DNA of 64,000 nucleotides from assembly GCA_000182565.2 (NCBI GenBank), contig KQ257474.1, one strand, 5' to 3'. The position numbers were made by a program, and so were the translations under genes. A model generated the notes under the pieces. The model made no database searches, was not told the DNA's origin, and saw only the letters and a program-made list of their open reading frames with translations. This stretch comes from Spizellomyces punctatus DAOM BR117. Taxonomy: Eukaryota. Below are positions 1 through 64,000 of this stretch, piece by piece (the first letter of the stretch is position 1; every line of letters begins with the position of its first letter).

Positions 1-25
1 CCTAGCCAACGACGTTCTGGGACAT

Positions 26-2641
26 TTGAAACTCCAAACCTTGGTTCAGGAACCCCCGTTACCCAGTTTCGCGGTGACGCTCAAGAATCCAGACATCCTT
101 ATCCCCTGCTCCATAACGGATGAGCTGGACACCGATCACATGCGCGGCACGCCATACAAGACCAAGCAGGGTGAATTCATGAAGGATGTGTCAATGCCAC
201 GGCTGACCAAAGCCAAAGCTCAGAAGTCTAGATTAACCATGTTAATCACGGGACAGACGCGCGTGGCAGCCCAAACTTTTCTCATCGAAAACCCTCTTGA
301 GGCCACCGCTGCTAGCTCAACGGTCCCGTTAGGCCTCAAACTGTCCACCGCGACCCATAATTCGGTTGCGGACCCCGAAGAGAACATTTCCAAAGAAGAA
401 TGGCAGACACTTCGGAACAAATGGAACCTCGACTCTACGGAGAGGGCTCCAGGGGCCTTCGAAGCCCAATTAAAAGACGCGGAACGTTTCCACGTCGATC
501 TCAAGCGACCCAAACCCGTGGTCTGGGCCCTAATCAACATTCTACGACACTTCCATCAAGCCTTCAGCTATGAGGGTCATCTCATAGGGAACTACACCAA
601 GATTCCTTATGCGCCTCGATTTATCTCGGCTCCGCCACCCCTTTCGAGGCCACGGTCGTACTCTCCGTTGGAGCGGACAGCCCTCGAGACGGAGCGAGAC
701 ACCATGATGGGGCTTCAGAGGTGGAAACGAACCACCGAAGTAACCTTCGCCAGCGATCCTGTTATCATTCGCTACGCAGACAAACCCCCGCGGGTAGCCT
801 TCGACTATCGCCGAGCCAACGACTGCATGGCCTGGGATCCATATCCCTTTCCCATCATGCTCGACATCCTGAACTGGATCGTCGCAGTCCCATTCCGATA
901 CATATCGGGAGGTGACGCAAACAAAGGATTCTACCAAATCGCCATCACCGATGCGTCGGTACGCAAATGGCTCGCGCTCAGACTCCATGACGGCATCTAC
1001 GAACCACTCTTTATGCCCTTCGGACCCAAGACTGCCCCCTCGCACTTCTGTCGGGTGATGGACGACACCTTGGGTCCCTCCAAATGGCGAAATATCAACA
1101 ACTTCGTCGACGATATCCATACACGAGCGGAGACAGCCGCGGAAGCCCTAGATGCCATCGCGGACTGGCTCGACCGCTTTTCCAGAGCCAAACTCACCCT
1201 AAGACTCGACAAGTGTCAATGGCTCTTTCACCAGCTCACGGCCCTCGGTTTCGTTGCCTCCTCTCAGGGTCTCGCTACCGATCCAGACAAGGTCGCAACC
1301 ATAGTCGATTGGCCACAACCCAAATTCATAGGTGACCTATGGTCATTCGTGGGTCTCCTAGGGTTCTACGCCCAATTCATTTCTCGCTACGCGGAACTCG
1401 TCCGACCCCTGCAAGACGCTATCCAAGAGGGCGTTCGCGAATACCGAGACCTTAAAAAGGGTCGCGCTGACCCGAAGAAAGGCGCTGAAAAGCTCAATTC
1501 ACCATCCATGCTCGACACGGCAGTGGCCCCAACAATCACAGCAACCGGAGCCCGATTTGAGGTTTCGCAACATCTTAAATCTAGCTCCTCAGACCTACCG
1601 GCGGTCAATCTACGCCAATCATCGCTGGCGGACTTACCCATTGACCCCTTTTGTGTCGGACGCCTTGCTCGCAAGCGCCCCGACCAAGGTCTGCGCAGAT
1701 TCGTCGCGAAGCGTGAAGTTTCATGGACCGACTCCCGAAACTCTGCCTTCGCAGCCGCCAAGCAGGCTCTGACAACAGCTCCAGTGCTTGCGGCACCCAG
1801 AAAAGGGTTCCCCTACACCCTTCACAGTGACGCTTCCTACACAGCGTTTAATGTCACGCTCGAACAGTTACAGCCGGATGCTTCTAAACGCCCGCTGTGC
1901 TACCATTCCCGAGGCACCACCACCTCGGAAAAGAAGGCCCCCCCCGTCGAACTCGAGGCCGGATGCCTCATTTGGGGCCTCGGAAAACTCCGCCCATACC
2001 TCGAAGGCCTGCCTTTCACGGTCATTACTGATCACCGAGCTCTTTTGTGGCTCGCTAAATACAAAGGCGAGAACCGTAAGCTTCTCCGCTGGGCCCTCGA
2101 TCTTAGTTACTGGTCCGAATGGATGACAATCGTACACAAACCAGGACGCTTCCACATAGTCGCTGATACACTTTCGCGGCTACTTGGCGCGGAAACTCTT
2201 CTTTGCTCTACCGGGACCGAAATATGGGTGTCGGAACGCAAAGGACGACGGCCGCGCACCCCGCCAGCTGCTCTCGCACCTTCCTCGACACTGGCAGATG
2301 CCGTCTTTCGTCTGGCCTTACAGCCTGCACTCATTGCCGCCATCCGCGCTGGCCTCACCGGCCAGCTCCACCCCATAGCCCAACAGGCCCGCATGCTCCT
2401 ATGGGAGACCAGCCCCGACACCTACACTACAGCTGACGCGCGCTTTCATCAGGACTGGCAACGTGCAGATAACCTGCTGTGGCACCGTTTTTCAGTCTCC
2501 GAAGACCTTTGGTGCCTCTACGTGCCCCCTGCTTGCACCCCTGAGGTGCGCAAGCTTTTTCACGAGGGGGGAGGACACTTCGGATTCGAAAGAACCTACG
2601 CTAGAGCTGCAGCACAAGTCTGGTGGCCGAAAATGGCATAA
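26..2641 (+). CDS. pol: A1 pol: reverse transcriptase, RNase H and start of integrase Zn finger (ORF open from window start; ends at in-frame TAA)
   Basis: GDANKGFYQI, FGPKTAP, FVDD, LHSDAS, ITDHRAL, GHFG motifs. Confidence 0.9.
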   Translation: MKLQTLVQEPPLPSFAVTLKNPDILIPCSITDELDTDHMRGTPYKTKQGEFMKDVSMPRLTKAKAQKSRLTMLITGQTRVAAQTFLIENPLEATAASSTVPLGLKLSTATHNSVADPEENISKEEWQTLRNKWNLDSTERAPGAFEAQLKDAERFHVDLKRPKPVVWALINILRHFHQAFSYEGHLIGNYTKIPYAPRFISAPPPLSRPRSYSPLERTALETERDTMMGLQRWKRTTEVTFASDPVIIRYADKPPRVAFDYRRANDCMAWDPYPFPIMLDILNWIVAVPFRYISGGDANKGFYQIAITDASVRKWLALRLHDGIYEPLFMPFGPKTAPSHFCRVMDDTLGPSKWRNINNFVDDIHTRAETAAEALDAIADWLDRFSRAKLTLRLDKCQWLFHQLTALGFVASSQGLATDPDKVATIVDWPQPKFIGDLWSFVGLLGFYAQFISRYAELVRPLQDAIQEGVREYRDLKKGRADPKKGAEKLNSPSMLDTAVAPTITATGARFEVSQHLKSSSSDLPAVNLRQSSLADLPIDPFCVGRLARKRPDQGLRRFVAKREVSWTDSRNSAFAAAKQALTTAPVLAAPRKGFPYTLHSDASYTAFNVTLEQLQPDASKRPLCYHSRGTTTSEKKAPPVELEAGCLIWGLGKLRPYLEGLPFTVITDHRALLWLAKYKGENRKLLRWALDLSYWSEWMTIVHKPGRFHIVADTLSRLLGAETLLCSTGTEIWVSERKGRRPRTPPAALAPSSTLADAVFRLALQPALIAAIRAGLTGQLHPIAQQARMLLWETSPDTYTTADARFHQDWQRADNLLWHRFSVSEDLWCLYVPPACTPEVRKLFHEGGGHFGFERTYARAAAQVWWPKMA

Positions 2642-4984
2642 GATTTCAGAAAACATTGCGCAGGATGTGAAACCTGCCAATGCTCAAAAAGGGTACCGCA
2701 ACTGATTCCGGGGTTGTTGAAACCCATACCACCAGCTCCGGGACGCTGGACAGTCATCACGACTGACTTCGTAACCAAGCTCCCACTTACTTCCAGAGGG
2801 TACGATGCCTTTTGGTTAATAGCATGTAAATGCTCAAAGAGGATCCACGTATGGCCCCTCAAGAGCACTGCGACAGCTATTCAGGTCGCGGAACTCTTTA
2901 TAGAGCGCTACGTCCCATTGCACGGCATCCCGGAGACCATTATCTCGGACCGCGACTCCAAATTTACGAGTCGATTTTGGCAGGAGGTCTGCAAAAACCT
3001 AAAGATTAATCAAGAGCTCACCACAGCCTACCACCCTCAAGGTGATGGACAATCAGAAAGAGACAACGCAACGGTCTTGCAGGTCCTTACCACAATGGTC
3101 AACACCCGATTAGATGACTGGGACACCTTTCTTCCGGTTGCGGAATTCATTATCAACGATACGGTACACGAGGCGACAAAAATGACGCGATTCAGAATGG
3201 ACCTAGGCTATGAGCCCCACAATCCACTGGCGGACATCGTCGAAAGGCCGTCAGAAACCAGAAATGCAGATGCGGAGGAGCTCTGTAAACACCTCGGCGA
3301 CCTAAACATCCTTATCCGAGATCTGATGATCGAAGCCCAGGATTCGCAGAAAAGATATTACGATTTATCGCGACGACATTTGGAGTTCCGGAGAGGAGAT
3401 AAGGTGCTTCTGAGCACGAAAAACCTAGCAGGGTATGAGTCCAAGATCACTCCGAAATGGCTGGGACCAGTCACGGTGACCGACTGTAACCCTCTCCGCG
3501 ACAACTACGAGTTAAAACTGCCAGACAAGATGAGACGACTTCATCCATGGTTTCACATATCGAAATTACGTCCGTACCAGAAGCCTGTCGACGCCGAAAC
3601 TGAGGAAAAGGTCGCGGAAGCACAAGCGGAGGATTCCGACGCTTCAGATGGCGAGTTTGAAGTGGAAGCGATAGTAGACCATCGAACCAGGCGCGGAAAA
3701 CGTCAATTTCGAATACGTTGGTCCGGATACCCACCCCATGAGGATACCTGGGAACCAGAGGAAGCCCTAACAGAGGCTTCCGAAGCCTTAGAAGAGTACT
3801 GGAGATCCAGAGCTCCCACTAGCGCGCTAGTAGAGGACTCTTTGGTAGTCAGCCTTGCAGGCGACGCCCCGGAAGATACGGCTTATGCTTCCGACCACCA
3901 ATGCTTCGCGGTTTATCCGGACGATAGCTCACGTGATAATCACGCCCTCTCACCAGAAAGAAAACCAGTTTCGCGTGGCTTACCTCACCAGTCGAGAACG
4001 CCACACCAAGCCTCCCGATCACGCTTACGCGCGTCCGAGCTGTCAAAATCAGCCGGCGACGACCTTAAAAGGACGCCCCTGCACGCTCCCCCTCTTTTTT
4101 CTTCTTCAACCGCCCACGACCTACTTCCCTTACACACTCACTCTGCTTCGCAAACCCCTTCTATCGACACCGAAACTAAAACTTCCATTTCTAACACAAT
4201 GAACACCGATCTCAGAGGACAAGCAGGAGTGAGCGTACCCTCCACGTACATGTCCGGCTACCCTTGGGAGGAAGACTCGGGCGACTTCGAGGCCGAGGGC
4301 GTGCTGGATCGCCTTGGGGTTGCGATCGCTACCTGGGTTCACTCCTGGGTTCATCAGCTTCGGACCAACCCCAACGCGCCGCTGCAGACTCCAGGGCATG
4401 AGTTTTGGCTGGGAGTCGACGCTCCGAAACCTTACGCGGTGGGCCAGCCCCTCACAAACCACATCGCGGACCCCTACAGCAAGGCCACCGATGGTGGTGA
4501 AGCAGCGGTCGGAATAGTTGCCGACGCGAAAAAACCCGGAAAAAGAGGGCGCCCAGCTCCGTGCGCCGCTTGGCTCGACCGCGGGGTTCCCCAACACGAG
4601 GCGGGAAGCCGAAAAACGGCTCCGTTCACCGATTGGCCGAACGACGACGCCCACGAGTTTGCGTCCGCCGTCATTGAAGCAGCTAGGACGGTGCTCCTAA
4701 GGACGGCGAACGCAGCGGAAGCCTCTGCAAGGCTCACCAGACCCCGACATCACGAGCACGCGGAGTACCATTTCCGCGCGACAAACCTGAAAAGGGCCGC
4801 GGAGACCTTTACGGCCCTCTACGTAACCAGAACTGGCCCCGACGTGACCCCGGGTACCATCGTTCGTACCGCAACAGATCAAATCTGGTTTTGTTGCAAC
4901 GTCGGTGGCCGTGCCAGTATCATCTGGGTCGTGAACCAAGATGCAGATGAAGCGGACCCCACAGATCCGGTACCGACCTGGTAA
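2642..4984 (+). CDS. A1 integrase core, GPY/F region, chromodomain, linker and C-terminal ORF X (same frame as upstream pol)
   Basis: TTDFV, SDRDSKF, HPQGDGQSER, KWLGP, FEVEAIVDHR...RIRWSGY...DTWEPEE. Confidence 0.88.
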   Translation, partial: DFRKHCAGCETCQCSKRVPQLIPGLLKPIPPAPGRWTVITTDFVTKLPLTSRGYDAFWLIACKCSKRIHVWPLKSTATAIQVAELFIERYVPLHGIPETIISDRDSKFTSRFWQEVCKNLKINQELTTAYHPQGDGQSERDNATVLQVLTTMVNTRLDDWDTFLPVAEFIINDTVHEATKMTRFRMDLGYEPHNPLADIVERPSETRNADAEELCKHLGDLNILIRDLMIEAQDSQKRYYDLSRRHLEFRRGDKVLLSTKNLAGYESKITPKWLGPVTVTDCNPLRDNYELKLPDKMRRLHPWFHISKLRPYQKPVDAETEEKVAEAQAEDSDASDGEFEVEAIVDHRTRRGKRQFRIRWSGYPPHEDTWEPEEALTEASEALEEYWRSRAPTSALVEDSLVVSLAGDAPEDTAYASDHQCFAVYPDDSSRDNHALSPERKPVSRGLPHQSRTPHQASRSRLRASELSKSAGDDLKRTPLHAPPLFSSSTAHDLLPLHTHSASQTPSIDTETKTSISNTMNTDLRGQAGVSVPSTYMSGYPWEEDSGDFEAEGVLDRLGVAIATWVHSWVHQLRTNPNAPLQTPGHEFWLGVDAPKPYAVGQPLTNHIADPYSKATDGGEAAVGIVADAKKPGKRGRPAPCAAWLDRGVPQHEAGSRKTAPFTDWPNDDAHEFASAVIEAARTVLLRTANAAEASARLTRPRHHEHAEYHFRATNLKRAAETFTALYVTRTGPDVTPGTIVRTATDQIWFCCNVGGRASIIWVVNQDADEADPTDPVPTW
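4199..4984 (+). CDS. ORF X allele 1, 261 aa, unknown function (own ATG, in frame with pol)
   Basis: Gapless ~60% aa identity (hand count) to 25158-25943, same length, no stops in either. Confidence 0.75.
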   Translation: MNTDLRGQAGVSVPSTYMSGYPWEEDSGDFEAEGVLDRLGVAIATWVHSWVHQLRTNPNAPLQTPGHEFWLGVDAPKPYAVGQPLTNHIADPYSKATDGGEAAVGIVADAKKPGKRGRPAPCAAWLDRGVPQHEAGSRKTAPFTDWPNDDAHEFASAVIEAARTVLLRTANAAEASARLTRPRHHEHAEYHFRATNLKRAAETFTALYVTRTGPDVTPGTIVRTATDQIWFCCNVGGRASIIWVVNQDADEADPTDPVPTW

Positions 4985-5041
4985 TTGACGTCCCAACACC
5001 CCCGCTCGGAGCGCCGGTGCGTTGGCTCTTCAAAGGGGGGA

Positions 5042-5641
5042 TGTAATGACGAGGACGTCTTCGAGAGATCGCGAGTAAGCCCAAATCGGACGCGGGAAGC
5101 ACGAATCGCGTGACCAACTCCACCGATTGGGTTACCGCGACCGAAAAAACCGGTTCGGAGAATGGCAATTGGCGCATTAGATTTCAGCGTGCCTCGTACA
5201 ACCTGTGGAGGCCCGAGCCAGTGCGGAAAAGGAAGAGATCGGTACCGCCACCAATAAATCAGTTGCGGTGCAGCGACACCCATTAGTTTAGTTTAGTTTA
5301 ACAGTTTATCCAAGAATCTTGTATAAAAAGGATGTATTCAATAAAATAAGTCGGGGGCAGAAGCCGTAGCGACAAAAAATCCCCATAACTCGCTTCTCAA
5401 CTCCAATCTTAGGTTAACAGGAACCTAACAGAGCGCTTCAACGGCCTGATCACCCGTACCGAAGCCTCTAAATCCTGCTCGGTTCACAACTAACCGACTC
5501 TCCTTGCCTCTCGCCCTCAAGTCGCTACCGACGCCCAAAGAAAGGATTTGGAGACTACGATTCCTAGTACGGACACCCACACAACCTGCTAGGAGACCCA
5601 AGTTGTCTTTACCGTAGTCTACCAACAAAAAATCCGTTACA
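5042..5641 (+). repeat. Family A 3' LTR with type-1 U3 (600 bp)
   Basis: TGT...TTACA; from TATAAAAA (~5322) onward it matches the other family A LTRs, upstream part unrelated. Confidence 0.9.
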
Positions 5642-5673
5642 TTATACACCGGGTATATCATATTGTAAGCTGG

Positions 5674-5725
5674 CTGATACAGTGCATCAGATAAGCCATT
5701 CGGCTTATCTGATGCACTGTATCAG
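5674..5725. repeat. Perfect 24-bp inverted repeat with 4-nt loop
   Basis: ctgatacagtgcatcagataagcc-attc-ggcttatctgatgcactgtatcag. Confidence 0.95.
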
Positions 5726-8700
5726 TCGGAAATGAAAGTTTGTGTTTTGGTGTTGATAGAAAAGGTTTGTGAAGCAGAGTAGGTCTGTAAGGGAGATAGG
5801 TTGTAGGTAGTTGAAGAAGAAAAAAGAGGGGGAGCATGCAGGGGCATCCTTTTAAGGTCGTCGCTGGCTGATTTTGACAGCTCGGATGCATGTAAGCGTG
5901 ATCAGGAGGCTTGGTGTGGCGTTCTTGACTGGTGAGGTAAGCTGCGCAAAACTGGTTTTCTTTCTGGTGAGAGGGTGTGATTATCACGTGAGCTATTGTC
6001 CGGATAAACTGCGAAGCATTGGTGGTCGGAAGCATAAGCTGTATCTTCCAGGGTGTTGCCTTCAAGGCTGACTACCAAAGAGTCCTCTACTAGTGTGCTA
6101 GTGGGAGCTCTGGATCTCCAGTACTCTTCTAAGGCTTCGGAAGCCTCTGTTAGGTCTTCCTCTGATTCCCATGTATCCTCATGGGGTGGATATCCGGCCC
6201 AACATATTTGAAATTGACACTTTCTGCGCCTGGTTCAATGGTCTACTATTGCTTCCACTTTGAACTCGCCTTCTGAAGTGTTGGAATCCTCCGCTTGTGC
6301 TTCCGCGACCTTTTCCTCAGTTTCGGCGTCGACAGGCTTCTGGTACGGACGTAATTTCGATATGTGAAACCATGGATGAAGTCATCTCATCTTGTCTGGC
6401 AGTTTTAACTCGTAGTTGTCATGGAGAAGGTTTCAGTCGATCACTGTGACTGGTCCCAGCCATTTTGGAGCGCTCTTGGACTCATACCCTGCTAGGTTTT
6501 TCATGCTCAGAAGCACCTTATCTCCTCTCTGGAACTCCAAATATTGTCACAATAAATTGTAATATCTTTTCTGCGAATCCTGGGCTTCGATCATCAGATC
6601 TCGGATAAGGATGTTTAGGTCGCCGAGGTGTTTACAGAGCTCCTCCGCATCTGCATTTCTGGTTTCTGACGGCCTTTCGACGATGTCCGCCAGTGGATTG
6701 TGGGGCTCATAGCCTAGGTCCATTCTGAATCGCGTCATTTTTGTCGCCTCGTGTACCGTATCATTGATAATGAATTCCGCAACCGGAAGAAAGGTGTCCC
6801 AGTCGTCTAATTGGGTGTTGACCATTGTGGTAAGGACCTGCAAGACTGTTGCATTGTCTCTTTCTGATTGTCCATCACCTTGAGGGTGGTAGGCTGTGGT
6901 GAGCTCTTGATTAATCTTTAGGTTTTTGCAGACCTCCTGCCAAAATTGACTTGTAAACTTGGGGTTGTGGTCCAAGATAACAGTCTCCGGAATGCTGTGC
7001 AATGGGATGTAGCATTCTATGAAGAGTTCCATGACCTGAATAGCTGTCATGGTGCTCTTGAGGGGCCATACATGGATCCTCTTTGAGCATTTACATGCTA
7101 TTAGCCAAAAGGCATTGTACCCTCTGGAAGTAAGTGGGAGCTTGGTTATGAAGTCAGTTGTGATGACTGTCCAGCATCCTGGAGCTGGTGGTATGGGTTT
7201 CAGCAACCCCAGAATCAGTTGCAGTACCCTTTTTGAGCATTGACAGATTTCACATCCTGCGCAGTGTTTTCTGAAATCTTGTGCCATCTTTGGCCACCAG
7301 ACTTGTGCTGTGGCTCTGGTGTAGGTTCTTTCGAATCCAAAGTGTCCTCCCCCCTCATGAAAAAGCTTGCACACCTCGGGGGTGCAAGTGGGGGGCATGT
7401 AGAGGTGCCAAAGGTCTTCAGAGACTGAAAAATGGTGCCACAGCAGGTTATCTGCACGTTGCCAGTCCTGAAGAAAGTGTGTGTCAGCTGTAGTGTAGGT
7501 GTTGGGGCTGGTCTCCCATAGGAGTGTGCAGGCCTGTTGGGTTATGGGGTGGAGCTGGCCAGTGAGGCCAGTGTGGATGGTGGCAATGAGTGCAGGCTGT
7601 AATGCCAGACAAAAGACAGCATCTGCCAGTGTTGAGGAAGGTGTGAGAGCTGCTGGTGTGGTGCGTGGCCGTCATCTTCCATGTTCTGACACCCATATTT
7701 GGGTCGCAGTGGAGCAGAGAAGGGTTTCCGCTCCTAGTAGCTGTGAAAGTGTATCAGTGACAATGTGAAAATGTCCTGGTTTGTGAATGATTGTCATCCA
7801 TTCAGACCAGTAACTAAGATTGAGGGCCCAGCGGAGAAGCTTACAGTTCTCACCTTTGTATTTAGCAAGCCATAAAAGAGCTCGGTGATTGGTAATGACT
7901 GTGAAAGGCAGGCCTTCAAGGTATGGGCAGAGTTTTCCAAGGCCCCAAATGAGGCATCTGGCCTTGAGTTTGACCAGTGGGGCCTTCTTTTCCAGGGTGG
8001 TGGTGCCTTGGGAGTGGTAGCACAGCAGGTGTTTGGAGGCATCCAGCTGTAACTGTTTGAGTGTGACATTAAACATGGTGTAGGAAGTGTCACTGTGAAG
8101 GGTGTAGGGGAACCCTTTTCTGGGTGCTGCGAGCACGGGAGCTGTTGTCAGTGCCTGTTTGGTGGCTGCAAAGGCAGAGTTTCGGGAATCAGTCCATGAA
8201 ACTTCACGCTTTGTGATAAATCTGTGCAGACCTTGGTTGGGGCGCTTGCAAGCAAGGTGTCTGACACAAAAGGGGTCAATGGGCACATCTGCCAGTGATG
8301 ATTGGCATAGATTGACTGCTGGTAGGTCTGAGGAGCTAGATTTTGGATGATGTGAAACCTCAAATCGGGCTCTGGTGGCTGTGATTGTAGGGGCCACTGC
8401 CGTGTTGAGAGCATGGATGGTGAATTGAGCTTTTCAGCACCTTTCTTTGGGTCAGCATGACCCTTTTTAAGGTCTTGGTATTCATGAATGCCCTCTTGGA
8501 TAGCATCTTGCAGGGGTCAGATGAGTTCTGTGTAGTGAGGGATGAATTGGGCATAGAACCCTAGGAGACCCATGAAGGACCATAGGTCACCTATGAATTT
8601 GGGTTGTGGCCAATCAACTATGGTTGTGACCTTGTCTGGATTGGTAGTGAGACCCTGGGAGGAGGCAATGAAACTGAGAGCTGTGAGCTGGTGAAAGAGC

Positions 8701-9590
8701 CATTGACACTTGTTGAGTCTTAGGGTGAGTTTGGCTCTGGAAAAGCGGTCGAGCCAGTCTGCGATGGCATCTAGGGCTTCTGCGGCTGTCTCTGCTCATG
8801 TATGGATATCATTGATGAAGTTGTTGATATTTTGCCATTTGGAGGGACCCAAGGTGTTGTCCATTACCTGACAGAAGTGCAAAGGGGCAGTCTTGGGTCT
8901 GAAGGGCATAAAGAGTGGTTCATAGATGCCGTCATGGAGTCTGATCATGAGCCATTTGCGTACTGACACATTGGTGATGGTGATTTGGTAAAATCCTTTG
9001 TTTGTGTCACCTCCTGATATGTATTGGAATGGGACTGTGACGATCCAGTTCAGGATGTCGAGCATGATGGGAAAGGGATATGGGTCCCAGGCCATGCAGT
9101 CATTGGCTTGGTGATAGTTGAAGGCTACCTGCGGGGGTTTGTCTGCATAGTGAATGATAACAGGATCACTGGTGAAGGTTACTTTGGTGGTTTGTTTCCA
9201 CCTCTGAAGCCCCATCATGGTGTCTCGCTCCGTCTCGAGGGCTGTCCGCTCCAACGGAGAGTACGACCGTGGCCTCGAAAGGGGTGGCGGAGCCGAGATA
9301 AATCGAGGCGCATAAGGAATCTTGGTGTAGTTCCCTATGAGATGACCCTCATAGCTGAAGGCTTGATGGAAGTGTTGTAGAATGTTGATTAGGGCCCAGA
9401 CCACAGGTTTGGGTTGCTTGAGATCAATGTGGAAACGTTCTGCATCTTTTAATTGGGCTTTGAAGGCCCCTGGAGCCTTCTCTGTAGAGTTGAGGTTCCA
9501 TTTGTTCTGAAGTGTCTGCCATTCTTCTTTGGAAATGTTCTCTTTGGGGTCTGCAACCAAATTATGGGTTGTGGTGGACAGTTTGAGGCC

Positions 9591-10201
9591 TGTAACAGGC
9601 TAGCAGGGACAAGAAGACAACAGAAAACTAGGGAAGACTTGGTTACTACTTGTTATTTCCCTTTGAGGGGCCTCAGAGAGGTCCTCTTTTTATAGACAAA
9701 TGGGGCTGACAAATGCTATATCCTAACTACCCAATCAGATCTCACCCACATCATCCTAAACTATTTGTCAGCCTATTGCACCATTTGCAACCAATCAGAA
9801 CTCATACATGTCATCCTAAACTATTTGTCAGCCTATTGCACCATTTGCAACCAATCAGATCTGACAGATGTCATCCTAAACTATTTGTCAGCCTATTGCA
9901 CCATTTGCAACCAATCAGATCTTATACATGTCATCCTAAACTATTTGTCAGCCTATTGCACCATTTATAGCCAATCACAAGTGAGACAAGTCATCCTAAA
10001 TACACTGTGCCACTTGATTGAAAGGGGCAGATGCTAGTGTGTCAGGATACTCATCTAATTTAGCCAGAAATGGCTAAATCTGCTTATTTATCTAATTCTG
10101 GTCAAATGAATGTTGACACCATCAGCAAAGTCATGTGACCGCTAGTTTGGAACCACATCTAACCAGTATAACTATAGCACTGACAGAAGAATTCTGTCAC
10201 A
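9591..10201 (-). mobile_element. Family B solo LTR inserted in A2
   Basis: Matches 15377-15806; 5-bp TSD AGGCC (9586-9590 / 10202-10206). Confidence 0.95.
9731..10000. repeat. 60-bp tandem repeat (~4.5 units) with CCAATCA boxes inside the B LTR
   Basis: Lines 9781, 9841, 9901 repeat with period 60; other B LTRs are ~180 bp shorter. Confidence 0.95.
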
Positions 10202-13187
10202 AGGCCTAACAGGGGTGTTGAGCTAGCTGCGGTGGCCTCAAGAGGGTTTTCGATGAGAAAAGTTTGGGCTGCCATGCGCGTCTGTCCCGTGATTAACATG
10301 GTTAATCTAGACTTCTGAGCTTTGGCTTTGGTCAGCCGTGGCATTGACACATCCTTCATGAATTCGCCCTGCTTGGTCTTGTATGGCATGCTGTGCATGT
10401 GATCGGTGTCCAGCTCATCTGTTATGGAGCAAGGGATAAGGATGTCCGGATTCTTGAGCATCACCACGAAACTGGGTAACAGGGGTTCCTGAACCAAGGT
10501 TTGGAGTTTCAAATGTCCCAGAACGTCATTGGCTAGGATGATGAGAGATTTCCTGTATGCAATGACTTGGAAATAGGCGCAGAAAGTCAGGTATTCTCCT
10601 CCGCAGCCTCTGAGGGAAGTTTCAAGGCATACTGTCTTGGTAGATGAGATATGTCCACCAATGCCATTGAAAGCCATCATTTCTGCATCCTGCAAATCGG
10701 TTTTGGAGAACAGAAGGCCCTGGTACGTGTCGGAAACCAGAGACTCACAGGCTCCTGTGTCTAGTACCACAGGTGCCCAGAGCTGAGCGATGATGGCTAG
10801 CATCCAGCAAGGCTGTGTTTGGGTCTTGGTCTGGCTTTTGAGTACATTGCCTAAATCTACCAAGTAGAAGGCGTTGATGGAAGGCACTGTGACCTCGAAA
10901 TGGGGCGCAATGTCGTTACTTGTTGCTTCTGTAGCCTTGATTGCACTCTCAAAGTGCTCTCTAGATTTGTTGTTTTGTGGTTTTGTTGTTTTATTCTGGC
11001 GAGCAACTTGTTCGATAGCCAGCATGACTATACGCGTCCGTTCGCTCTCTTCGTGTCTTTGGAGACGTGGATGGTCTTTAACGTGCAGAAATTTGGGGTT
11101 TCCGTGATGATAATAATAGTCTGAGCGAACGATATTGCCTGTCAGGAGAAATGCCACCAGTTGCAGGTTGGCATAAGAATCAAAGATAACAGGATCTTCG
11201 GAGCTCCACATCAAGAATTTCTCACACTCGTTGAGCCTTATCCAGGCAAGGAGGATCAAACGAGGGGTACCGTCTTCTCGGACTTTTCACAGGATTCGAT
11301 CCTTGTCAGCTTCGGCTGCGGCAGCAATGTAGAGGTGGTGGGAACTCCACGCGACTGCGTAGGGGTCGTTCCCAAGGTGCCCGGTGCCTCGCTTCGGTTC
11401 TTTGGCGAAGAAGCTGAGCGCGCGGGGGTTGTTGCCCATCATCAGAGCCACTTGCGGGGTGCCCCAGATGATGGCTATGTTGTCCCAGACTTGGTCCCAG
11501 CCCTGCGTGGGCATGCGGGGGTCCTCTTCCTTGGTCACCGTGACCTTGGAAAGAGGTGCGGTCATCAAAATTGTTGATTCCGAGTGCTCGGGTGAATGAA
11601 AGAATCCGATGGTGTGGAATCCTTGATTAGCGGCGGCTGTCCTTTCCAGTTCCGAAGCCGAAAAAAGAGTCTCGGTGGTAGCGGACGTCGAGTCCAGCTC
11701 CACTATGTATGACTTCTTGGACTCCTGTTTGGGTTTCCAACCTGCGGGCATGGGTGCTCCATATGGTCCCTTCTTTCCATCTTCAGGATCTTTTCGGTTC
11801 GGGTTCTGCCAGCAGAAAACATTCCAATGCTTTTTCTGACAGAATTTGCAGGGTGCTGGTGGTTCTGTGTTGGGGTCCGGAACCATCTTCTGAGGGCCGT
11901 CGCGACCCTTTTCGGGGTTTCCGGTTTTATGTTGAGCCGTCTGCTTAGGGCCTTTGTCGATTGCGGTCTTTTGTGACTTCTTCTGAGCTTCAGCAGCACC
12001 GCTGTAGCAAGGGTCTCGTTTTCTGGTGTCATCAGAGCCGAAATAAAGGCACAGGAAGTCTTTTAATTTGGTCAGCTTCGTGACGTTACAGGATTTGACC
12101 ATGATTTGGATGTTGCTGGGCAATTGTTTGACTATTAGGTTGAAATGCTGGTCAGCAGGACATTCTATGTTTGCCCAGTCGCCATAAGCAAGGTGCTGGA
12201 GATGAGTTTTGTGGTTGATGAATGCAAGAAAGCTGTGAAATTCTTTGGGGTTTGCATGACAGCACACATATTCAGCTTTGTGCTTGGATTCGGTTAGGGG
12301 GTCTCGGAACTCTTGAAGCAGTTCTTCCTTCCACCTTTTCCAGGTCCATGAGCAAGTTTCCTGGGCTTCCAGAGTGTAAAACCAGGTGTTGGCAGGGGTT
12401 TTCTTGGCTATCATGGCTGGTAGGAGCTGTACCATCCTGGCATCTGATGTTGTGCTAATGTTTTGAAGAAGTTGGACTTTGTTAAGCCATTCTTCAATGT
12501 CTTGGTTTCTTTTGCCTGTAAACTTGGGTATGTCCTTTGCTTTCAAGGAATTGACCTTGGTGTTGCTGGCCCACGGGGCCACTGGCACTTGGATTGGAGG
12601 CACCGCACCTGAAAAACTTGGTTCGGTACGCTCCCTTGGTGTGTCCGCCGTTTCCCACGGGGTTGCGGACCGTTCTCTTGTAGCTCGTGCTATGAGAGGT
12701 TGTTCAGGCAGCGGGTGATGCGCTAGGGCTTCTAAGGCTCATGTGAGGTGCTCATCCACCGCTGTCTGACATTCAGAAAGCCTATGAAGCTGTTCCATAA
12801 GATTTTGAGTTGCCAACTGCATTGCAGCAGTTGAGCGGGCAATGTCTTCTTTTAATGCTGCCACTTCAGAGGCCATCATGGCCAAGTTAGGGGCTTCTGG
12901 TTTGATGGAAGTGGTCCCTGAATGCCTTGGGTGTGTTGCGGGAGAGACTTTGACGTCCTCTGCAGGACCCTGACTATGAGTCTGGATCACAGGTGAGTGG
13001 CCTCATGTTGGTGAGTGTTTGACCAGCATCATTCTCGGTTTCATGAAGTTCTGTCTCCGAAACAAGAGAAAAAGTTTCTGAGTAGCTACCTGAGTGGATC
13101 TCGGTTTGTGCAAGAGTTTTGGTATGACCAAATAAGGTTTTCAGCTGAATTTGAGAGGGGAAGGCAGTTTGTTGTGCTTCTCCACCA

Positions 13188-13760
13188 TGTAATGGATTTT
13201 TTGTAGGTAGACTACGGTAAAGACAACTTGGGTCTCCTAGCAGGTTATGTGGGTGTCCGTACTAGGAATCATAGTCTCTGAATCCTTTCTTTGGGTGTTG
13301 GTAGTGAATTGGGGGTGAGAGGCAAGAAGAGTTGGTTAGTTGTGAACCGAGCAGGATTTAGAGGCTTCAGTGCAGGTGATCAGGCTGTTGAAGTGCTCTG
13401 TTAGGTTCCTGGTAACCTAAGATTGGAGTTGAGAAGCTAGTTGTGGGGATTTTGTGTTGCTATGGCTTCTGCCCTGCTGACTTATTTTTTTGAATTTGTC
13501 TTTTTATACAAGAATATGCTATGGTAACATCTACACTAGTTTCCGTAGCCTTCATTAGGGTGGCGGCATCTGATCTTCCCATCTCGGACCATTGCCATGA
13601 TTGATCATGGCTGTGTAACATATCCTTCACGCTGCGCTGGTGTAGCCCAGAACCGAGCTTGATCTTAGGGGTTTTGAAGCTTAGGTTACAATTGCAGAAA
13701 CCTCAATCGTGGTCACCTGATGCCTTTGAGCAAACTGGTCTATCAGAGTCATTCGCTACA
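13188..13760 (-). repeat. Family A 5' LTR of A2 (type-2 U3)
   Basis: Reverse complement of 17749-18320, followed by PBS TGGTGGAGAA. Confidence 0.93.
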
Positions 13761-13982
13761 TTTTCCTGCTTCAAATCTCTTTTCTGATGGCCACACCATC
13801 TTCCTGACAGACCTATCCTCTTCCCAACCTCATATTTGCACCACCTACCACACCAGGATGCAATTTCACCTCTTCCCCAACAGCAAATTCACTCACCCAA
13901 TCAGCTCAGACATGTCAAACACAGACTTGGACACCAAACTCACAATGGAAAAGTTCAGTGGCATGAACTGCCACCTCTGGAA
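13761..13982 (+). mobile_element. Copia family C fragment: 5' leader and gag start (MSNTDLDTKLTMEKF)
   Basis: Reverse complement of ~38480-38698; joined to an opposite-orientation C LTR at microhomology tggaa. Confidence 0.85.
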
Positions 13983-15376
13983 CACTGATTTCCCATGTAG
14001 AAATCACTTCTGAAAGGCCTAGTAATGCCTGTGGCCACTAGTAAGACTTCTGGGTGCAGTAACTTGTGGGATAACACACTTGTATTAATCCAGAGACGTT
14101 CAAAAGCCCCCTTTATATAACCCAGTACATTCTCCAGCCTCCCTCCACCTTTGTTTACTGTTTACATGCTTCAGCCCACTTGTTTACATGCTCAGCCATG
14201 CTCAGCAATGCTGAGCAGCTTCAGCCATGCCTTGGCAAACATTACCTGAACATCTAGATCATCACAAACCTTCCGGACCTTCTAAGAGTGCTTACATAAT
14301 GATTTACCCCTTTAAATCATTCCGACACGCATCTGTGATCATTCTGATTACTCGAAGTCCAATTCCCCATGTTGTAACTTAGCCAAATCAGATGTGAACT
14401 GTCTAATGACATGCCAGCATGATCTCACATGATTTATAGATGATATAGCGTGGTTTAAGCCTGAATCTCAACACTCCCACTCAGTGAATCATCTGATTTC
14501 TGACAGAGACCCATTTTACCACAAAGTTTAAGGTACTTTGTCTTGGGTAAAGCCTTGGTGAGAATGTCAGCCATCATTTCTTCTGTCTGACAGTACTTGA
14601 GGCTGATTTTCTTGTCTTCTACTGCTTGTCTGATGAAGTGGTGCCGCACATCAATGTGTTTGGTCCTTGCATGATGTGTTGGGTTGTTGGCAAGTGCTAT
14701 GGCGCCCTGATTGTCACCATACAATGTTGTAGGACCACTTTGCTGATATCCTAGCTCGCCTAGAAGTGTTCTGAACCAGATAACTTCCTTGGTAGCTTGA
14801 CAAAGAGCCATGTACTCTGACTCCGTTGATGATAGAGCGACTGTGGGTTGCCTCTTGCTTTGCCAGCTGACTGTGCTGCTGCCAATCTTGACTAAGAAGC
14901 CAGTGGTAGACTTCCTGAAGTCCAAATCACCGCCCCAATCTGCATCAGAGTATGCAGATAGCTCCCACTTGCTCTGAATGCCACCCAGTTGAAGTCCTAG
15001 GTCTGTGGAGCCATTCAGGTACTGCATGATCCGTTTGACTGCTATCCAGTGCTGATGTCCAGGGTTGGAAAGGTACTGGCTAACTGATCCAACTGCTGCT
15101 GCTATGTCTGGTCTGGTGCCCAGCATTGCATAAATGAGACTTCCAACAGCACTTCTGAAAGGAACCCCATTCATTTCTTGCTGTTCTGCCTCAGTTTGTG
15201 GTGACATGGCCTTGGTGAGCTTCTGGCCATTCTCTAGTGGTGTGGCAACTGGTTTGCTGTTACTCATATTAAATTTCTTCAATGTTTGACTGAGGTACCG
15301 CTGTTGGGAGAGCCAGATTGACCTGTTGACTCTGTCCCTGAGCACTTGAATGCCAAGAAAATGCTCTAATTGGCCC
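13978..15376 (-). mobile_element. Copia family C 3' fragment: RT end, RNase H, PPT and 3' LTR (13978-14473)
   Basis: ORF 14455-15345 with YSDADW, ALSSTESEY, GDNQGA, KHIDVRHHF, ADILTK. Confidence 0.93.
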
Positions 15377-15806
15377 TGTGACAGAATTCTTCTGTCAGTG
15401 CTATAGTTATACTGGTTAGATGTGGTTCCAAACTAGTGGTCACATGACTTTGCTGATGGTGTCAGCATTCATTTGACCAGAATTAGATAAATAAGCAGAT
15501 TTAGCCATTTCTGGCCAAATTAGATGAGTATTCTGACACACTGGCATCTGCCCCTTTCAATCAAGTGGCACAGTGTATTTAGGATGACATGTATGAGTTC
15601 TGATTGGTTGCAAATGGTGCAATAGGCTGACAAATAGTTTAGGATGATGTGGGTGAGATCTGATTGGGTAGTTAGGATATAGCATTTGTCAGCCCCTTTG
15701 TCTATAAAAAGAGGACCTCTCTGAGGCCCCTCAAGGAAAAATAACAAGTAGTAACCAAGTCTTCCCTAGTTGACTGTTGTCTTCTTGTCCCTGCTAGCCT
15801 GTTACA
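15377..15806 (+). repeat. Family B 5' LTR (430 bp)
   Basis: TGTGACA...TGTTACA; matches 30648-30704 + 34810-35187. Confidence 0.95.
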
Positions 15807-15816
15807 TGGTAGCACC
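15807..15816 (+). promoter_or_regulatory. Family B primer-binding site, probably initiator tRNA-Met
   Basis: TGGTAGCACC, one CpG-type transition from the Ty1/Ty3 PBS TGGTAGCGCC. Confidence 0.7.
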
Positions 15817-16018
15817 ACCTTAGACAACAACCCCAGACTCTTAGACCTTCTGTGAGAGATCAGAAGCTAAGATCCCCAGACCCCCAGAACCTGCCCTAGA
15901 CCTTCTGAGTAATATCAGAAGACCAACAGACCCCAGACCCCAGACCCAGCCTTAGTCCTTCTGAGTAATATCAGAAGACCCCTGCCTCTTATCCCAGACC
16001 CAACTTATGCCCAGAACC

Positions 16019-16523
16019 TGTTGAGATTCAACCACACTGTATGATCTATAAATCATGTGAGATCATGCTGGGATGTCATTAGACAGTTCACATCTGATTT
16101 GGCTAAGTTACAACGTGGGGAATTGGACTTAGAGTAATCAGAATGATCACAGATGCGTGTGGGAATGATTTTAAGGGGTAAATCATCATGTAAGCACTCT
16201 TAGAAGGTCTGGAAGGTTTGTAACGATCTAGATCTTCAGGTAATGTTTGCCAAGGCATGGCTGAAGCTGCTGAGCATTGCTGAGCATGGCTGAGCATGTA
16301 AACAAGTGGGCTGAAGCATGTAAACAGTAAACAAAGGTGGAGGGAGGCTGGAGAATGTACTGGGTTATATAAAGGGGGCTTTTGAACGTCTCTGGATTAA
16401 TACAAGCATGTTATCCCACAAGTTACAGCACCCAGAAGTCTTGCTAGCGGCCACAGGCATTACTAGGCCTTCCAGAACTGATTTCTACACGGGAAATCAG
16501 TGTTCCAAGCACTAAGTTCAATA
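16019..16523 (+). mobile_element. Copia family C solo LTR inserted in B leader
   Basis: TGTTGAG...TTCAATA flanked by 5-bp TSD GAACC. Confidence 0.95.
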
Positions 16524-16977
16524 GAACCCCCCTCAAGGACTCCTACAGACCAGCTCACACCACTCCATACCACAAACCTACCCCCAGCACAACCTCCAGA
16601 ACAACTACCAGACACACCCAGACTCTTGCCCCAGAACACCTCAGCATCCAGAATCCAAAGACCTACTTTGCTGGCAGCACACCAGACCTGAAGATCCCCT
16701 TGGAACTCAAACCCCTCTTTGAGTCACAACTAGGTCATCTGAAAAGGATTGTAGAAGATAGTTCTGGTGAACCTATCAGTTGGTTAGCATTAGAAGCTCT
16801 GATAAAACAGATAGAGCTTTTCTATTGTGGGATTGTGAAGAAGCTGTACAGTCCCCCTGTATCCTCCCCACCAGTTGTACTTGTAAGTAATATTGCATAT
16901 TTTGGGCCTGTGACCCACCCTATTGTTATTGTTACAAGTAATATTGTAACTACCCAAGACTCCACCCCATTACCACC

Positions 16978-17748
16978 ATGACCAGCCAGGAAGAGATTCT
17001 CTTCAACACCATTGCTGAGCTTGACATAGACCAGGTCAGGCAGGAGCTTTATCAAGCAAAGCTCCAGCAGCTGAACTCCACCACACCAGCCACTGCTCAG
17101 TACCAACCCAGAGTAGATAAATCCCTGGTAAAAGTCCTCCAAAGCAAGTTGAAGCCCTACAAAGGCAACAGGAATGTCCAAGAGATTAGGACATACCTCC
17201 TCAGACTTGAAGAGTACTTCCAGGCAGCTGCAGATCTATCACCAGAAGGCCAACTGTTAGTAGCCACCACCTACTTGGAACTCCATGCTGAAGTCTGGTG
17301 GCAAAGCCATGTCAAGAACCACCCAGTAGGATCCCCTCTCAGAATCCAGTCTTGGGACCAGTTCAAGAGAGCCCTTCAAGAGAACTTCCTCCCAGCAAAT
17401 GCCACCAGAGCAGCAAGAGACCAGTTGGCCAGGCCCAAACAACAAGGCTCAGTAAAGGAGTACCTGAACCAGTTCAATACTTTATGCCTTCAGGTGGATG
17501 ACTTGTCAGAAGCTGAAAAGTTAGACAAGTTTATCAGAGGGCTTAAACCCAGGGTTCAGGAACAACTGGAGCTTAATCCCACCAGTACCATCAACTTAGC
17601 CACAGCTGCAGCAACAGCTGATAGGATTGACCAGATCCAGCTCAGCTACCAGAGAAGAAGCCAGGCCACCAGCTACTACTCCCCCAAGACTGAGAACTCT
17701 GGAGTAGTCCCTATGGAGATAGATAGTATATCCACCAACTCTGGGAAG
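16978..17748 (+). pseudogene. gag: Family B gag, N-terminal part (interrupted by A3)
   Basis: Retrotrans_gag-like: AEVWW, SWDQFKRAL, QQGSVKEY, FIRGL, VPMEID. Confidence 0.88.
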
Positions 17749-18320
17749 TGTAGCGAACGACTCTGATAAACCGGTTCACTCAAAGGCATCAGGTGACCAC
17801 AATTGAGGTTTCCGCAATTGTAACCTAAGCTTCGAAACCCCTAAGATCAAGCTTGGTTCTGGGCTACACCAGCGCAGCGTGAAGGATATGTTACGCAGCC
17901 ATGATCGATCATGGCGATGGTCCGAGATGGGAAGATCAGACGCCGCCACCCTAATGAAGGCTATGGAAACTAGTGTAGATGTTACCGTAGCATATTCTTG
18001 TATAAAAAGAGGAATTCAATAAAATAAGTCGGCGGCCAGAAGCCGTAGTGACACTAAATCCCCACAACTAGCTTCTCAACTCCAATCTTAGGTTAACAGG
18101 AACCTAACAGAGCGCTTCAACGGCCTGATCACCCGCACTGAAGCCTCTAAATCCTGCTCGGTTCACAACTAACCGACTCTCCTTGCCTCTCGCCCTCAAG
18201 TTGCTACCGACACCCAAAGAAAGGATTTGGAGACTACGATTCCTAGTACGGACACCCACATAACCTGCTAGGAGACCCAAGTTGTCTTTACCATAGTCTA
18301 CCAACAAAAAATCTGTTACA
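17749..18320 (+). repeat. A3 5' LTR (type-2 U3)
   Basis: Near-identical to 26001-26572. Confidence 0.95.
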
Positions 18321-18330
18321 TGGTGGAGAA
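18321..18330 (+). promoter_or_regulatory. Family A primer-binding site, probably tRNA-Ala
   Basis: TGGTGGAGAA is complementary to a ...TTCTCCACCA tRNA 3' end typical of tRNA-Ala. Confidence 0.6.
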
Positions 18331-20007
18331 GCATGACGAACTGCCTTCCCCTCTCAAATTCAGCTGAAAACCTTATTCGGTCATACCGAAACTCTTGCGC
18401 AAACCGAGATCCGCTCAGGTAGCTACTCGGAAACCTTTTCTCTCATTTCGGAAACAGACTTCACGAAACCGAGAATGATGCCGGTCGAACGCTCTCCAAC
18501 GCGAGGCCGCTCACCTGTGATCCAGACTCATAGTCAGGGTCCTGCGGAGGACGTCGAAGTCCCTCCTGCAACACGCCCAAGGCGTTGAGGGACCACTTCC
18601 GTCAAACCGGAAGCCCCTAACTTGGCCACGATGGCCTCTGAAGTGGCAGCGTTAAAAGAAGACATTGCCCGCTCGACTGCTGCAATGCAGTTGGCAACTC
18701 AAAATCTTACGGAACAGCTTCATAGGCTTTCCGAACGTCAGACAGCGGCGGATGAGCACCTCGCACGAGCCTTAGAAGCCCTAGCGCATCGCCCGCTGCC
18801 TGAACAACCTCTCATAGCATGAGCTACAAGAGAACGGTCCGCAACCCCGTGGGAAACGTCGGACACACCAAGGGAGCATACCGAACCAAGTTTTTCAGGT
18901 CCGGTGCCTCCAATCCAAGTGCCAGCGGCCCCGTGGGCCAGCGACACCAAGGTTGATTCCTTGAAAGCAAAGGACGTACCCGAGTTTACGGGCAAAAGAA
19001 ACCAAGACGTTGAAGAATGGCTCAACAAAGTCCAACTTCTTCAAAACGTTAGCGCAATGTTGGATGCCAGGATGGTACAGCTCCTACCAGCCATGATAGC
19101 CGAGAAAACCCCTGCTGACGCTTGGTTTTACACTCTGGAAGCCCAGGAAACTCGCTCGTGGACCTGGAAAAGGTGGAAAGAAGAACTGCTTCGAGAGTTC
19201 CAAGATCCCCTAACTGAGTCCAAGCGCAAAACCGAATATGTGCGCTGCCACGCGAACCCCAAAGAATTTTGCAGCTTTCTTGCGTTCATTGACCACAAAA
19301 CTCATCTCCGGCGCCTCGCATACGGCGACTGGGCAAACATAGAATGTCCCGCTGACCAGCATTTTGACCTAATAGTCAAACAATTGCCCAGCGACATCCA
19401 AATCATGGTCAAATCCTGTAACGTCACGAACCTGACCAAATTAAAAGACTTCCTGCGCCTTTATTTCGGCTCTGATGACACCAGAAAACGAGACCCTTGC
19501 TACAGCGGTGCTGCTGAAGCTCAGAAGAAGTCACAAAAGACCGGAACCGACAAAGGCCCTAAGCAGACGGCTCTGCATAAAACCGGAAACCCCGAAAAGG
19601 GTCGCGATGGTCCTCAGAAGATGGTTCCGGACCCCAACAAGGAACCACCGGCACCCTGCAAATTCTGTCAGAAAAAGCATTGGAATGTTTTCTGCTGGCA
19701 GAACCCGAACCGAAAAGATCCTGAAGATGGAAAGAAGGGACCATATGGAGCACCCATGCCCGCAGGTTGGAAACCCAAACAGGAGTCCAAGAAGTCATAC
19801 ATAGTGGAGCTGGACTCGACGTCCGCTACCACCGAGACTCTTTTTTCGGCTTCGGAACTGGAAAGGACAGCCGCCGCTAATCAAGGATTCCACACCATCG
19901 GATTCTTTCATTCACCCGAGCACTCGGAATCAACAATTTTGATGACCGCACCTCTTTCCAAGGTCACGGTGACCAAGGAAGAGGACCCCCGCATGCCCAC
20001 GCAGGGC

Positions 20008-20300
20008 TGGGACCAAGTCTGGGACAACATAGCCATCATCTGGGGCACCCCGCAAGTGGCTCTGATGATGGGCAACAACCCCCGCGCGCTCAGCTTCTTC
20101 GCCAAAGAACCGAAGCGAGGCACCGGGCACCTTGGGAACGACCCCTATGCAGTCGCGTGGAGTTCCCACCACCTCTACATTGCTGCCGCAGCCGAAGCTG
20201 ACAAGGATTGAATCCTGTGAAAAGTCCGAGAAGACGGTACCCCTCGTTTGATCCTCCTTGCCTGGATAAGGCTCAACGAGTGTGAGAAATTCTTGATGTG
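20008..20300 (+). other. Degenerate DIRS/Dam-like N6-adenine methyltransferase-like domain in family A polyprotein
   Basis: WGTPQVALMM...LGNDPYAVAWSSHHLYI...RIL(R)KVREDGTPRLILLAW parallels the DIRS MT pattern; by-eye only. Confidence 0.6.
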
Positions 20301-23300
20301 GAGCTCCGAAGATCCTGTTATCTTTGATTCTTACGCCAACCTGCAACTGGTGGCATTTCTCCTGACAGGCAATATCGTTCGCTCAGACTATTATTATCGT
20401 CACGGAAACCCCAAATTTCTGCACGTTAAAGACCATCCACGTCTCCAAAGACACAAAGAGAGCGAACGGACGCGTATAGTCATGCTGGCTATCGAACAAG
20501 TTGCTCGCCAGAATAAAACAACAAAACCACAAAACGACAAATCTAGAGAGCACTTTGAGAGTGCGATCAAGGCTACGGAAGCAACAAGTAACGACATCGC
20601 GCCCCATTTTGAGGTCGCAGTGCCTTCCATCAACGCCTTCTACTTGGTAGATTTAGGCAATGTACTCAAAAGCCAGACCAAGACCCAAACGCAGCCTTGC
20701 TGGATGCTAGCCGTCATCGCTCAGCTCTGGGCACCTGTGGTACTAGACACAGGAGCCTGCGAGTCTCTGGTTTCCGACACATACCAGGGCCTTCTGTTCT
20801 CCGAAACCGATTTGCAGGATGCGGAAACGATGGCTTTCAAAGGCATTGGTGGATGTATCTCATCTACCAAGACAGTATGCCTCGAAACTTCCCTCAGAGG
20901 CCGCGGAGGAGAATACCTGACTTTCTGCGCCTATTTCCGAGTCATTGCATATGGGAAACCTCTCATCATCCTAGCCAACGATGTTCTGGGACATTTGAAA
21001 CTCCAAACCTTGGTTCAGGAACCCCCGTTACCCAGTTTCGCGGTGATGCTCAAGAATCCGGACATCCTTATCCCTTGCTCCATAACAGATGAGCTGGACA
21101 CCAATCACATGCGCAGCACGCCATACAAGACCAAGCAGGGTGAATTCATGAAGGATGTGTCAATGCCACGGCTGACCAAAGCCAAAGCTCAGAAGTCTAG
21201 ATTAACCATGTTAATCACGGGACAGACACGCGTGGCAGCCCAAACTTTTCTCATCGAAAACCCTCTTGAGGCCACCGCTGCTAGCTCAACGGTCCCGTTA
21301 GGCCTCAAACTGTCCACCGCGACCCATAATTCGGTTGCGGACCCTGAAGAAAACATTTCCAAAGAAGAATGGCAGACACTTTGGAACAAATGGAACCTCG
21401 ACTCTACGGAGAGGGCTCCAGGGGCCTTCGAAGCCCAATTAAAAGACACGGAATGTTTCCACGTTGATCTCAAGCGACCCAAACCCGTGGTCTGGGCCCT
21501 AATCAACATTCTACGACACTTCCATCAAGCCTTCAGCTATGAGGGTCATCTCATAGGGAACTACACCAAGATTCCTTATGCGCCTCGATTTATCTTGGCT
21601 CCGCCACCCCTTTCGAGGCCACGGTCGTACTCTCCGTTGGAGCGGACAGCCCTCGAGACAGAGCGAGACACCATGATGGGGCTTCAGAGGTGGAAACGTA
21701 CCACCGAAGTAACCTTTGCCAGTGATCCTGTTATCATTCACTATGCAGACAAACCCCCGCGCGTAGCCTTCGACTATCGCCGAGCCAACGACTGCATGGC
21801 CTGGGATCCATATCCCTTTCCCATCATGCTCGACATCCTGAACTGGATCGTCGCAGTCCCATTCCGATACATATCGGGAGGTGACGCAAACAAAGGATTC
21901 TACCAAATCGCCATCACCGATGCATCGGTACGCAAATGGCTCGCGCTCAGACTCCATGATGGCATCTACAAACCACTCTTTATGCCCTTCGGACCCAAGA
22001 CTGCCCCCTCGCACTTCTGTCGGGTGATGGACGACACCTTGGGTCCCTCCAAATGGCGAAATATCAACAACTTCATCGACGATATCCACACACGAGCGGA
22101 GACAGCCGTGGAAGCCCTAGACGCCATCGCGGACTGGCTCGACTGCTTTTCCAGAGCCAAACTCACCCTAAGACTCGACAAGTGTCAATGGCTCTTTCAC
22201 CAGCTCACAGCCCTCGGTGTCGTTGCCTCCTCTCAGGGTCTCGCTACTGATCCAGACAAGGTCGCAACCATAGTCGATTGGCCACGACCCAAATTCATAG
22301 GTGACCTATGGTCATTCGTGGGTCTCCTAGGGTTCTACGCCCAATTCATTTCTCGCTACGGGGAACTTGTCCAACCCCTGCAAGACGCTATCCAAGAGGG
22401 CGTTCGCGAATACTGAGACCTTAAAAAGGGTCGCGCTGACCCGAAGAAAGGTGCTGAAAAGCTCAATTCACCATCCATGCTCGACACGGCGGTGGCCCCT
22501 ACAATCACAGCCACCGGAGCCCGATTTGAGGTTTCACAACATCCGAAATCTAGCTCCTCAGACCTACCGGGGTCAATCTATGCCAATCATCACTGGCGGA
22601 CTTACCCATTGACCCCTTTTGTGTCGGACGCCTTGCTCGCAAGCGCCCTGACCAAGGTCTGCGCAGATTTATCGCGAAGCATGAAGTTTCATGGACCGAT
22701 TCCCGAAACTCTGCCTTCGCAGCCGCCAAGCAGGCTCTGACAACAGCTCCAGTGCTCGCGGCACCCAGAAAAGGGTTCCCCTACACCCTTCACAGTGACG
22801 CTTCCTACACAGCATTTAATGTCACGCTCGAACAGTTACAGCCGGATGCTTCTAAACACCTGCTGTGCTACCATTCCCGAGGCACCACCACCTCGGAAAA
22901 GAAGGCCCCCCCCGTCGAACTCGAGGCCGGATGCCTGATTTGGGGCCTCGGAAAACTCCGCCCATACCTCGAAGGCCTGCCTTTCACGGTCATTACTGAT
23001 CACCGAGCTCTTTTGTGGCTCACTAAATACAAAGGCAAGAACCGTAAGCTTCTCCGCTGGGCCCTCGATCTTAGTTACTGGTCCGAATGGATGACAATCG
23101 TTCACAAACCAGGACGTTTTCACATTGTCGCTGATACACTTTCACGGCTACTAGGAGCGGAAACCCTACTCTGCTCCACCGCGACCCAAATATGGGTGTC
23201 GAAACGCGGAAGATGACGGCTGCGCACCACACCAGCTGCTCTCGCACCTTCCTCGACACTGGCAGATGCCGTCTTTCGTCTGGCCTTACAGCCTGCACTC

Positions 23301-25157
23301 ATTGCCGCCATCCGCGCTGGCCTCACCGGCCAGCTCCACCCCATAGCCCAACAGGCCCGCATGCTCCTATGGGAGACCAGCCCCGACACCTACACTACAG
23401 CTGACGCGCGCTTTCATCAGGACTGGCAACGTGCAGATAACCTGCTGTGGCACCGTTTTTCAGTCTCCGAAGACCTTTGGTGCCTCTACGTGCCCCCTGC
23501 TTGCACCCCCGAGGTGCGCAAGCTTTTTCATGAGGGGGGAGGACACTTCGGATTCAAAAGAACCTACGCTAGAGCTGCAGCACAAGTCTGGTGGCCGAAA
23601 ATGGCATAAGATTTCAGAAAACATTGCGCAGGATGTGAAACCTGCCAATGCTCAAAAAGGGTACCGCAACTGATTCCGGGGTTGTTGAAACCCATACCAC
23701 CAGCTCCGGGACGCTGGACAGTCATCACGACTGACTTCGTAACCAAGCTCCCACTTACTTCCAGAGGGTACGATGCCTTTTGGCTAATAGCTTGTAAATG
23801 CTCAAAGAGGATCCACGTATGGCCCCTCAAGAGCACTGCGACAGCTATTCAGGTCGCAGAACTATTTATAGAACGCTATGTCCCATTGCACAGCATCCCG
23901 GAAACTATCATCTCAGACCATGACCCCAAATTTACGAGTTGATTTTGGCAGGAGGTCTGCAAAAACCTAAAGATTAATCAAGAGCTCACCACAGCCTACC
24001 ACCCTCAAGGTGATGGACAATCAGAGAGAGACAACGCAATGGTCTTGCAGGTCCTTACCACAATGGTCAACACCCGATTAGATGACTGGGACACCTTTCT
24101 TCCAGTTGCAGAATTCATTATCAACGATACGGTACACGAGGCGACAAAAATGACGCAGTTCAAGATGGACCTAGGCTATGAGCCCCACAATCCACTGGCG
24201 GACATCGTTGAAAGGCCGTCAGAAACCAGAAATGCAGACACGGAAGAGCTCTGTAAACATCTCAGAGACCTAAACATCCTTATCCGGGATCTGATGATCG
24301 AGGCCCAGGACTCGCAGAAAAGATATTATGATTTATTGCGACGACATCTGGAGTTCCGGAGAGGAGATAAGGTGCTTCTGAGCACAAAAAACCTAGCAGG
24401 GTATGAGTCCAAGATCGCTCCGAAATGGCTGGGACCAGTCACAGTGACTGACTGCAACCCTCTCCGCGACAACTATGAGCTAAAACTGCCAGACAAGATG
24501 AGATGACTTCACCCATGGTTTCACATATCGAAATTACATCTGTACCAGAAGCCTGTTGATGCCGAAACTGAGGAAAGGATTGCGGAAGCACAAATGGAGG
24601 ATTCCGATGCTTCAAAAGGTGAGTTCGAAGTGGAAGCGATAGTAGACCATCGAACCAGGCACGGAAAGTGTCAATTTTGAATACGTTGGGCCGGATACCC
24701 ACCCCATGAGGATACCTGGGAACCAGAGGAAGCCCTAACAGAGGCTTCTGAAGCCTTAGAAGAGTACTGGAGATCCAGAGCTCCCACTAGCACACTAGTA
24801 GAGGACTCCTTGGTAGTCAGCTTTGCAGGCAATGCCCCGGCTTATGCTTCTGACCACCAATGCTTCACGATTTATCCGGACAATAGCTCACGTGATAATC
24901 ACGCCCTCTCACCAGAAAGAAAACCAGTTTCGCGTGGCTTACCTCACCAGTTGAGAATGCCACACCAAGCCTCCCGATCACGCTTACGCACATCCGAGCT
25001 GTCAAAATCAGCCGGCGATGACCTTAAAAGGACGCCCCTGCACGCTCCCCCTCTTTTTTCTTCTTCAACTACCTACGACCTATCTCCCTTACAGACCTAC
25101 TCTGCTTCGCAAACCTTGTCTATCGACACCGAGACAAAAGCTTTCGTTTCCAACACC

Positions 25158-25943
25158 ATGACCACCGATATCCGAGGACAACAAGGAGTCAGCATCCTCT
25201 CTACCCTTGAGGAAGGCTATCCCTGGTCAGAAGTAAGCGACGCCTTCGCTGCCGAGAACTCTATCAAGCGGCTCGGAGCAGCTATGGCCACCTGGGTCGA
25301 AGTTTGGATTCGTGAGCTGTTCGAAGACCCAAACAAACCCCTTGAACACTATCGTGGTGAAGATTGGGTGGTTGACGGGTCTTCGAAGCCATACGCCACG
25401 AGCCAGCCCCTCACGATGCATATCGCGGAGCCCTACAGTAGGGCTTCCGACGGCAGTCAAGCAGCTGTCGGTATCATCGCCGACGCAAAAAAGATCGGGA
25501 AGAGATTACGGGACGTACCCTGCGCCGCCTGGCTTGACGCTGGGGTCCCTCAACATGCGGCCGGAAACCCCAAAACGGCCTGCTTCACCCTCTGGCCCGA
25601 TCGCGAGGCCCACGATTTCGTGGACATAGCCATCGAAGCCACAAGAGCAGTGTTGTTAAAGCTAGCCAACACAGCTGAAACCACAGAAGAGCAGCTCCGT
25701 CCCAAACATCGGGAGCACGCCTATTACCACTTTCGAGCAGTTAACTTGAAAAGGGCCGCAGAGACGTTCACAGCCCTCTACGTAACCCGAGCCAATGGTT
25801 CCAGGACACCTGGAACCCCGGCTCCGGAAGCCACTGACCAAATTTGGTTCTGCGCGAACGTCATGGGGCACGCTACCATAATCTGGACAATCAACGAAGA
25901 CAGCCTTGAAGCTGACGACGACTATCCAGTTGCATCATGGTAG
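25158..25943 (+). CDS. ORF X allele 2, 261 aa, unknown function
   Basis: Intact although upstream pol is disrupted; homologous to 4199-4984. Confidence 0.75.
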   Translation: MTTDIRGQQGVSILSTLEEGYPWSEVSDAFAAENSIKRLGAAMATWVEVWIRELFEDPNKPLEHYRGEDWVVDGSSKPYATSQPLTMHIAEPYSRASDGSQAAVGIIADAKKIGKRLRDVPCAAWLDAGVPQHAAGNPKTACFTLWPDREAHDFVDIAIEATRAVLLKLANTAETTEEQLRPKHREHAYYHFRAVNLKRAAETFTALYVTRANGSRTPGTPAPEATDQIWFCANVMGHATIIWTINEDSLEADDDYPVASW

Positions 25944-26000
25944 AAGCGAGGTTCGGGCACTCACAGACAAGTCGCCGAACCTTCTTTTTCGAAGGGGGGA

Positions 26001-26572
26001 TGTAGCGAACGACTCTGATAAACTGGTTCACTCAAAGGCATCAGGTGACCATGATTGAGGTTTCCACAATTGTAACCTAAGCTTCGAAACCCCTAAGATC
26101 AAGCTCGGTTCTGGGCTACACCAGCGCAGCATGAAGGATACGTTACGCAGCCATGATCGATCATGGCGATGGTCTGAGATGGGAAGATCGGACGCCGCCA
26201 CCCTAATGAAGGCTACGGAAACTAGTGTAGATGTTACCATAGCATATTCTTGTATAAAAAGAGGAATTCAATAAAATAAGTCGGCGGCCAGAAGCCGTAG
26301 CGACACTAAATCCCCACAACTAGCTTCTCAACTCCAATCTTAGGTTAACAGGAACCTAACAGAGCGCTTCAACGGCCTGATCACCCGCACTGAAGCCTCT
26401 AAATCCTGCTCGGTTCACAACTAACCGACTCTCCTTGCCTCTCGCCCTCAAGTCGCTACCGACGCCCAAAGAAAGGATTTGGAGACTACGATTCCTAGTA
26501 CGGACACCCACACAACCTGCTAGGAGACCCAAGTTGTCTTTACCGTAGTCTACCAACAAAAAATCCGTTACA
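26001..26572 (+). repeat. A3 3' LTR
   Basis: TGTAGC...GTTACA after PPT. Confidence 0.95.
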
Positions 26573-26576
26573 GAAG

Positions 26577-26717
26577 CCTCTCTCCAAACTCACTGAGGCT
26601 GAGAAGACTGAGCTCAGAAAGAAGGGAGCCTGTTTCAGGTGCAGAAAGCCAGGCCATATTGCCCCCCTATGCCCCTTGAAGACCAAGCAGCAGGGAAATG
26701 GCAAGCAGACTCAGTAG
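26577..26717 (+). pseudogene. gag: Family B gag C-terminus with CCHC zinc knuckle
   Basis: [17 protein letters not shown] at 26715-26717, resumes after A3 TSD. Confidence 0.85.
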
Positions 26718-29700
26718 AAGATGGAGGTTCTGCCTCTACTGGGGAAGATATCAAGAACCACCACCCTGACACCCACCACCTGGTACACTCTCCTGTTATT
26801 CAACCCTTGGACCTATTGGACCCACCTGAAACCACCCCTGAGACTTTAACTATCCATGGACTTTACCTGGAACCCCAGAGAAACCCAGAATCCCAGAGAA
26901 CCCCAGAAACCCAGAGAATCCCAGAACCCCAGAGAACCCCAGAATCCCAGAGAACCCCAGAACCCCAGAGAACCCAAGAGCCCCAGAGAACCCCAGAACC
27001 CCAGAGAACCCAAGAACCCCAGAGAACCCCAGAACCCCAGAGAACCCTAGAACCCCAGGAAACCCAGGAACCCCAGAGAACCCCAGAACCCCAGACCACC
27101 CAGGCCACCTACCAAGAAAGCAAGATCCATGTAGTAGAGGTGGCTCCATACTCTTTAAGTACCCCCAAAGGGCCAAGGATTCCCCAGAGTCACTTGCTGA
27201 CTGTGCAAGGTATAATCCAAGGAATCCCAGTAACCATTCTCCTGGATAATGGGGCAAACCAGCTCTATGTGTCACAGTCCTTTGTCAAGAAGGCACAACT
27301 GGTGACTCATTCTCTCCCTGGAGCAGAAATCTCTATGGCTGATGACAGAAAGCACCAAGAAATAGGCTTTGTCAAAGGTCTTCAGTACACAGTAGGAACC
27401 TACACAGAACAGTCAGACTTTATAGTAGCCCCAATCAAGTTTGACTTGATCTTGGGTATACCTTGGTTTGCCTGGAGGAATCCCGGTATCAACTACAACA
27501 AGAACACTGTGACCTTCACTACTTCCCAGTACCCCAGAGTCAGATGGTTTGTTAAGCAGGCCAGCTCTTCCAGCAAATCCCAGAAGTCCAATCTTATCAC
27601 CATGGTATCAGCAAAGATGTTCGCCAGAACACTGAAGAAGAGGACAGCAACAGCTTTTGCTGTGTATCTCAAGAACCCTCAAGATACCAGCACCCCTCCA
27701 GACACCATGGATTCCAAAGTCACCAAGCTTCTTGAAAACTATCAAGATGTCTTTGCTGAAGAGCTTCCCCCAGGACTTCCCCCTGAGAGATCAGTAGATC
27801 ACAGAATTGAACTCAGTGACCCCAACCAGACCCCCTGGAGACCAACCTACCACCTCTCTTCTTTGGAGTTAGAAGAACTGAGGAAGCAGCTTTCAGAGCT
27901 TCTGGAGGCAGGCCACATCAGACCATCCAAGAGCCCATTTGGAGCACCTATCCTCTTTGTTAAGAAGAAAGAAGGTTTTTGGAGGATGTGTGTGGACTAC
28001 AGGGCTCTGAATAAAATCACCATCAAGAACAGTTATCCCCTCCCTAGGGTTGATGAGCTGATGGATAGGCTGAATGGAGCCCAGGTGTTTACCAAGCTAG
28101 ATCTGAAGTCAGGCTATTACCAGATCAGAGTCCACCCAGAAGACATCCCCAAGACAGCCTTCAGAACCAGATATGGTCACTTTGAGTTCCTGGTCATGTC
28201 CTTTGGAATGACCAATGCCCCAGCCACTTTCATGACTTTGATGAATGATGTCCTTAGACCCTTCTTGGACATCTTTGTTATTGTCTACCTAGATGACATC
28301 CTCATCTACTCCAAGACCCCAGAAGATCACGTGCACCACCTCAAGCAGGTTCTGCAAACCCTCAGGCAGAACAAGCTGTATGCCAACCCCAGCAAGTGCC
28401 AGTTCCTCAAGCAAGAAGTAGAGTTTCTTGGCCATGTAGTCTCACATGAAGGGGTCAAGCTTGACCCCAAGAAAGTGCAGACTGTTCAAGAATGGCCCAC
28501 CCCCAAGAGTGTCACTGAAGTCAGACAGTTCATGCGCCTGGTGAACTACTTCCATAGCTTTCTGAAGGACCTGGCAGAGCAAGCTGCACCATTGTCAGAC
28601 CTGTTGAGAAATGACAAGCCCTGGACCTGGTCTGAACCTCAGGAGAAAGCTTTTCAGCAGCTGAAGGATATGGTCACCAAAGCCCCTGTACTTAGACCCT
28701 TTGACCCAGCCTTGCCTACCACTGTCTTCCCTGATGCCTCAGGCTATGCAGTTGGTGCATGGCTTGGACAGGATGATGGGAAAGGCAGGAGACCAGTTGC
28801 CTACCACTCCAGGAAGATGGCCCCAGCAGAGACCAGATATGACACCAGAGAACAAGAGCTGTTAGCCATCCATGATGCCCTCAGAGTTTGGAGGCCCTAC
28901 CTGGAAGGAACCCCCTTCAAAGTTATCTCAGACCACCAGTCCCTCAAGTGGCTACAGAACCAGCCCTTCTTGACCAGAAGACAAGCCAGATGGGTCGTGA
29001 ATTTCCAATCTTTTGACTTTGAGATTGGCTATGGCCCAGGAAGACTCCACACAGTGGCAGACATCCTGTCTAGAAGACCAGACCTGGCCCCAAGATGCAT
29101 CAAGTGCAAGGCCTTGGTGACAGCAGAGTTGAATGCTGTGACCCACACCACCAGCACCCTTCAAGAGAGATTGAAGACCAGTACCACAGAAGACCCAGAA
29201 CTTCAAGAGCTCATCCAAGCTTTCGATGACCCCAGGAGACCAGAAGACCAGCAACAAAGGCTCAAATACCTCAGCCATCAAGATGGGTTACTCTATTTCC
29301 AGGACAGGATCTTTGTTCCTAGTGACCCAGACCTAAGGTTGAGCCTACTCCAAGAAACCCATGACACTCAGTATGCTGGACACTTTGGCATCACCAAGAC
29401 CCATGATGCCCTAGCAAGGCATTACTACTGGCCCAGGATGTACAAGGACATTAAGAAGTATGTCAAGTCTTGTGATTCCTGCCAGAGAAGCAAACCTAGT
29501 CAGCAACCACCAGCAGGCCTGCTGCAGCCCCTCCCAGTACCTAAGACCAGATGGAGCCAGATTTCCATTGACCTGATCCCTGACCTACCTATGACTTCCT
29601 CTGATCACAATGCCATCTTTGTCATTGTTGACAGATTGTCAAAGAGAGGCCACTTCATCCCTACCACCAGCAGAGCCTCAGCCAAGAACCTGGCCCTGCT

Positions 29701-30631
29701 CTTCTTAAAGCACATCTTCAAGCGCCATGGCCTCCCAGAAGTGATTGTATCAGACAGAGACACCAAGTTCACCAGTTCATTCTGGTCCAACTTGATGCAA
29801 CTCTTAGGCTGCAACACCCTCCTAGCCACTGCAAGGCACCAGCAGACCAATGGACAGGCAGAGAGAACCATCAAGACTTTGAAGATCTACCTCAGAGCTT
29901 TCCTGCAGTACAACATGAAGAATTGGGAAGATCTTCTCCCCTTTGCTGAGTTTGCCTACAACAGCAGCATCTCAGAAACCACACGCTTTACCCCATTCTA
30001 CTTGGAGAATGGCCAGCATCCCAGGACCCCAGCAACACCACCAGGAGAAAGCAATGATCCTGAAGCAACAGACTTCCACCAGTATATTCAGCAACTGCTT
30101 CAAGTAGCCAAGGATAACATGATACTGGCCCAAGAAAGACAAGTTCAGCATGCCAACAAGTCTCTCAGCAAGGCCCCAAGCTACCCCCTAGGCTCCAAAG
30201 TTTGGCTATCTAGAGAAGGTATCACCCCAGAAGAAGAAGCCCAGAGGCCAGCCCAGAAACTTCTTCACCCCTGGCTTGGACCTTACAGAATCAAGGCCAA
30301 GGATGAATTTCAGAATTACACCCTGGAGCTCCCCAGCACCATGAAGATTCATCCAGTGTTCCATGTGAGACTCCTCAAGCCTTACTTGGACCCCACAGAG
30401 GACTTCCCTACCAGACCAGTACCCCCTGAGCCTGAGTCCATTATCCAGCAAGGAGAAGAGATTTGGGAAGTTGAGAAGATTCTTGACCACAAGACCAGAA
30501 GGAAGAAGAATCTCTACCTCATCAAGTGGAAAGGCTATCCCTCCTGTCAGAACACCTGAGAACCAGAAGAAAACCTCCTACCCCATGGCAGAGAAATCTT
30601 GAAGGAGTTCCTAGCTCAGAAGGGAACTTAA
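26693..30631 (+). CDS. pol: Family B pol (PR-RT-RH-IN-chromodomain), -1 frameshift entry; one TGG>TGA at 30557 in the chromodomain
   Basis: GGGAAAT slippery site, [37 protein letters not shown]...KWKGY. Confidence 0.92.
26870..27097 (+). repeat. 18-bp tandem repeat encoding (PEPQRT)n upstream of B protease
   Basis: Repeated ccagagaaccccagaacc-like units. Confidence 0.9.
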
Positions 30632-30647
30632 TCTTAAAGTGGGGGAG

Positions 30648-33600
30648 TGTGACAGAATTCTTCTGTCAGTGCTATAGTTATACTGGTTAGATGTGGTTCC
30701 AAACTATTGAACTTAGCGCTTGGAACACTGATTTCCCGTGTAGAAATCACTTCTGAAAGGCCTAGTAATGCCTGTGGCCGCTAGTAAGACTTCTGGGTGC
30801 AGTAACTTGTGGGATAACACGCTTGTATTAATCCAGAGATGTTCAAAAGCCCCCTTTATATAACCCAGTACATTCTCCAGCCTCCCTCCGCCTTTGTTTA
30901 CTGTTTACATGCTTCAGCCCACTTGTTTACATGCTCAGCCATGCTCAGCAGTGCTCAGCATCTTCAGCCATGCCTTGGCAAACATTACCTGAAGATCTAG
31001 ATCATCACAAACCTTCCAGACCTTCTAAGAGTGCTTACATGATGATTTACCCCTTTAAATCATTCCCACACGCGTCTGTGGTCATTCTTGTCTGATGAAG
31101 TGGTGCCGCACATCAATGTGTTTGGTCCTTGCATGATGTGTTGGGTTGTTGGCAAGTGCTATGGCGCCCTGATTGTCACCATACAACGTTGTAGGAACAC
31201 TTTGCTGATATCCTAGCTCGCCTAGAAGTGTTCTGAACCAGATAACTTCCTTGGTAGCTTGACAAAGAGCCATGTACTCTGACTCTGTTGATGATAGAGC
31301 AATTGTAGGTTGCCTCTTGCTTTGCCAGCTGACTGTGCTGCTGCCAATCTTGACTAAGAAGCCAGTGGTAGACTTCCTGAAGTCCAAATCACCGCCCCAA
31401 TCTGCATCAGAGTATGCAGACAGCTCCCACTTGCTCTGAATGCCACCCAGTTGAAGTCCTAGGTCTGTGGAGCCATTCAGGTACCGCATGATCCATTTGA
31501 CTGCTATCCAGTGCTGATGTCCAGGGTTGGAAAGGTACTGGCTAACTGATCCAACTGCTGCTGCTATGTCTGGTCAGGTGCCCAGCATTGCATAAATGAG
31601 ACTTCCAACAGCACTTCTGAAAGGAACCCCATTCATTTCTTGCTGTTCTGCCTCAGTTTGTGGTGACATGGCCTTGGTGAGCTTCTGGCCATTCTCTAGT
31701 GGTGTGGCAACTGGTTTGCTGTTACTCATATTGAATTTCTTCAATGTTTGACTGAGGTACCGCTGTTGGGAGAGCCAGATTGACCTGTTGGCTCTGTCCC
31801 TGACCACTTGAATGCCGAGAAAATGCTCTAACTGGCCCATATCAGCCATCTTGAACCGCTTCTTGAGTTCTTCTTTGAGTTTTAACAAGTCCTGGTCATC
31901 CTTTGATGCCAGAATAAGATCATCCACATACAGGATAAGGTGGATGCCCATCTTCTTGTTGATGTACAGCCCGTGGTCTGATTCACACCTTTCAAAGCCA
32001 AGTTCTTTGAGTTGCCCATCAATGACTTTGTTCCAGGCTCTTGGAGCTTGCTTTAGCCCGTACAAACTCTTCTTCAGCTTGCAGACAAGCCCATTTGCCA
32101 TGGTGAAGCTTTCTGGTTGGTCCATGTAGATGTCCTCCTCAATGGTCCCATTCAAGAATGCTGTTTTGACATCCATTTGGTGAATCTCCATGTCCTTCAT
32201 GGCTGCTAGTGTCAGGACCGTCCTGATGGTTGCAAACTTGACTACTGGGGCAAATGTCTCCTTGTAGTCCATTCCTTCAACTTGGGAGTATCCTTTGGCT
32301 ACCAGTCTGGCCTTGTAGCGCTCTACAGAGCCATCTGACTTGAGTTTCAGCTTGAAAACCCACTTGCAGCCCACTGTGGATCTTCCTGGTGGTAGTTTGA
32401 CTAAGTCCCATGTCTGATTCTCCATCAGAGAGTCATATTCTGCTTTGACAGCTGCCTCCCACTGTTTGGCATCATGTCTGGTCCTAGCTTCAGCCAGAGT
32501 GCTGGGTTCTTCCTGTGGAACTTCCCCAATGGTGAAGGCAAAAGCCAGATTTGACTGAGTTGGCTGTGCAATCCACCACTCTCCCGGTGGTTTGTGAAAT
32601 CTGGCACACTTCCTGCTGAGTTCTGGCACTTCCTCAGCATCCTGGAAGTCGTCCCCATCATCTTCTGATGCTGAAGAGTTGTCTGGAGTGATGCTAGATG
32701 GTCTCTGAGTCTCTTGAACCGTCCCTAGCCCTTCTTGGTCATCCAAGAACAAAGGCTCCCCTCCCAGAGGCATCTGTAGCTCTTGGTCTTGCTGTGGTAC
32801 ACTCTGCAGTCGCTGCTGAGTGCTCCACATCAAATTTTCATCAAAGATGACGTCCCTTGACAGGACAACTTGGTTCATTTCAGGTACCCACAGTCTGTAG
32901 GCCTTACTCTGAGTGCTGTAGCCGACCATGACTGCCTTCTTGGCCTTCTCATCAAGTTTTGACCGCTTTTCTTTTGGAATATGAGTGTAGGCCACACAGC
33001 CAAACACTCTGAGGTGCTGGAGATCTGGTTTACCGCCTGTAAACTCTTGAAATGGTGTTGATTGGTTGCTGAGTGCTGCAGTGGGGCTCCTGTTCCTGAG
33101 ATAGACCGCTGTCATGATTGCCTCACCCCAGAACTTGTAGCTGAGTCCACTGTGGTGCAGCATGCACCTTCCCATTTCCACCAGCGTCCTGTTCATCCTC
33201 TCAGCAACACCATTCTGCTTTGGTGTGTAGGGGGTGCTGAATTGCTGCTGAATTCCCTTCAGTTTGCAGAATTTCTTGAATTCTTCGCCCACATACTCTC
33301 CCCCATTGTCTGATCTGAGAGTTTTGATCTTCTGCCCCGTGAAGTTGGTTGCCCAGGCCTCAAACTCCTTGAATTTGCTGAGAACCTCACTCTTCTCCTT
33401 CAGAAGATAAACTGCCATCATCCTTGACTTGTCATCAATGAATGTGACAAAGTACTTTGCCCCACCATGACTTGGTGTCTTCATGGGCCCACACACATCA
33501 CTGTGAACCACCCCCAGCAGTAGAGCCGCTCTAGCTGCTTCTCCCTTTGGAAAGGGACGCCTGGTGATCTTTCCAATGGCACAGGCTTCACATGGTGATG

Positions 33601-35187
33601 TTTCTGTGTGATTCTTGACCTCCAGACCGCTTCCCAGCTGGTTCCTAGCCAAGATTTTGATGCTGTTGATGTTCAGGTGTCCTAACCTGCGATGCCAGAG
33701 GTCCAAACTCATTCCAGAGGCTATGTTTGCATGTTCTCTTGCATGAAACATGTATAGACCGCCCCCTAGAGTTCCCTGGATTGCTTCCTGGCCGTCTGAA
33801 GTCTTGATACAGCATCCCTTGCTGCCAAACTCAACTTTGGCACCGTTTTCAGTGGCTCTTCTTACTGAAAACAAGTTCTTTTCAAGCTTGGGAACAAACC
33901 ACACGTCTCTGAGGGTACAGAATCGGTTTCTGCCTGTCTCAAGTGTGATCTGGCCCTTCCCTATTGCCTGAACTGTTCTGTTGTCCGCCAGATGGACTTG
34001 AATTGGTGACATCTCCATGTAATTGGTCATCCAATCCTTCCTGTGTGACATGTGCTGTGAAGCACCCGAGTCCACAATCCACCAGACTGCTCCCAGAGAG
34101 GTTTTGGTGTCATCTCCCGATTGAGCAAAGAATAGGAACTCATTCTGAGTTGCCTGACTGGTGCTGGCTTGATTGGCTTGTTGTTTGGTGTCCGCCAGAA
34201 ACTTCCTGCAGTCCTTCTTGAAGTGACCTTTCTTGTTGCAATAGAAGCACTTCCCTGCTATCTTCTTGGTCCCACCATGCTTGCCAACCTTCTGCCTATT
34301 GAAACTTAGCGCTTGGAACACTGATTTCCCGTGTAGAAATCACTTCTGAAAGACCTAGTAATGCCTGTGGCCGCTAGTAAGACTTCTGGGTGCAGTAACT
34401 TGTGGGATAACACGCTTGTATTAATCCAGAGATGTTCAAAAGTCCCCTTTATATAACCCAGTACATTCTCCAGCCTCCCTCCACCTTTGTTTACTGTTTA
34501 CATGCTTCAGCCCACTTGTTTACATGCTCAGCCGTGCTCAGCAGTGCTCAGCAGCTTCAGCCATGCCTTGGCAAACATTACCTGAAGATCTAGATCATCA
34601 CAAACCTTCCAGACCTTCTAAGAGTGCTTACATGATGATTTACCCCTTTAAATCATTCCCACACGCGTCTGTGGTCATTCTGATTACTCTAAGTCCAATT
34701 CCCCACGTTGTAACTTAGCCAAATCAGATGTGAACTGTCTAATGACATCCCAGCATGATCTCACATGATTTATAGATCATATAGCGTGGTTTAAGCCTGA
34801 ATCTCAACACAAACTAGTGGTCACATGACTTTGCTGATGGTGTCAGCATTCATTTGACCAGAATTAGATAAATAAGCAGATTTAGCCATTTCTGGCTAAA
34901 TGAGATAAGTATTCTGACACACTGGCATCTGCCCCTTTCAATCAAGTGGCACAGTGTATTTAGGATGACATGTATGAGTTCTGATTGGTTGCAAATGGTG
35001 CAATAGGCTGACAAATAGTTTAGGATGATGTGGGTGAGATCTGATTGGGTAGTTAGGATATAGCATTTGTCAGCCCCTTTGTCTATAAAAGGAGGACCTC
35101 TCTGAGGCCCCTCAAGGAAAAATAACAAGTAGTAACCAAGTCTTCCCTAGTTGACTGTTGTCTTCTTGTCCCTGCTAGCCTGTTACA
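30648..35187 (+). repeat. Family B 3' LTR, split into 30648-30704 and 34810-35187 by a Copia insertion
   Basis: Halves reconstruct 15377-15806; TSD CAAAC. Confidence 0.93.
30705..34809 (-). mobile_element. Copia family C element, internally deleted (no PBS, gag N-terminus or PPT)
   Basis: LTR 34297-34809, partial LTR 30705-31088, TSD CAAAC; ORF 31574-34321 with CCHC, DSGA, IN, YVDD. Confidence 0.92.
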
Positions 35188-38100
35188 CTATGTCTGGCTG
35201 GTCTGGTGCCCAGCATTGCATAAATGAGACTTCCAACAGCACTTCTGAAAGGAACCCCGTTCATTTCTTGCTGTTCTGCCTCAGTTTGTGGTGACATGGC
35301 CTTGGTGAGCTTCTGGCCATTCTCTAGTGGTGTGGCAACTGGTTTGCTGTTACTCATATTGAATTTCTTCAATGTTTGACCGAGGTACCGCTGTTGGGAG
35401 AGCCAGATTGACCTGTTCGCTCTGTCCCTGACCACTTGAATGCCGAGAAAATGCTCTAACTGGCCCATATCAGCCATCTTGAACTGCTTCTTGAGTTCTT
35501 CTTTGAGTTTTAACAACTCCTGGTTGTCCTTTGATGCCAGAATAAGGTCATCCACATACAGGATAAGGTGGATGCCCATCTTCTTGTTGATGTACAGCCC
35601 GTGGTCTGATTCACACCTTTCAAAGCCAAGTTCTTTGAGTTGCCCATCAATGACTTTGTTCCAGGCTCTTGGAGCTTGCTTTAGCCCATACAAACTCTTC
35701 TTCAGCTTGCAGACAAGTCCATTTGCCGTGGCAAAGCTTTCTGGTTGGTCCATGTAGATGTCCTCCTCAATGGTCCCATTCAAGAATGCTGTTTTGACAT
35801 CCATTTGGTGAATCTCCATGTCCTTCATGGCTGCTAGTGTCAGGACCGTCCTGATGGTTGCAAACTTGACTACTGGGGCAAATGTCTCCTTGTAGTCCAT
35901 TCCTTCAACTTGGGAGTATCCTTTGGCTACCAGTCTGGCCTTGTAGCGCTCTACAGAGCCATCTGACTTGAGTTTCAGCTTGAAAACCCACTTGCAGCCC
36001 ACTGTGGATCTTCCTGGTGGTAGTTTGACTAAGTCCCATGTCTGATTCTCCATCAGAGAGTCATATTCTGCTTTGACAGCTGCCTCCCACTGTTTGGCAT
36101 CATGTCTGGTCCTAGCTTCGGCCAGAGTGCTGGGTTCTTCCTGTGGAACTTCCCCAATGGTGAAGGCAAAAGCCAGATTTGACTGAGTTGGCTTTGCAAT
36201 CCACCACTCTCCCGGTGGTTTGTGAAATCTGGCACTCTTCCTGCTGAGTTCTGGCACTTCCTCAGCATCCTGGAAGTCGTCCCCATCATCTTCTGATGCT
36301 GAAGAGTTGTCTGGAGTGATGCTGGATGGTCTCTGAGTCTCTTCAACCGTCCCTAGCCCTTCTTGGTTGTCCAAGAATGAAGGCTCCCCTCCCAGAGGCA
36401 TCTGTAGCTCTTGGTCTTGCTGTGGTACACTCTGCAGTCGCTGCTGAGTGCTCCACATCAAGTTTTCATCAAAGATGACATCCCTTGACATGACAACTTG
36501 GTTCATTTCAGGTACCCACAGTCTGTAGGCCTTACTCTGAGTGCTGTAGCCGACCATGACTGCCTTCTTGGCCTTCTCATCAAGTTTTGACCGCTTTTCC
36601 TTTGGAATATGAGTGTAGGCCATGCAGCCAAACACTCTGAGGTGCTGGAGATCTGGTTTACTGCCTGTAAACTCTTGAAATGGTGTTGATTGGTTGCTGA
36701 GTGCTGCAGTGGGGCTCCTGTTCCTGAGATAGACCACTGTCATGATTGCCTCGCCCCAGAACTTGTAGCTGAGTCCACTGTGGTGCAGCATGCACCTTCC
36801 CATTTCCACCAGCATCCTGTTCATCCTCTCAGCAACACCATTCTGCTTTGGTGTGTAGGGGGTGCTGAATTGCTGCTGAATTCCCTTCAGTTTGCAGAAT
36901 TTCTTGAATTCCTCGCCCACATACTCTCCCCCATTGTCTGATCTGAGAGTTTTGATCTTCTGCCCCATGAAGTTGGTTGCCCAGGCCTCAAACTCCTTGA
37001 ATTTGCTGAGAACCTCACTCTTCTCCTTCAGAAGATAAACTGCCATCATCCTTGACTTGTCATCAATGAATGTGACAAAGTACTTTGCCCCACCATGACT
37101 TGGTGTCTTCATGGGCCCACACACATCACTGTGAACCACCCCCAGCAGTAGAGCCGCTCTAGCTGCTTCTCCCTTTGGAAAGGGACGCCTGGTGATCTTT
37201 CCAATGGCACAGGCTTCACATGGTGATGTTTCTGTGTGATTCTTGACCTCCAGACCGCTTCCCAGCTGGTTCCTAGCCAAGATTTTGATGCTGTTGATGT
37301 TCAGGTGTCCTAACCTGCGATGCCAGAGGTCCAAACTCATTCCAGAGGCTATGTTTGCATGTTCTCTTGCATGAAACATGTATAGACCGCCCCCTAGAGT
37401 TCCCTGGATTGCTTCCTGGCCGTCTGAAGTCTTGATACAGCATCCCTTGCTGCCAAACTCAACTTTGGCACCGTTTTCAGTGGCTCTTCTTACTGAAAAC
37501 AAGTTCTTTTCAAGCTTGGGAACAAACCACACATCTCTGAGGGTACAGAATCGGTTTCTGCCTGTCTCAAGTGTGATCTGGCCCTTCCCTATTGCCTGAA
37601 CTGTTCTGTTGTCCGCCAGATGGACTTGAATTGGTGACATCTCCATGTAATTGGTCATCCAATCCTTCCTGTGTGACATGTGCTGTGAAGCACCCGAGTC
37701 CACAATCCACCAGACTGCTCCCAGAGAGGTTTTGGTGTCATCTCCCGATTGAGCAAAGAATAGGAACTCATTCTGAGTTGCCTGACTGGTGCTGGCTTGA
37801 TTGGCTTGTTGTTTGGTGTCCGCCAGAAACTTCCTGCAGTCCTTCTTGAAGTGACCCTTCTTGTTGCAATAGAAGCACTTCCCTGCTATCTTCTTGGTCC
37901 CACCATGCTTGCCAACCTTCTGCCCGCCATCCCTGCTGAAAAAGGCCTTCCCTTTGCTATCTCCTTCACTCCCAGCTTCCTTCCTGCGTGTTTCTTCATG
38001 CAAAAGCCGTGATGTGAGGAATTCCAGCGTCAGAGAATCACTCCTGGCCTCCAAAGACACCACCAGCTGTTCATAACTCTCTGGTAGGCTGTAGAGTAGG

Positions 38101-38549
38101 GTGATGACTTGGTCTTCTTCACTGACTGGCGCCCCAATGGCCTCCAACTGCTGAGCCATTGTCCTGACCGTGTTTATGTGTCCCAACATGCCCCCAGTGC
38201 CGTCTTCCATCTTCAGAGTGAGGAATTTCCTCCTTAGATAGAGCCTACTGGCAATTCCCTTCCTTTGGTGGATGTCACTGAGCTTTAACCAGGCCTCCTT
38301 TGCAGTTACAGCGGTCTGTACATGCATGAGTTGGGCATCACTCAGTGACAGAGCAATTACTGCCATTGCCCGCTCATCCCTTCTCCTCCAATCCTTCTCA
38401 GAGGTTCCCTCCATGCTCTCATCCCCCTCAATCACACCCCACAGCCCCTTTTCCTTCAGCAACAGCATCATTTTGAACTTCCAGAGGTGGTAGTTCACAC
38501 CATTGAACTTTTCCATCGTGAGTTTGGTGTCCAAGTCCATGTTTGACAT
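35188..38549 (-). CDS. Copia gag-pol polyprotein (truncated in late RT)
   Basis: NYHLWKFKM, CFYCNKKGHFKKDC, IVDSGA, WHRRLGH, HSDVCGP, SDNGGEY, KARLVAKG, QMDVKTAFL, YVDD. Confidence 0.93.
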
Positions 38550-38714
38550 GTCTGAGCTGATTTGGTGAGTGGATTTGTTGTTGGGGAAGAGGTGAAATCA
38601 TTCTGGTATGGTAGGTGGTCCAAATATGAGGTTGGGAAGAAGATAGGTCCGTCAGGAAGATGGTGTGGCCATCAGAAAAGAGATTTGAAGCAGGAAAATA
38701 TCAGTGACAGCTAT

Positions 38715-38728
38715 CAGGGCTCATAACC
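38715..38728 (-). promoter_or_regulatory. Half-tRNA (initiator Met anticodon-loop) primer-binding site
   Basis: GGTTATGAGCCCTG directly after the LTR, as in copia/Ty5. Confidence 0.85.
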
Positions 38729-39240
38729 TATTGAACTTAGCGCTTGGAACACTGATTTCCCGTGTAGAAATCACTTCTGAAAGGCCTAGTAATGCCTGTG
38801 GCCGCTAGTAAGACTTCTGGGTCCAGTAACTTGTGGGATAACACGCTTGTATTAATCCAGAGATGTTCAAAAGCCCCCTTTATATAACCCAGTACATTCT
38901 CCAGCCTCCCTCCGCCTTTGTTTACTGTTTACATGCTTCAGCCCACTTGTTTACATGCTCAGCCATGCTCAGCAGTGCTCAGCATCTTCAGCCATGCCTT
39001 GGCAAACATTACCTGAAGATCTAGATCATCACAAACCTTCCAGACCTTCTAAGAGTGCTTACATGATGATTTACCCCTTTAAATCATTCCCACACGCGTC
39101 TGTGGTCATTCTGATTACTCTAAGTCCAATTCCCCACGTTGTAACTTAGCCAAATCAGATGTGAACTGTCTAATGACATCCCAGCATGATCTCACATGAT
39201 TTATAGATCATATAGCGTGGTTTAAGCCTGAATCTCAACA
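38729..39240 (-). repeat. Copia family C 5' LTR
   Basis: Matches 16019-16523 and 34297-34809. Confidence 0.95.
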
Positions 39241-39932
39241 TGAGGTAGGCAAATATTTGTGGGCCTCCCATATTTATAACCTTCTATAAGATATAAGATA
39301 TATAAAATAAACAGCTTTTCTATAATATAACTAGAGTATAATATAGCTTAATCTACCTGGTCACCTGATAACACTAATATCTATAAGTAGCTCAAGTACA
39401 ATACTATTATATGCACATTAGACAAGCCCAATTACCCTCCCTTTTTACAGTATTTGTTTCTAACAACAGAGAGAGGCAAGTTGCAGCAGGCAGACATACC
39501 CAAGAGGAACATTATAGCCTAACTCTAGCTTTCCTACTACTAGCTTTTTGTTAATCAAAACCTGGCCACATGAAGTCTGGACTAATTTCTCATGTGTTCA
39601 CCACCAAAATCCACCTCACCTCTCACCCCCACAGGAATGTGGTGAAGAAAGAATTTTGGCTTCTGTTACACTATGGTGGAGTCCCATGTGGGTGTTGGTG
39701 GTTTCTCAAATTTACCATGAGACCATTGGTTTTTGAAATGCAATTAATTGGTGTGAGTAAGTATGATCTTTCTCTTGACAAATCTGCCATTATCCAGCAT
39801 AGCTGCATGCACAAGCCACTCAGCTCATGTCTGCTGCCATTATGGAGAGAGGACATCAATGGTGATAGCTTTGTAGAAAGTGTAAATCTATTATGTGAAA
39901 TGGAGCTTTGAAAACTGCGCTGTAAATCTATT

Positions 39933-41075
39933 CTAGAAAATGAAGGGTACCACTCTTTTCCAGCCTTTCGGTAGTTTATCTCCAAACCGGTGCTTATACC
40001 ATTTCCATTGCTGGTCAGCAGCTACTCCCAAGTCTACGACTACCCAAACTATATTTAGGATGCACGTCAAATTACGCCATCTTGTCAGTGCACCGAAGCT
40101 GATATAGATGATCACTTCGAAAAGGTAATGAGGACAGGCAACATAATTAAACCATTCTCCACGCGGCAGGTTGTAGGAAGGTATTGATGAGACAGCGCCG
40201 GGCGATGGCGTCGCTGGACGTAGTGTTGCAAGATGAACATGTACTTTGTACTGCTGGACTGACGCCCAGACGAATAGTAGTAAAGCAAGTATGTGATGCA
40301 TACATAAGTTTGCGGTAATGTGCAAGAGAATGCTTTGAGATTCTTGTACAGGGTTTTCAAGGATTAACCAAGAGTTGCGTTTTGGGATAAGCCATGATTG
40401 GTACTCACCCATACGACCCCAATCTTCAACAGCACTCCAGCCCTCAATACCAACCGCGATTGGTGTCACGAGGTAGTAAAGCAGTCCCACTACGTAGTGT
40501 GCTGCATGCATTCTCGCGCTGCTAGGTTTTGCAATAAAAGAGCACTCGTATAGTCGTCTGATCATTTGAATAATCATCATGAAGGAAGCGATAAAGACCT
40601 CTAATGGAGCTACATATGTGGAGTCCATTATGAATTCCAGGTGCGACTTTGGCAGGGACACAAAGAAAGACGCCAAAGAGCCCCGACAGTGTCCCGACGC
40701 CGTTGAAACCGGGCAATCATGACTAGCCAACAGTGCGATCTCCCAGAGACCCCACAGTGACCAAGCTAATCCTAACGTGTAGAAATGGCTGAAAAAAGAT
40801 TTTGGGACCGAGAGTGAGTCTCTTAGAAAGACGAGAGCCCAATTGTCATTATCACGGGCTTTTTGAGAAAGAGTGGCCGCTTGCGGCACGCTGTCGTGGG
40901 TATTGGGGTCGCGAACAAGCGACTTTCCATAAGGTAAAAGAGCCAGTCGCAGGAAGGGAATCGTGCAACACAACAGAACGGATACCGATGCAAGAATATA
41001 GAATGCCCGGCAGAAGATTATCGCGAGAGTATAGTCTGCGTTGTCATCGCTGCGGGTCACGATCGCGGTGGGCAT
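39933..41075 (-). CDS. DFG10: Polyprenol reductase / steroid 5-alpha-reductase family (possible in-frame intron near 40340-40410)
   Basis: VPKSFFSHFY, RRLYEC, PRGEWFNYVACPHYLFE, hydrophobic helices. Confidence 0.8.
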   Translation of the reverse strand: MPTAIVTRSDDNADYTLAIIFCRAFYILASVSVLLCCTIPFLRLALLPYGKSLVRDPNTHDSVPQAATLSQKARDNDNWALVFLRDSLSVPKSFFSHFYTLGLAWSLWGLWEIALLASHDCPVSTASGHCRGSLASFFVSLPKSHLEFIMDSTYVAPLEVFIASFMMIIQMIRRLYECSFIAKPSSARMHAAHYVVGLLYYLVTPIAVGIEGWSAVEDWGRMGEYQSWLIPKRNSWLILENPVQESQSILLHITANLCMHHILALLLFVWASVQQYKVHVHLATLRPATPSPGAVSSIPSYNLPRGEWFNYVACPHYLFEVIIYISFGALTRWRNLTCILNIVWVVVDLGVAADQQWKWYKHRFGDKLPKGWKRVVPFIF

Positions 41076-41882
41076 TTGCGCCAGATCGTGAGGCCATGAC
41101 GGCCAGCGGAAACAGAGTCAAGTGCACGTGACCGAAACTCTCAAGGAGTGTTAGGTAATTACCTGCGCCACATCGGGGATGGTCTTATTCATCCATCCTC
41201 ACAAATCTGGGAGCATCTCGAGGCTCAATCACATATTTTAAGGAACTAGGTTTCTTTGGAACCACGAGCATCAAGATCGCGGGCACGTTGATGCATGGTT
41301 AGACTGACCAGATATCCCCTCGTCATGGAACTTCCAGAACCTGGTCAGCGCTATGATCTCTGCTGAGGGTCTTTGTTTATACTTTTGCGCTTCTCGGAGA
41401 ATAAAAAATCCAGGCCAGCAGCGAATGCATTGTTAATGTAGGATACACAAACCCGTGGCGATTCGTCGTGCTGTCCCTTGTGACATGCATTCGCCGAGGC
41501 ATCTGATCCTTACCCATTTCATGCAACTGCCGGTCCGTTGCAGCACGGGGATTTTCAATCCATTTTTCCATCAGTCCTAGCAGCTGCTTCATTGAGCTCT
41601 GTACTTCCACTTTGCGACCTATCTGAGCTGCCTTTAACTGTTTAAATCGCAGCAGCACCAGAGGTCTTCAGTCCGACCAGCCCCCACGGCCCTTGTCCGC
41701 CAAAATATGAAAACACCTGCTACTCACATACAGTCAGCAGTTGTAATGCCACATGCTACAGCAACCGAAGCAGCAAAAGCACAGACGAGGCTGACGCCTC
41801 TGGCACCAAAACTGGAAATTCACGACGTGAGTATCTGTAATGATGTCCGTCAATGTTACAATTCCGCCAGCTTATTCCAGGC

Positions 41883-43709
41883 ATGTTAAAGGCATACCAG
41901 CCGCGGACGGCAGTGGTCCCAGGGATGTCCGTTATGGACGCCTACGCTCAAGTTGCCCAAATGCAGATGGCAGCAGCCGCTGCTGCTTTGGCCGGCGCAC
42001 CCAACGTTCAATCTGCACCCCATATGGCCCGAAAACGAACCAGCAGCGATGGGAACGCCACGGCAATGCAGATGCCATATGGAGCATCTCCGTATTTGTG
42101 GACAACTCAAATGTATGATCCGATGACTACAGCAATCGCTGCAGACCCCGGCGCTGTTGCGGCCCATTTCCAGGCCCAACAGGCTGCGGCGGCCGCACAG
42201 TACATGTATGCACCGATGATAATGCCGGGGATGAACATACCACATGGAGCGATCTCTGAACAGCATGTGAACGGAGAGCATTCGTATCTTCATCATGGCG
42301 AAGCCCCGCTTTCTCCGCATAAAAAGGCCAAAACGGGAGGCAAAGCATTTTCTAAGGACGCAAACAATGCAAACGGATCCGGTCAAAATGGCCGAGGCAA
42401 ATATTCTCTGCGGCAAAGACTGAAGTTAAGGGTTCAGCAACGAGAAGAATTAGAAGGTCTTTTGAAACAAGGAGGCAGAAGCAGGTCTCCTAAGAACAGT
42501 CCCATGTCGGCAGATGGCAGGCATCCTCATGGAGGCCACAATGATTTGTCACTCACTCCCGAAAACCGTGCGGCTCTTCGCACCAACATCCAGAAACGGC
42601 TAAAGCTTCGTATGCTTGTGAAAGGCACCTTGTCCCCGGAAGAAGCGAATCTTTCACCAGAAGACATACAAGAGATTAGTTCACAAATACCCCTCCCAGG
42701 GTCTTTCGACCCAGTTGTCGCTGCTGCATCCGTTCAACAACATCAACAGCACCGGCAGCAGCAACAGCAACAGCAACAGCAGCAACAACAGCATCAACTC
42801 GCTCAGCTGCAGATGTTGCAACAATCTGCCATGTATGCGCAGGGCATGATGCCCTACACGGTCCCATACGGTTATCAAGTTGTCTATCCTTATAGCGGAA
42901 TGCCAATGCCACTCCCGGCAATGCAAAATCAGATGAGTGAAGGTCAAGTACCTATGGGTCATATGCAAATCTATGCCCACCATCAAGAACAACATCATTC
43001 GATACAGAATGACCAGCCTAATTCACACGAAAACTCCAGCTCAGCGCCGACTCATTCCCAAGAGGCGTCCCCAGATCACCCTCACTCTCTAAGTCAAGAT
43101 GTCACCATGACTGACGCCCCGCAAGACCACGATCAGGATACCACAGTTGTCCCAGCATATTACCCAACTGCCGATCGTCGGTTCTCGTGGACGCTGCCGT
43201 TTCCGGGTGATACTCGACGGTTCTCATTTTCTCTGCTTTCCAACCAACTTTTCCCTTTCCCTTCTCACGGTTTTGTCATCTCTCCTTCCAATTTTGAAGA
43301 AGAAAAGCAGGAGGGTGAGCGAGCACCCGCTGGCCGAGGCGAACAAGAAAACGACCAACGAATATCCGACTCGGCGGACGCTGGTACACCACTCAATATG
43401 CCAACGCTTACCCTACCCGCAAACGCTGCATCACCTACCATTTCACCCACCTCTCCACCACCCTCTTCGTCACCCGTTCACTCTCCGACCAATGTCGACA
43501 GCAATAACAATGCTGGCCACCAGAAACCGAATTCACCAAAACCAAATGACACAGATTTTTCAAAGTCCAAGGGTACAAGCCCTCAGGCGGCAGAACCTCT
43601 TGTTTCACCGGCGCCGGCAGGTCCGTTCGTCGGTGCTCCAGCGTGGTGGGGCTGGCAGTCGTTCACCTTACCAGCAGATGCCTTGTTGCCGAATGGACCA
43701 CCAGAGTGA
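41883..43709 (+). CDS. Hypothetical Q/A/M/P/S-rich low-complexity protein (start uncertain; likely upstream intron 41827-41880)
   Basis: ~610-codon ORF, polyQ tract, basic RLKLR motifs. Confidence 0.7.
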   Translation: MLKAYQPRTAVVPGMSVMDAYAQVAQMQMAAAAAALAGAPNVQSAPHMARKRTSSDGNATAMQMPYGASPYLWTTQMYDPMTTAIAADPGAVAAHFQAQQAAAAAQYMYAPMIMPGMNIPHGAISEQHVNGEHSYLHHGEAPLSPHKKAKTGGKAFSKDANNANGSGQNGRGKYSLRQRLKLRVQQREELEGLLKQGGRSRSPKNSPMSADGRHPHGGHNDLSLTPENRAALRTNIQKRLKLRMLVKGTLSPEEANLSPEDIQEISSQIPLPGSFDPVVAAASVQQHQQHRQQQQQQQQQQQQHQLAQLQMLQQSAMYAQGMMPYTVPYGYQVVYPYSGMPMPLPAMQNQMSEGQVPMGHMQIYAHHQEQHHSIQNDQPNSHENSSSAPTHSQEASPDHPHSLSQDVTMTDAPQDHDQDTTVVPAYYPTADRRFSWTLPFPGDTRRFSFSLLSNQLFPFPSHGFVISPSNFEEEKQEGERAPAGRGEQENDQRISDSADAGTPLNMPTLTLPANAASPTISPTSPPPSSSPVHSPTNVDSNNNAGHQKPNSPKPNDTDFSKSKGTSPQAAEPLVSPAPAGPFVGAPAWWGWQSFTLPADALLPNGPPE

Positions 43710-44031
43710 GGATTTTGTAGGTCGGCCATTAAGCGATGATGATAATCGAGAAAATTCTGAGTGCGGGAAATGCAATAAACTCTTTATCTTGTTAAGTAGT
43801 GTACGGCCTGCTGCAGGTCCTTTTCTGATGTTTGTTGTTGGGAAGAGCTTAGTTGTAATCAATGTTCATGTTATTCCTCATATGTGCGGGTTCTGAGGAG
43901 GTTTTTTGGCTCCATTTCTAATATGTAGCATTATTCTACCGGGGAAAAATTACAGAATATACGCATGAGGTAATTAAGATAAACATATAAATAGGAGATC
44001 TACAGTAATATTGATCTTGAAATCGCCTCGG

Positions 44032-45481
44032 TCATGTCTGTTCAGCCATCGCCAACAACTCGTCTCCGGAGAACGATGGTGGTCTCTCCGGCCTCTCAGC
44101 CTCAATCTTCCTAATCATTTTGTCTATAGCACTGTTCATGGGGGTGCTGACGCCATGCTCTTCCGCAAGTTTCAGAATCTCGCCATTAAGGTAGGCAATC
44201 TCCGTCGGACGTTTCAATAAGAGGTCGTCGTACTTTTTGTTTACCAGAGGCGGTCATTAGTGCTTATTACTATGAATGAATCACATATTGCACGCCGCCG
44301 TCACATACCATTGAGGACATTGCCCGCTCATCAATTCCTAATACTGCGGAGGCAATTTGGAAGAAGATCCAATCCGGAAGTCGTAGAATATATGGTACAA
44401 CCCACATGGGGAACGTGAAGAAGGATAATGGCTTTATGTTGGCCACACGATAGCACGCCAATGCTTCATCAATACACCGCGCAAGAACGAGACGGTGCGA
44501 TCGATCCGACTGGGAAAGTGGGGGAGTGAATTAGAGTACCGCACCTCCGGACCTGATGCAGGGAACTTACCAGTTGCGTTCGCAGAGGAACACCACTCAG
44601 CGCATTTGTAGCCTGAACCATTACGCACATTAGTCTTTTCATAGGGCTACGATATTGCTTTGCTCAGGCTCAGGGTACCCACATTCATTAGGTTTAACAG
44701 TAATTTGCCATACAGGATGCCTGCATCGTGCAACAATATTGTAAGTCGGTCGTATAGTACTTTCCCCAATGTCATTTTCACCTCCAGGTACCTTTGATGT
44801 CTGTCGTGAGTTGTGTCGGCATACCAGCCTCAATAAACACTTGAGCAAGCGTCGACGCCTCCTCTCCATCCTCCAGGTGAATTGGTCCAATCGATGCTTG
44901 ATGAAAGTGTCCCCCAGGAAGATGGACAATATTCGTGGGAAACATGCCAGTAATAACCATTGTATTTGGCATATGCTTGCGAATCACTTCCGCATTTTGA
45001 ATACCATTTTGAAGTGTTACAACCTGCAGTAGGGTTACAAAAAGAGTCTGAAGATGACAAAGTTGGTGACCATACCACAACTTTTCCGTCCAAATGCTTA
45101 AAGCTCTGCACGGCTTCCTCTGTTGCATGGGCCTTGACCGTCAAGAATAAAAAGTCTATCACCACCTCTTCCTCAGACTGCACCAGTTCGGATATGTCAG
45201 TCAGAAATTGAACTTCGTCCGCTTGAATGCTAAATGTGTGATTGTAAAAGTCGGAAACGGTTAAAGCACCGGCGTCTTCCAGTTCTTTCCGGAGCCAGGT
45301 TCTGCCGACCCAGCAAACCTGACAGCCAGCGAGGTGCAAAAACGCCTACATGTACAGAAAGTGTTACAACCGCGCTCCACCAATGTGATGCAACTGCCTA
45401 CCGGCAGCAATGCAACAGCAAGAGACATACCCCCACGTAGAGCCCAACATTCCCTGCTCCAACAATTGCAATACGAGCCAT
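44032..45481 (-). CDS. 2-dehydropantoate 2-reductase (ApbA/PanE family), multi-exon
   Basis: MARIAIVGAGNVG, LTVKA, TLQNG, MSSM, TEIAYLNGEI. Confidence 0.85.
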
Positions 45482-46497
45482 GCGATGTCAACTTGTGGTA
45501 GAGAAGCGTGATGGAAATGCTCTAGTCAAAAACTGTCAAAAGTCGCTCTTGCGATGGAGGCACGTGTTTTTGGCACGTGAAAAGTTTTCGTGAGTGGCCG
45601 CACTGCCGTTCCCTTCTAATAGCTTATCTAATCATGTCTGTGAGGGATGCACCGCCCGACTGGTCGACCATACCCCATCGTAGCAAATAGATATGCAATG
45701 ATAATGCCGTTCATCGTTATAATTCTATCCGTCATGGCAATTCATCGTCCTTTTGAGTAGTAAATACTCCATCATTTTTGTTATATTTTATATTGATGAT
45801 CATGTTGTAGATATGGAAGATCGGAATGTCTCCCGGCTTTGCCAGTTGGATCTTGAGCATATAAAAGGAATACATGGCACACCCATAGCAGAATGGGTCA
45901 ACGGATACTGGCAGGTTTCGCCATGAACGAGGGATCTACGCTTGTTTATTCGTTGACTCTGCTTTTCTACGGCGGGGTCTTTCTCAGCTGACCACGGCTT
46001 AAATCATGGTTCCACGGAGCCTTGTGATGATGTCATGCTTCCGAAAATACCCGAAGCCTCGCATGACACGTGCCACTGATCATCAAGCGCTTAGTCGGCT
46101 TAGGTCAGGGGGAGGTTTAGCCGGGAGCTCGGCCATTGCCCCATACCGCTCCGTCCTGCCGTGTCCTTCTTCACCTCTCGCCTACCCCCATCGTCGCTCC
46201 CTACGTTCCGCATCTTGCTTTCAGTCTTTCATATCCGTAACGAGTTTGTTGAACTTTACCTTTTGCTGCCCGCGTATTCTGTTCATCTAAAGGTATGTAG
46301 CGCCGACCATGCATGTAGCTTGCAAGCGACGCAGTTGAGTTGGGGCGACTTTATGCTGGCAGACGAACGTCTTGCTGGCTAGAATCGCCTCTGTCGACCC
46401 GGCATTCTCTGTTGCAAATGTGCAAAGAGCTAGAAAGCATCCCCATTTGACGTGATCTCATCTTGTATTTTCCTGTTTGACACGGCACAGAACCTCG

Positions 46498-49400
46498 ATG
46501 CCTCCTTCTACAGAGTCCTTTGTGCTTGGAACAAGAAGGCCGTCTCTCGACGTTCTTGTCCAGTCGTCCGACTATAGTCAATCTATGACAAACATTTTCG
46601 GCGGACCCGGCCTCGAGGCCATTACGCCTGGTCAACCCGGCCCTCTGTTGGTCGCTAATCGTGGCGAGATTTCGATTCGTGTTATTCGTGCCGCACATGA
46701 ACTTGGTCTCAAAGCCATTTCGGTATACTCCCATGAAGATCGCCTGAGCATGCATCGCTACAAGGTAATTGGACCGGATCATCTGACCTTATCATGGAAA
46801 TGATAAACCAACGATGCTTCGACTAGGCTGATGAATCGTACCAAATCGGAGAACCTGGCCAGTACACCCCGGTTGGTGCTTACTTGGCAATGGACGAAAT
46901 TGTCAAAATTGCAAAAGAGAGGCGAGTTATGGTCATTCACCCTGGTAAGGAGTCACGTGTCAAGTCCATGAGTTGGCGACATCTGCCTAAATGTCATATG
47001 GCAGGTTATGGGTTTCTATCTGAGAACGCAGAGTTTGCAGAGAAAGTGGAAAGAGCGGGAATAGCGTTCGTGGGGCCAACACCTGAAGTCATCCAGGCCT
47101 GCGGAGACAAGACAAAGGCACGCGAATTAGGTATACTGTACTCTTTTAACATGATGTTCGCGTCCTGTCAACTTACCGGTTGCATCTCGTGGTAGCCATA
47201 AAGGCTGGTGTACCAGTGGTCCCTGGTTCGGACGGCCCAGTTGAGAATTTGGCACAGGCTGAGGCCTTCATCAAGGAATATGGGTTCCCTGTGATTATCA
47301 AGGCTGCAATGGGTGGCGGTGGGCGAGGCATGCGAGTGGTGCGGGACGCCACCTCTTTTCCCTCGCTCTTTGAACGTGCAAAGTCCGAAGCGCTGGCTGC
47401 GTTCGGAGACGGGACCGTTTTCTTGGAACGGTTCGTAGAAAGACCACGCCACATTGAGGTGCAGCTACTCGCGGACGGACGGGGCAATGTCATCCACTTG
47501 TATGAGAGAGATTGCTCAGTTCAGCGTCGCCATCAGAAAGTTGTGGAAATGGGACCAGCGCTCAACTTACCGGTGAGTGAGCACGTGGGTTAAACTCCAG
47601 AGGGCAACAATGTGTTGACAGATCGCATGTAGGACAAAGTCCGCCAAGCAATCTTGGATGATGCGGTAAAGCTTGCGCATGCGGTAAAGTACCGCAACGC
47701 AGGTACAGCCGAATTTCTTGTGGATAAGGAGAATCGTCATTACTTTATTGGTACGCTGGAGCCATCTCTGGTTGTACTGGTTAGTGAAACTTACCATTTG
47801 CCATTGTAGAGATCAACCCTCGTATTCAGGTGGAGCACACTGTGACGGAAGAGATCACTGGCATTGATCTTGTCGCCGCTCAGATACGAATTGCATTGGG
47901 AGAAAGTCTGGCTGATCTCGGATTGACCCAAGAGTCTATTCAAACCCGAGGATTTGCCATTCAGTGTCGTGTAACCACTGAGGATCCAGCACGTAACTTT
48001 CAACCCGACACAGGGCGAATTGAAGTTTACCGCTCCTCTTCCGGCAACGGTGTACGTTTGGACGGAGGACCAGGGTATTCTGGTGCTGTCATCACCCCAC
48101 ACTACGATTCCTTACTCGTCAAATGTACATGTACCGGACGGGATTTTGATGCCGCGAGAAGGAAGACCTTGCGAGCATTGGTGGAGTTTCGAGTGCGCGG
48201 CCTGAAAACAAACATTCCCTTTTTGATCAATCTTTTGACGCATCATACGTTTGCCACCGGCGGAAGGATCTGGACCACGTTTATCGACGATACTCCAGAA
48301 CTCCTCCAGGGCAGTCTTTCAAAGAATCGTGGCCAAAAACTATTGCGTTATTTGGGAGACCTTGTAGTCAATGGCAGCAGGGTAAAAGGTCAGGTGGGAT
48401 ACCCCAAATTGGAAGCGCCTGTGTCAGTTCCCAGTCTTCCGAATGTTCCTCGCGAGGTTACGGCAAAGCCTTTCGAGAAAGGATGGCGCAACATCCTTCT
48501 CGAGCAGGGTCCAGAGGGCTTCTGTAAAGCCATTCGCGCACATCGAGGAGCTCTGCTGATGGACACAACGTGGCGAGACGCCCACCAGAGTTTGCTAGCG
48601 ACCCGAGTGCGAACAATCGATATGGCACGCATTGCGACGACTACATCACACGCTTTGCAGAATGCATTCGCATTGGAATGCTGGGGGGGTGCAACTTTCG
48701 ATGTTGCAATGCGCTTCCTATGGGAGGACCCGTGGGACCGTTTAATGACACTTCGGTCTCTGGTTCCTAACATCCCTTTCAGCATGCTCCTGCGTGGAGC
48801 CAATGCCGTTGGTTACACGTCGTACCCAGATAATGTGATATACGAATTTTGTAAAAAGGCTCGGGCACATGGCGTTGACATCTTCCGGGTCTTTGATTCG
48901 TTGAATTATGAGGAAAACCTGAAGCTCGGTATCGATGCAGTCGTAAAAGCCGGGGGAGTCGCCGAAGGAGCGATTAGCTACACTGGTGACGTCTCGGATC
49001 CTTCCCGGAAGAAGTATAATTTGGAGTACTACGTCGATTTGACTGACCGCTTGGTCAAGGATGGAATTCACATTTTAGGGATCAAGGACATGGCTGGCCT
49101 ATTGAAGCCACGAGCCGCAAAGCTGCTCATTGGTGCTATTCGTGAACGGCACCCTGATCTGGTTATTCACGTCCACACGCACGACACGGCCGGAACCGGT
49201 GTCGCCTCCATGCTCGCTGCGTTTGAAGCTGGCGCTGATATTGTGGACGTCGCCCTCGACAGTATGTCTGGCCTCACGTCGCAGCCGTCCATGGGCGCCA
49301 TTATCGGGGCTCTGCAAGGCACAGATTTCGACACCGGTATCACCCTTGAGAACGCTCAAGCTCTCAACAGTTATTGGGAGCAAATCCGTCTCCTGTATTC

Positions 49401-50789
49401 CTGCTTTGACCCCGGTCTCAAGAGTGGTGACTCGGGCGTGTATATTCATGAGATGCCTGGCGGGCAATACACCAACTTGCTATTCCAAAGTCAGCAATTG
49501 GGGCTCGGCGAATCTTGGAACGGTGAGTGGCAAGTGATGGTACATTCTGTCTCCGTTATTATTGAGCTCATCATATCGCTGTCCCTGGTCGTGACGATGC
49601 AGAGATCAAGAAGGCGTATGCTGCCGCCAATCGACTGTGCGGCGATATTGTTAAAGTTACTCCATCATCTAAAGTAGTTGGAGATCTTGCCCAGTTCATG
49701 GTACGCAAGGCCACGCTTCAACTCGCAAAGGCTCAGTCATTTTGATGGCTCTCTATCCATATAGGTTTCTCAAAAGCTTACCGAAGTGGATGTCATTGAG
49801 CGAGCAGAGACGCTGTCTTTCCCACAATCCGTTCTGGAGGTAGAATCATTTCTTGGTTTAGCCTTAGAAGTAGGCTAGTTGGCTTGCCGCTCACGTTTAC
49901 TTTGCCCTTGATAGTACTATCAAGGATACTTAGGAATTCCCCCTGGCGGTTTCCCAGAACCTTTGAGAAGTCGTATATTGGAAGCCAAGCGACTTGCAAA
50001 GATTGAAGGTCGACCAGGAGCGACTATGTCCCCCCTCGATTTTGCAGAGTTGAAACGTGACCTTGAAGAACGCTGGGGTGAAGGTGCGGTTAGAGATGAA
50101 GATGTTATCAGCTCTGCGTTGTACCCCAAGGTATAGGATGTCGTGCTCATCTCCTACGGACTGGCAGCTAAAGGCAATATTTGTGTAGGTCTTTGATGAA
50201 TTCCGGACCGTTCGGGACCAATACGGCGATCTTTCCACTCTTCCAACCCAGTTCTTCTTACGGCCATTGAAGGTCGGGGAGGAATTTACTTTCAACATGG
50301 AACAAGGGAAGACTCTGTACATCAAATTGATGGCAATCGGACCGTTAAATGAAGCGACTGGGAAGCGGGACATTTTCTTCTTACTCAATGGTGAAGCACG
50401 TGTGGTAGCTGTGACAGACGATGAAGCACAAGGGAAGAACAATAGTGCTGCCGGTGTGAATGGCAAAGCTATACGCCCCAAAGCGAATCCCAAAGATAAG
50501 GGTGAGATTAGCGCCCCAATGAGTGGAGTTGTGGTAGAGGTACGAGTGAAGACGGGGGCGGAAGTGAAACTAGGTGATCCAGTGGTGGTCATGAGTGCCA
50601 TGAGTAAGTGCAAAAAGCAACGCTCTCCTGATCCAATTTCGTTGTATCTTCTCACCCCCATTTGCCAATGTAACAGAAATGGAAACGGTCGTTACTGCCA
50701 CGCAGGCTGGTGTGGTCACCGAGGTCTTGGTCAACCAGAATGACTCTCTGAATGCGGGTGATCTTGTTGCCAGAATTGAAAAGAAATAA
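46498..50789 (+). CDS. PYC1: Pyruvate carboxylase, multi-exon
   Basis: [53 protein letters not shown], biotin motif AMKM split by an intron. Confidence 0.97.
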
Positions 50790-51610
50790 CATGGTCTATA
50801 GTCTGAAGCAGCTAGGCGACTCTAGTTTAGTATAGATCTTGGGATACTGCCAAGATATCGGACGTTTGCATTTACGGCGTACACTTTCTGTTTAACATTT
50901 TTTTGATCTGATTACAATTTATTCTACCTCCTACCCCGTAAACTCAAGTGTAGCCCTCGTAAACAGTGCGAAGCAACGCAATCACATCCCATGTCTAGAT
51001 GTGGCAGCATCTCTCGTACTGTACTCAGCATCTGGTGTAGTATAGTAGGATCACCTCATGGCGCCTGGAACCTCCTGTATGGCAGTCAAGGCGCGTCTGT
51101 CAAGAGGCAACAGTTGACATCGTACACGTGCTACAGTAGGTTTTCCCGTGATACTTACCCTGTGGCCCTCTGTCGATGGACCGCTGATTTAAGGAACGCA
51201 GACTCCAAATTTAACAGCAACCACAAAATGCGCTGGACTGTATCATCAGGCTCAACCTGTATTAGATCTCCGGCTGACAATACTCCCGTCCCTACAGAGC
51301 TACAAAGCTAAGTACCTACTTCGCTCCCAGTCACATTGTCCCCACTGTTCCATCAATCTACTGATATCTTTCACTATGGATTCCGCTCAGTCAGATTGTC
51401 TGAACGTACTTTTTAAGAATTATTCCGCGTACAATCTGTTCAAATGCCAATCCAACATGGAAGAAGGGGATAGGGGGCAAGCCGGACTATGATGCCCTAT
51501 TTAGTCTTCGGGTATAGCTGATCAGCCGGGTTGTGAATTTGTCTCATGCACTACGTACTCTGTCAGTATCTGCATATCACGGCGTGTCCGTCTTCTCATT
51601 CCAGGAATGA

Positions 51611-52732
51611 TCAAAGTGCCGGATCATATGGTAAATATCCGCGACAATTGGACGATCCACAGAGACATTCTATTCTCCCGTCGTGGGCATTTTCTATCAC
51701 TCCATCGCCGCTCTCTGCCCAATTCAGGGAGGCGGATCCGCCATAATCGAAGGTGAGTTCTTCGCCCGGCTGGATGTCCCGTAATACGAAGAGCGCTGCA
51801 GAAGGTACTATGGAATCTATGCGCGCGATGTGCATGCCTAGATTGGGACTGCAGGAGTGCTGTGAGAAAAGTTACATCAGCAATTAATGGGATATATCGT
51901 AACGCAAGGTAGAGTAGCTCCAGTTTGCGACCAACATACCGATATGAAACGGGCGACGTTACCAAACCTTAACGGATCAATATTTGTGCGATATACTTGC
52001 CCATCTGGCCTTAGTCCTTATACTGAGCAACGTGTCATGATTCTCTTTAGATCTAGTCGGTCTCACCCGTATTCTCGTAGACATAGGATGTAATTTGACG
52101 ATCCAGTCTTCTTCATTTCAATCCACCTTCTCTCTGCCTCTTTCGTTCCTATAACCTCTCCAGCATACTCTGTAACAAATGCTCCAGCTAGTATGACACT
52201 CAACGCACGCACCCCCCATCCCTTATTCGAATCGTGCTTGAAAACACACAATGGTGCTTTTAACCCGTGTTGCACGACCCTGTTGGAACAGGTCCGTGGG
52301 CATGTGCAGTTTGAATTACACTCGTAAATAGGTGGGGTTTCCAGCTTCAGAAAGCCCATCTGCGTGTAGGCGGGCGCGTGAGTGGTTGTGCAGGCGCATG
52401 CACTCGGCATGTCCAGGCAGCTATGCTGGCAAGTGCAGCCATCATAAAACGGCTCAGCTGCTTGTGGTGGAATAAGGTTACGGGTTATGTACTAAAAAGG
52501 GGGTAAGCTAAGCGTCAAAGATGTAGTTGCAGTAAATTGTATACCTGGAAAGCACGGAACGGTGGGGAAGGTGACGCATTTGACTGAATACCATCTGCAT
52601 CGTGCCATTCGGCTCGCACGGGTACATTTTCTTTTCCTGATTGCTCAGGGGGTTTAGCTGTGTAGGGGTAGACCGAACTTTCGACACTCAAGGCATACCC
52701 CCGCTAAGGTCTTGAATCACAACCAACGACAT
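51611..52732 (-). CDS. Pre-SET/SET/post-SET histone lysine methyltransferase (SETMAR/Suv39-like SET, no transposase), multi-exon
   Basis: YECNSNCTC...CSNRVVQ, KGWGVRA, EYAGEVI, GEELTFDY, CLCGSSNCRGYL. Confidence 0.88.
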
Positions 52733-52888
52733 GCCAGTAGAAGCATCCAGTTCAATTTGAGAGTGATCACAACTCTTGGGCATTACGTAATCGAGATCAC
52801 GTATCATTACTCCTGATCGCCACTTGTCAGCGACCACCTCAAATAGGATTGGCATAAATTATACTTCCGATCAGACGAGATTGTCAAC

Positions 52889-54964
52889 ATGTATCCCAAG
52901 CAGATGAGTCTCCACCTTACTGGTGAGTGAACCTGGAAAGATTGCAACCGTCTTACTTGGGTGACTTGGAATGACAGCTCATCGTCCTGACCGATCTGTA
53001 CCATACTGTCACCAGGGAGAAAGTACTACGAAGTTCTCAGCCGAGAACTCGAGGTCCCTCTTGACAGCAGCGAATTTGCGGCTATTATGGATGGTCGGGA
53101 CCCTTTGAAACATTTTAGGGCAAAGTTTGCGATTCCCAAGCAAAAAGACGTCCTGGGACATGAAGGTCTGGTCATGTCGCAACCATGTTGAGCAAGGCCC
53201 TGCACTTATCACAGTTCGTTTTACTAAGTGTAGTTAACACTACGGATTGTGAGGAAAGCGCCATTTACTTTTGTGGAAACTCCTTGGGTCTGCAGCCCCT
53301 CGGTACACGCAAGCTGGTCGAAGAAGAACTGGACGTTTGGGCGCGATCGTAAGTCATGAAACGAATTCATCAGCACTTCAACATCTTTGAGAGCACAAGT
53401 TAAATGGGCTTGTGCCATTGGTCTGCTTTCTTCAAGGGGTGTAGTTGGTCACTTTAAACACTCGCACGATCGGCCATGGGTGTCCATTGACGATCATGTG
53501 ATTGAAGAAACTGGACGCATCGTCGGTATGTGTTCTTGCGTCCTCTTACTGTCGCCGTGTCTTCCACCTAAGCCGTACCATAGGAGCTAAAAAGGAAGAA
53601 GTCGCAATCATGAACAGTCTTACAGTCAATCTTCATTTTTTAATGATGTCATTCTACCGACCGACGAATGATCGCTATAAGATCCTTATTGAAGAACACG
53701 CCTTTCCATCAGACTATGTAAGTTATCTCTTAGTGAGCTCCCATCGTTGCAAATCTCTGCGTGCAGTACACTTATCAGTTTGCGGAACCGTGGCATGTGT
53801 AGTACGCGGTCGAGTCGCAAGTGCGTTTCCACGGTTATGACCCAGCGGATGCCATCATTCAACTTGGTCCAAGGACTGGTGAACATACGATACAAACGGA
53901 GGATATTTTGGAGTGTATTGCGCGCAATGGCGATCAGATTGCTCTCGTTCTATTTAGTGGTGTACAGTACTACACAGGACAGTTCTTTGAATTGGAGAAA
54001 ATAGCAGTGGCTGCAAGAGAAAAGGTGGGTAGCAACACCTTAACTTGAATCTCCTCCTGAACCGAATGAGCTAATGAAAATCAGGGGTGTGTGGTTGGTT
54101 ATGATTTGGCCCATGCTGTTGGCAACGTCCCTTTGAGATTACACGACTGGGGCGTGGATTTTGCTTGCTGGGTTCGTAGCCATAGCATTCCGTTTCGTTG
54201 CATTTATATTTTGATTGCATTATCCCTCACCAGCAATGTTTTTCCAGTGCACTTACAAATATCTGAATGCTGGACCTGGTGGAATAGGTGCGAGATTACG
54301 TCGCATTGGGCCAACGTCTGCTGACACTGACCACTCGGCGATTTAAGGGGGTGCTTTCGTACATGAAAAGCACGCAGTATCAGATCTTCCGCGGTACGAT
54401 AGCAAAATTGGGCGTTCACCCTGTGCTGCGCATTACTGAATTCAGAGTCTCCCACATAGATTGACAGGTTGGTGGGGTACTGACCCCACAAAAAAGTTCC
54501 TAATGGACAATGTCTTTCGACCCATTCAAGGCGCAAACGTGTACCGTGTATCTAATCCGAATGTCCTCGCGACTGTCAGCCTCCTTGGTTCCTTAGAAGT
54601 ATTTTCACGGACATCGATGGAAGACCTTCGAGCCAAATCCGTTCTGTTAACTGGATATCTTGAAGCGCTGCTAGAAGGCATTCCCGGGTTCACGATTCTC
54701 ACGCCAGGCGATCCTGCACAACGAGGGTGCCAATTGAGTCTATTGTTCCGCCCAGGCCTGATGCTAAAAGTCTTGGAGGAACTAGAGAACAAGGGAGTGG
54801 TGGTAGACGAACGCAAACCTGATGTTATCCGGGTTGCACCGACCCCGCTGTACAATACTTTCACGGAAGTGCATCGATTTGTCGAGATACTGCGGATAGC
54901 ACTAGAAAAATGCCAAGAAACAACCGCAGGCTGTGTAGAAACTTCCAGCTCATCGACATCATAG
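52889..54964 (+). CDS. BNA5: Kynureninase, multi-exon
   Basis: [56 protein letters not shown]. Confidence 0.95.
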
Positions 54965-55073
54965 CATTTGCAGAGAAATAAACACGTTTATTCTCTAATG
55001 CTGCCCTCCTTCCTCGTCGAGTGTAGATCAGTAGACAACCTTTGGCTACCTTGAGAGGTTCGCAAAGCCTGAT

Positions 55074-55989
55074 CTATTCTACTGCTGATCCCTTCGCTAG
55101 CTGCGATTCGTTTATAAAGTTGATGACGATGTCAAAAAATGCCTTCTCTCTAAGCATTTCAAAATGCTTTCCTCTAACTTCCGTATTCAAGAGTACCCTT
55201 GCACCCATAGTTTCTAAATGCTTGAAATATCTCTCTGAATGTGCGACTTCAATCAGCTCATCCTCGGGGCTATGTACTACCAGATAAGGCGGTAATTTCC
55301 TGTCCTCCAGAGCATAGTACTGAGGAGATGCTCGTCTCCATGTATCTGTATCCTCGGCGAAAGCCATCTGAATGAAATCCACATATGTCGGCCACACTTC
55401 CACGAGTTTTGGGATATCATATATTCCTTCGACACCAACTACGCCTTTGACAGCCTCCCACAAGCTGATACCACCCAAATTTTCCAACCAGGACGGATCC
55501 AGGGTCAGCAGCCCGGTGATTTGACCACCTGCTGAGTGACCGATCAGATATATGGATGACGGTCGATAGCCAAGGTAAGCAGCGCTCTGGGTATATAACC
55601 AGTGTATCGCATCTGCGCAATCCTGTACATGTGTTGGATGCCGTACGGAAGTGGGCGTTTTTGTTGAAAGACGATACGACAAGACCGCCGTAGGGAAATC
55701 GCGGGAAGCAAAATATTCTCCGAGAAACTCGTACTCAGACTAGGGAGAGAAGGTGGTATGAGCAACGAGGAGCACAGCTTTGCGTTACCAACGACAATCG
55801 TCTGTCGGGTTCCCTGACCTTGTCTCCGGTGCGCCATGCGCCTCCGTGAATGTAGACGATGATAGGCGATTCTTCCTGACATGGCTCTTCTCTCACTGGC
55901 ACAAATAGGTCTAGTTTCTGCTTCGGGTCATCGCTGTCAGTGTACGGAAGGTTTCTAAAGGACTTGACAGTCGTATGCATGTCAGGCAT
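55074..55989 (-). CDS. BNA7: Alpha/beta hydrolase, kynurenine formamidase-like (one intron)
   Basis: YIHGGAW, GHSAG, GIYD, VHSPEDEL, C-terminal GKH. Confidence 0.7.
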
Positions 55990-56178
55990 TGGCGGCGATC
56001 AGAATGGGCTTGGGGAAGCGCGGTTTCTCCATGATCGACTTGAACCCTGCACACGCTTGACTGTCACACTTGTTACGTCATCCACCTCCCACAGCAGATC
56101 TGAGCATTTGACCCCCCACACTTATGCCAAAGCGTTTTTGTATCAACAGACTGCCGACAATATCGACAAACAAAAGCT

Positions 56179-57690
56179 ATGCCAGTTGAACTTGATCCCA
56201 ACGCCATCTTCGTGCACCGCCTTCATTTGGAACCGACCACGAAGGATTCTTCCCCTCGTCTTTCTCGTTCAGAAGACGCGGAAAAGTTTGTCAGCGGGTC
56301 AATCTTTTTCGTTGGAACAGCGACATGCATTATAAAGTGGGCAGGTCTGACCTTGATGACGGATCCCAACTTTTTGCACCAAGGTGGTCGAGATCATTGC
56401 AGCAAATTCATACGAATCAGCTGTCTTACGTGATATATCCAGGTGATCATGTGCATCTTGGGCCGGGGATTACAGCTCAGGTATGCGCCGCAGTACAATG
56501 AATGAGCTTGGTGGCCAGTAATATATGTATGTCTGCAGCGGGTTACGAACCCGGCAATCAATTTAGAAGACATTCCTCCCATTGACGCAATAGGTACGCT
56601 GCCCGCTACATCTGCCGTACACAGGTATCTACACTAACTACAAATAACACGGAGTTTTCAGTATTGTCCCATTTTCATGAGGGTACATTAACTTCAGTCG
56701 TGAAGCCCTCCATATTCATATTGCAGTTAAATATCATCTCTTTTATCTCTTAGATCACTTTGATAAACTCGTCCAAAAGGATCTGGAAAAGTCGATTCCC
56801 ATCATTACCACGTCTGAAGCTGCAAAGGAACTGGCTAAAATAGGATTCATGTCCGTGTTTCCCTTGGAGAGGTGGGAGAGCGCTTTGGTGGCCAAGGGCG
56901 ACGCAAAGATTGTTGTCACAGCCATGCCGGCCAAGGTAGGTTCGCGCACAAAGATACATTTAATAAGTAATATTTGTGACATGCTCTACGCTTCTAGCAT
57001 GCGCCAACGGGCCTTGGATTTGCACTCCCTGACACTATGGGTACCGTGCTTACCTTTGTGGCAAGCCACGAAGAACATGAGGCAGAGTTAGATTTGGAGA
57101 AAATTGGCGAATTGGTCGACAAAGGAGTCTTCAAAATGTACATATCTGGTGATACTCTCATGCATGATGATCTCAAGGTTGTGTCAAATTTTTGGGAATT
57201 GCGGTGAGAGACCGGAATATTAATATGGAAAGTGGCTCCCAGGACATCCCCAAACGCTATCCAAAAATTGATCTGGGACTCTTTCATCTTGGCGGAACGA
57301 CGATTTTGGGTACCTTTATCGTGACCATGGATGCCAAGCAGGTGAGTCGAGGGACGGCAGTCTATTCTTCGCTCGGAAGTAGCGCTTAACGTTGTTTTGA
57401 TAACTTGAGGGTGTGGAATGCATCCGGCTTATTCGTCCCAAGACAGCTATTCCCATTCATTACAATGATTACGGTAAAATCATTTTAGTTATCACACCTT
57501 TTGCAAGTGTAGCCGCGTTCATTGGAGTTTCTTTACAGATGTCTTCAAATCCGACTTGGAAGATTTTAAAAGGGCGGCCCTGGACAGCGGACTAGCTACA
57601 GACCCTGAGACCCAAATTGTATATCTTGCTCACGGTGATACCTATGACTTTGTCATCGACAAGAAGCGCTTTGGGGGAAATTTGGCGTAA
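56179..57690 (+). CDS. Metallo-beta-lactamase-fold Zn hydrolase, multi-exon
   Basis: FVGTAT, TDPNFLH, SHFHE/DHFD, YISGDT, HLGGT, IPIHYNDY. Confidence 0.85.
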
Positions 57691-58034
57691 ATCCGCAATA
57701 CGGCCACTTAATGTTCATGATTAGCCTGTCTGGCGTGGACCCGTCTTATAGCAACTCGGCGGATGCATCTTGCATCCGTATTATTGCGGATATGTTTGTT
57801 AACAATGAATTATATCGATTCAAACGAAGTATTTGTGTAACCCAAATTGCATAATTGCACGTAATCGATTACCAGGATCCGTAAAACTAAGTTATTACAT
57901 GTACCAGTCCTGCAAATCCATGGTATTAAGATGACTAATCAATTAATTAATTATTGCTAAAGCGCGCGACTAAGCCTCCTCCATTAAAAACAAAAATCAA
58001 TAATACAAATAGTCACAGTTCAATCAGTAGAATT

Positions 58035-59267
58035 TCAGGCTGTTAACCCCAACCGAACATCGCGTACTTTCTTCTGCGTCTTTACTGCGTCTGCAGGGTG
58101 ATAGCCGGAAGGATTGGTTTGGACCCATCTCCATGCGTCTTGGCACATGTGTTTCAGCGATTTTCTTGCAGACCAGTTTAAAATCTGCTGGGCACTTGTT
58201 GGGTCCGCTACAACTCGGGCGACGTCTCCTGGCCTCCGCTGAGACGCCTTCCATGGTATGGACCGTCCAGTCACCCTTTCCATTTCATGGATCATGTCCA
58301 GAACCGATGTACCTTTTCCCGTTCCCATATTGAATATATCGCAACTGCCCTCACATCGAGCTATCTTGTCTGCGTGCTCAAGCGCCGCTATGTGACCATC
58401 CGCAAGATCTACAACATGAATAAAGTCACGGACTCCGGAGCCATCGTGGGTTGGCCAATCGGTACCCGTCACGTCCAAATGACCGCGCGTGGCAGCAGCC
58501 ACTTGTAACACGAACGGCATAAGATTTCCAGGTTTTCCCTTGGGATCTTCACCGATAATGCCACTCTCGTGAGCGCCAACCGGATTAAAGTATCGCAGCA
58601 GAACGGCTCCAAAGTTTGGGTAGGCTTCCACAACATCACGAATCATGTACTCTGTCGCAAGCTTTGTGCGGCCGTATGGGTTTGCAGGATGAGTTTCGTG
58701 TGTCTCCGGTATAACGTCAATCCCCGAGCGGGGGGTGCCATAAACGGCAGCGGTGGAAGAGAACACGAGTCGACTAACACCATGCTTTACCATTGCCTGC
58801 AGCAGTGACAAGGTACCACCGACATTCACATCGTAATAGTCAAGCGGCTTTGCTACTGATTCTGGCGCGGATTTTAGTGCGGCAAAATGGATGACGCCCC
58901 AAAAGCTCTGCGAGCTAAACACACGATCGAGAAAAGCAAAGTCACGGAGATCGCCATGATAAAAGTAGACAGTGGAAGAAGCGACGGCAGCGACTCGCCG
59001 AAGTGACTCTTGAGAGGAATTGGTTAGATTGTCTATAACTGAGACTTTGTAGCCTTGCTGTAAACGTCGTCAATTCCATAAGTGTCCAGGGAGATCGATA
59101 ATGACATATGAACGCCAATAGAGTACCTGCAGCAGTCGAAGGACCGTGTGAGAGCCAATGTATCCGGCTCCGCCTGTCACCAGGACGTGTTCATTTCTCA
59201 GTTCTAGCGATGAATCCGAGTCGTCATCGACAAGAATTTCTTCCGACTGCGAGCGAATCCGGCTCAT
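58035..59267 (-). CDS. galE: UDP-glucose 4-epimerase (epimerase domain only; one intron)
   Basis: VTGGAGYIGSHT, HFAALK, SSTAAVYG, YGRTK, RYFNP, RDFIHV. Confidence 0.93.
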
Positions 59268-60301
59268 TCTGAGTATCCAGCGACTATCAAAGTGATGAGG
59301 CGCGGCATCATACACTTATAAAAGAAACTCTTGATCTTTTCCGTCTACCGATCGTTGTTCAGCTCCGCGGTCGTCTCTTGGCTGCGAAAGAACTAGTCGG
59401 CAAATCACGCAAACTGCGCAAAATGGGGAAATTGAGTGCTTCAGCTTCGCAACGGAAGCGTTTTCAATCATTGTGCTGCCATCGATTTCCAACTGGCCTT
59501 CGGCCCATATTTTTCGAAACTTTTTAGTTTGAACACCTTCCTTCTGTGAACAATATGATTGGGCCATCTGGTTTCTTTTCATCAAAGTGTAGGTGTGCAG
59601 AATGTGTTTTGATCGTGGGTTGAAATCGGAATCGGAAAGTACCGCCGGACGCCTCTTTGCCGCGGAAGCGTTTTGCGGAAATTACATATTTTCTTTGGGC
59701 GGTAAAGAGAACGCGCCGAGTCTCTTGAAATCCCGCCATCATCCACTGGGAGAAACACGTTTTCGTTTTGGGGGTGTCGCTGGGAGATGACGCCCAAATG
59801 GAAACGGCCGCAAAACACGCTATTGCAAAGCTCATCGGCATGATGCGGAGCTCATGCCAGCTTGTGACAAAGCACGCGCTCTGGGCTCAGCAAGCTTGTG
59901 AAGGGATTTCATTTCCCATAAACTGGGAATTCCCTCCGGATGCCACAAATAAGGGTATGTATCCGGTTCCAATGTCAATCCAGACAAAGCATATAATGTT
60001 CTCGATGAAATGGCTGTGGATTGATGTAAAACCCAAATGCATTCGCTCCAAATAATTCAGCACCTGAAAGGGATAAAAACGTGAAATGAAGCCACATTTT
60101 CGGTTACCGCGGACCCTTTTCCTGGAAAAGCCCTTCTTGACCCGAGGAGGTGGCTGGCTGAGGCTTCGTGCTTCCAATTTCCACGTGAAGCCAAAGTGTT
60201 CAAAGACCCGTGGGAGGAGGAATGGACAAGATATTAAAGCTCCTCAAGGACTTGGTTTTCGCTTCACGTCCATTACAGTTTCAGACAAGCGTTGAAAGAA
60301 G

Positions 60302-62761
60302 ATGGGTCCGACGGAACTCATGGTGGAGATCCACCCGTACATGGCTGCGTTCGCCCTGATTTTTCTATTCGCCTACGGTCTTTGGGCGGGATTCATCAGC
60401 CCCCTCGGCTATCTGCTCAAGCTTCGCTTCTTTACCGAGGGATATTCACACAAACCGCATTTGTCGTTGTGCATATTTTCTGTCGTTACGAGTCTGGCGG
60501 TGGTAGGGTCCATCCTTGCGGTGTCTTTCAGGTTGCACGGCTCCGAGGGATGGACTCCAGTAAACTTTTTCAGCACGGCTTGGGCTGGATGCAATTACTG
60601 GACGACCTCCCCAGAGTATCAGCAAGAGCCCGCCGTCTTTTTTTATGTATACGGCAGCCAAATCTTAATGACGATTCTGGAGGTTGCGTTTTGCGTGATG
60701 GCCAGATGGGGCCCGCGTCCGATGCCTGCAACCACGCCAGCACCAGAAAACCACGCCTATATTGTTGTATGTCACAACAGCTCGGATATACTGAAACGTA
60801 CCATACCGGCCATTCTCGCTCTTGTGAGGCCGCATCAGATTTATATTGCTGATAATGGATCCACCCAGGAAGAGGAAGTACTGACGGACGCCCTCTGTAT
60901 TGAGATGTCTGAAGCATATTATCGATCACATCCCGAGCTCGGTCCTCAGACTTATATTCAGGTTGCACATATTCCTGTCGGGAGCAAAACGCTAGCACAG
61001 TATTCAACTGTGCACCATCTCCTTGAGAGATTCCGAGTTTCCGAGTCTTCCGTCGACACAGTAACGATCATTGACGATGACGTGATCATGCCTAGTTTTT
61101 GGTCATACGAGACTGTCAATTCGTTGATGAAGGTACCAGGAACCGTGGCACTGGCTTACCCTTTGCGTGCGGCAAACCAAGACCAAACGATATGTGCTAC
61201 GCTTCAGGATATCGAATACCTGGGTGGGAATGTACATCGATTCGCTCAAGACGCGTTTGGGTCTCAACTCTGGGCTTCCGGTGCCATCGCCACCTGGCGG
61301 TTAGAGCAGCTCAAGTTGGTTTTGGACCGGCACTGTACAGTCTTCAACGGAGAAGATCTTGAAATGGGATACATCATGCATAAGCTCTCTGGGAGACCCG
61401 AAACGGACAAGCTGGCTATGGATATCCCTTTACGCATTGGTTATGTACAAGACTGCGTTGTTCCCACTGTGGTACCTCCTTGTTGGTGCCATTGGTATGA
61501 TTTCATACCTGCAGGCCGGAAACGAACGTGGAAAGTTCGTCCTTGCGACTGCGGCGAACACTCCTTTTTCAACCAACGTCTTCGATCCTGGGATCCTGCA
61601 TCTCACCAGTACTTTGTCAAGTTCCTAACTATCGTCTTTTCAAGAGGAGGCTGGTGCAATTTTCCAAAGAATTTTATTCGTGTCCTGTGCACTTGGAAGG
61701 TGCTGGGGCTTCTTCGCGAGTACATCCTATTCATTACCGTCATCTACTCGTTCGCCCGTGTTCGCAACACGAAAAACCTACTGTACATTGGAGTATTTTG
61801 GGCCGACTGTCTCATCATTGCCTGGGCTCATTTGGCCGCTAGATTGCTTTTCACGTCAAAGAATCTGCGCAAAATATCCATGGCAATCCGGCCGGACGCA
61901 CTTTTGGCTTATCCGATACTCTACGGATTCCCGTATGAGTTTTTGATCCGACTGGTAGTAGTGTTCTACACATTTTTATACTACCTCTTTGCCAAACCGT
62001 TTCCCGATCCGATCAGAAAGCAAATTGTCGAGAATCCGTCATTGGGACACACTCTTCATTCTGCTTGGAAGCGTGGTGACGATCCCACTCCAAGGCTTTT
62101 ATCAGATGGCCATCAGATGCCAGACAGTAGAGTGACGCTTTTGAACGAAGCGGTGCCTTTCATGCCAGACTGCGACGATCCACACGAAACGATGGAAGTG
62201 TCTCGAGGACCATCAATTGGCTCTGATCGAAGCAACGCTCCAAGTAACTTGAGTGTGCTTGTGCAACCCCAGATGCTGCCTGTGAGGCACGAAGTCTTGG
62301 AGATATCTGCGGTTCCACAACCATCAGCTGTACCCCACCATCCTATAGACGTCAAAACGTCTATTGAGGCGATGCCACTTGGCGATGGACCTGCCAACCG
62401 AAAGGCCGCGTTGCGGCAAAGCCGTGCGTCCTCAAGCACCCTGATGGGATCCGGGAAGCAAGGAGATGACATTTCTACGGCAAGCTCAATCTATCCCCAC
62501 AGCCGCCAGAGTACATCATCAGCGCGAACTTGGGCAAGCGACCGAAGTACAATGGTGAACTCTTCGGAAGACGACGCCGATGATGATCTTACGTCATCGA
62601 CGCGACACAGTGGAAACAATCAGCAACAGATTCAAAAACCTACGACGGGACCAACGACAGGCGATGACTTTAAGATTGACGCACAAAAGCACACCTTAAG
62701 TCGCACTGCGACTGATGGTACACTGAACATTACGGAATTGAACAGTATTGGGGCAAATTAG
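60302..62761 (+). CDS. Membrane glycosyltransferase family 2 (processive polysaccharide-synthase-like), intronless
   Basis: ADNGS, IIDDD, GEDL, QRLRSW motifs between N- and C-terminal TM blocks. Confidence 0.85.
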   Translation: MGPTELMVEIHPYMAAFALIFLFAYGLWAGFISPLGYLLKLRFFTEGYSHKPHLSLCIFSVVTSLAVVGSILAVSFRLHGSEGWTPVNFFSTAWAGCNYWTTSPEYQQEPAVFFYVYGSQILMTILEVAFCVMARWGPRPMPATTPAPENHAYIVVCHNSSDILKRTIPAILALVRPHQIYIADNGSTQEEEVLTDALCIEMSEAYYRSHPELGPQTYIQVAHIPVGSKTLAQYSTVHHLLERFRVSESSVDTVTIIDDDVIMPSFWSYETVNSLMKVPGTVALAYPLRAANQDQTICATLQDIEYLGGNVHRFAQDAFGSQLWASGAIATWRLEQLKLVLDRHCTVFNGEDLEMGYIMHKLSGRPETDKLAMDIPLRIGYVQDCVVPTVVPPCWCHWYDFIPAGRKRTWKVRPCDCGEHSFFNQRLRSWDPASHQYFVKFLTIVFSRGGWCNFPKNFIRVLCTWKVLGLLREYILFITVIYSFARVRNTKNLLYIGVFWADCLIIAWAHLAARLLFTSKNLRKISMAIRPDALLAYPILYGFPYEFLIRLVVVFYTFLYYLFAKPFPDPIRKQIVENPSLGHTLHSAWKRGDDPTPRLLSDGHQMPDSRVTLLNEAVPFMPDCDDPHETMEVSRGPSIGSDRSNAPSNLSVLVQPQMLPVRHEVLEISAVPQPSAVPHHPIDVKTSIEAMPLGDGPANRKAALRQSRASSSTLMGSGKQGDDISTASSIYPHSRQSTSSARTWASDRSTMVNSSEDDADDDLTSSTRHSGNNQQQIQKPTTGPTTGDDFKIDAQKHTLSRTATDGTLNITELNSIGAN

Positions 62762-63003
62762 ATTACGAACTTAATTGGTAGTGAGGACAGTCTGGCTACG
62801 AAGTTGTATTTAACAGGATATAGATGCCAGTTTTCAGAGAAGGCGAATTTAAGTAGTAATGAGGAAAGTATGGTTAAGTAATTGTATTTAATGCTATATA
62901 GGCGAAAGCTTAGAGACAAGGGGAATGTATGTAAGGAAGCGCATCGCACTTATTTTTGCATGTATTAGGTATTATATAGATAACTCAATCACATCTGTCC
63001 CGT

Positions 63004-63969
63004 TCAAAACCATTCATTTCCACCCAAGTGCCATACGCTAATCTTGGATGCACCAGCCATGTGAGCCGCTTGTACTTTTTCTCTCAAGCTTACATTATCC
63101 GAAATCACCCATTTGTCGCCTTGGGCATCATCAACCATGATCTCTGCAGATGTTGCCTCGCGCCGATTCGGATCATAAACGCCTAATGCTTTAGCGACCT
63201 CCAGCGTTGTCAGCGTTACGGTTCCATTATGTTTGTTAACTCGATAGCTATAGGATGGAAGCCCAATCACAAGGCGGCCCGTAGATATACCCAGCGAAAG
63301 AAGATATTGTGTCCAGACATGTATCCATTTGAGGGGCGCAATGGGTGCCCCGACTTCGTCAAGCCATTGGTAGTCATAGCACATGGGCGTAATGTAGTCA
63401 ACGGGGAGGTTTATGAAGTCTTCATAACGCCAACGGTAGTTTTGATTGGAGGGGTCATAATCCGTAGGCCCACAAACGCTCAATTTTCGATTGTGCGATT
63501 GCAAAAGCATACCCAGATCACTGACGAGGGATTTGTAATTCGCATAGTCTGCATCTGACCATTTACTGAATGCCTCCAAATCGAGATCAATTCCGGTCAA
63601 TCCATACTCATTGCAAAAGTCCACCAAAGTCAAAATAAAAGCATTTCGCTTTTCAATGTCCGTGTACACTGCACGAAATGCGTCCAGCTGGCATGATACA
63701 GTCACCAATTGCTCATCAGAGTGCGCTTTGATGTCGGCAACGTTGGTCAGACTGAATCCGTTCTTTGTGTCAAAAAGGTCATCGGGATCCTCTTTATCCA
63801 GCTTAAGAATTCCGTTTGGTTGTAGTGTAAAGTATTGCGGGCGCAGGACATGGATGCGAACGGAGCGATAAGTGTCCGGGGCATTGAGAGCTGGGCTACC
63901 TGGGTAAATCCAGGCGTGGAGTTGCATGTTGAGCGGAACCTGAGTTGCTCCTAACGTGGGTAATAGCAC
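63004..63969 (-). CDS. Glycoside hydrolase family 18 (chitinase-like); N-terminus may extend past window
   Basis: GIDLDLE (DxDxE), PMCYDY, IGLPSY, SVWHLG. Confidence 0.85.
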   Translation of the reverse strand: MLLPTLGATQVPLNMQLHAWIYPGSPALNAPDTYRSVRIHVLRPQYFTLQPNGILKLDKEDPDDLFDTKNGFSLTNVADIKAHSDEQLVTVSCQLDAFRAVYTDIEKRNAFILTLVDFCNEYGLTGIDLDLEAFSKWSDADYANYKSLVSDLGMLLQSHNRKLSVCGPTDYDPSNQNYRWRYEDFINLPVDYITPMCYDYQWLDEVGAPIAPLKWIHVWTQYLLSLGISTGRLVIGLPSYSYRVNKHNGTVTLTTLEVAKALGVYDPNRREATSAEIMVDDAQGDKWVISDNVSLREKVQAAHMAGASKISVWHLGGNEWF

Positions 63970-64000
63970 GAAAGCAAGCTTGGCAAATGTGGCAAACTTT

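What the first reader, a model, noticed from the sequence alone, without database searches (positions are those of the whole stretch)
4199..5330. Swappable 'ORF X + LTR U3' cassette on a near-identical Gypsy backbone
Seen: A1 and A3 are nearly identical through pol (mostly CpG transitions) and again from the LTR TATA box (tcttgtataaaaag) to the LTR end. Between these points they differ. ORF X is only ~60% identical in protein (gapless, both 261 aa), and the U3 regions (5042-~5315 vs 26001-~26245) are unrelated. A2 has the A3-type linker and U3. Inference: the accessory protein and the promoter/enhancer segment travel as one exchangeable module. That is what a sequence-specific trans-activator or anti-silencing factor co-evolving with its own LTR would look like (by analogy to foamy-virus Tas or VANDAL VANC). 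It could be an undescribed retrotransposon counter-defence system.
Basis: partly seen in the sequence, partly recalled or inferred. Interest (0 to 1): 0.85.

Follow-up and report, generated by a model that had tools for sequence, protein, structure and literature searches.

The report
Recombinant 3' end of chytrid Gypsy retrotransposon
Two subfamilies of a chytrid-fungus Gypsy retrotransposon share one backbone but carry anciently diverged 3' ends (an uncharacterised conserved protein plus the LTR promoter), a pattern best explained by ordinary recombination during reverse transcription rather than by a matched activator-promoter pair.

Summary
The core observation holds. A1 (1-5641) and A3 (17749-26572) are about 95% identical through pol; 101 of their 163 substitutions are CpG transitions. 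They are 97% identical again from the TATA box to the LTR end. Between those points, ORF X is 156/261 identical with no gaps, and the U3 regions are essentially unalignable.

The element is a chromovirus of a Spizellomyces-like chytrid. ORF X is a real gene under purifying selection (dN/dS 0.15-0.21, dS 1.6-2.2). It has no Pfam, PDB-sequence or fold match, and its relatives occur only in Spizellomycetales and unnamed environmental contigs. It lies in the pol reading frame, after the chromodomain.

The divergent tract runs from 4111, 88 nt before the ATG, to about 5391-5460, past the TATA box. That is the whole 3' end of the genomic RNA. All five copies I could examine share the same 5' breakpoint, which points to one ancestral event. 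The backbone is itself a mosaic of synonymous-site patches.

My best reading is copy-choice recombination during reverse transcription, which moves ORF X and U3 together because they are adjacent. Nothing tested here supports or excludes a trans-activator matched to its own LTR. "A2" is not an independent copy. No whole genome was available, so the co-segregation census could not be run.

The parts
1..5641 (+). A1: a chromovirus copy cut at its 5' end by the window edge. It runs pol (RT, RNase H, integrase, chromodomain), linker, ORF X type 1, PPT and 3' LTR.
   Evidence: Self-BLAST and Pfam RVT_1, RT_RNaseH, Integrase_H2C2, SH3_Tf2-1 and Chromo. The frame 2..4984 has a single internal stop, TAA at 2639.
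3656..3805 (+). Integrase C-terminal chromodomain.
   Evidence: Pfam PF00385, E=8e-17, residues 188-237 of the frame that starts at 3095.
3806..4198 (+). Low-complexity Ser/Thr/Pro-rich linker in the pol frame. It is open all the way into ORF X.
   Evidence: 0 stops in this frame against 3 and 7 in the other two frames. The database gene models P0005 and P0006 read through it. P0002, from a diverged lineage, is collinear with it in the same frame.
4085..4110 (+). Polypyrimidine tract. This is the last stretch shared by both types and the inferred 5' crossover site.
   Evidence: Type-specific sites begin at 4111. Run X2 contigs break at 4081-4110. The diverged P0002 keeps PPFFSS at this position.
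4111..4198 (+). Type-specific segment just before ORF X. It belongs to the exchanged tract.
   Evidence: At 12 sites A1 differs from both A3 and B, which agree with each other. The 10 non-CpG sites among them fall 4/3/3 across codon positions.
4199..4984 (+). ORF X type 1: 261 codons plus the stop. It is a member of an undescribed protein family.
4985..5041 (+). Type-specific linker that ends in the polypurine tract AAAGGGGGGA (5032-5041).
   Evidence: The PPT is shared with A3 (25991-26000).
5042..5316 (+). U3 of type 1. It is part of the 3' LTR (5042-5641, TG..CA).
   Evidence: Contigs from runs X2, X10 and X11 cover it.
5317..5641 (+). Core promoter (TATAAAAA at 5322-5329, AATAAA at 5340-5345) followed by R-U5, shared with A3. 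Sparse type-specific differences continue to 5460.
   Evidence: The R boundaries were not mapped.
17749..26572 (+). A3: a full-length copy with the type 3 module. It comprises the 5' LTR 17749-18320, the PBS TGGTGGAGAAGC, ORF X 25158-25943, the PPT 25991-26000 and the 3' LTR 26001-26572. The target-site duplication GAAG lies at 17745-17748 and 26573-26576.
   Evidence: The two LTRs are 97.0% identical. The element is nested in the gag of another chromovirus.
5729..13760 (-). B: an older inverted copy. Its 5' LTR (13760-13188) carries type 3 U3. It is interrupted at 9591-10202 and truncated at the position equivalent to A1 4191, so it has no ORF X.
   Evidence: B carries 8 in-frame stops, 7 of them CGA>TGA.
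2639..2641 (+). In-frame TAA inside the integrase zinc-binding motif. A1 and A3 share it; B has CAA.
   Evidence: This marker groups the backbones as (A1,A3)|B, whereas the module groups them as (A3,B)|A1.
2134..2261 (+). Patch in A1 taken from a diverged functional lineage. It holds 14 non-CpG differences from A3 and B, which agree; 9 of them are at third codon positions and the conserved protein stretch is unchanged.

Best explanation
**What it is.** The region is the 3' end of a Ty3/Gypsy chromovirus of a Spizellomyces-like chytrid. After the integrase chromodomain, the same reading frame runs through a linker of about 130 codons into a conserved 261-codon domain, ORF X. The polypurine tract and the LTR follow.

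**The two types.** A1-type and A3-type elements share one backbone. Their 3' ends, from about 4111 to about 5391-5460, diverged long ago (dS 1.6-2.2).

**How it most likely arose (inferred).** RNAs of two lineages were packaged together.
1. Minus-strand strong-stop DNA, copied from R-U5 of the backbone RNA, transferred to the 3' R of the other RNA.
2. It copied that RNA's U3, PPT and ORF X.
3. It switched back to the backbone RNA at the conserved polypyrimidine tract (4085-4110).

This happened once, and both forms then amplified. ORF X and U3 travel together because they are neighbours on the RNA. A functional match between them has not been shown.

**What ORF X does (inferred, low confidence, about 0.3).** It is a non-enzymatic accessory domain, made at least partly as a C-terminal extension of Pol/integrase. 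It acts in a nuclear step such as import or chromatin or nucleic-acid contact, through a conserved basic K-x-G-K-R-x-R loop.
For: **Shown**
- Chromovirus domains are present. A3 has LTRs, a PBS, a PPT and a 4-bp target-site duplication.
- Divergence steps sharply: 95% identity up to about 4100, then 49-71% per 100 nt across ORF X, 38-48% in the linker and U3, and 94-100% from 5373.
- ORF X has dN 0.345 and dS 1.61, ratio 0.21 (NG86), or 0.15 by YN00. Differences by codon position are 81/71/136. The block is old and constrained, not fast-evolving in place.
- The 5' breakpoint is the same in every copy examined. Type 1 (A1, P0005) and type 3 (A3, P0006) show only 2 fixed amino-acid differences in about 195 residues upstream, then dense differences from 'SSST|' onward. 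B follows type 3.
- The backbone is itself recombinant. Of 24 non-CpG sites upstream of 4111 where A1 alone differs, 14 fall within the 128 bp from 2134 to 2261, and 9 of those 14 are third codon positions. Of 38 non-CpG sites where A3 alone differs, 19 fall in 3058-3647, and 11 of those 19 are third positions.
- The TAA at 2639 groups A1 with A3 against B, while the module groups A3 with B against A1.
- Both LTRs of A3 carry the same chimeric U3/R-U5 and are flanked by a target-site duplication. The structure was therefore integrated as one unit.
- The mechanism is described in print: an intermolecular first-strand transfer merges R/U5 of one RNA with U3 of the other, and copy-choice switches follow (PMC6894440, passages read).

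**ORF X**
- The frame is open from pol into ORF X.
- The family has 9 members at E<=1e-3 among 1.84 billion representatives.
- AlphaFold2 gives pLDDT 83.6 and pTM 0.86 when distant relatives are included in the alignment.
- The protein is acidic and has no membrane segment. No conserved catalytic-type residues stand out, but a basic loop is conserved.
Against: - R was not mapped. The AATAAA at 5340 and the TATA box at 5322 could mean a very short R ending before 5391-5460. The 3' boundary would then lie in U5 and would need a second template switch, or DNA-level conversion, rather than the strand transfer.
- The donor lineage's backbone was not seen.
- A1's 5' LTR, gag and protease lie outside the window.
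- Only two ORF X copies with DNA and four LTRs were available. The other copies are known only as database proteins.
- Against translation as a Pol fusion:
  - The Met at the ORF X start is conserved in all three Spizellomyces types.
  - Four distant relatives with complete N-termini (P0008, P0009, P0011, P0013) are recorded as stand-alone proteins of 248-284 residues.
  - The type-specific sites in 4111-4191 show no third-position bias (4/3/3).
- No mismatched ORF X/U3 pairing was seen. This is also what functional coupling would predict.
Confidence: 0.65

Rival explanations
1. Co-adapted module. ORF X is a trans-acting factor, an activator or anti-silencer, that recognises its own U3. Selection therefore keeps only exchanges that move both parts together.
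For: - ORF X and U3 differ together.
- Contigs from runs X1 and X2 run from type-1 ORF X into type-1 U3 without a branch.
- B pairs a type-3 pre-ORF segment with a type-3 U3.
- ORF X is conserved and constrained.
- ORF X has a flexible basic loop. In type 1 it reads KRGRP, which resembles an AT-hook core (resemblance recalled, not tested).
- The exchanged tract also includes 88 nt upstream of the ATG.
Against: - Physical adjacency plus a single founding event explains the linkage, because all copies share one breakpoint.
- No dN/dS window exceeds 0.4.
- The protein is acidic overall, pI 5.1-5.7.
- There is no Pfam, PDB-sequence or fold match to any DNA-binding protein or activator.
- The frame is continuous with pol, which is not how Tas or VANC are encoded (recalled).
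- U3 divergence is what neutral decay gives at dS above 1.5.
Confidence: 0.12
2. DNA-level exchange. Ectopic recombination or gene conversion between integrated copies made the backbone uniform, or swapped the 3' end, without involving reverse transcription.
For: - A1 and A3 lie 21 kb apart in the same orientation.
- Short conversion-like patches exist in the backbone.
- The window shows other DNA rearrangements: the palindromic junction at 5642-5728, and tandem Copia elements that share LTRs.
- If R is short, the 3' boundary at 5391-5460 may lie beyond it.
Against: - The same mosaic with the same breakpoint is seen in gene models on two other contigs, P0005 and P0006.
- Both LTRs of A3 carry the chimeric structure and a target-site duplication flanks the element, so that form transposed as a unit.
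- The patches are rich in synonymous changes. They came from functional lineages, as expected for co-packaged RNAs.
Confidence: 0.15
3. Rapid divergence in place. One lineage's ORF X and U3 evolved very quickly under diversifying selection while the backbone stayed unchanged.
For: The N-terminal 87 residues have a higher dN/dS (0.37-0.40) than the rest.
Against: - Synonymous sites are saturated (dS 1.6-2.2), whereas the backbone differs by 4%, mostly through CpG decay.
- Overall dN/dS is 0.15-0.21.
- A third allele, P0002, is shared with another Spizellomyces species (P0004). The alleles therefore predate these copies.
Confidence: 0.02

Closest known systems
Chromoviruses (Ty3/Gypsy elements with an integrase chromodomain). 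PMC2864245 reports the Tcn1 clade in a chytrid (passages read).
   Same: RT, RNase H, integrase zinc motif, SH3-like domain and C-terminal chromodomain are all present. So are TG..CA LTRs, a PBS, a PPT and a 4-bp target-site duplication.
   Different: The pol frame continues past the chromodomain into a further conserved 261-residue domain. That domain has no family assignment. It is absent from the second chromovirus in the same window (26669-30559).
Recombinant LTR retrotransposons made during reverse transcription. Sources: the review PMC6894440 (passages read); ONSEN, PMC5668417 (search listing and abstract only); soybean 'LTR swapping', Du et al. 2010 (seen only as a reference).
   Same: Copies are mosaics. 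U3 comes from one parent and R-U5 from the other. There are further internal switch tracts, and the recombinants have amplified.
   Different: The parents here are far more diverged in the exchanged tract (dS above 1.5), and the tract carries a whole protein domain. RNA co-packaging and the position of R were not shown.
Murine leukaemia virus polytropic/MCF recombinants, which replace env and U3 together (recalled; no call).
   Same: The 3' coding region and the adjacent U3 are replaced as one block by recombination with a related element.
   Different: ORF X is not an envelope protein. It has no membrane segment and is acidic and soluble-looking. No selective advantage of the swap is known here.
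   Same: An element-encoded accessory protein lies next to the element's own regulatory DNA, with alleles that differ between subfamilies.
   Different: There is no sequence or fold similarity to any known family. ORF X is in frame with pol. Binding and activation were not tested.
LTR retrotransposons with extra ORFs: Cer1 CERV (PMC10309623) and bdelloid rotifer elements (PMC5408684), both seen only as search listing and abstract.
   Same: There is an additional conserved coding region besides gag and pol.
   Different: The protein family, its position (after the chromodomain, in the pol frame) and the host group (Spizellomycetales) are all different.

Membership tests
Chromovirus (Ty3/Gypsy) | RT, RNase H and integrase in Gypsy order, with a chromodomain at the integrase C-terminus | tested here: met
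   Pfam RVT_1, RT_RNaseH, Integrase_H2C2, SH3_Tf2-1 and Chromo (E=8e-17), in that order.
Chromovirus (Ty3/Gypsy) | LTRs with TG..CA ends, a PBS after the 5' LTR, a PPT before the 3' LTR, and a target-site duplication | tested here: met
   A3 has 572-bp LTRs that are 97.0% identical, the PBS TGGTGGAGAAGC, the PPT GAAGGGGGGA and the duplication GAAG.
Recombinant made by reverse-transcription copy choice | Sharp changes of parentage along the element, with markers in different segments giving conflicting groupings | tested here: met
   Identity steps at 4111 and at about 5391-5460. TAA 2639 conflicts with the module grouping. The backbone patches are rich in synonymous changes.
Recombinant made by reverse-transcription copy choice | The U3 / R-U5 junction of parentage lies within R, the site of first-strand transfer | tested here: inconclusive
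   The boundary lies 60-140 nt after the TATA box. R was not mapped, and the laid contigs cannot show transcript ends.
Recombinant made by reverse-transcription copy choice | Both LTRs of a copy carry the same chimeric structure, and the copy has its own target-site duplication | tested here: met
   Met for A3. It could not be tested for A1, whose 5' LTR lies outside the window.
Element-encoded trans-activator or anti-silencer matched to its own LTR (Tas-like, VANC-like) | Sequence or fold homology to a known activator or DNA-binding family | tested here: inconclusive
   Pfam gave 0 families for 10 of 10 members at E<=1. The PDB sequence search gave one chance hit, E=0.19. Foldseek on PDB and BFVD gave 0 matches at E<=0.001. 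VIA wide gave a best Z of 3.9 among 48,161 chains. A missing match does not exclude a new DNA-binding fold.
Element-encoded trans-activator or anti-silencer matched to its own LTR (Tas-like, VANC-like) | Allele-specific binding to, or activation of, the cognate U3 | not testable with these tools
   This needs DAP-seq, EMSA or reporter assays.
Element-encoded trans-activator or anti-silencer matched to its own LTR (Tas-like, VANC-like) | Co-inheritance of factor and target across independent exchange events | tested here: inconclusive
   No mismatched pair was seen. However, all copies trace to one event, so there is no independent replication. No whole genome was held.

The most novel reading that the evidence does not exclude
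ORF X founds an undescribed protein family with a new fold, specific to Spizellomycetales chromoviruses. It acts on the element's own LTR or chromatin in an allele-specific way, for example by activating or protecting the cognate U3, or by steering integration as a second reader domain after the chromodomain. The ORF X+U3 block would then be a functional, exchangeable unit that lets one backbone change both its regulation and its escape from silencing in a single recombination step.
Probability: 0.1. Interest if true: 0.75.

Novelty: new variant of a known kind. Interest (0 to 1): 0.36.

Why it matters
The swap itself is textbook retroelement recombination, so it should not be read as a new counter-defence system.

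Two things are still worth having:
- **A new protein family.** It is conserved and constrained, and it is confidently predicted to fold, yet it has no relative of known structure or function. It sits after the integrase chromodomain of chytrid chromoviruses. Spizellomyces can be transformed (recalled), so its role could be tested directly.
- **A clean natural example.** A very diverged 3' end has been grafted onto a shared backbone in an early-diverging fungus whose repeats decay by CpG transitions. This is useful for studying how retrotransposon lineages exchange promoters.

Tried and rejected
- **Whole genome.** None is held.
- **Earlier notes of this scan.** Nothing by place or by sequence.
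- **Sequencing runs.** No RNA holder is listed. Run X10 is only guessed to be RNA. Its low-depth contigs match 4201-4403 and 5056-5310 with no mismatches, but they show no joints or transcript ends. I draw nothing about expression or splicing from this.
- **Metagenome scan for relatives' DNA.** The first alignment was too diverse. The retry with A4 returned one 1,514-bp contig, L001. Its ORFs show it to be a chance pattern match, so I dropped it.
- **Function by homology.** Every search came back empty:
  - Pfam
  - PDB sequences
  - protein atlas, two queries
  - Foldseek on PDB and BFVD
  - VIA wide
  - profile comparison with the element's own gag, probability 0.06
- **First structure model.** The model built from 8 close sequences was poor (pLDDT 53.9) and was replaced.
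- **'A2' as a third ORF X copy.** Rejected. The 262-codon ORF at 16978-17766 is the gag of another element.
- **Assembly artefact.** Rejected.
- **Rapid divergence in place.** Rejected.
- **Local gene conversion between A1 and A3 as the sole cause.** Made unlikely by P0005 and P0006 on other contigs.
- **A conserved splice acceptor before ORF X.** Reading the sequences by eye, I found no AG shared by both types between the polypyrimidine tract and the ATG. This was not pursued further.
- **An error of my own.** An early note said a CGA>TGA stop lay at 24953 in A3. That was the wrong frame and is withdrawn. The in-frame stops are those listed.
- **Literature.** Four searches found no description of this ORF or of Spizellomyces retrotransposon subfamilies. 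Subscription journals and supplementary files were not searched.
Full report
**1. Layout of the window**

A self-comparison and ORF and Pfam scans show three copies of one Ty3/Gypsy chromovirus.

- **A1** (+, 1-5641) is cut at its 5' end by the window edge.
- **A3** (+, 17749-26572) is full length. Its 572-bp LTRs are 97.0% identical, its PBS is TGGTGGAGAAGC, and its PPT is GAAGGGGGGA. A 4-bp target-site duplication (GAAG) flanks it, and it is nested in the gag of a second chromovirus.
- **B** (-, 13760-5729) is older and inverted. Another repeat interrupts it at 9591-10202. It is truncated at the position equivalent to A1 4191, just before ORF X, and an 87-bp junction follows that holds a perfect palindrome with 23-nt arms.

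The other two LTRs with A3-type U3 are A3's own 5' LTR and B's 5' LTR, and flanking DNA, not a linker, precedes both. The 262-codon ORF at 16978-17766 is a gag of the host element. tblastn finds ORF X only at 4199-4981 and 25158-25940.

The organism is a Spizellomyces-like chytrid. Every close ORF X hit is an S. punctatus DAOM BR117 or S. 'palustris' protein. No whole genome was held.

**2. The observation**

- A1 and A3 are 95.3% identical over 4,234 bp. In 1-4100 there are 163 substitutions, of which 101 are CpG transitions.
- ORF X is 261 codons in both copies, with 156/261 residues identical and no gaps. The two copies differ at 288 of 783 nucleotides.
- The U3 regions align no better than z=1.9 above shuffles. 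Only the TGTA start and a GATC..CCGCCACC block are shared.
- Identity returns at 5317 (96.6%).

Sites where A1 differs from both A3 and B start at 4111, directly after a polypyrimidine tract at 4085-4110. After the TATA box, type-specific differences continue at 5330-5335, 5355-5357, 5375-5376, 5386, 5391, 5457 and 5460. There are none in the last 181 nt.

Independent public runs confirm the joins. Run X1 has one contig over 3578-5071. Run X2 has contigs over 3000-4110, 4081-5071 and 5042-5421. A loose end before 5317 in run X2 reads as the tail of A3-type U3. The 30-nt overlaps at 4081-4110 and 5042-5071 are what de Bruijn branch points would give; that reading is my inference.

**3. What ORF X is**

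ORF X is a real, constrained gene. dN is 0.345 and dS is 1.61, a ratio of 0.21 by NG86 and 0.15 by YN00. No 58-codon window exceeds 0.40, and differences by codon position are 81/71/136.

The family is small:
- four proteins of similar length and two longer ones in the 5.8-billion set;
- nine at E<=1e-3 among 1.84 billion representatives;
- members include a Gaertneriomyces protein and unnamed Logan and JGI proteins of 228-284 residues, three of them on contigs of 7.8-8.3 kb.

At least three alleles exist in Spizellomyces. Type 1 comprises A1, P0005, P0003 and P0007. Type 3 comprises A3, P0006 and P0001. A third type is P0002, which also occurs in S. 'palustris' as P0004.

Homology searches gave nothing: Pfam, PDB sequences and the protein atlas.

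With distant relatives in the alignment, AlphaFold2 gives pLDDT 83.6 and pTM 0.86. The model is an alpha+beta domain with a long helical hairpin and a three-stranded sheet. It has no structural match:
- Foldseek on PDB, best E 0.67;
- VIA wide, best Z 3.9 of 48,161 chains;
- Foldseek on BFVD, best E 0.35.

The protein is acidic and has no membrane segment. It is unrelated to the element's gag. No conserved catalytic-type residues stand out, but it carries a conserved basic loop, A-D-A-x-K-x-G-K-R-x-R.

**4. Separate ORF or part of Pol?**

Evidence for a Pol fusion:
- In A1 the frame from 2 to 4984 has one internal stop, TAA at 2639.
- The 131 codons between the chromodomain and the ATG have 0 stops, against 3 and 7 in the other frames.
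- All the other stops in A3 (5) and in B (7 of 8) sit where A1 has CGA.
- Database gene models P0005 and P0006 read from the chromodomain into ORF X.
- The diverged P0002 is collinear with this linker in the same frame, across three in-frame length differences (my reading).

Evidence against a Pol fusion:
- The Met at the start is conserved in all three types.
- Four distant relatives with complete N-termini (P0008, P0009, P0011, P0013) are stand-alone proteins that start 12-33 residues before the conserved Y/W-P-W motif.
- The non-CpG type-specific sites in 4111-4191 show no third-position bias, 4/3/3.

I take translation as a Pol extension to be the more likely mode in this family, with low confidence.

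**5. How the mosaic arose**

ORF X, the PPT and U3 are contiguous at the 3' end of the genomic RNA. The review PMC6894440 (passages read) describes the relevant mechanism. An intermolecular first-strand transfer joins R/U5 of one co-packaged RNA to U3 of the other, and copy-choice switches follow during minus-strand synthesis. One such transfer, plus one switch back at the conserved tract 4085-4110, gives the pattern seen here.

Supporting points:
- **(a) One breakpoint.** Every copy I could examine has the same 5' breakpoint, which indicates one ancestral event.
- **(b) A patchwork backbone.** The backbone is itself a mosaic of diverged, functional lineages. The A1 patch at 2134-2261 holds 14 non-CpG differences, 9 at third codon positions, with the protein unchanged in the conserved stretch. 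The A3 patch at 3058-3647 holds 19, of which 11 are at third positions.
- **(c) Conflicting markers.** The nonsense TAA at 2639 is shared by A1 and A3 but not by B, whereas the module groups A3 with B. The most economical reading is that the type-1 module was grafted onto a backbone that previously carried type 3.
- **(d) Integration as a unit.** Both LTRs of A3 carry the same chimeric structure inside a target-site duplication.
- **(e) Age of U3.** With dS of 1.6-2.2, unconstrained DNA of the same age is expected to be unalignable. The 'unrelated' U3 therefore does not need a foreign origin.

Open points:
- R is not mapped. If R is very short, the 3' boundary needs a second switch or a DNA-level event.
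- The donor backbone was not seen.
- A1's 5' third is outside the window.

**6.

Co-inheritance of ORF X and U3 is real. It is uninformative, however, because the copies descend from one event and the two parts are adjacent. No test here speaks for allele-specific recognition, and none can exclude it. I put that idea at about 0.1.

**7. Verdict**

- **The swap:** a known kind of retroelement recombination.
- **ORF X:** an undescribed family, apparently of new fold, in chytrid chromoviruses. Four literature searches found no description.
- **Interest:** moderate to low overall.
- **What would decide it:** the genome-wide census and transcript mapping described under next steps.

Noticed in passing
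window 5642-5728: An 87-bp junction lies between the end of A1's 3' LTR and the truncated 3' end of inverted copy B. It holds a perfect palindrome (23-nt arms at 5675-5697 and 5702-5724, 4-nt loop) found nowhere else in the window. It may be a hairpin-repair scar or a foldback fragment.
   Followed up: partly
window 2639-2641 and the A3 equivalent near 23609: A1 and A3 share an in-frame TAA inside the integrase zinc-binding motif, where B has CAA. A1 has no other internal stop in 1,660 codons. These subfamilies may therefore be mobilised in trans, or may read through the stop.
   Followed up: partly
window 16978-17766 and 26573-30559: A second chromovirus family is split by the A3 insertion (target-site duplication GAAG). 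It has gag, a 1,296-residue pol and a chromodomain, but no ORF X.
   Followed up: partly
window 30701-39240: Two Ty1/Copia elements on the minus strand lie in tandem and share LTRs (LTR-internal-LTR-internal-LTR; repeats at about 30704, 34296 and 38727). Related LTR fragments lie at 13978-14474 and 16030-16524.
   Followed up: partly
window 9591-10202: An insertion in copy B is related to repeats at 15372-15806 and 34810-35187. It contains an internal tandem repeat with a period of about 60 nt (9731-10000).
   Followed up: no
window 26870-27104: A short-period tandem repeat (offsets of 18, 36 and 54 nt) lies inside the coding region of the second chromovirus.
   Followed up: no
run X1 contig laid at window 5129-5168 then 5313 onward: A third U3 variant in a public run shares only a 40-nt block with type-1 U3, then joins the common TATA region. 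U3 is therefore itself mosaic among subfamilies.
   Followed up: no
window 39933-63927: Ordinary host genes follow the repeat cluster. They include a steroid 5-alpha-reductase-like gene, an HMGL-like/carboxylase gene and a family-2 glycosyltransferase.
   Followed up: no

Follow-up and report, generated by a model that had tools for sequence, protein, structure and literature searches.

A domain of no recognised family encoded downstream of the chromodomain in a Ty3/Gypsy chromovirus of the chytrid Spizellomyces punctatus

LTR retrotransposons rarely fix new modules, and the chromodomain, env and dUTPase usually change where or how an element spreads. What, then, is the reading frame, here named ORF X, that LTR elements of Spizellomyces punctatus DAOM BR117 carry between their chromodomain and their 3' LTR? 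The window analysed here is a stretch of 64,000 nucleotides of contig KQ257474.1, in which one ORF X lies on the plus strand at 25158..25943 and runs from ATG to TAG (261 codons and the stop). A second one, belonging to a diverged type, is found at 4199..4984 on the same strand (261 codons and TAA), in frame with pol from 2642. No third copy is present in the 64-kb window by tblastn, which gave two matches in all. An earlier interpretation made without database searches, called the sequence-only reading in the following, had pointed out that pol of one element family in the window, family A, continues past the chromodomain via a low-complexity linker into an extra globular domain, whereas pol of the adjoining family B stops at the chromodomain. 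This architecture is borne out: the extra domain is under selection, and family B pol ends within its chromodomain.

The copy at 25158 is part of a family-A LTR element, A3, which occupies 17749..26572 on the plus strand (8824 bp) with the target duplication GAAG at 17745-17748 and 26573-26576. Its two LTRs (17749-18320 and 26001-26572, 572 bp each) are 97.0% identical and have TG...CA termini, with the 4-bp GAAG on both flanks. Contigs from the runs X1 and X2 contain the empty site and join 17744 to 26573 exactly, with four letters in common, which confirms the ends of A3. The A3 insertion is polymorphic, X1 and X2 being runs of a kind not on record that carry the same species label. The second ORF X belongs to copy A1 (1..5641, plus strand), the 5' part of which is lost at the window start. 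In the nearly intact A1 the Pfam order is RVT_1, RT_RNaseH, Integrase_H2C2, rve, SH3_Tf2-1 and Chromo, the last one at residues 339-388 of the frame 2642-4981 (E 1.8e-16). The carrier of ORF X is a Ty3/Gypsy chromovirus, because reverse transcriptase, RNase H and integrase follow each other in this order with a chromodomain at the integrase C-terminus; LTRs with TG...CA ends and a short target-site duplication are likewise present. In A3 the chromodomain at the integrase C-terminus (24624..24773, plus strand, coordinates transferred from A1 with an offset of 20968) is broken by a TGA at 24678, and Pfam finds Chromo also at residues 1-31 of the A3 frame 24681-25943. An older copy, A2, with a CpG o/e of 0.38, lies on the minus strand at 5728..13766. 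It has no ORF X: its similarity stops at the edge of ORF X, at a TGA in its own pol frame. Between the end of the A1 3' LTR and the limit of A2 similarity there are 86 nt (5642-5728), which include a perfect palindrome of 52 nt at 5676-5727 with arms of ~24 nt and no other occurrence in the window; the TGA of the A2 pol frame is met exactly at this junction, and the palindrome, an unrelated sequence, follows it.

The first question is whether ORF X is a gene at all. The products of A1 and A3 are 59.8% identical over 261 of 261 residues in a gapless alignment (tblastn, 4199-4981, E 5e-101), and the conserved blocks PCAAWLDxGVPQH, NLKRAAETFTALYVTR and TDQIWFC are present in both window copies, as had been noticed before. 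By the NG86 method, dN is 0.34 and dS 1.63, giving a dN/dS of 0.21, with the C-terminal half more tightly constrained (0.16) than the N-terminal half (0.28). The constraint belongs to this frame, in which raw pN/pS is 0.415 compared with 1.11 and 1.12 in the two shifted frames; the non-coding frames contain 5-12 stops each, and identity at codon positions 1, 2 and 3 is 69, 73 and 48%, respectively. The suggestion of the sequence-only reading that the gapless divergence reflects purifying selection therefore holds, as the ratio between the window copies is not near 1, the value that raw pN/pS approaches (~1.1) in the other two frames. A3 ORF X is 93% identical to P0005 (SPPG_09137) and 88% to P0002, and A1 ORF X is almost identical to the C-terminus of P0012 (SPPG_07840). 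Because the two copies are gapless at 60% identity, show a frame-specific dN/dS of 0.21 and have distant relatives by profile, we are sure that ORF X is a real coding module under purifying selection.

This case rests on the deep comparison of A1 with A3, because intactness within A3 is uninformative. It had been remarked that ORF X is stop-free in A3 although A3 pol has several stops. The observation is correct: over 1399 codons aligned to A1, A3 pol has six in-frame stops and a 1-nt deletion, and ORF X has no stop. However, it is not significant. All five stops private to A3 (22414, 23214, 23940, 24504 and 24678) are CGA>TGA changes, the sixth being a TAA in common with A1; 26 CGA codons in A1 pol, five of them turned to stops in A3, compare with three in A3 ORF X, so that the chance of finding no stop there is ~(21/26)^3, that is ~0.53 by our own arithmetic. 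Moreover, A1 and A3 pol differ at 181 positions, 111 of them in CpG context, and pol CpG o/e declines from 1.03 in A1 over 0.81 in A3 to 0.38 in A2. The two LTRs of A3 differ at 17 positions, all of them transitions, 14 in CpG context and three outside. 5mC in Spizellomyces is confined to transposons, according to the available part of PMC12695648. In view of the CpG-context differences, the all-transition LTR changes and the 5mC on transposons, it is likely that family-A pol has decayed stepwise via deamination of methylated CpG. As only three of the 17 LTR differences are non-CpG, A3 is younger than its 3% LTR divergence would imply. Family B differs in composition: its gag-pol frame at 26612-30559 (1315 aa) is open and has a CpG o/e of 0.03 at 50% G+C, compared with 0.4-1.0 in family A, which reflects either a long adaptation to CpG loss or a difference between the families in age or methylation exposure. 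According to the ORF listing, the N-terminal part of this frame (26840-27110) consists of tandem short units rich in Pro, Glu, Gln, Arg and Thr (PEPQRT-like).

We searched 1.84 billion representative proteins with a profile built from Spizellomyces sequences only. Of eight matches, seven are true relatives, namely three Spizellomyces copies and four distant proteins, P0007-P0010, with 228-284 aa, 29-36% identity and E values from 3e-37 to 2e-20. The eighth, the acidic repeat protein P0011 (5332 aa), was matched in 17 short stretches and rejected as spurious. The relatives have in common the motifs YPW, G-I-x-A-D-A-x-K-x-x-K-R-x-R, A-A-W-[LI]-D-x-G-x-P-Q, T-A-[LV]-Y-[VI]-T and D-[QE]-[IL]-W-F, and judged by this profile X represents a small protein family, new to date, that extends to distant members. 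The closest named proteins come from S. punctatus DAOM BR117 and Spizellomyces sp. 'palustris', and each of the six named relatives is either a piece of such a copy or a Spizellomyces gene model with a fused Chromo. Fused forms longer than 497 aa did not appear at E<=0.01 among 8000 scored candidates of 498-2000 aa, which is a weak search. P0007-P0010 are free-standing proteins, three of which begin with a Met 27-33 residues ahead of YPW. This suggests that the domain is a separate ORF in the putative elements of the distant relatives, which are known here as protein sequences. The contigs of three of them measure 7.8-8.3 kb, the size of such an element, which can be taken as a hint. Scans for the contigs that encode the distant relatives confirmed none of 127 pattern matches in metagenomes with P0010, none of 566 in metagenomes with the family alignment and none of 105 in viral contigs with the family alignment.

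The distribution of relatives also bears on whether X might be a mere passenger, i.e. a captured fragment of a host or foreign gene that looks conserved by recency or robustness and has no role in the life cycle. Capture as such has precedents, as LTR elements are known to take up domains, such as dUTPase and the 'add. ORF' of fungal Gypsy elements in the available part of PMC2864245, and bdelloid LTR elements have captured ORFs according to the part of PMC5408684 at hand. Nevertheless, the two ORF X types stand at a dS of 1.63 and yet keep a gapless frame and a low dN/dS, which argues for long maintenance inside elements; all named relatives trace back to Spizellomyces copies or Chromo-fused models, and a host gene with X in another architecture was not found among the relatives. 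We therefore consider a passenger improbable.

With respect to the protein itself, Pfam assigns 0 families to X in 12 of 12 members, Chromo alone being detected, in two fused gene models, and a sequence-profile search of the PDB with X gave no matches at E<=10. An AlphaFold2 model of X computed from 12 aligned sequences is of medium confidence (pLDDT 77.6, pTM 0.81); an earlier AlphaFold model from five sequences (pLDDT 50.5) was not used. Foldseek, which the sequence-only reading had proposed for a predicted structure, returned no confident match for this model, with best E values of 0.18 (PDB) and 0.23 (BFVD), and the best VIA-align Z scores, 4.2 among 48,161 chains and 3.5 among 998, are far below the level that the tool deems meaningful. 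The earlier statement that the family is unrecognised thus stands against Pfam, the PDB profiles and the fold searches alike. Two candidate leads were dismissed: the sensor-domain chains 3lid, 3lr5 and 4jgo, with Z 3.1-3.9, are well under the meaningful level, and the ESM Atlas gave a recognition of 1741, under the known-family level, its best clusters being bacterial hypotheticals that provide no lead.

In the model, residues 1-17 are disordered, helices span 33-56, 149-178 and 185-203, and strands span 122-127, 205-210, 228-235 and 238-245. X is accordingly modelled as a new alpha/beta domain of ~240 residues with three long helices on a four-stranded sheet. The YPW motif and a basic K-x-x-KR-x-R loop precede the alpha/beta core. 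This basic patch, KKIGKRLR at residues 111-118 (25488..25511, plus strand), falls into a low-confidence loop (block 111-120, pLDDT 52), and every full-length relative retains the pattern K-x-x-K-R-x-R, with K112 and R118 invariant; it might serve as a nuclear localisation signal. X matches no Pfam family, and its modelled fold is unplaced. No new fold is claimed here: the model, taken as a whole domain only, has medium confidence, and a distant fold relation is possible.

These properties also speak to the idea that X is an envelope-like protein serving an extracellular or cell-to-cell stage. The sole point in its favour is where it lies, between pol and the 3' LTR, a placement also seen in errantiviruses and Athila (in the available portions of PMC2864245 and PMC13524379). 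However, over 19 residues the Kyte-Doolittle hydropathy of the two window copies peaks at 0.97 and 0.91, in agreement with the previous remark that no env-like TM segment is visible, and the higher values of P0009 and P0010 (1.74-1.75) occur only on the stretch aligned to the C-terminal beta-hairpin of the model. The X proteins are acidic (pI 5.1-5.7) and soluble-looking and have no N-terminal hydrophobic leader, so that by a simple hydropathy test the combination of a signal peptide with a TM anchor or fusion peptide is lacking. An envelope function is thus very improbable. Fusion-protein structures in PDB and BFVD gave no match for the medium-confidence model, a negative that we do not count against it.

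How, then, is X made? A1 has one uninterrupted frame (2642 to 4981), which passes through rve, SH3, Chromo, linker and X. The corresponding frame of A3 extends from stop to stop over 24681-25943 (420 aa, open 24681-25940) and begins inside the chromodomain, and the gene models P0005 (472 aa) and P0012 (484 aa) contain Chromo, linker and X in one chain. Hence, no stop separates pol and X in any of the four Spizellomyces copies that span the junction (A1, A3, P0005 and P0012), and in none of them is X a separate aORF or ORF3 bounded by an upstream stop; as these copies are ~95% alike in the linker, they count as roughly one observation. The chance of a stop-free linker of 131 codons is ~(61/64)^131 = 0.002 by our own arithmetic. 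The linker itself (24774..25157, plus strand; 131 codons in A1) is a Ser/Pro/Thr-rich low-complexity region, open in the pol frame and weakly constrained. Its dN/dS between A1 and A3 is 0.62, compared with A1 the A3 linker lacks 9 nt at 24837, and non-CpG differences divide into synonymous and non-synonymous ones as 7:11 in the linker compared with 17:5 in RT/RNase H and 21:9 in integrase/Chromo. Such weak constraint is what a tether would be expected to show.

With evenly divided confidence, we favour the reading that X is a C-terminal module of Pol on a flexible linker, with a nuclear accessory or tethering function, that may be released by protease and is swapped together with U3. X would then be made as the last part of Pol, after the integrase core, the SH3-like domain, the chromodomain and the flexible linker of ~130 residues, and would possibly be cut off afterwards by the protease of the element. 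In the nucleus it could work together with integrase, adding to the chromodomain a second module for tethering or for an accessory function; the tethering role is proposed from position and analogy.

The main competitor, which we consider rather unlikely, is that X is a separate accessory gene (ORF3) with its own ATG, translated by internal initiation or from a subgenomic RNA that is spliced or initiated internally, and acting in trans, e.g. as a regulator of the accompanying U3 or as a counter-silencing factor; the link to pol would then be incidental or a second route of expression. The sequence-only reading had leaned in this direction by giving ORF X its own ATG after a pyrimidine tract. 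This part of it is confirmed insofar as the start contexts, aacaccATG and aacacaATG in the two copies, and the tract upstream of them are present, and both cassette types keep the ATG with A at -3 where the conserved region begins. The free-standing distant relatives of 228-284 aa, three of them with a Met shortly ahead of YPW, together with this well-placed ATG allow that Spizellomyces X, too, may be translated independently. A separate gene is, however, not needed to explain the frame, which is unseparated from pol in four of four copies. Furthermore, a spliced mRNA with an acceptor near the pyrimidine tract is unlikely: A1 has no AG from the tract to the ATG, for which reason an acceptor at this place was rejected for A1, and the CAG of A3 corresponds to CAC in A1. 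The tract is better read as codons for PPLFSSS than as a splice acceptor.

A further point for an accessory gene comes from integrase, whose zinc-binding region contains the same TAA in A1 (2639-2641) and A3 (23607-23609), where A2 has CAA. As they stand, A1 and A3 can therefore make no integrase-X fusion without read-through, and X would be makeable there only independently of pol. The shared stop could be explained by gene conversion, by a polymorphism that was recombined in, by trans-mobilisation or by read-through. Downstream of it, non-CpG differences are mostly synonymous (21 to 9), as if integrase were still selected.

Transcription could in principle distinguish a Pol module from a separate gene, but a look-up listed no RNA data set that contains the element. 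In the RNA run X7, of which ~6% was read as 60-nt reads at very low overall depth, R-U5 of A3 reaches depths of 225 and 143 in the orientation that sense RNA would show in an ordinary stranded library. Most of pol has a depth of ~0.4-0.6, and 24896-25807 has only 0-0.06; reads of the A1 type are unmappable on the A3-type X at 90% likeness. The X7 data show only that A3-type cassettes are barely expressed in this sample. The raw reads gave no splice joints on the A3 element at this very low depth, which, together with the scarcity of reads over linker and X relative to pol, weighs weakly against an accessory gene with its own RNA. A contiguous X1/X2 contig over linker and X (24901-25451) was not counted as transcript evidence, the kind of these runs not being on record. 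Two further observations concern the LTRs. X7 reads over U3 (17904-18511 and 25808-26700) are opposite to the R-U5 reads, e.g. 31 versus 225 in 26112-26415, so that the LTR may be transcribed divergently, from around the TATA region. Moreover, sense reads run on past the 3' LTR into the flank at a depth of 143.

ORF X does not diverge alone. When A1 and A3 are compared in 60-nt steps, pol is mostly 92-98% identical up to ~4130/25090, followed by 72-80% across the ATG of ORF X, 50-77% through ORF X and 38-58% in the downstream spacer and in the LTR over its first ~250 nt. Blastn picks up similarity again at 5317/26248, identity is back to 85-100% from 5328/26259, and from ~5387/26318, just past the TATA box, through R-U5 it amounts to 97-100%. 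Overall, pol and R-U5 are 95-100% identical between copies, compared with only ~60% for ORF X together with the polypurine tract and the part of U3 that ends at the TATA box. In A3 the polypurine tract (gaagggggga, 25990..26000, plus strand) stands directly before the 3' LTR at 26001, and in A1 caaagggggga precedes the LTR at 5042. The cassette-specific U3 of A3 (26001..26247, plus strand, 38-58% identical to A1) lies upstream of the TATA box at ~26252 (tataaaaag motif), and in the 3' LTR of A1 (5042..5641, plus strand, 600 bp) U3 is A1-type to ~5316, with R-U5 in common with A3. dS contrasts accordingly, being 0.20 for integrase/chromodomain and 1.63 for ORF X. The gene models repeat this pattern, with both X types on the same chromodomain-linker backbone, P0012 being of the A1 type and P0005 of the A3 type, and the switch is at the same place; the similarity of A2 (minus strand, 13766-5728) also stops there, 7 nt ahead of the ATG position. 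ORF X, the polypurine tract and the pre-TATA part of U3 therefore make up a swapped 3' cassette of ~1.1 kb. In X1 and X2, word depth, a rough measure, is 7.5-17.5 over the A3-type X and lower than over pol (~38-85), as would be expected if only a minority of family A had the A3-type X.

Under the favoured reading of X as a Pol module, the cassette would be exchanged between element lineages, most simply by template switching in reverse transcription, when RNAs of two lineages are co-packaged. After first-strand transfer onto R of the other RNA, synthesis would copy the U3, polypurine tract and X of that RNA and then return to the first template close to where X begins. The joint inheritance of X and the pre-TATA part of U3 could also be counted in favour of an accessory gene that regulates U3, but simple adjacency explains it too. 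Going one step further, X and this U3 might be a co-adapted pair that is exchanged as one cassette, X being a nuclear regulator of its own promoter or a shield from 5mC silencing. We regard this as a speculative idea of low probability.

Additional modules in LTR elements have been described before. In the available part of PMC2864245, which covers Batrachochytrium as the sole chytrid, some fungal Gypsy elements contain an 'add. ORF' without assigned function as well as dUTPase domains at varied positions. As far as the parts of the sources at hand go (PMC2864245, PMC5408684, PMC9289625), X resembles these additional ORFs, which comprise the fungal 'add. ORF', captured dUTPase, plant aORFs and bdelloid ORF3, in being a lineage-restricted extra module between the pol core and the 3' LTR; being negative in Pfam, it matches none of the domains named there. 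It differs from them in that it is in frame with pol and exists as two deeply diverged alleles on one backbone. A search of the accessible literature gave no description of a post-chromodomain module in Spizellomyces LTR elements. The chromodomain of chromoviruses (Tcn1, MAGGY and Tf1 clades) offers another comparison, as it is likewise a module added at the C-terminal end of Pol/integrase. X is in the same polyprotein, on a flexible linker, but it is situated beyond Chromo, is ~5x larger and has no similarity to Chromo or any Pfam family; a role in targeting would be assigned to it by analogy. In complex retroviruses, 3' accessory or regulatory genes adjoin U3, e.g. tas and bel of foamy viruses. 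Like these, X is non-structural, located at the 3' end next to U3, has no TM segment, carries a basic NLS-like patch and is inherited together with the promoter-proximal U3. It differs from tas and bel in its in-frame fusion to pol; the searches brought up no resemblance in sequence or fold, and the reads gave no sign of a subgenomic RNA or an internal promoter.

The finding means that a domain without recognisable family or fold is kept under purifying selection in a chytrid chromovirus, and that two deeply diverged alleles of this domain move, with their U3, between otherwise near-identical backbones. If X and U3 were indeed a co-adapted pair, the chytrid chromovirus would be a 'complex' LTR retrotransposon with a regulatory gene, of which we know of no description in fungi. 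S. punctatus is reportedly transformable (Medina and colleagues, 2020). Together with the confinement of 5mC to transposons, this would make a role of X in integration targeting or in coping with silencing directly testable in this organism.
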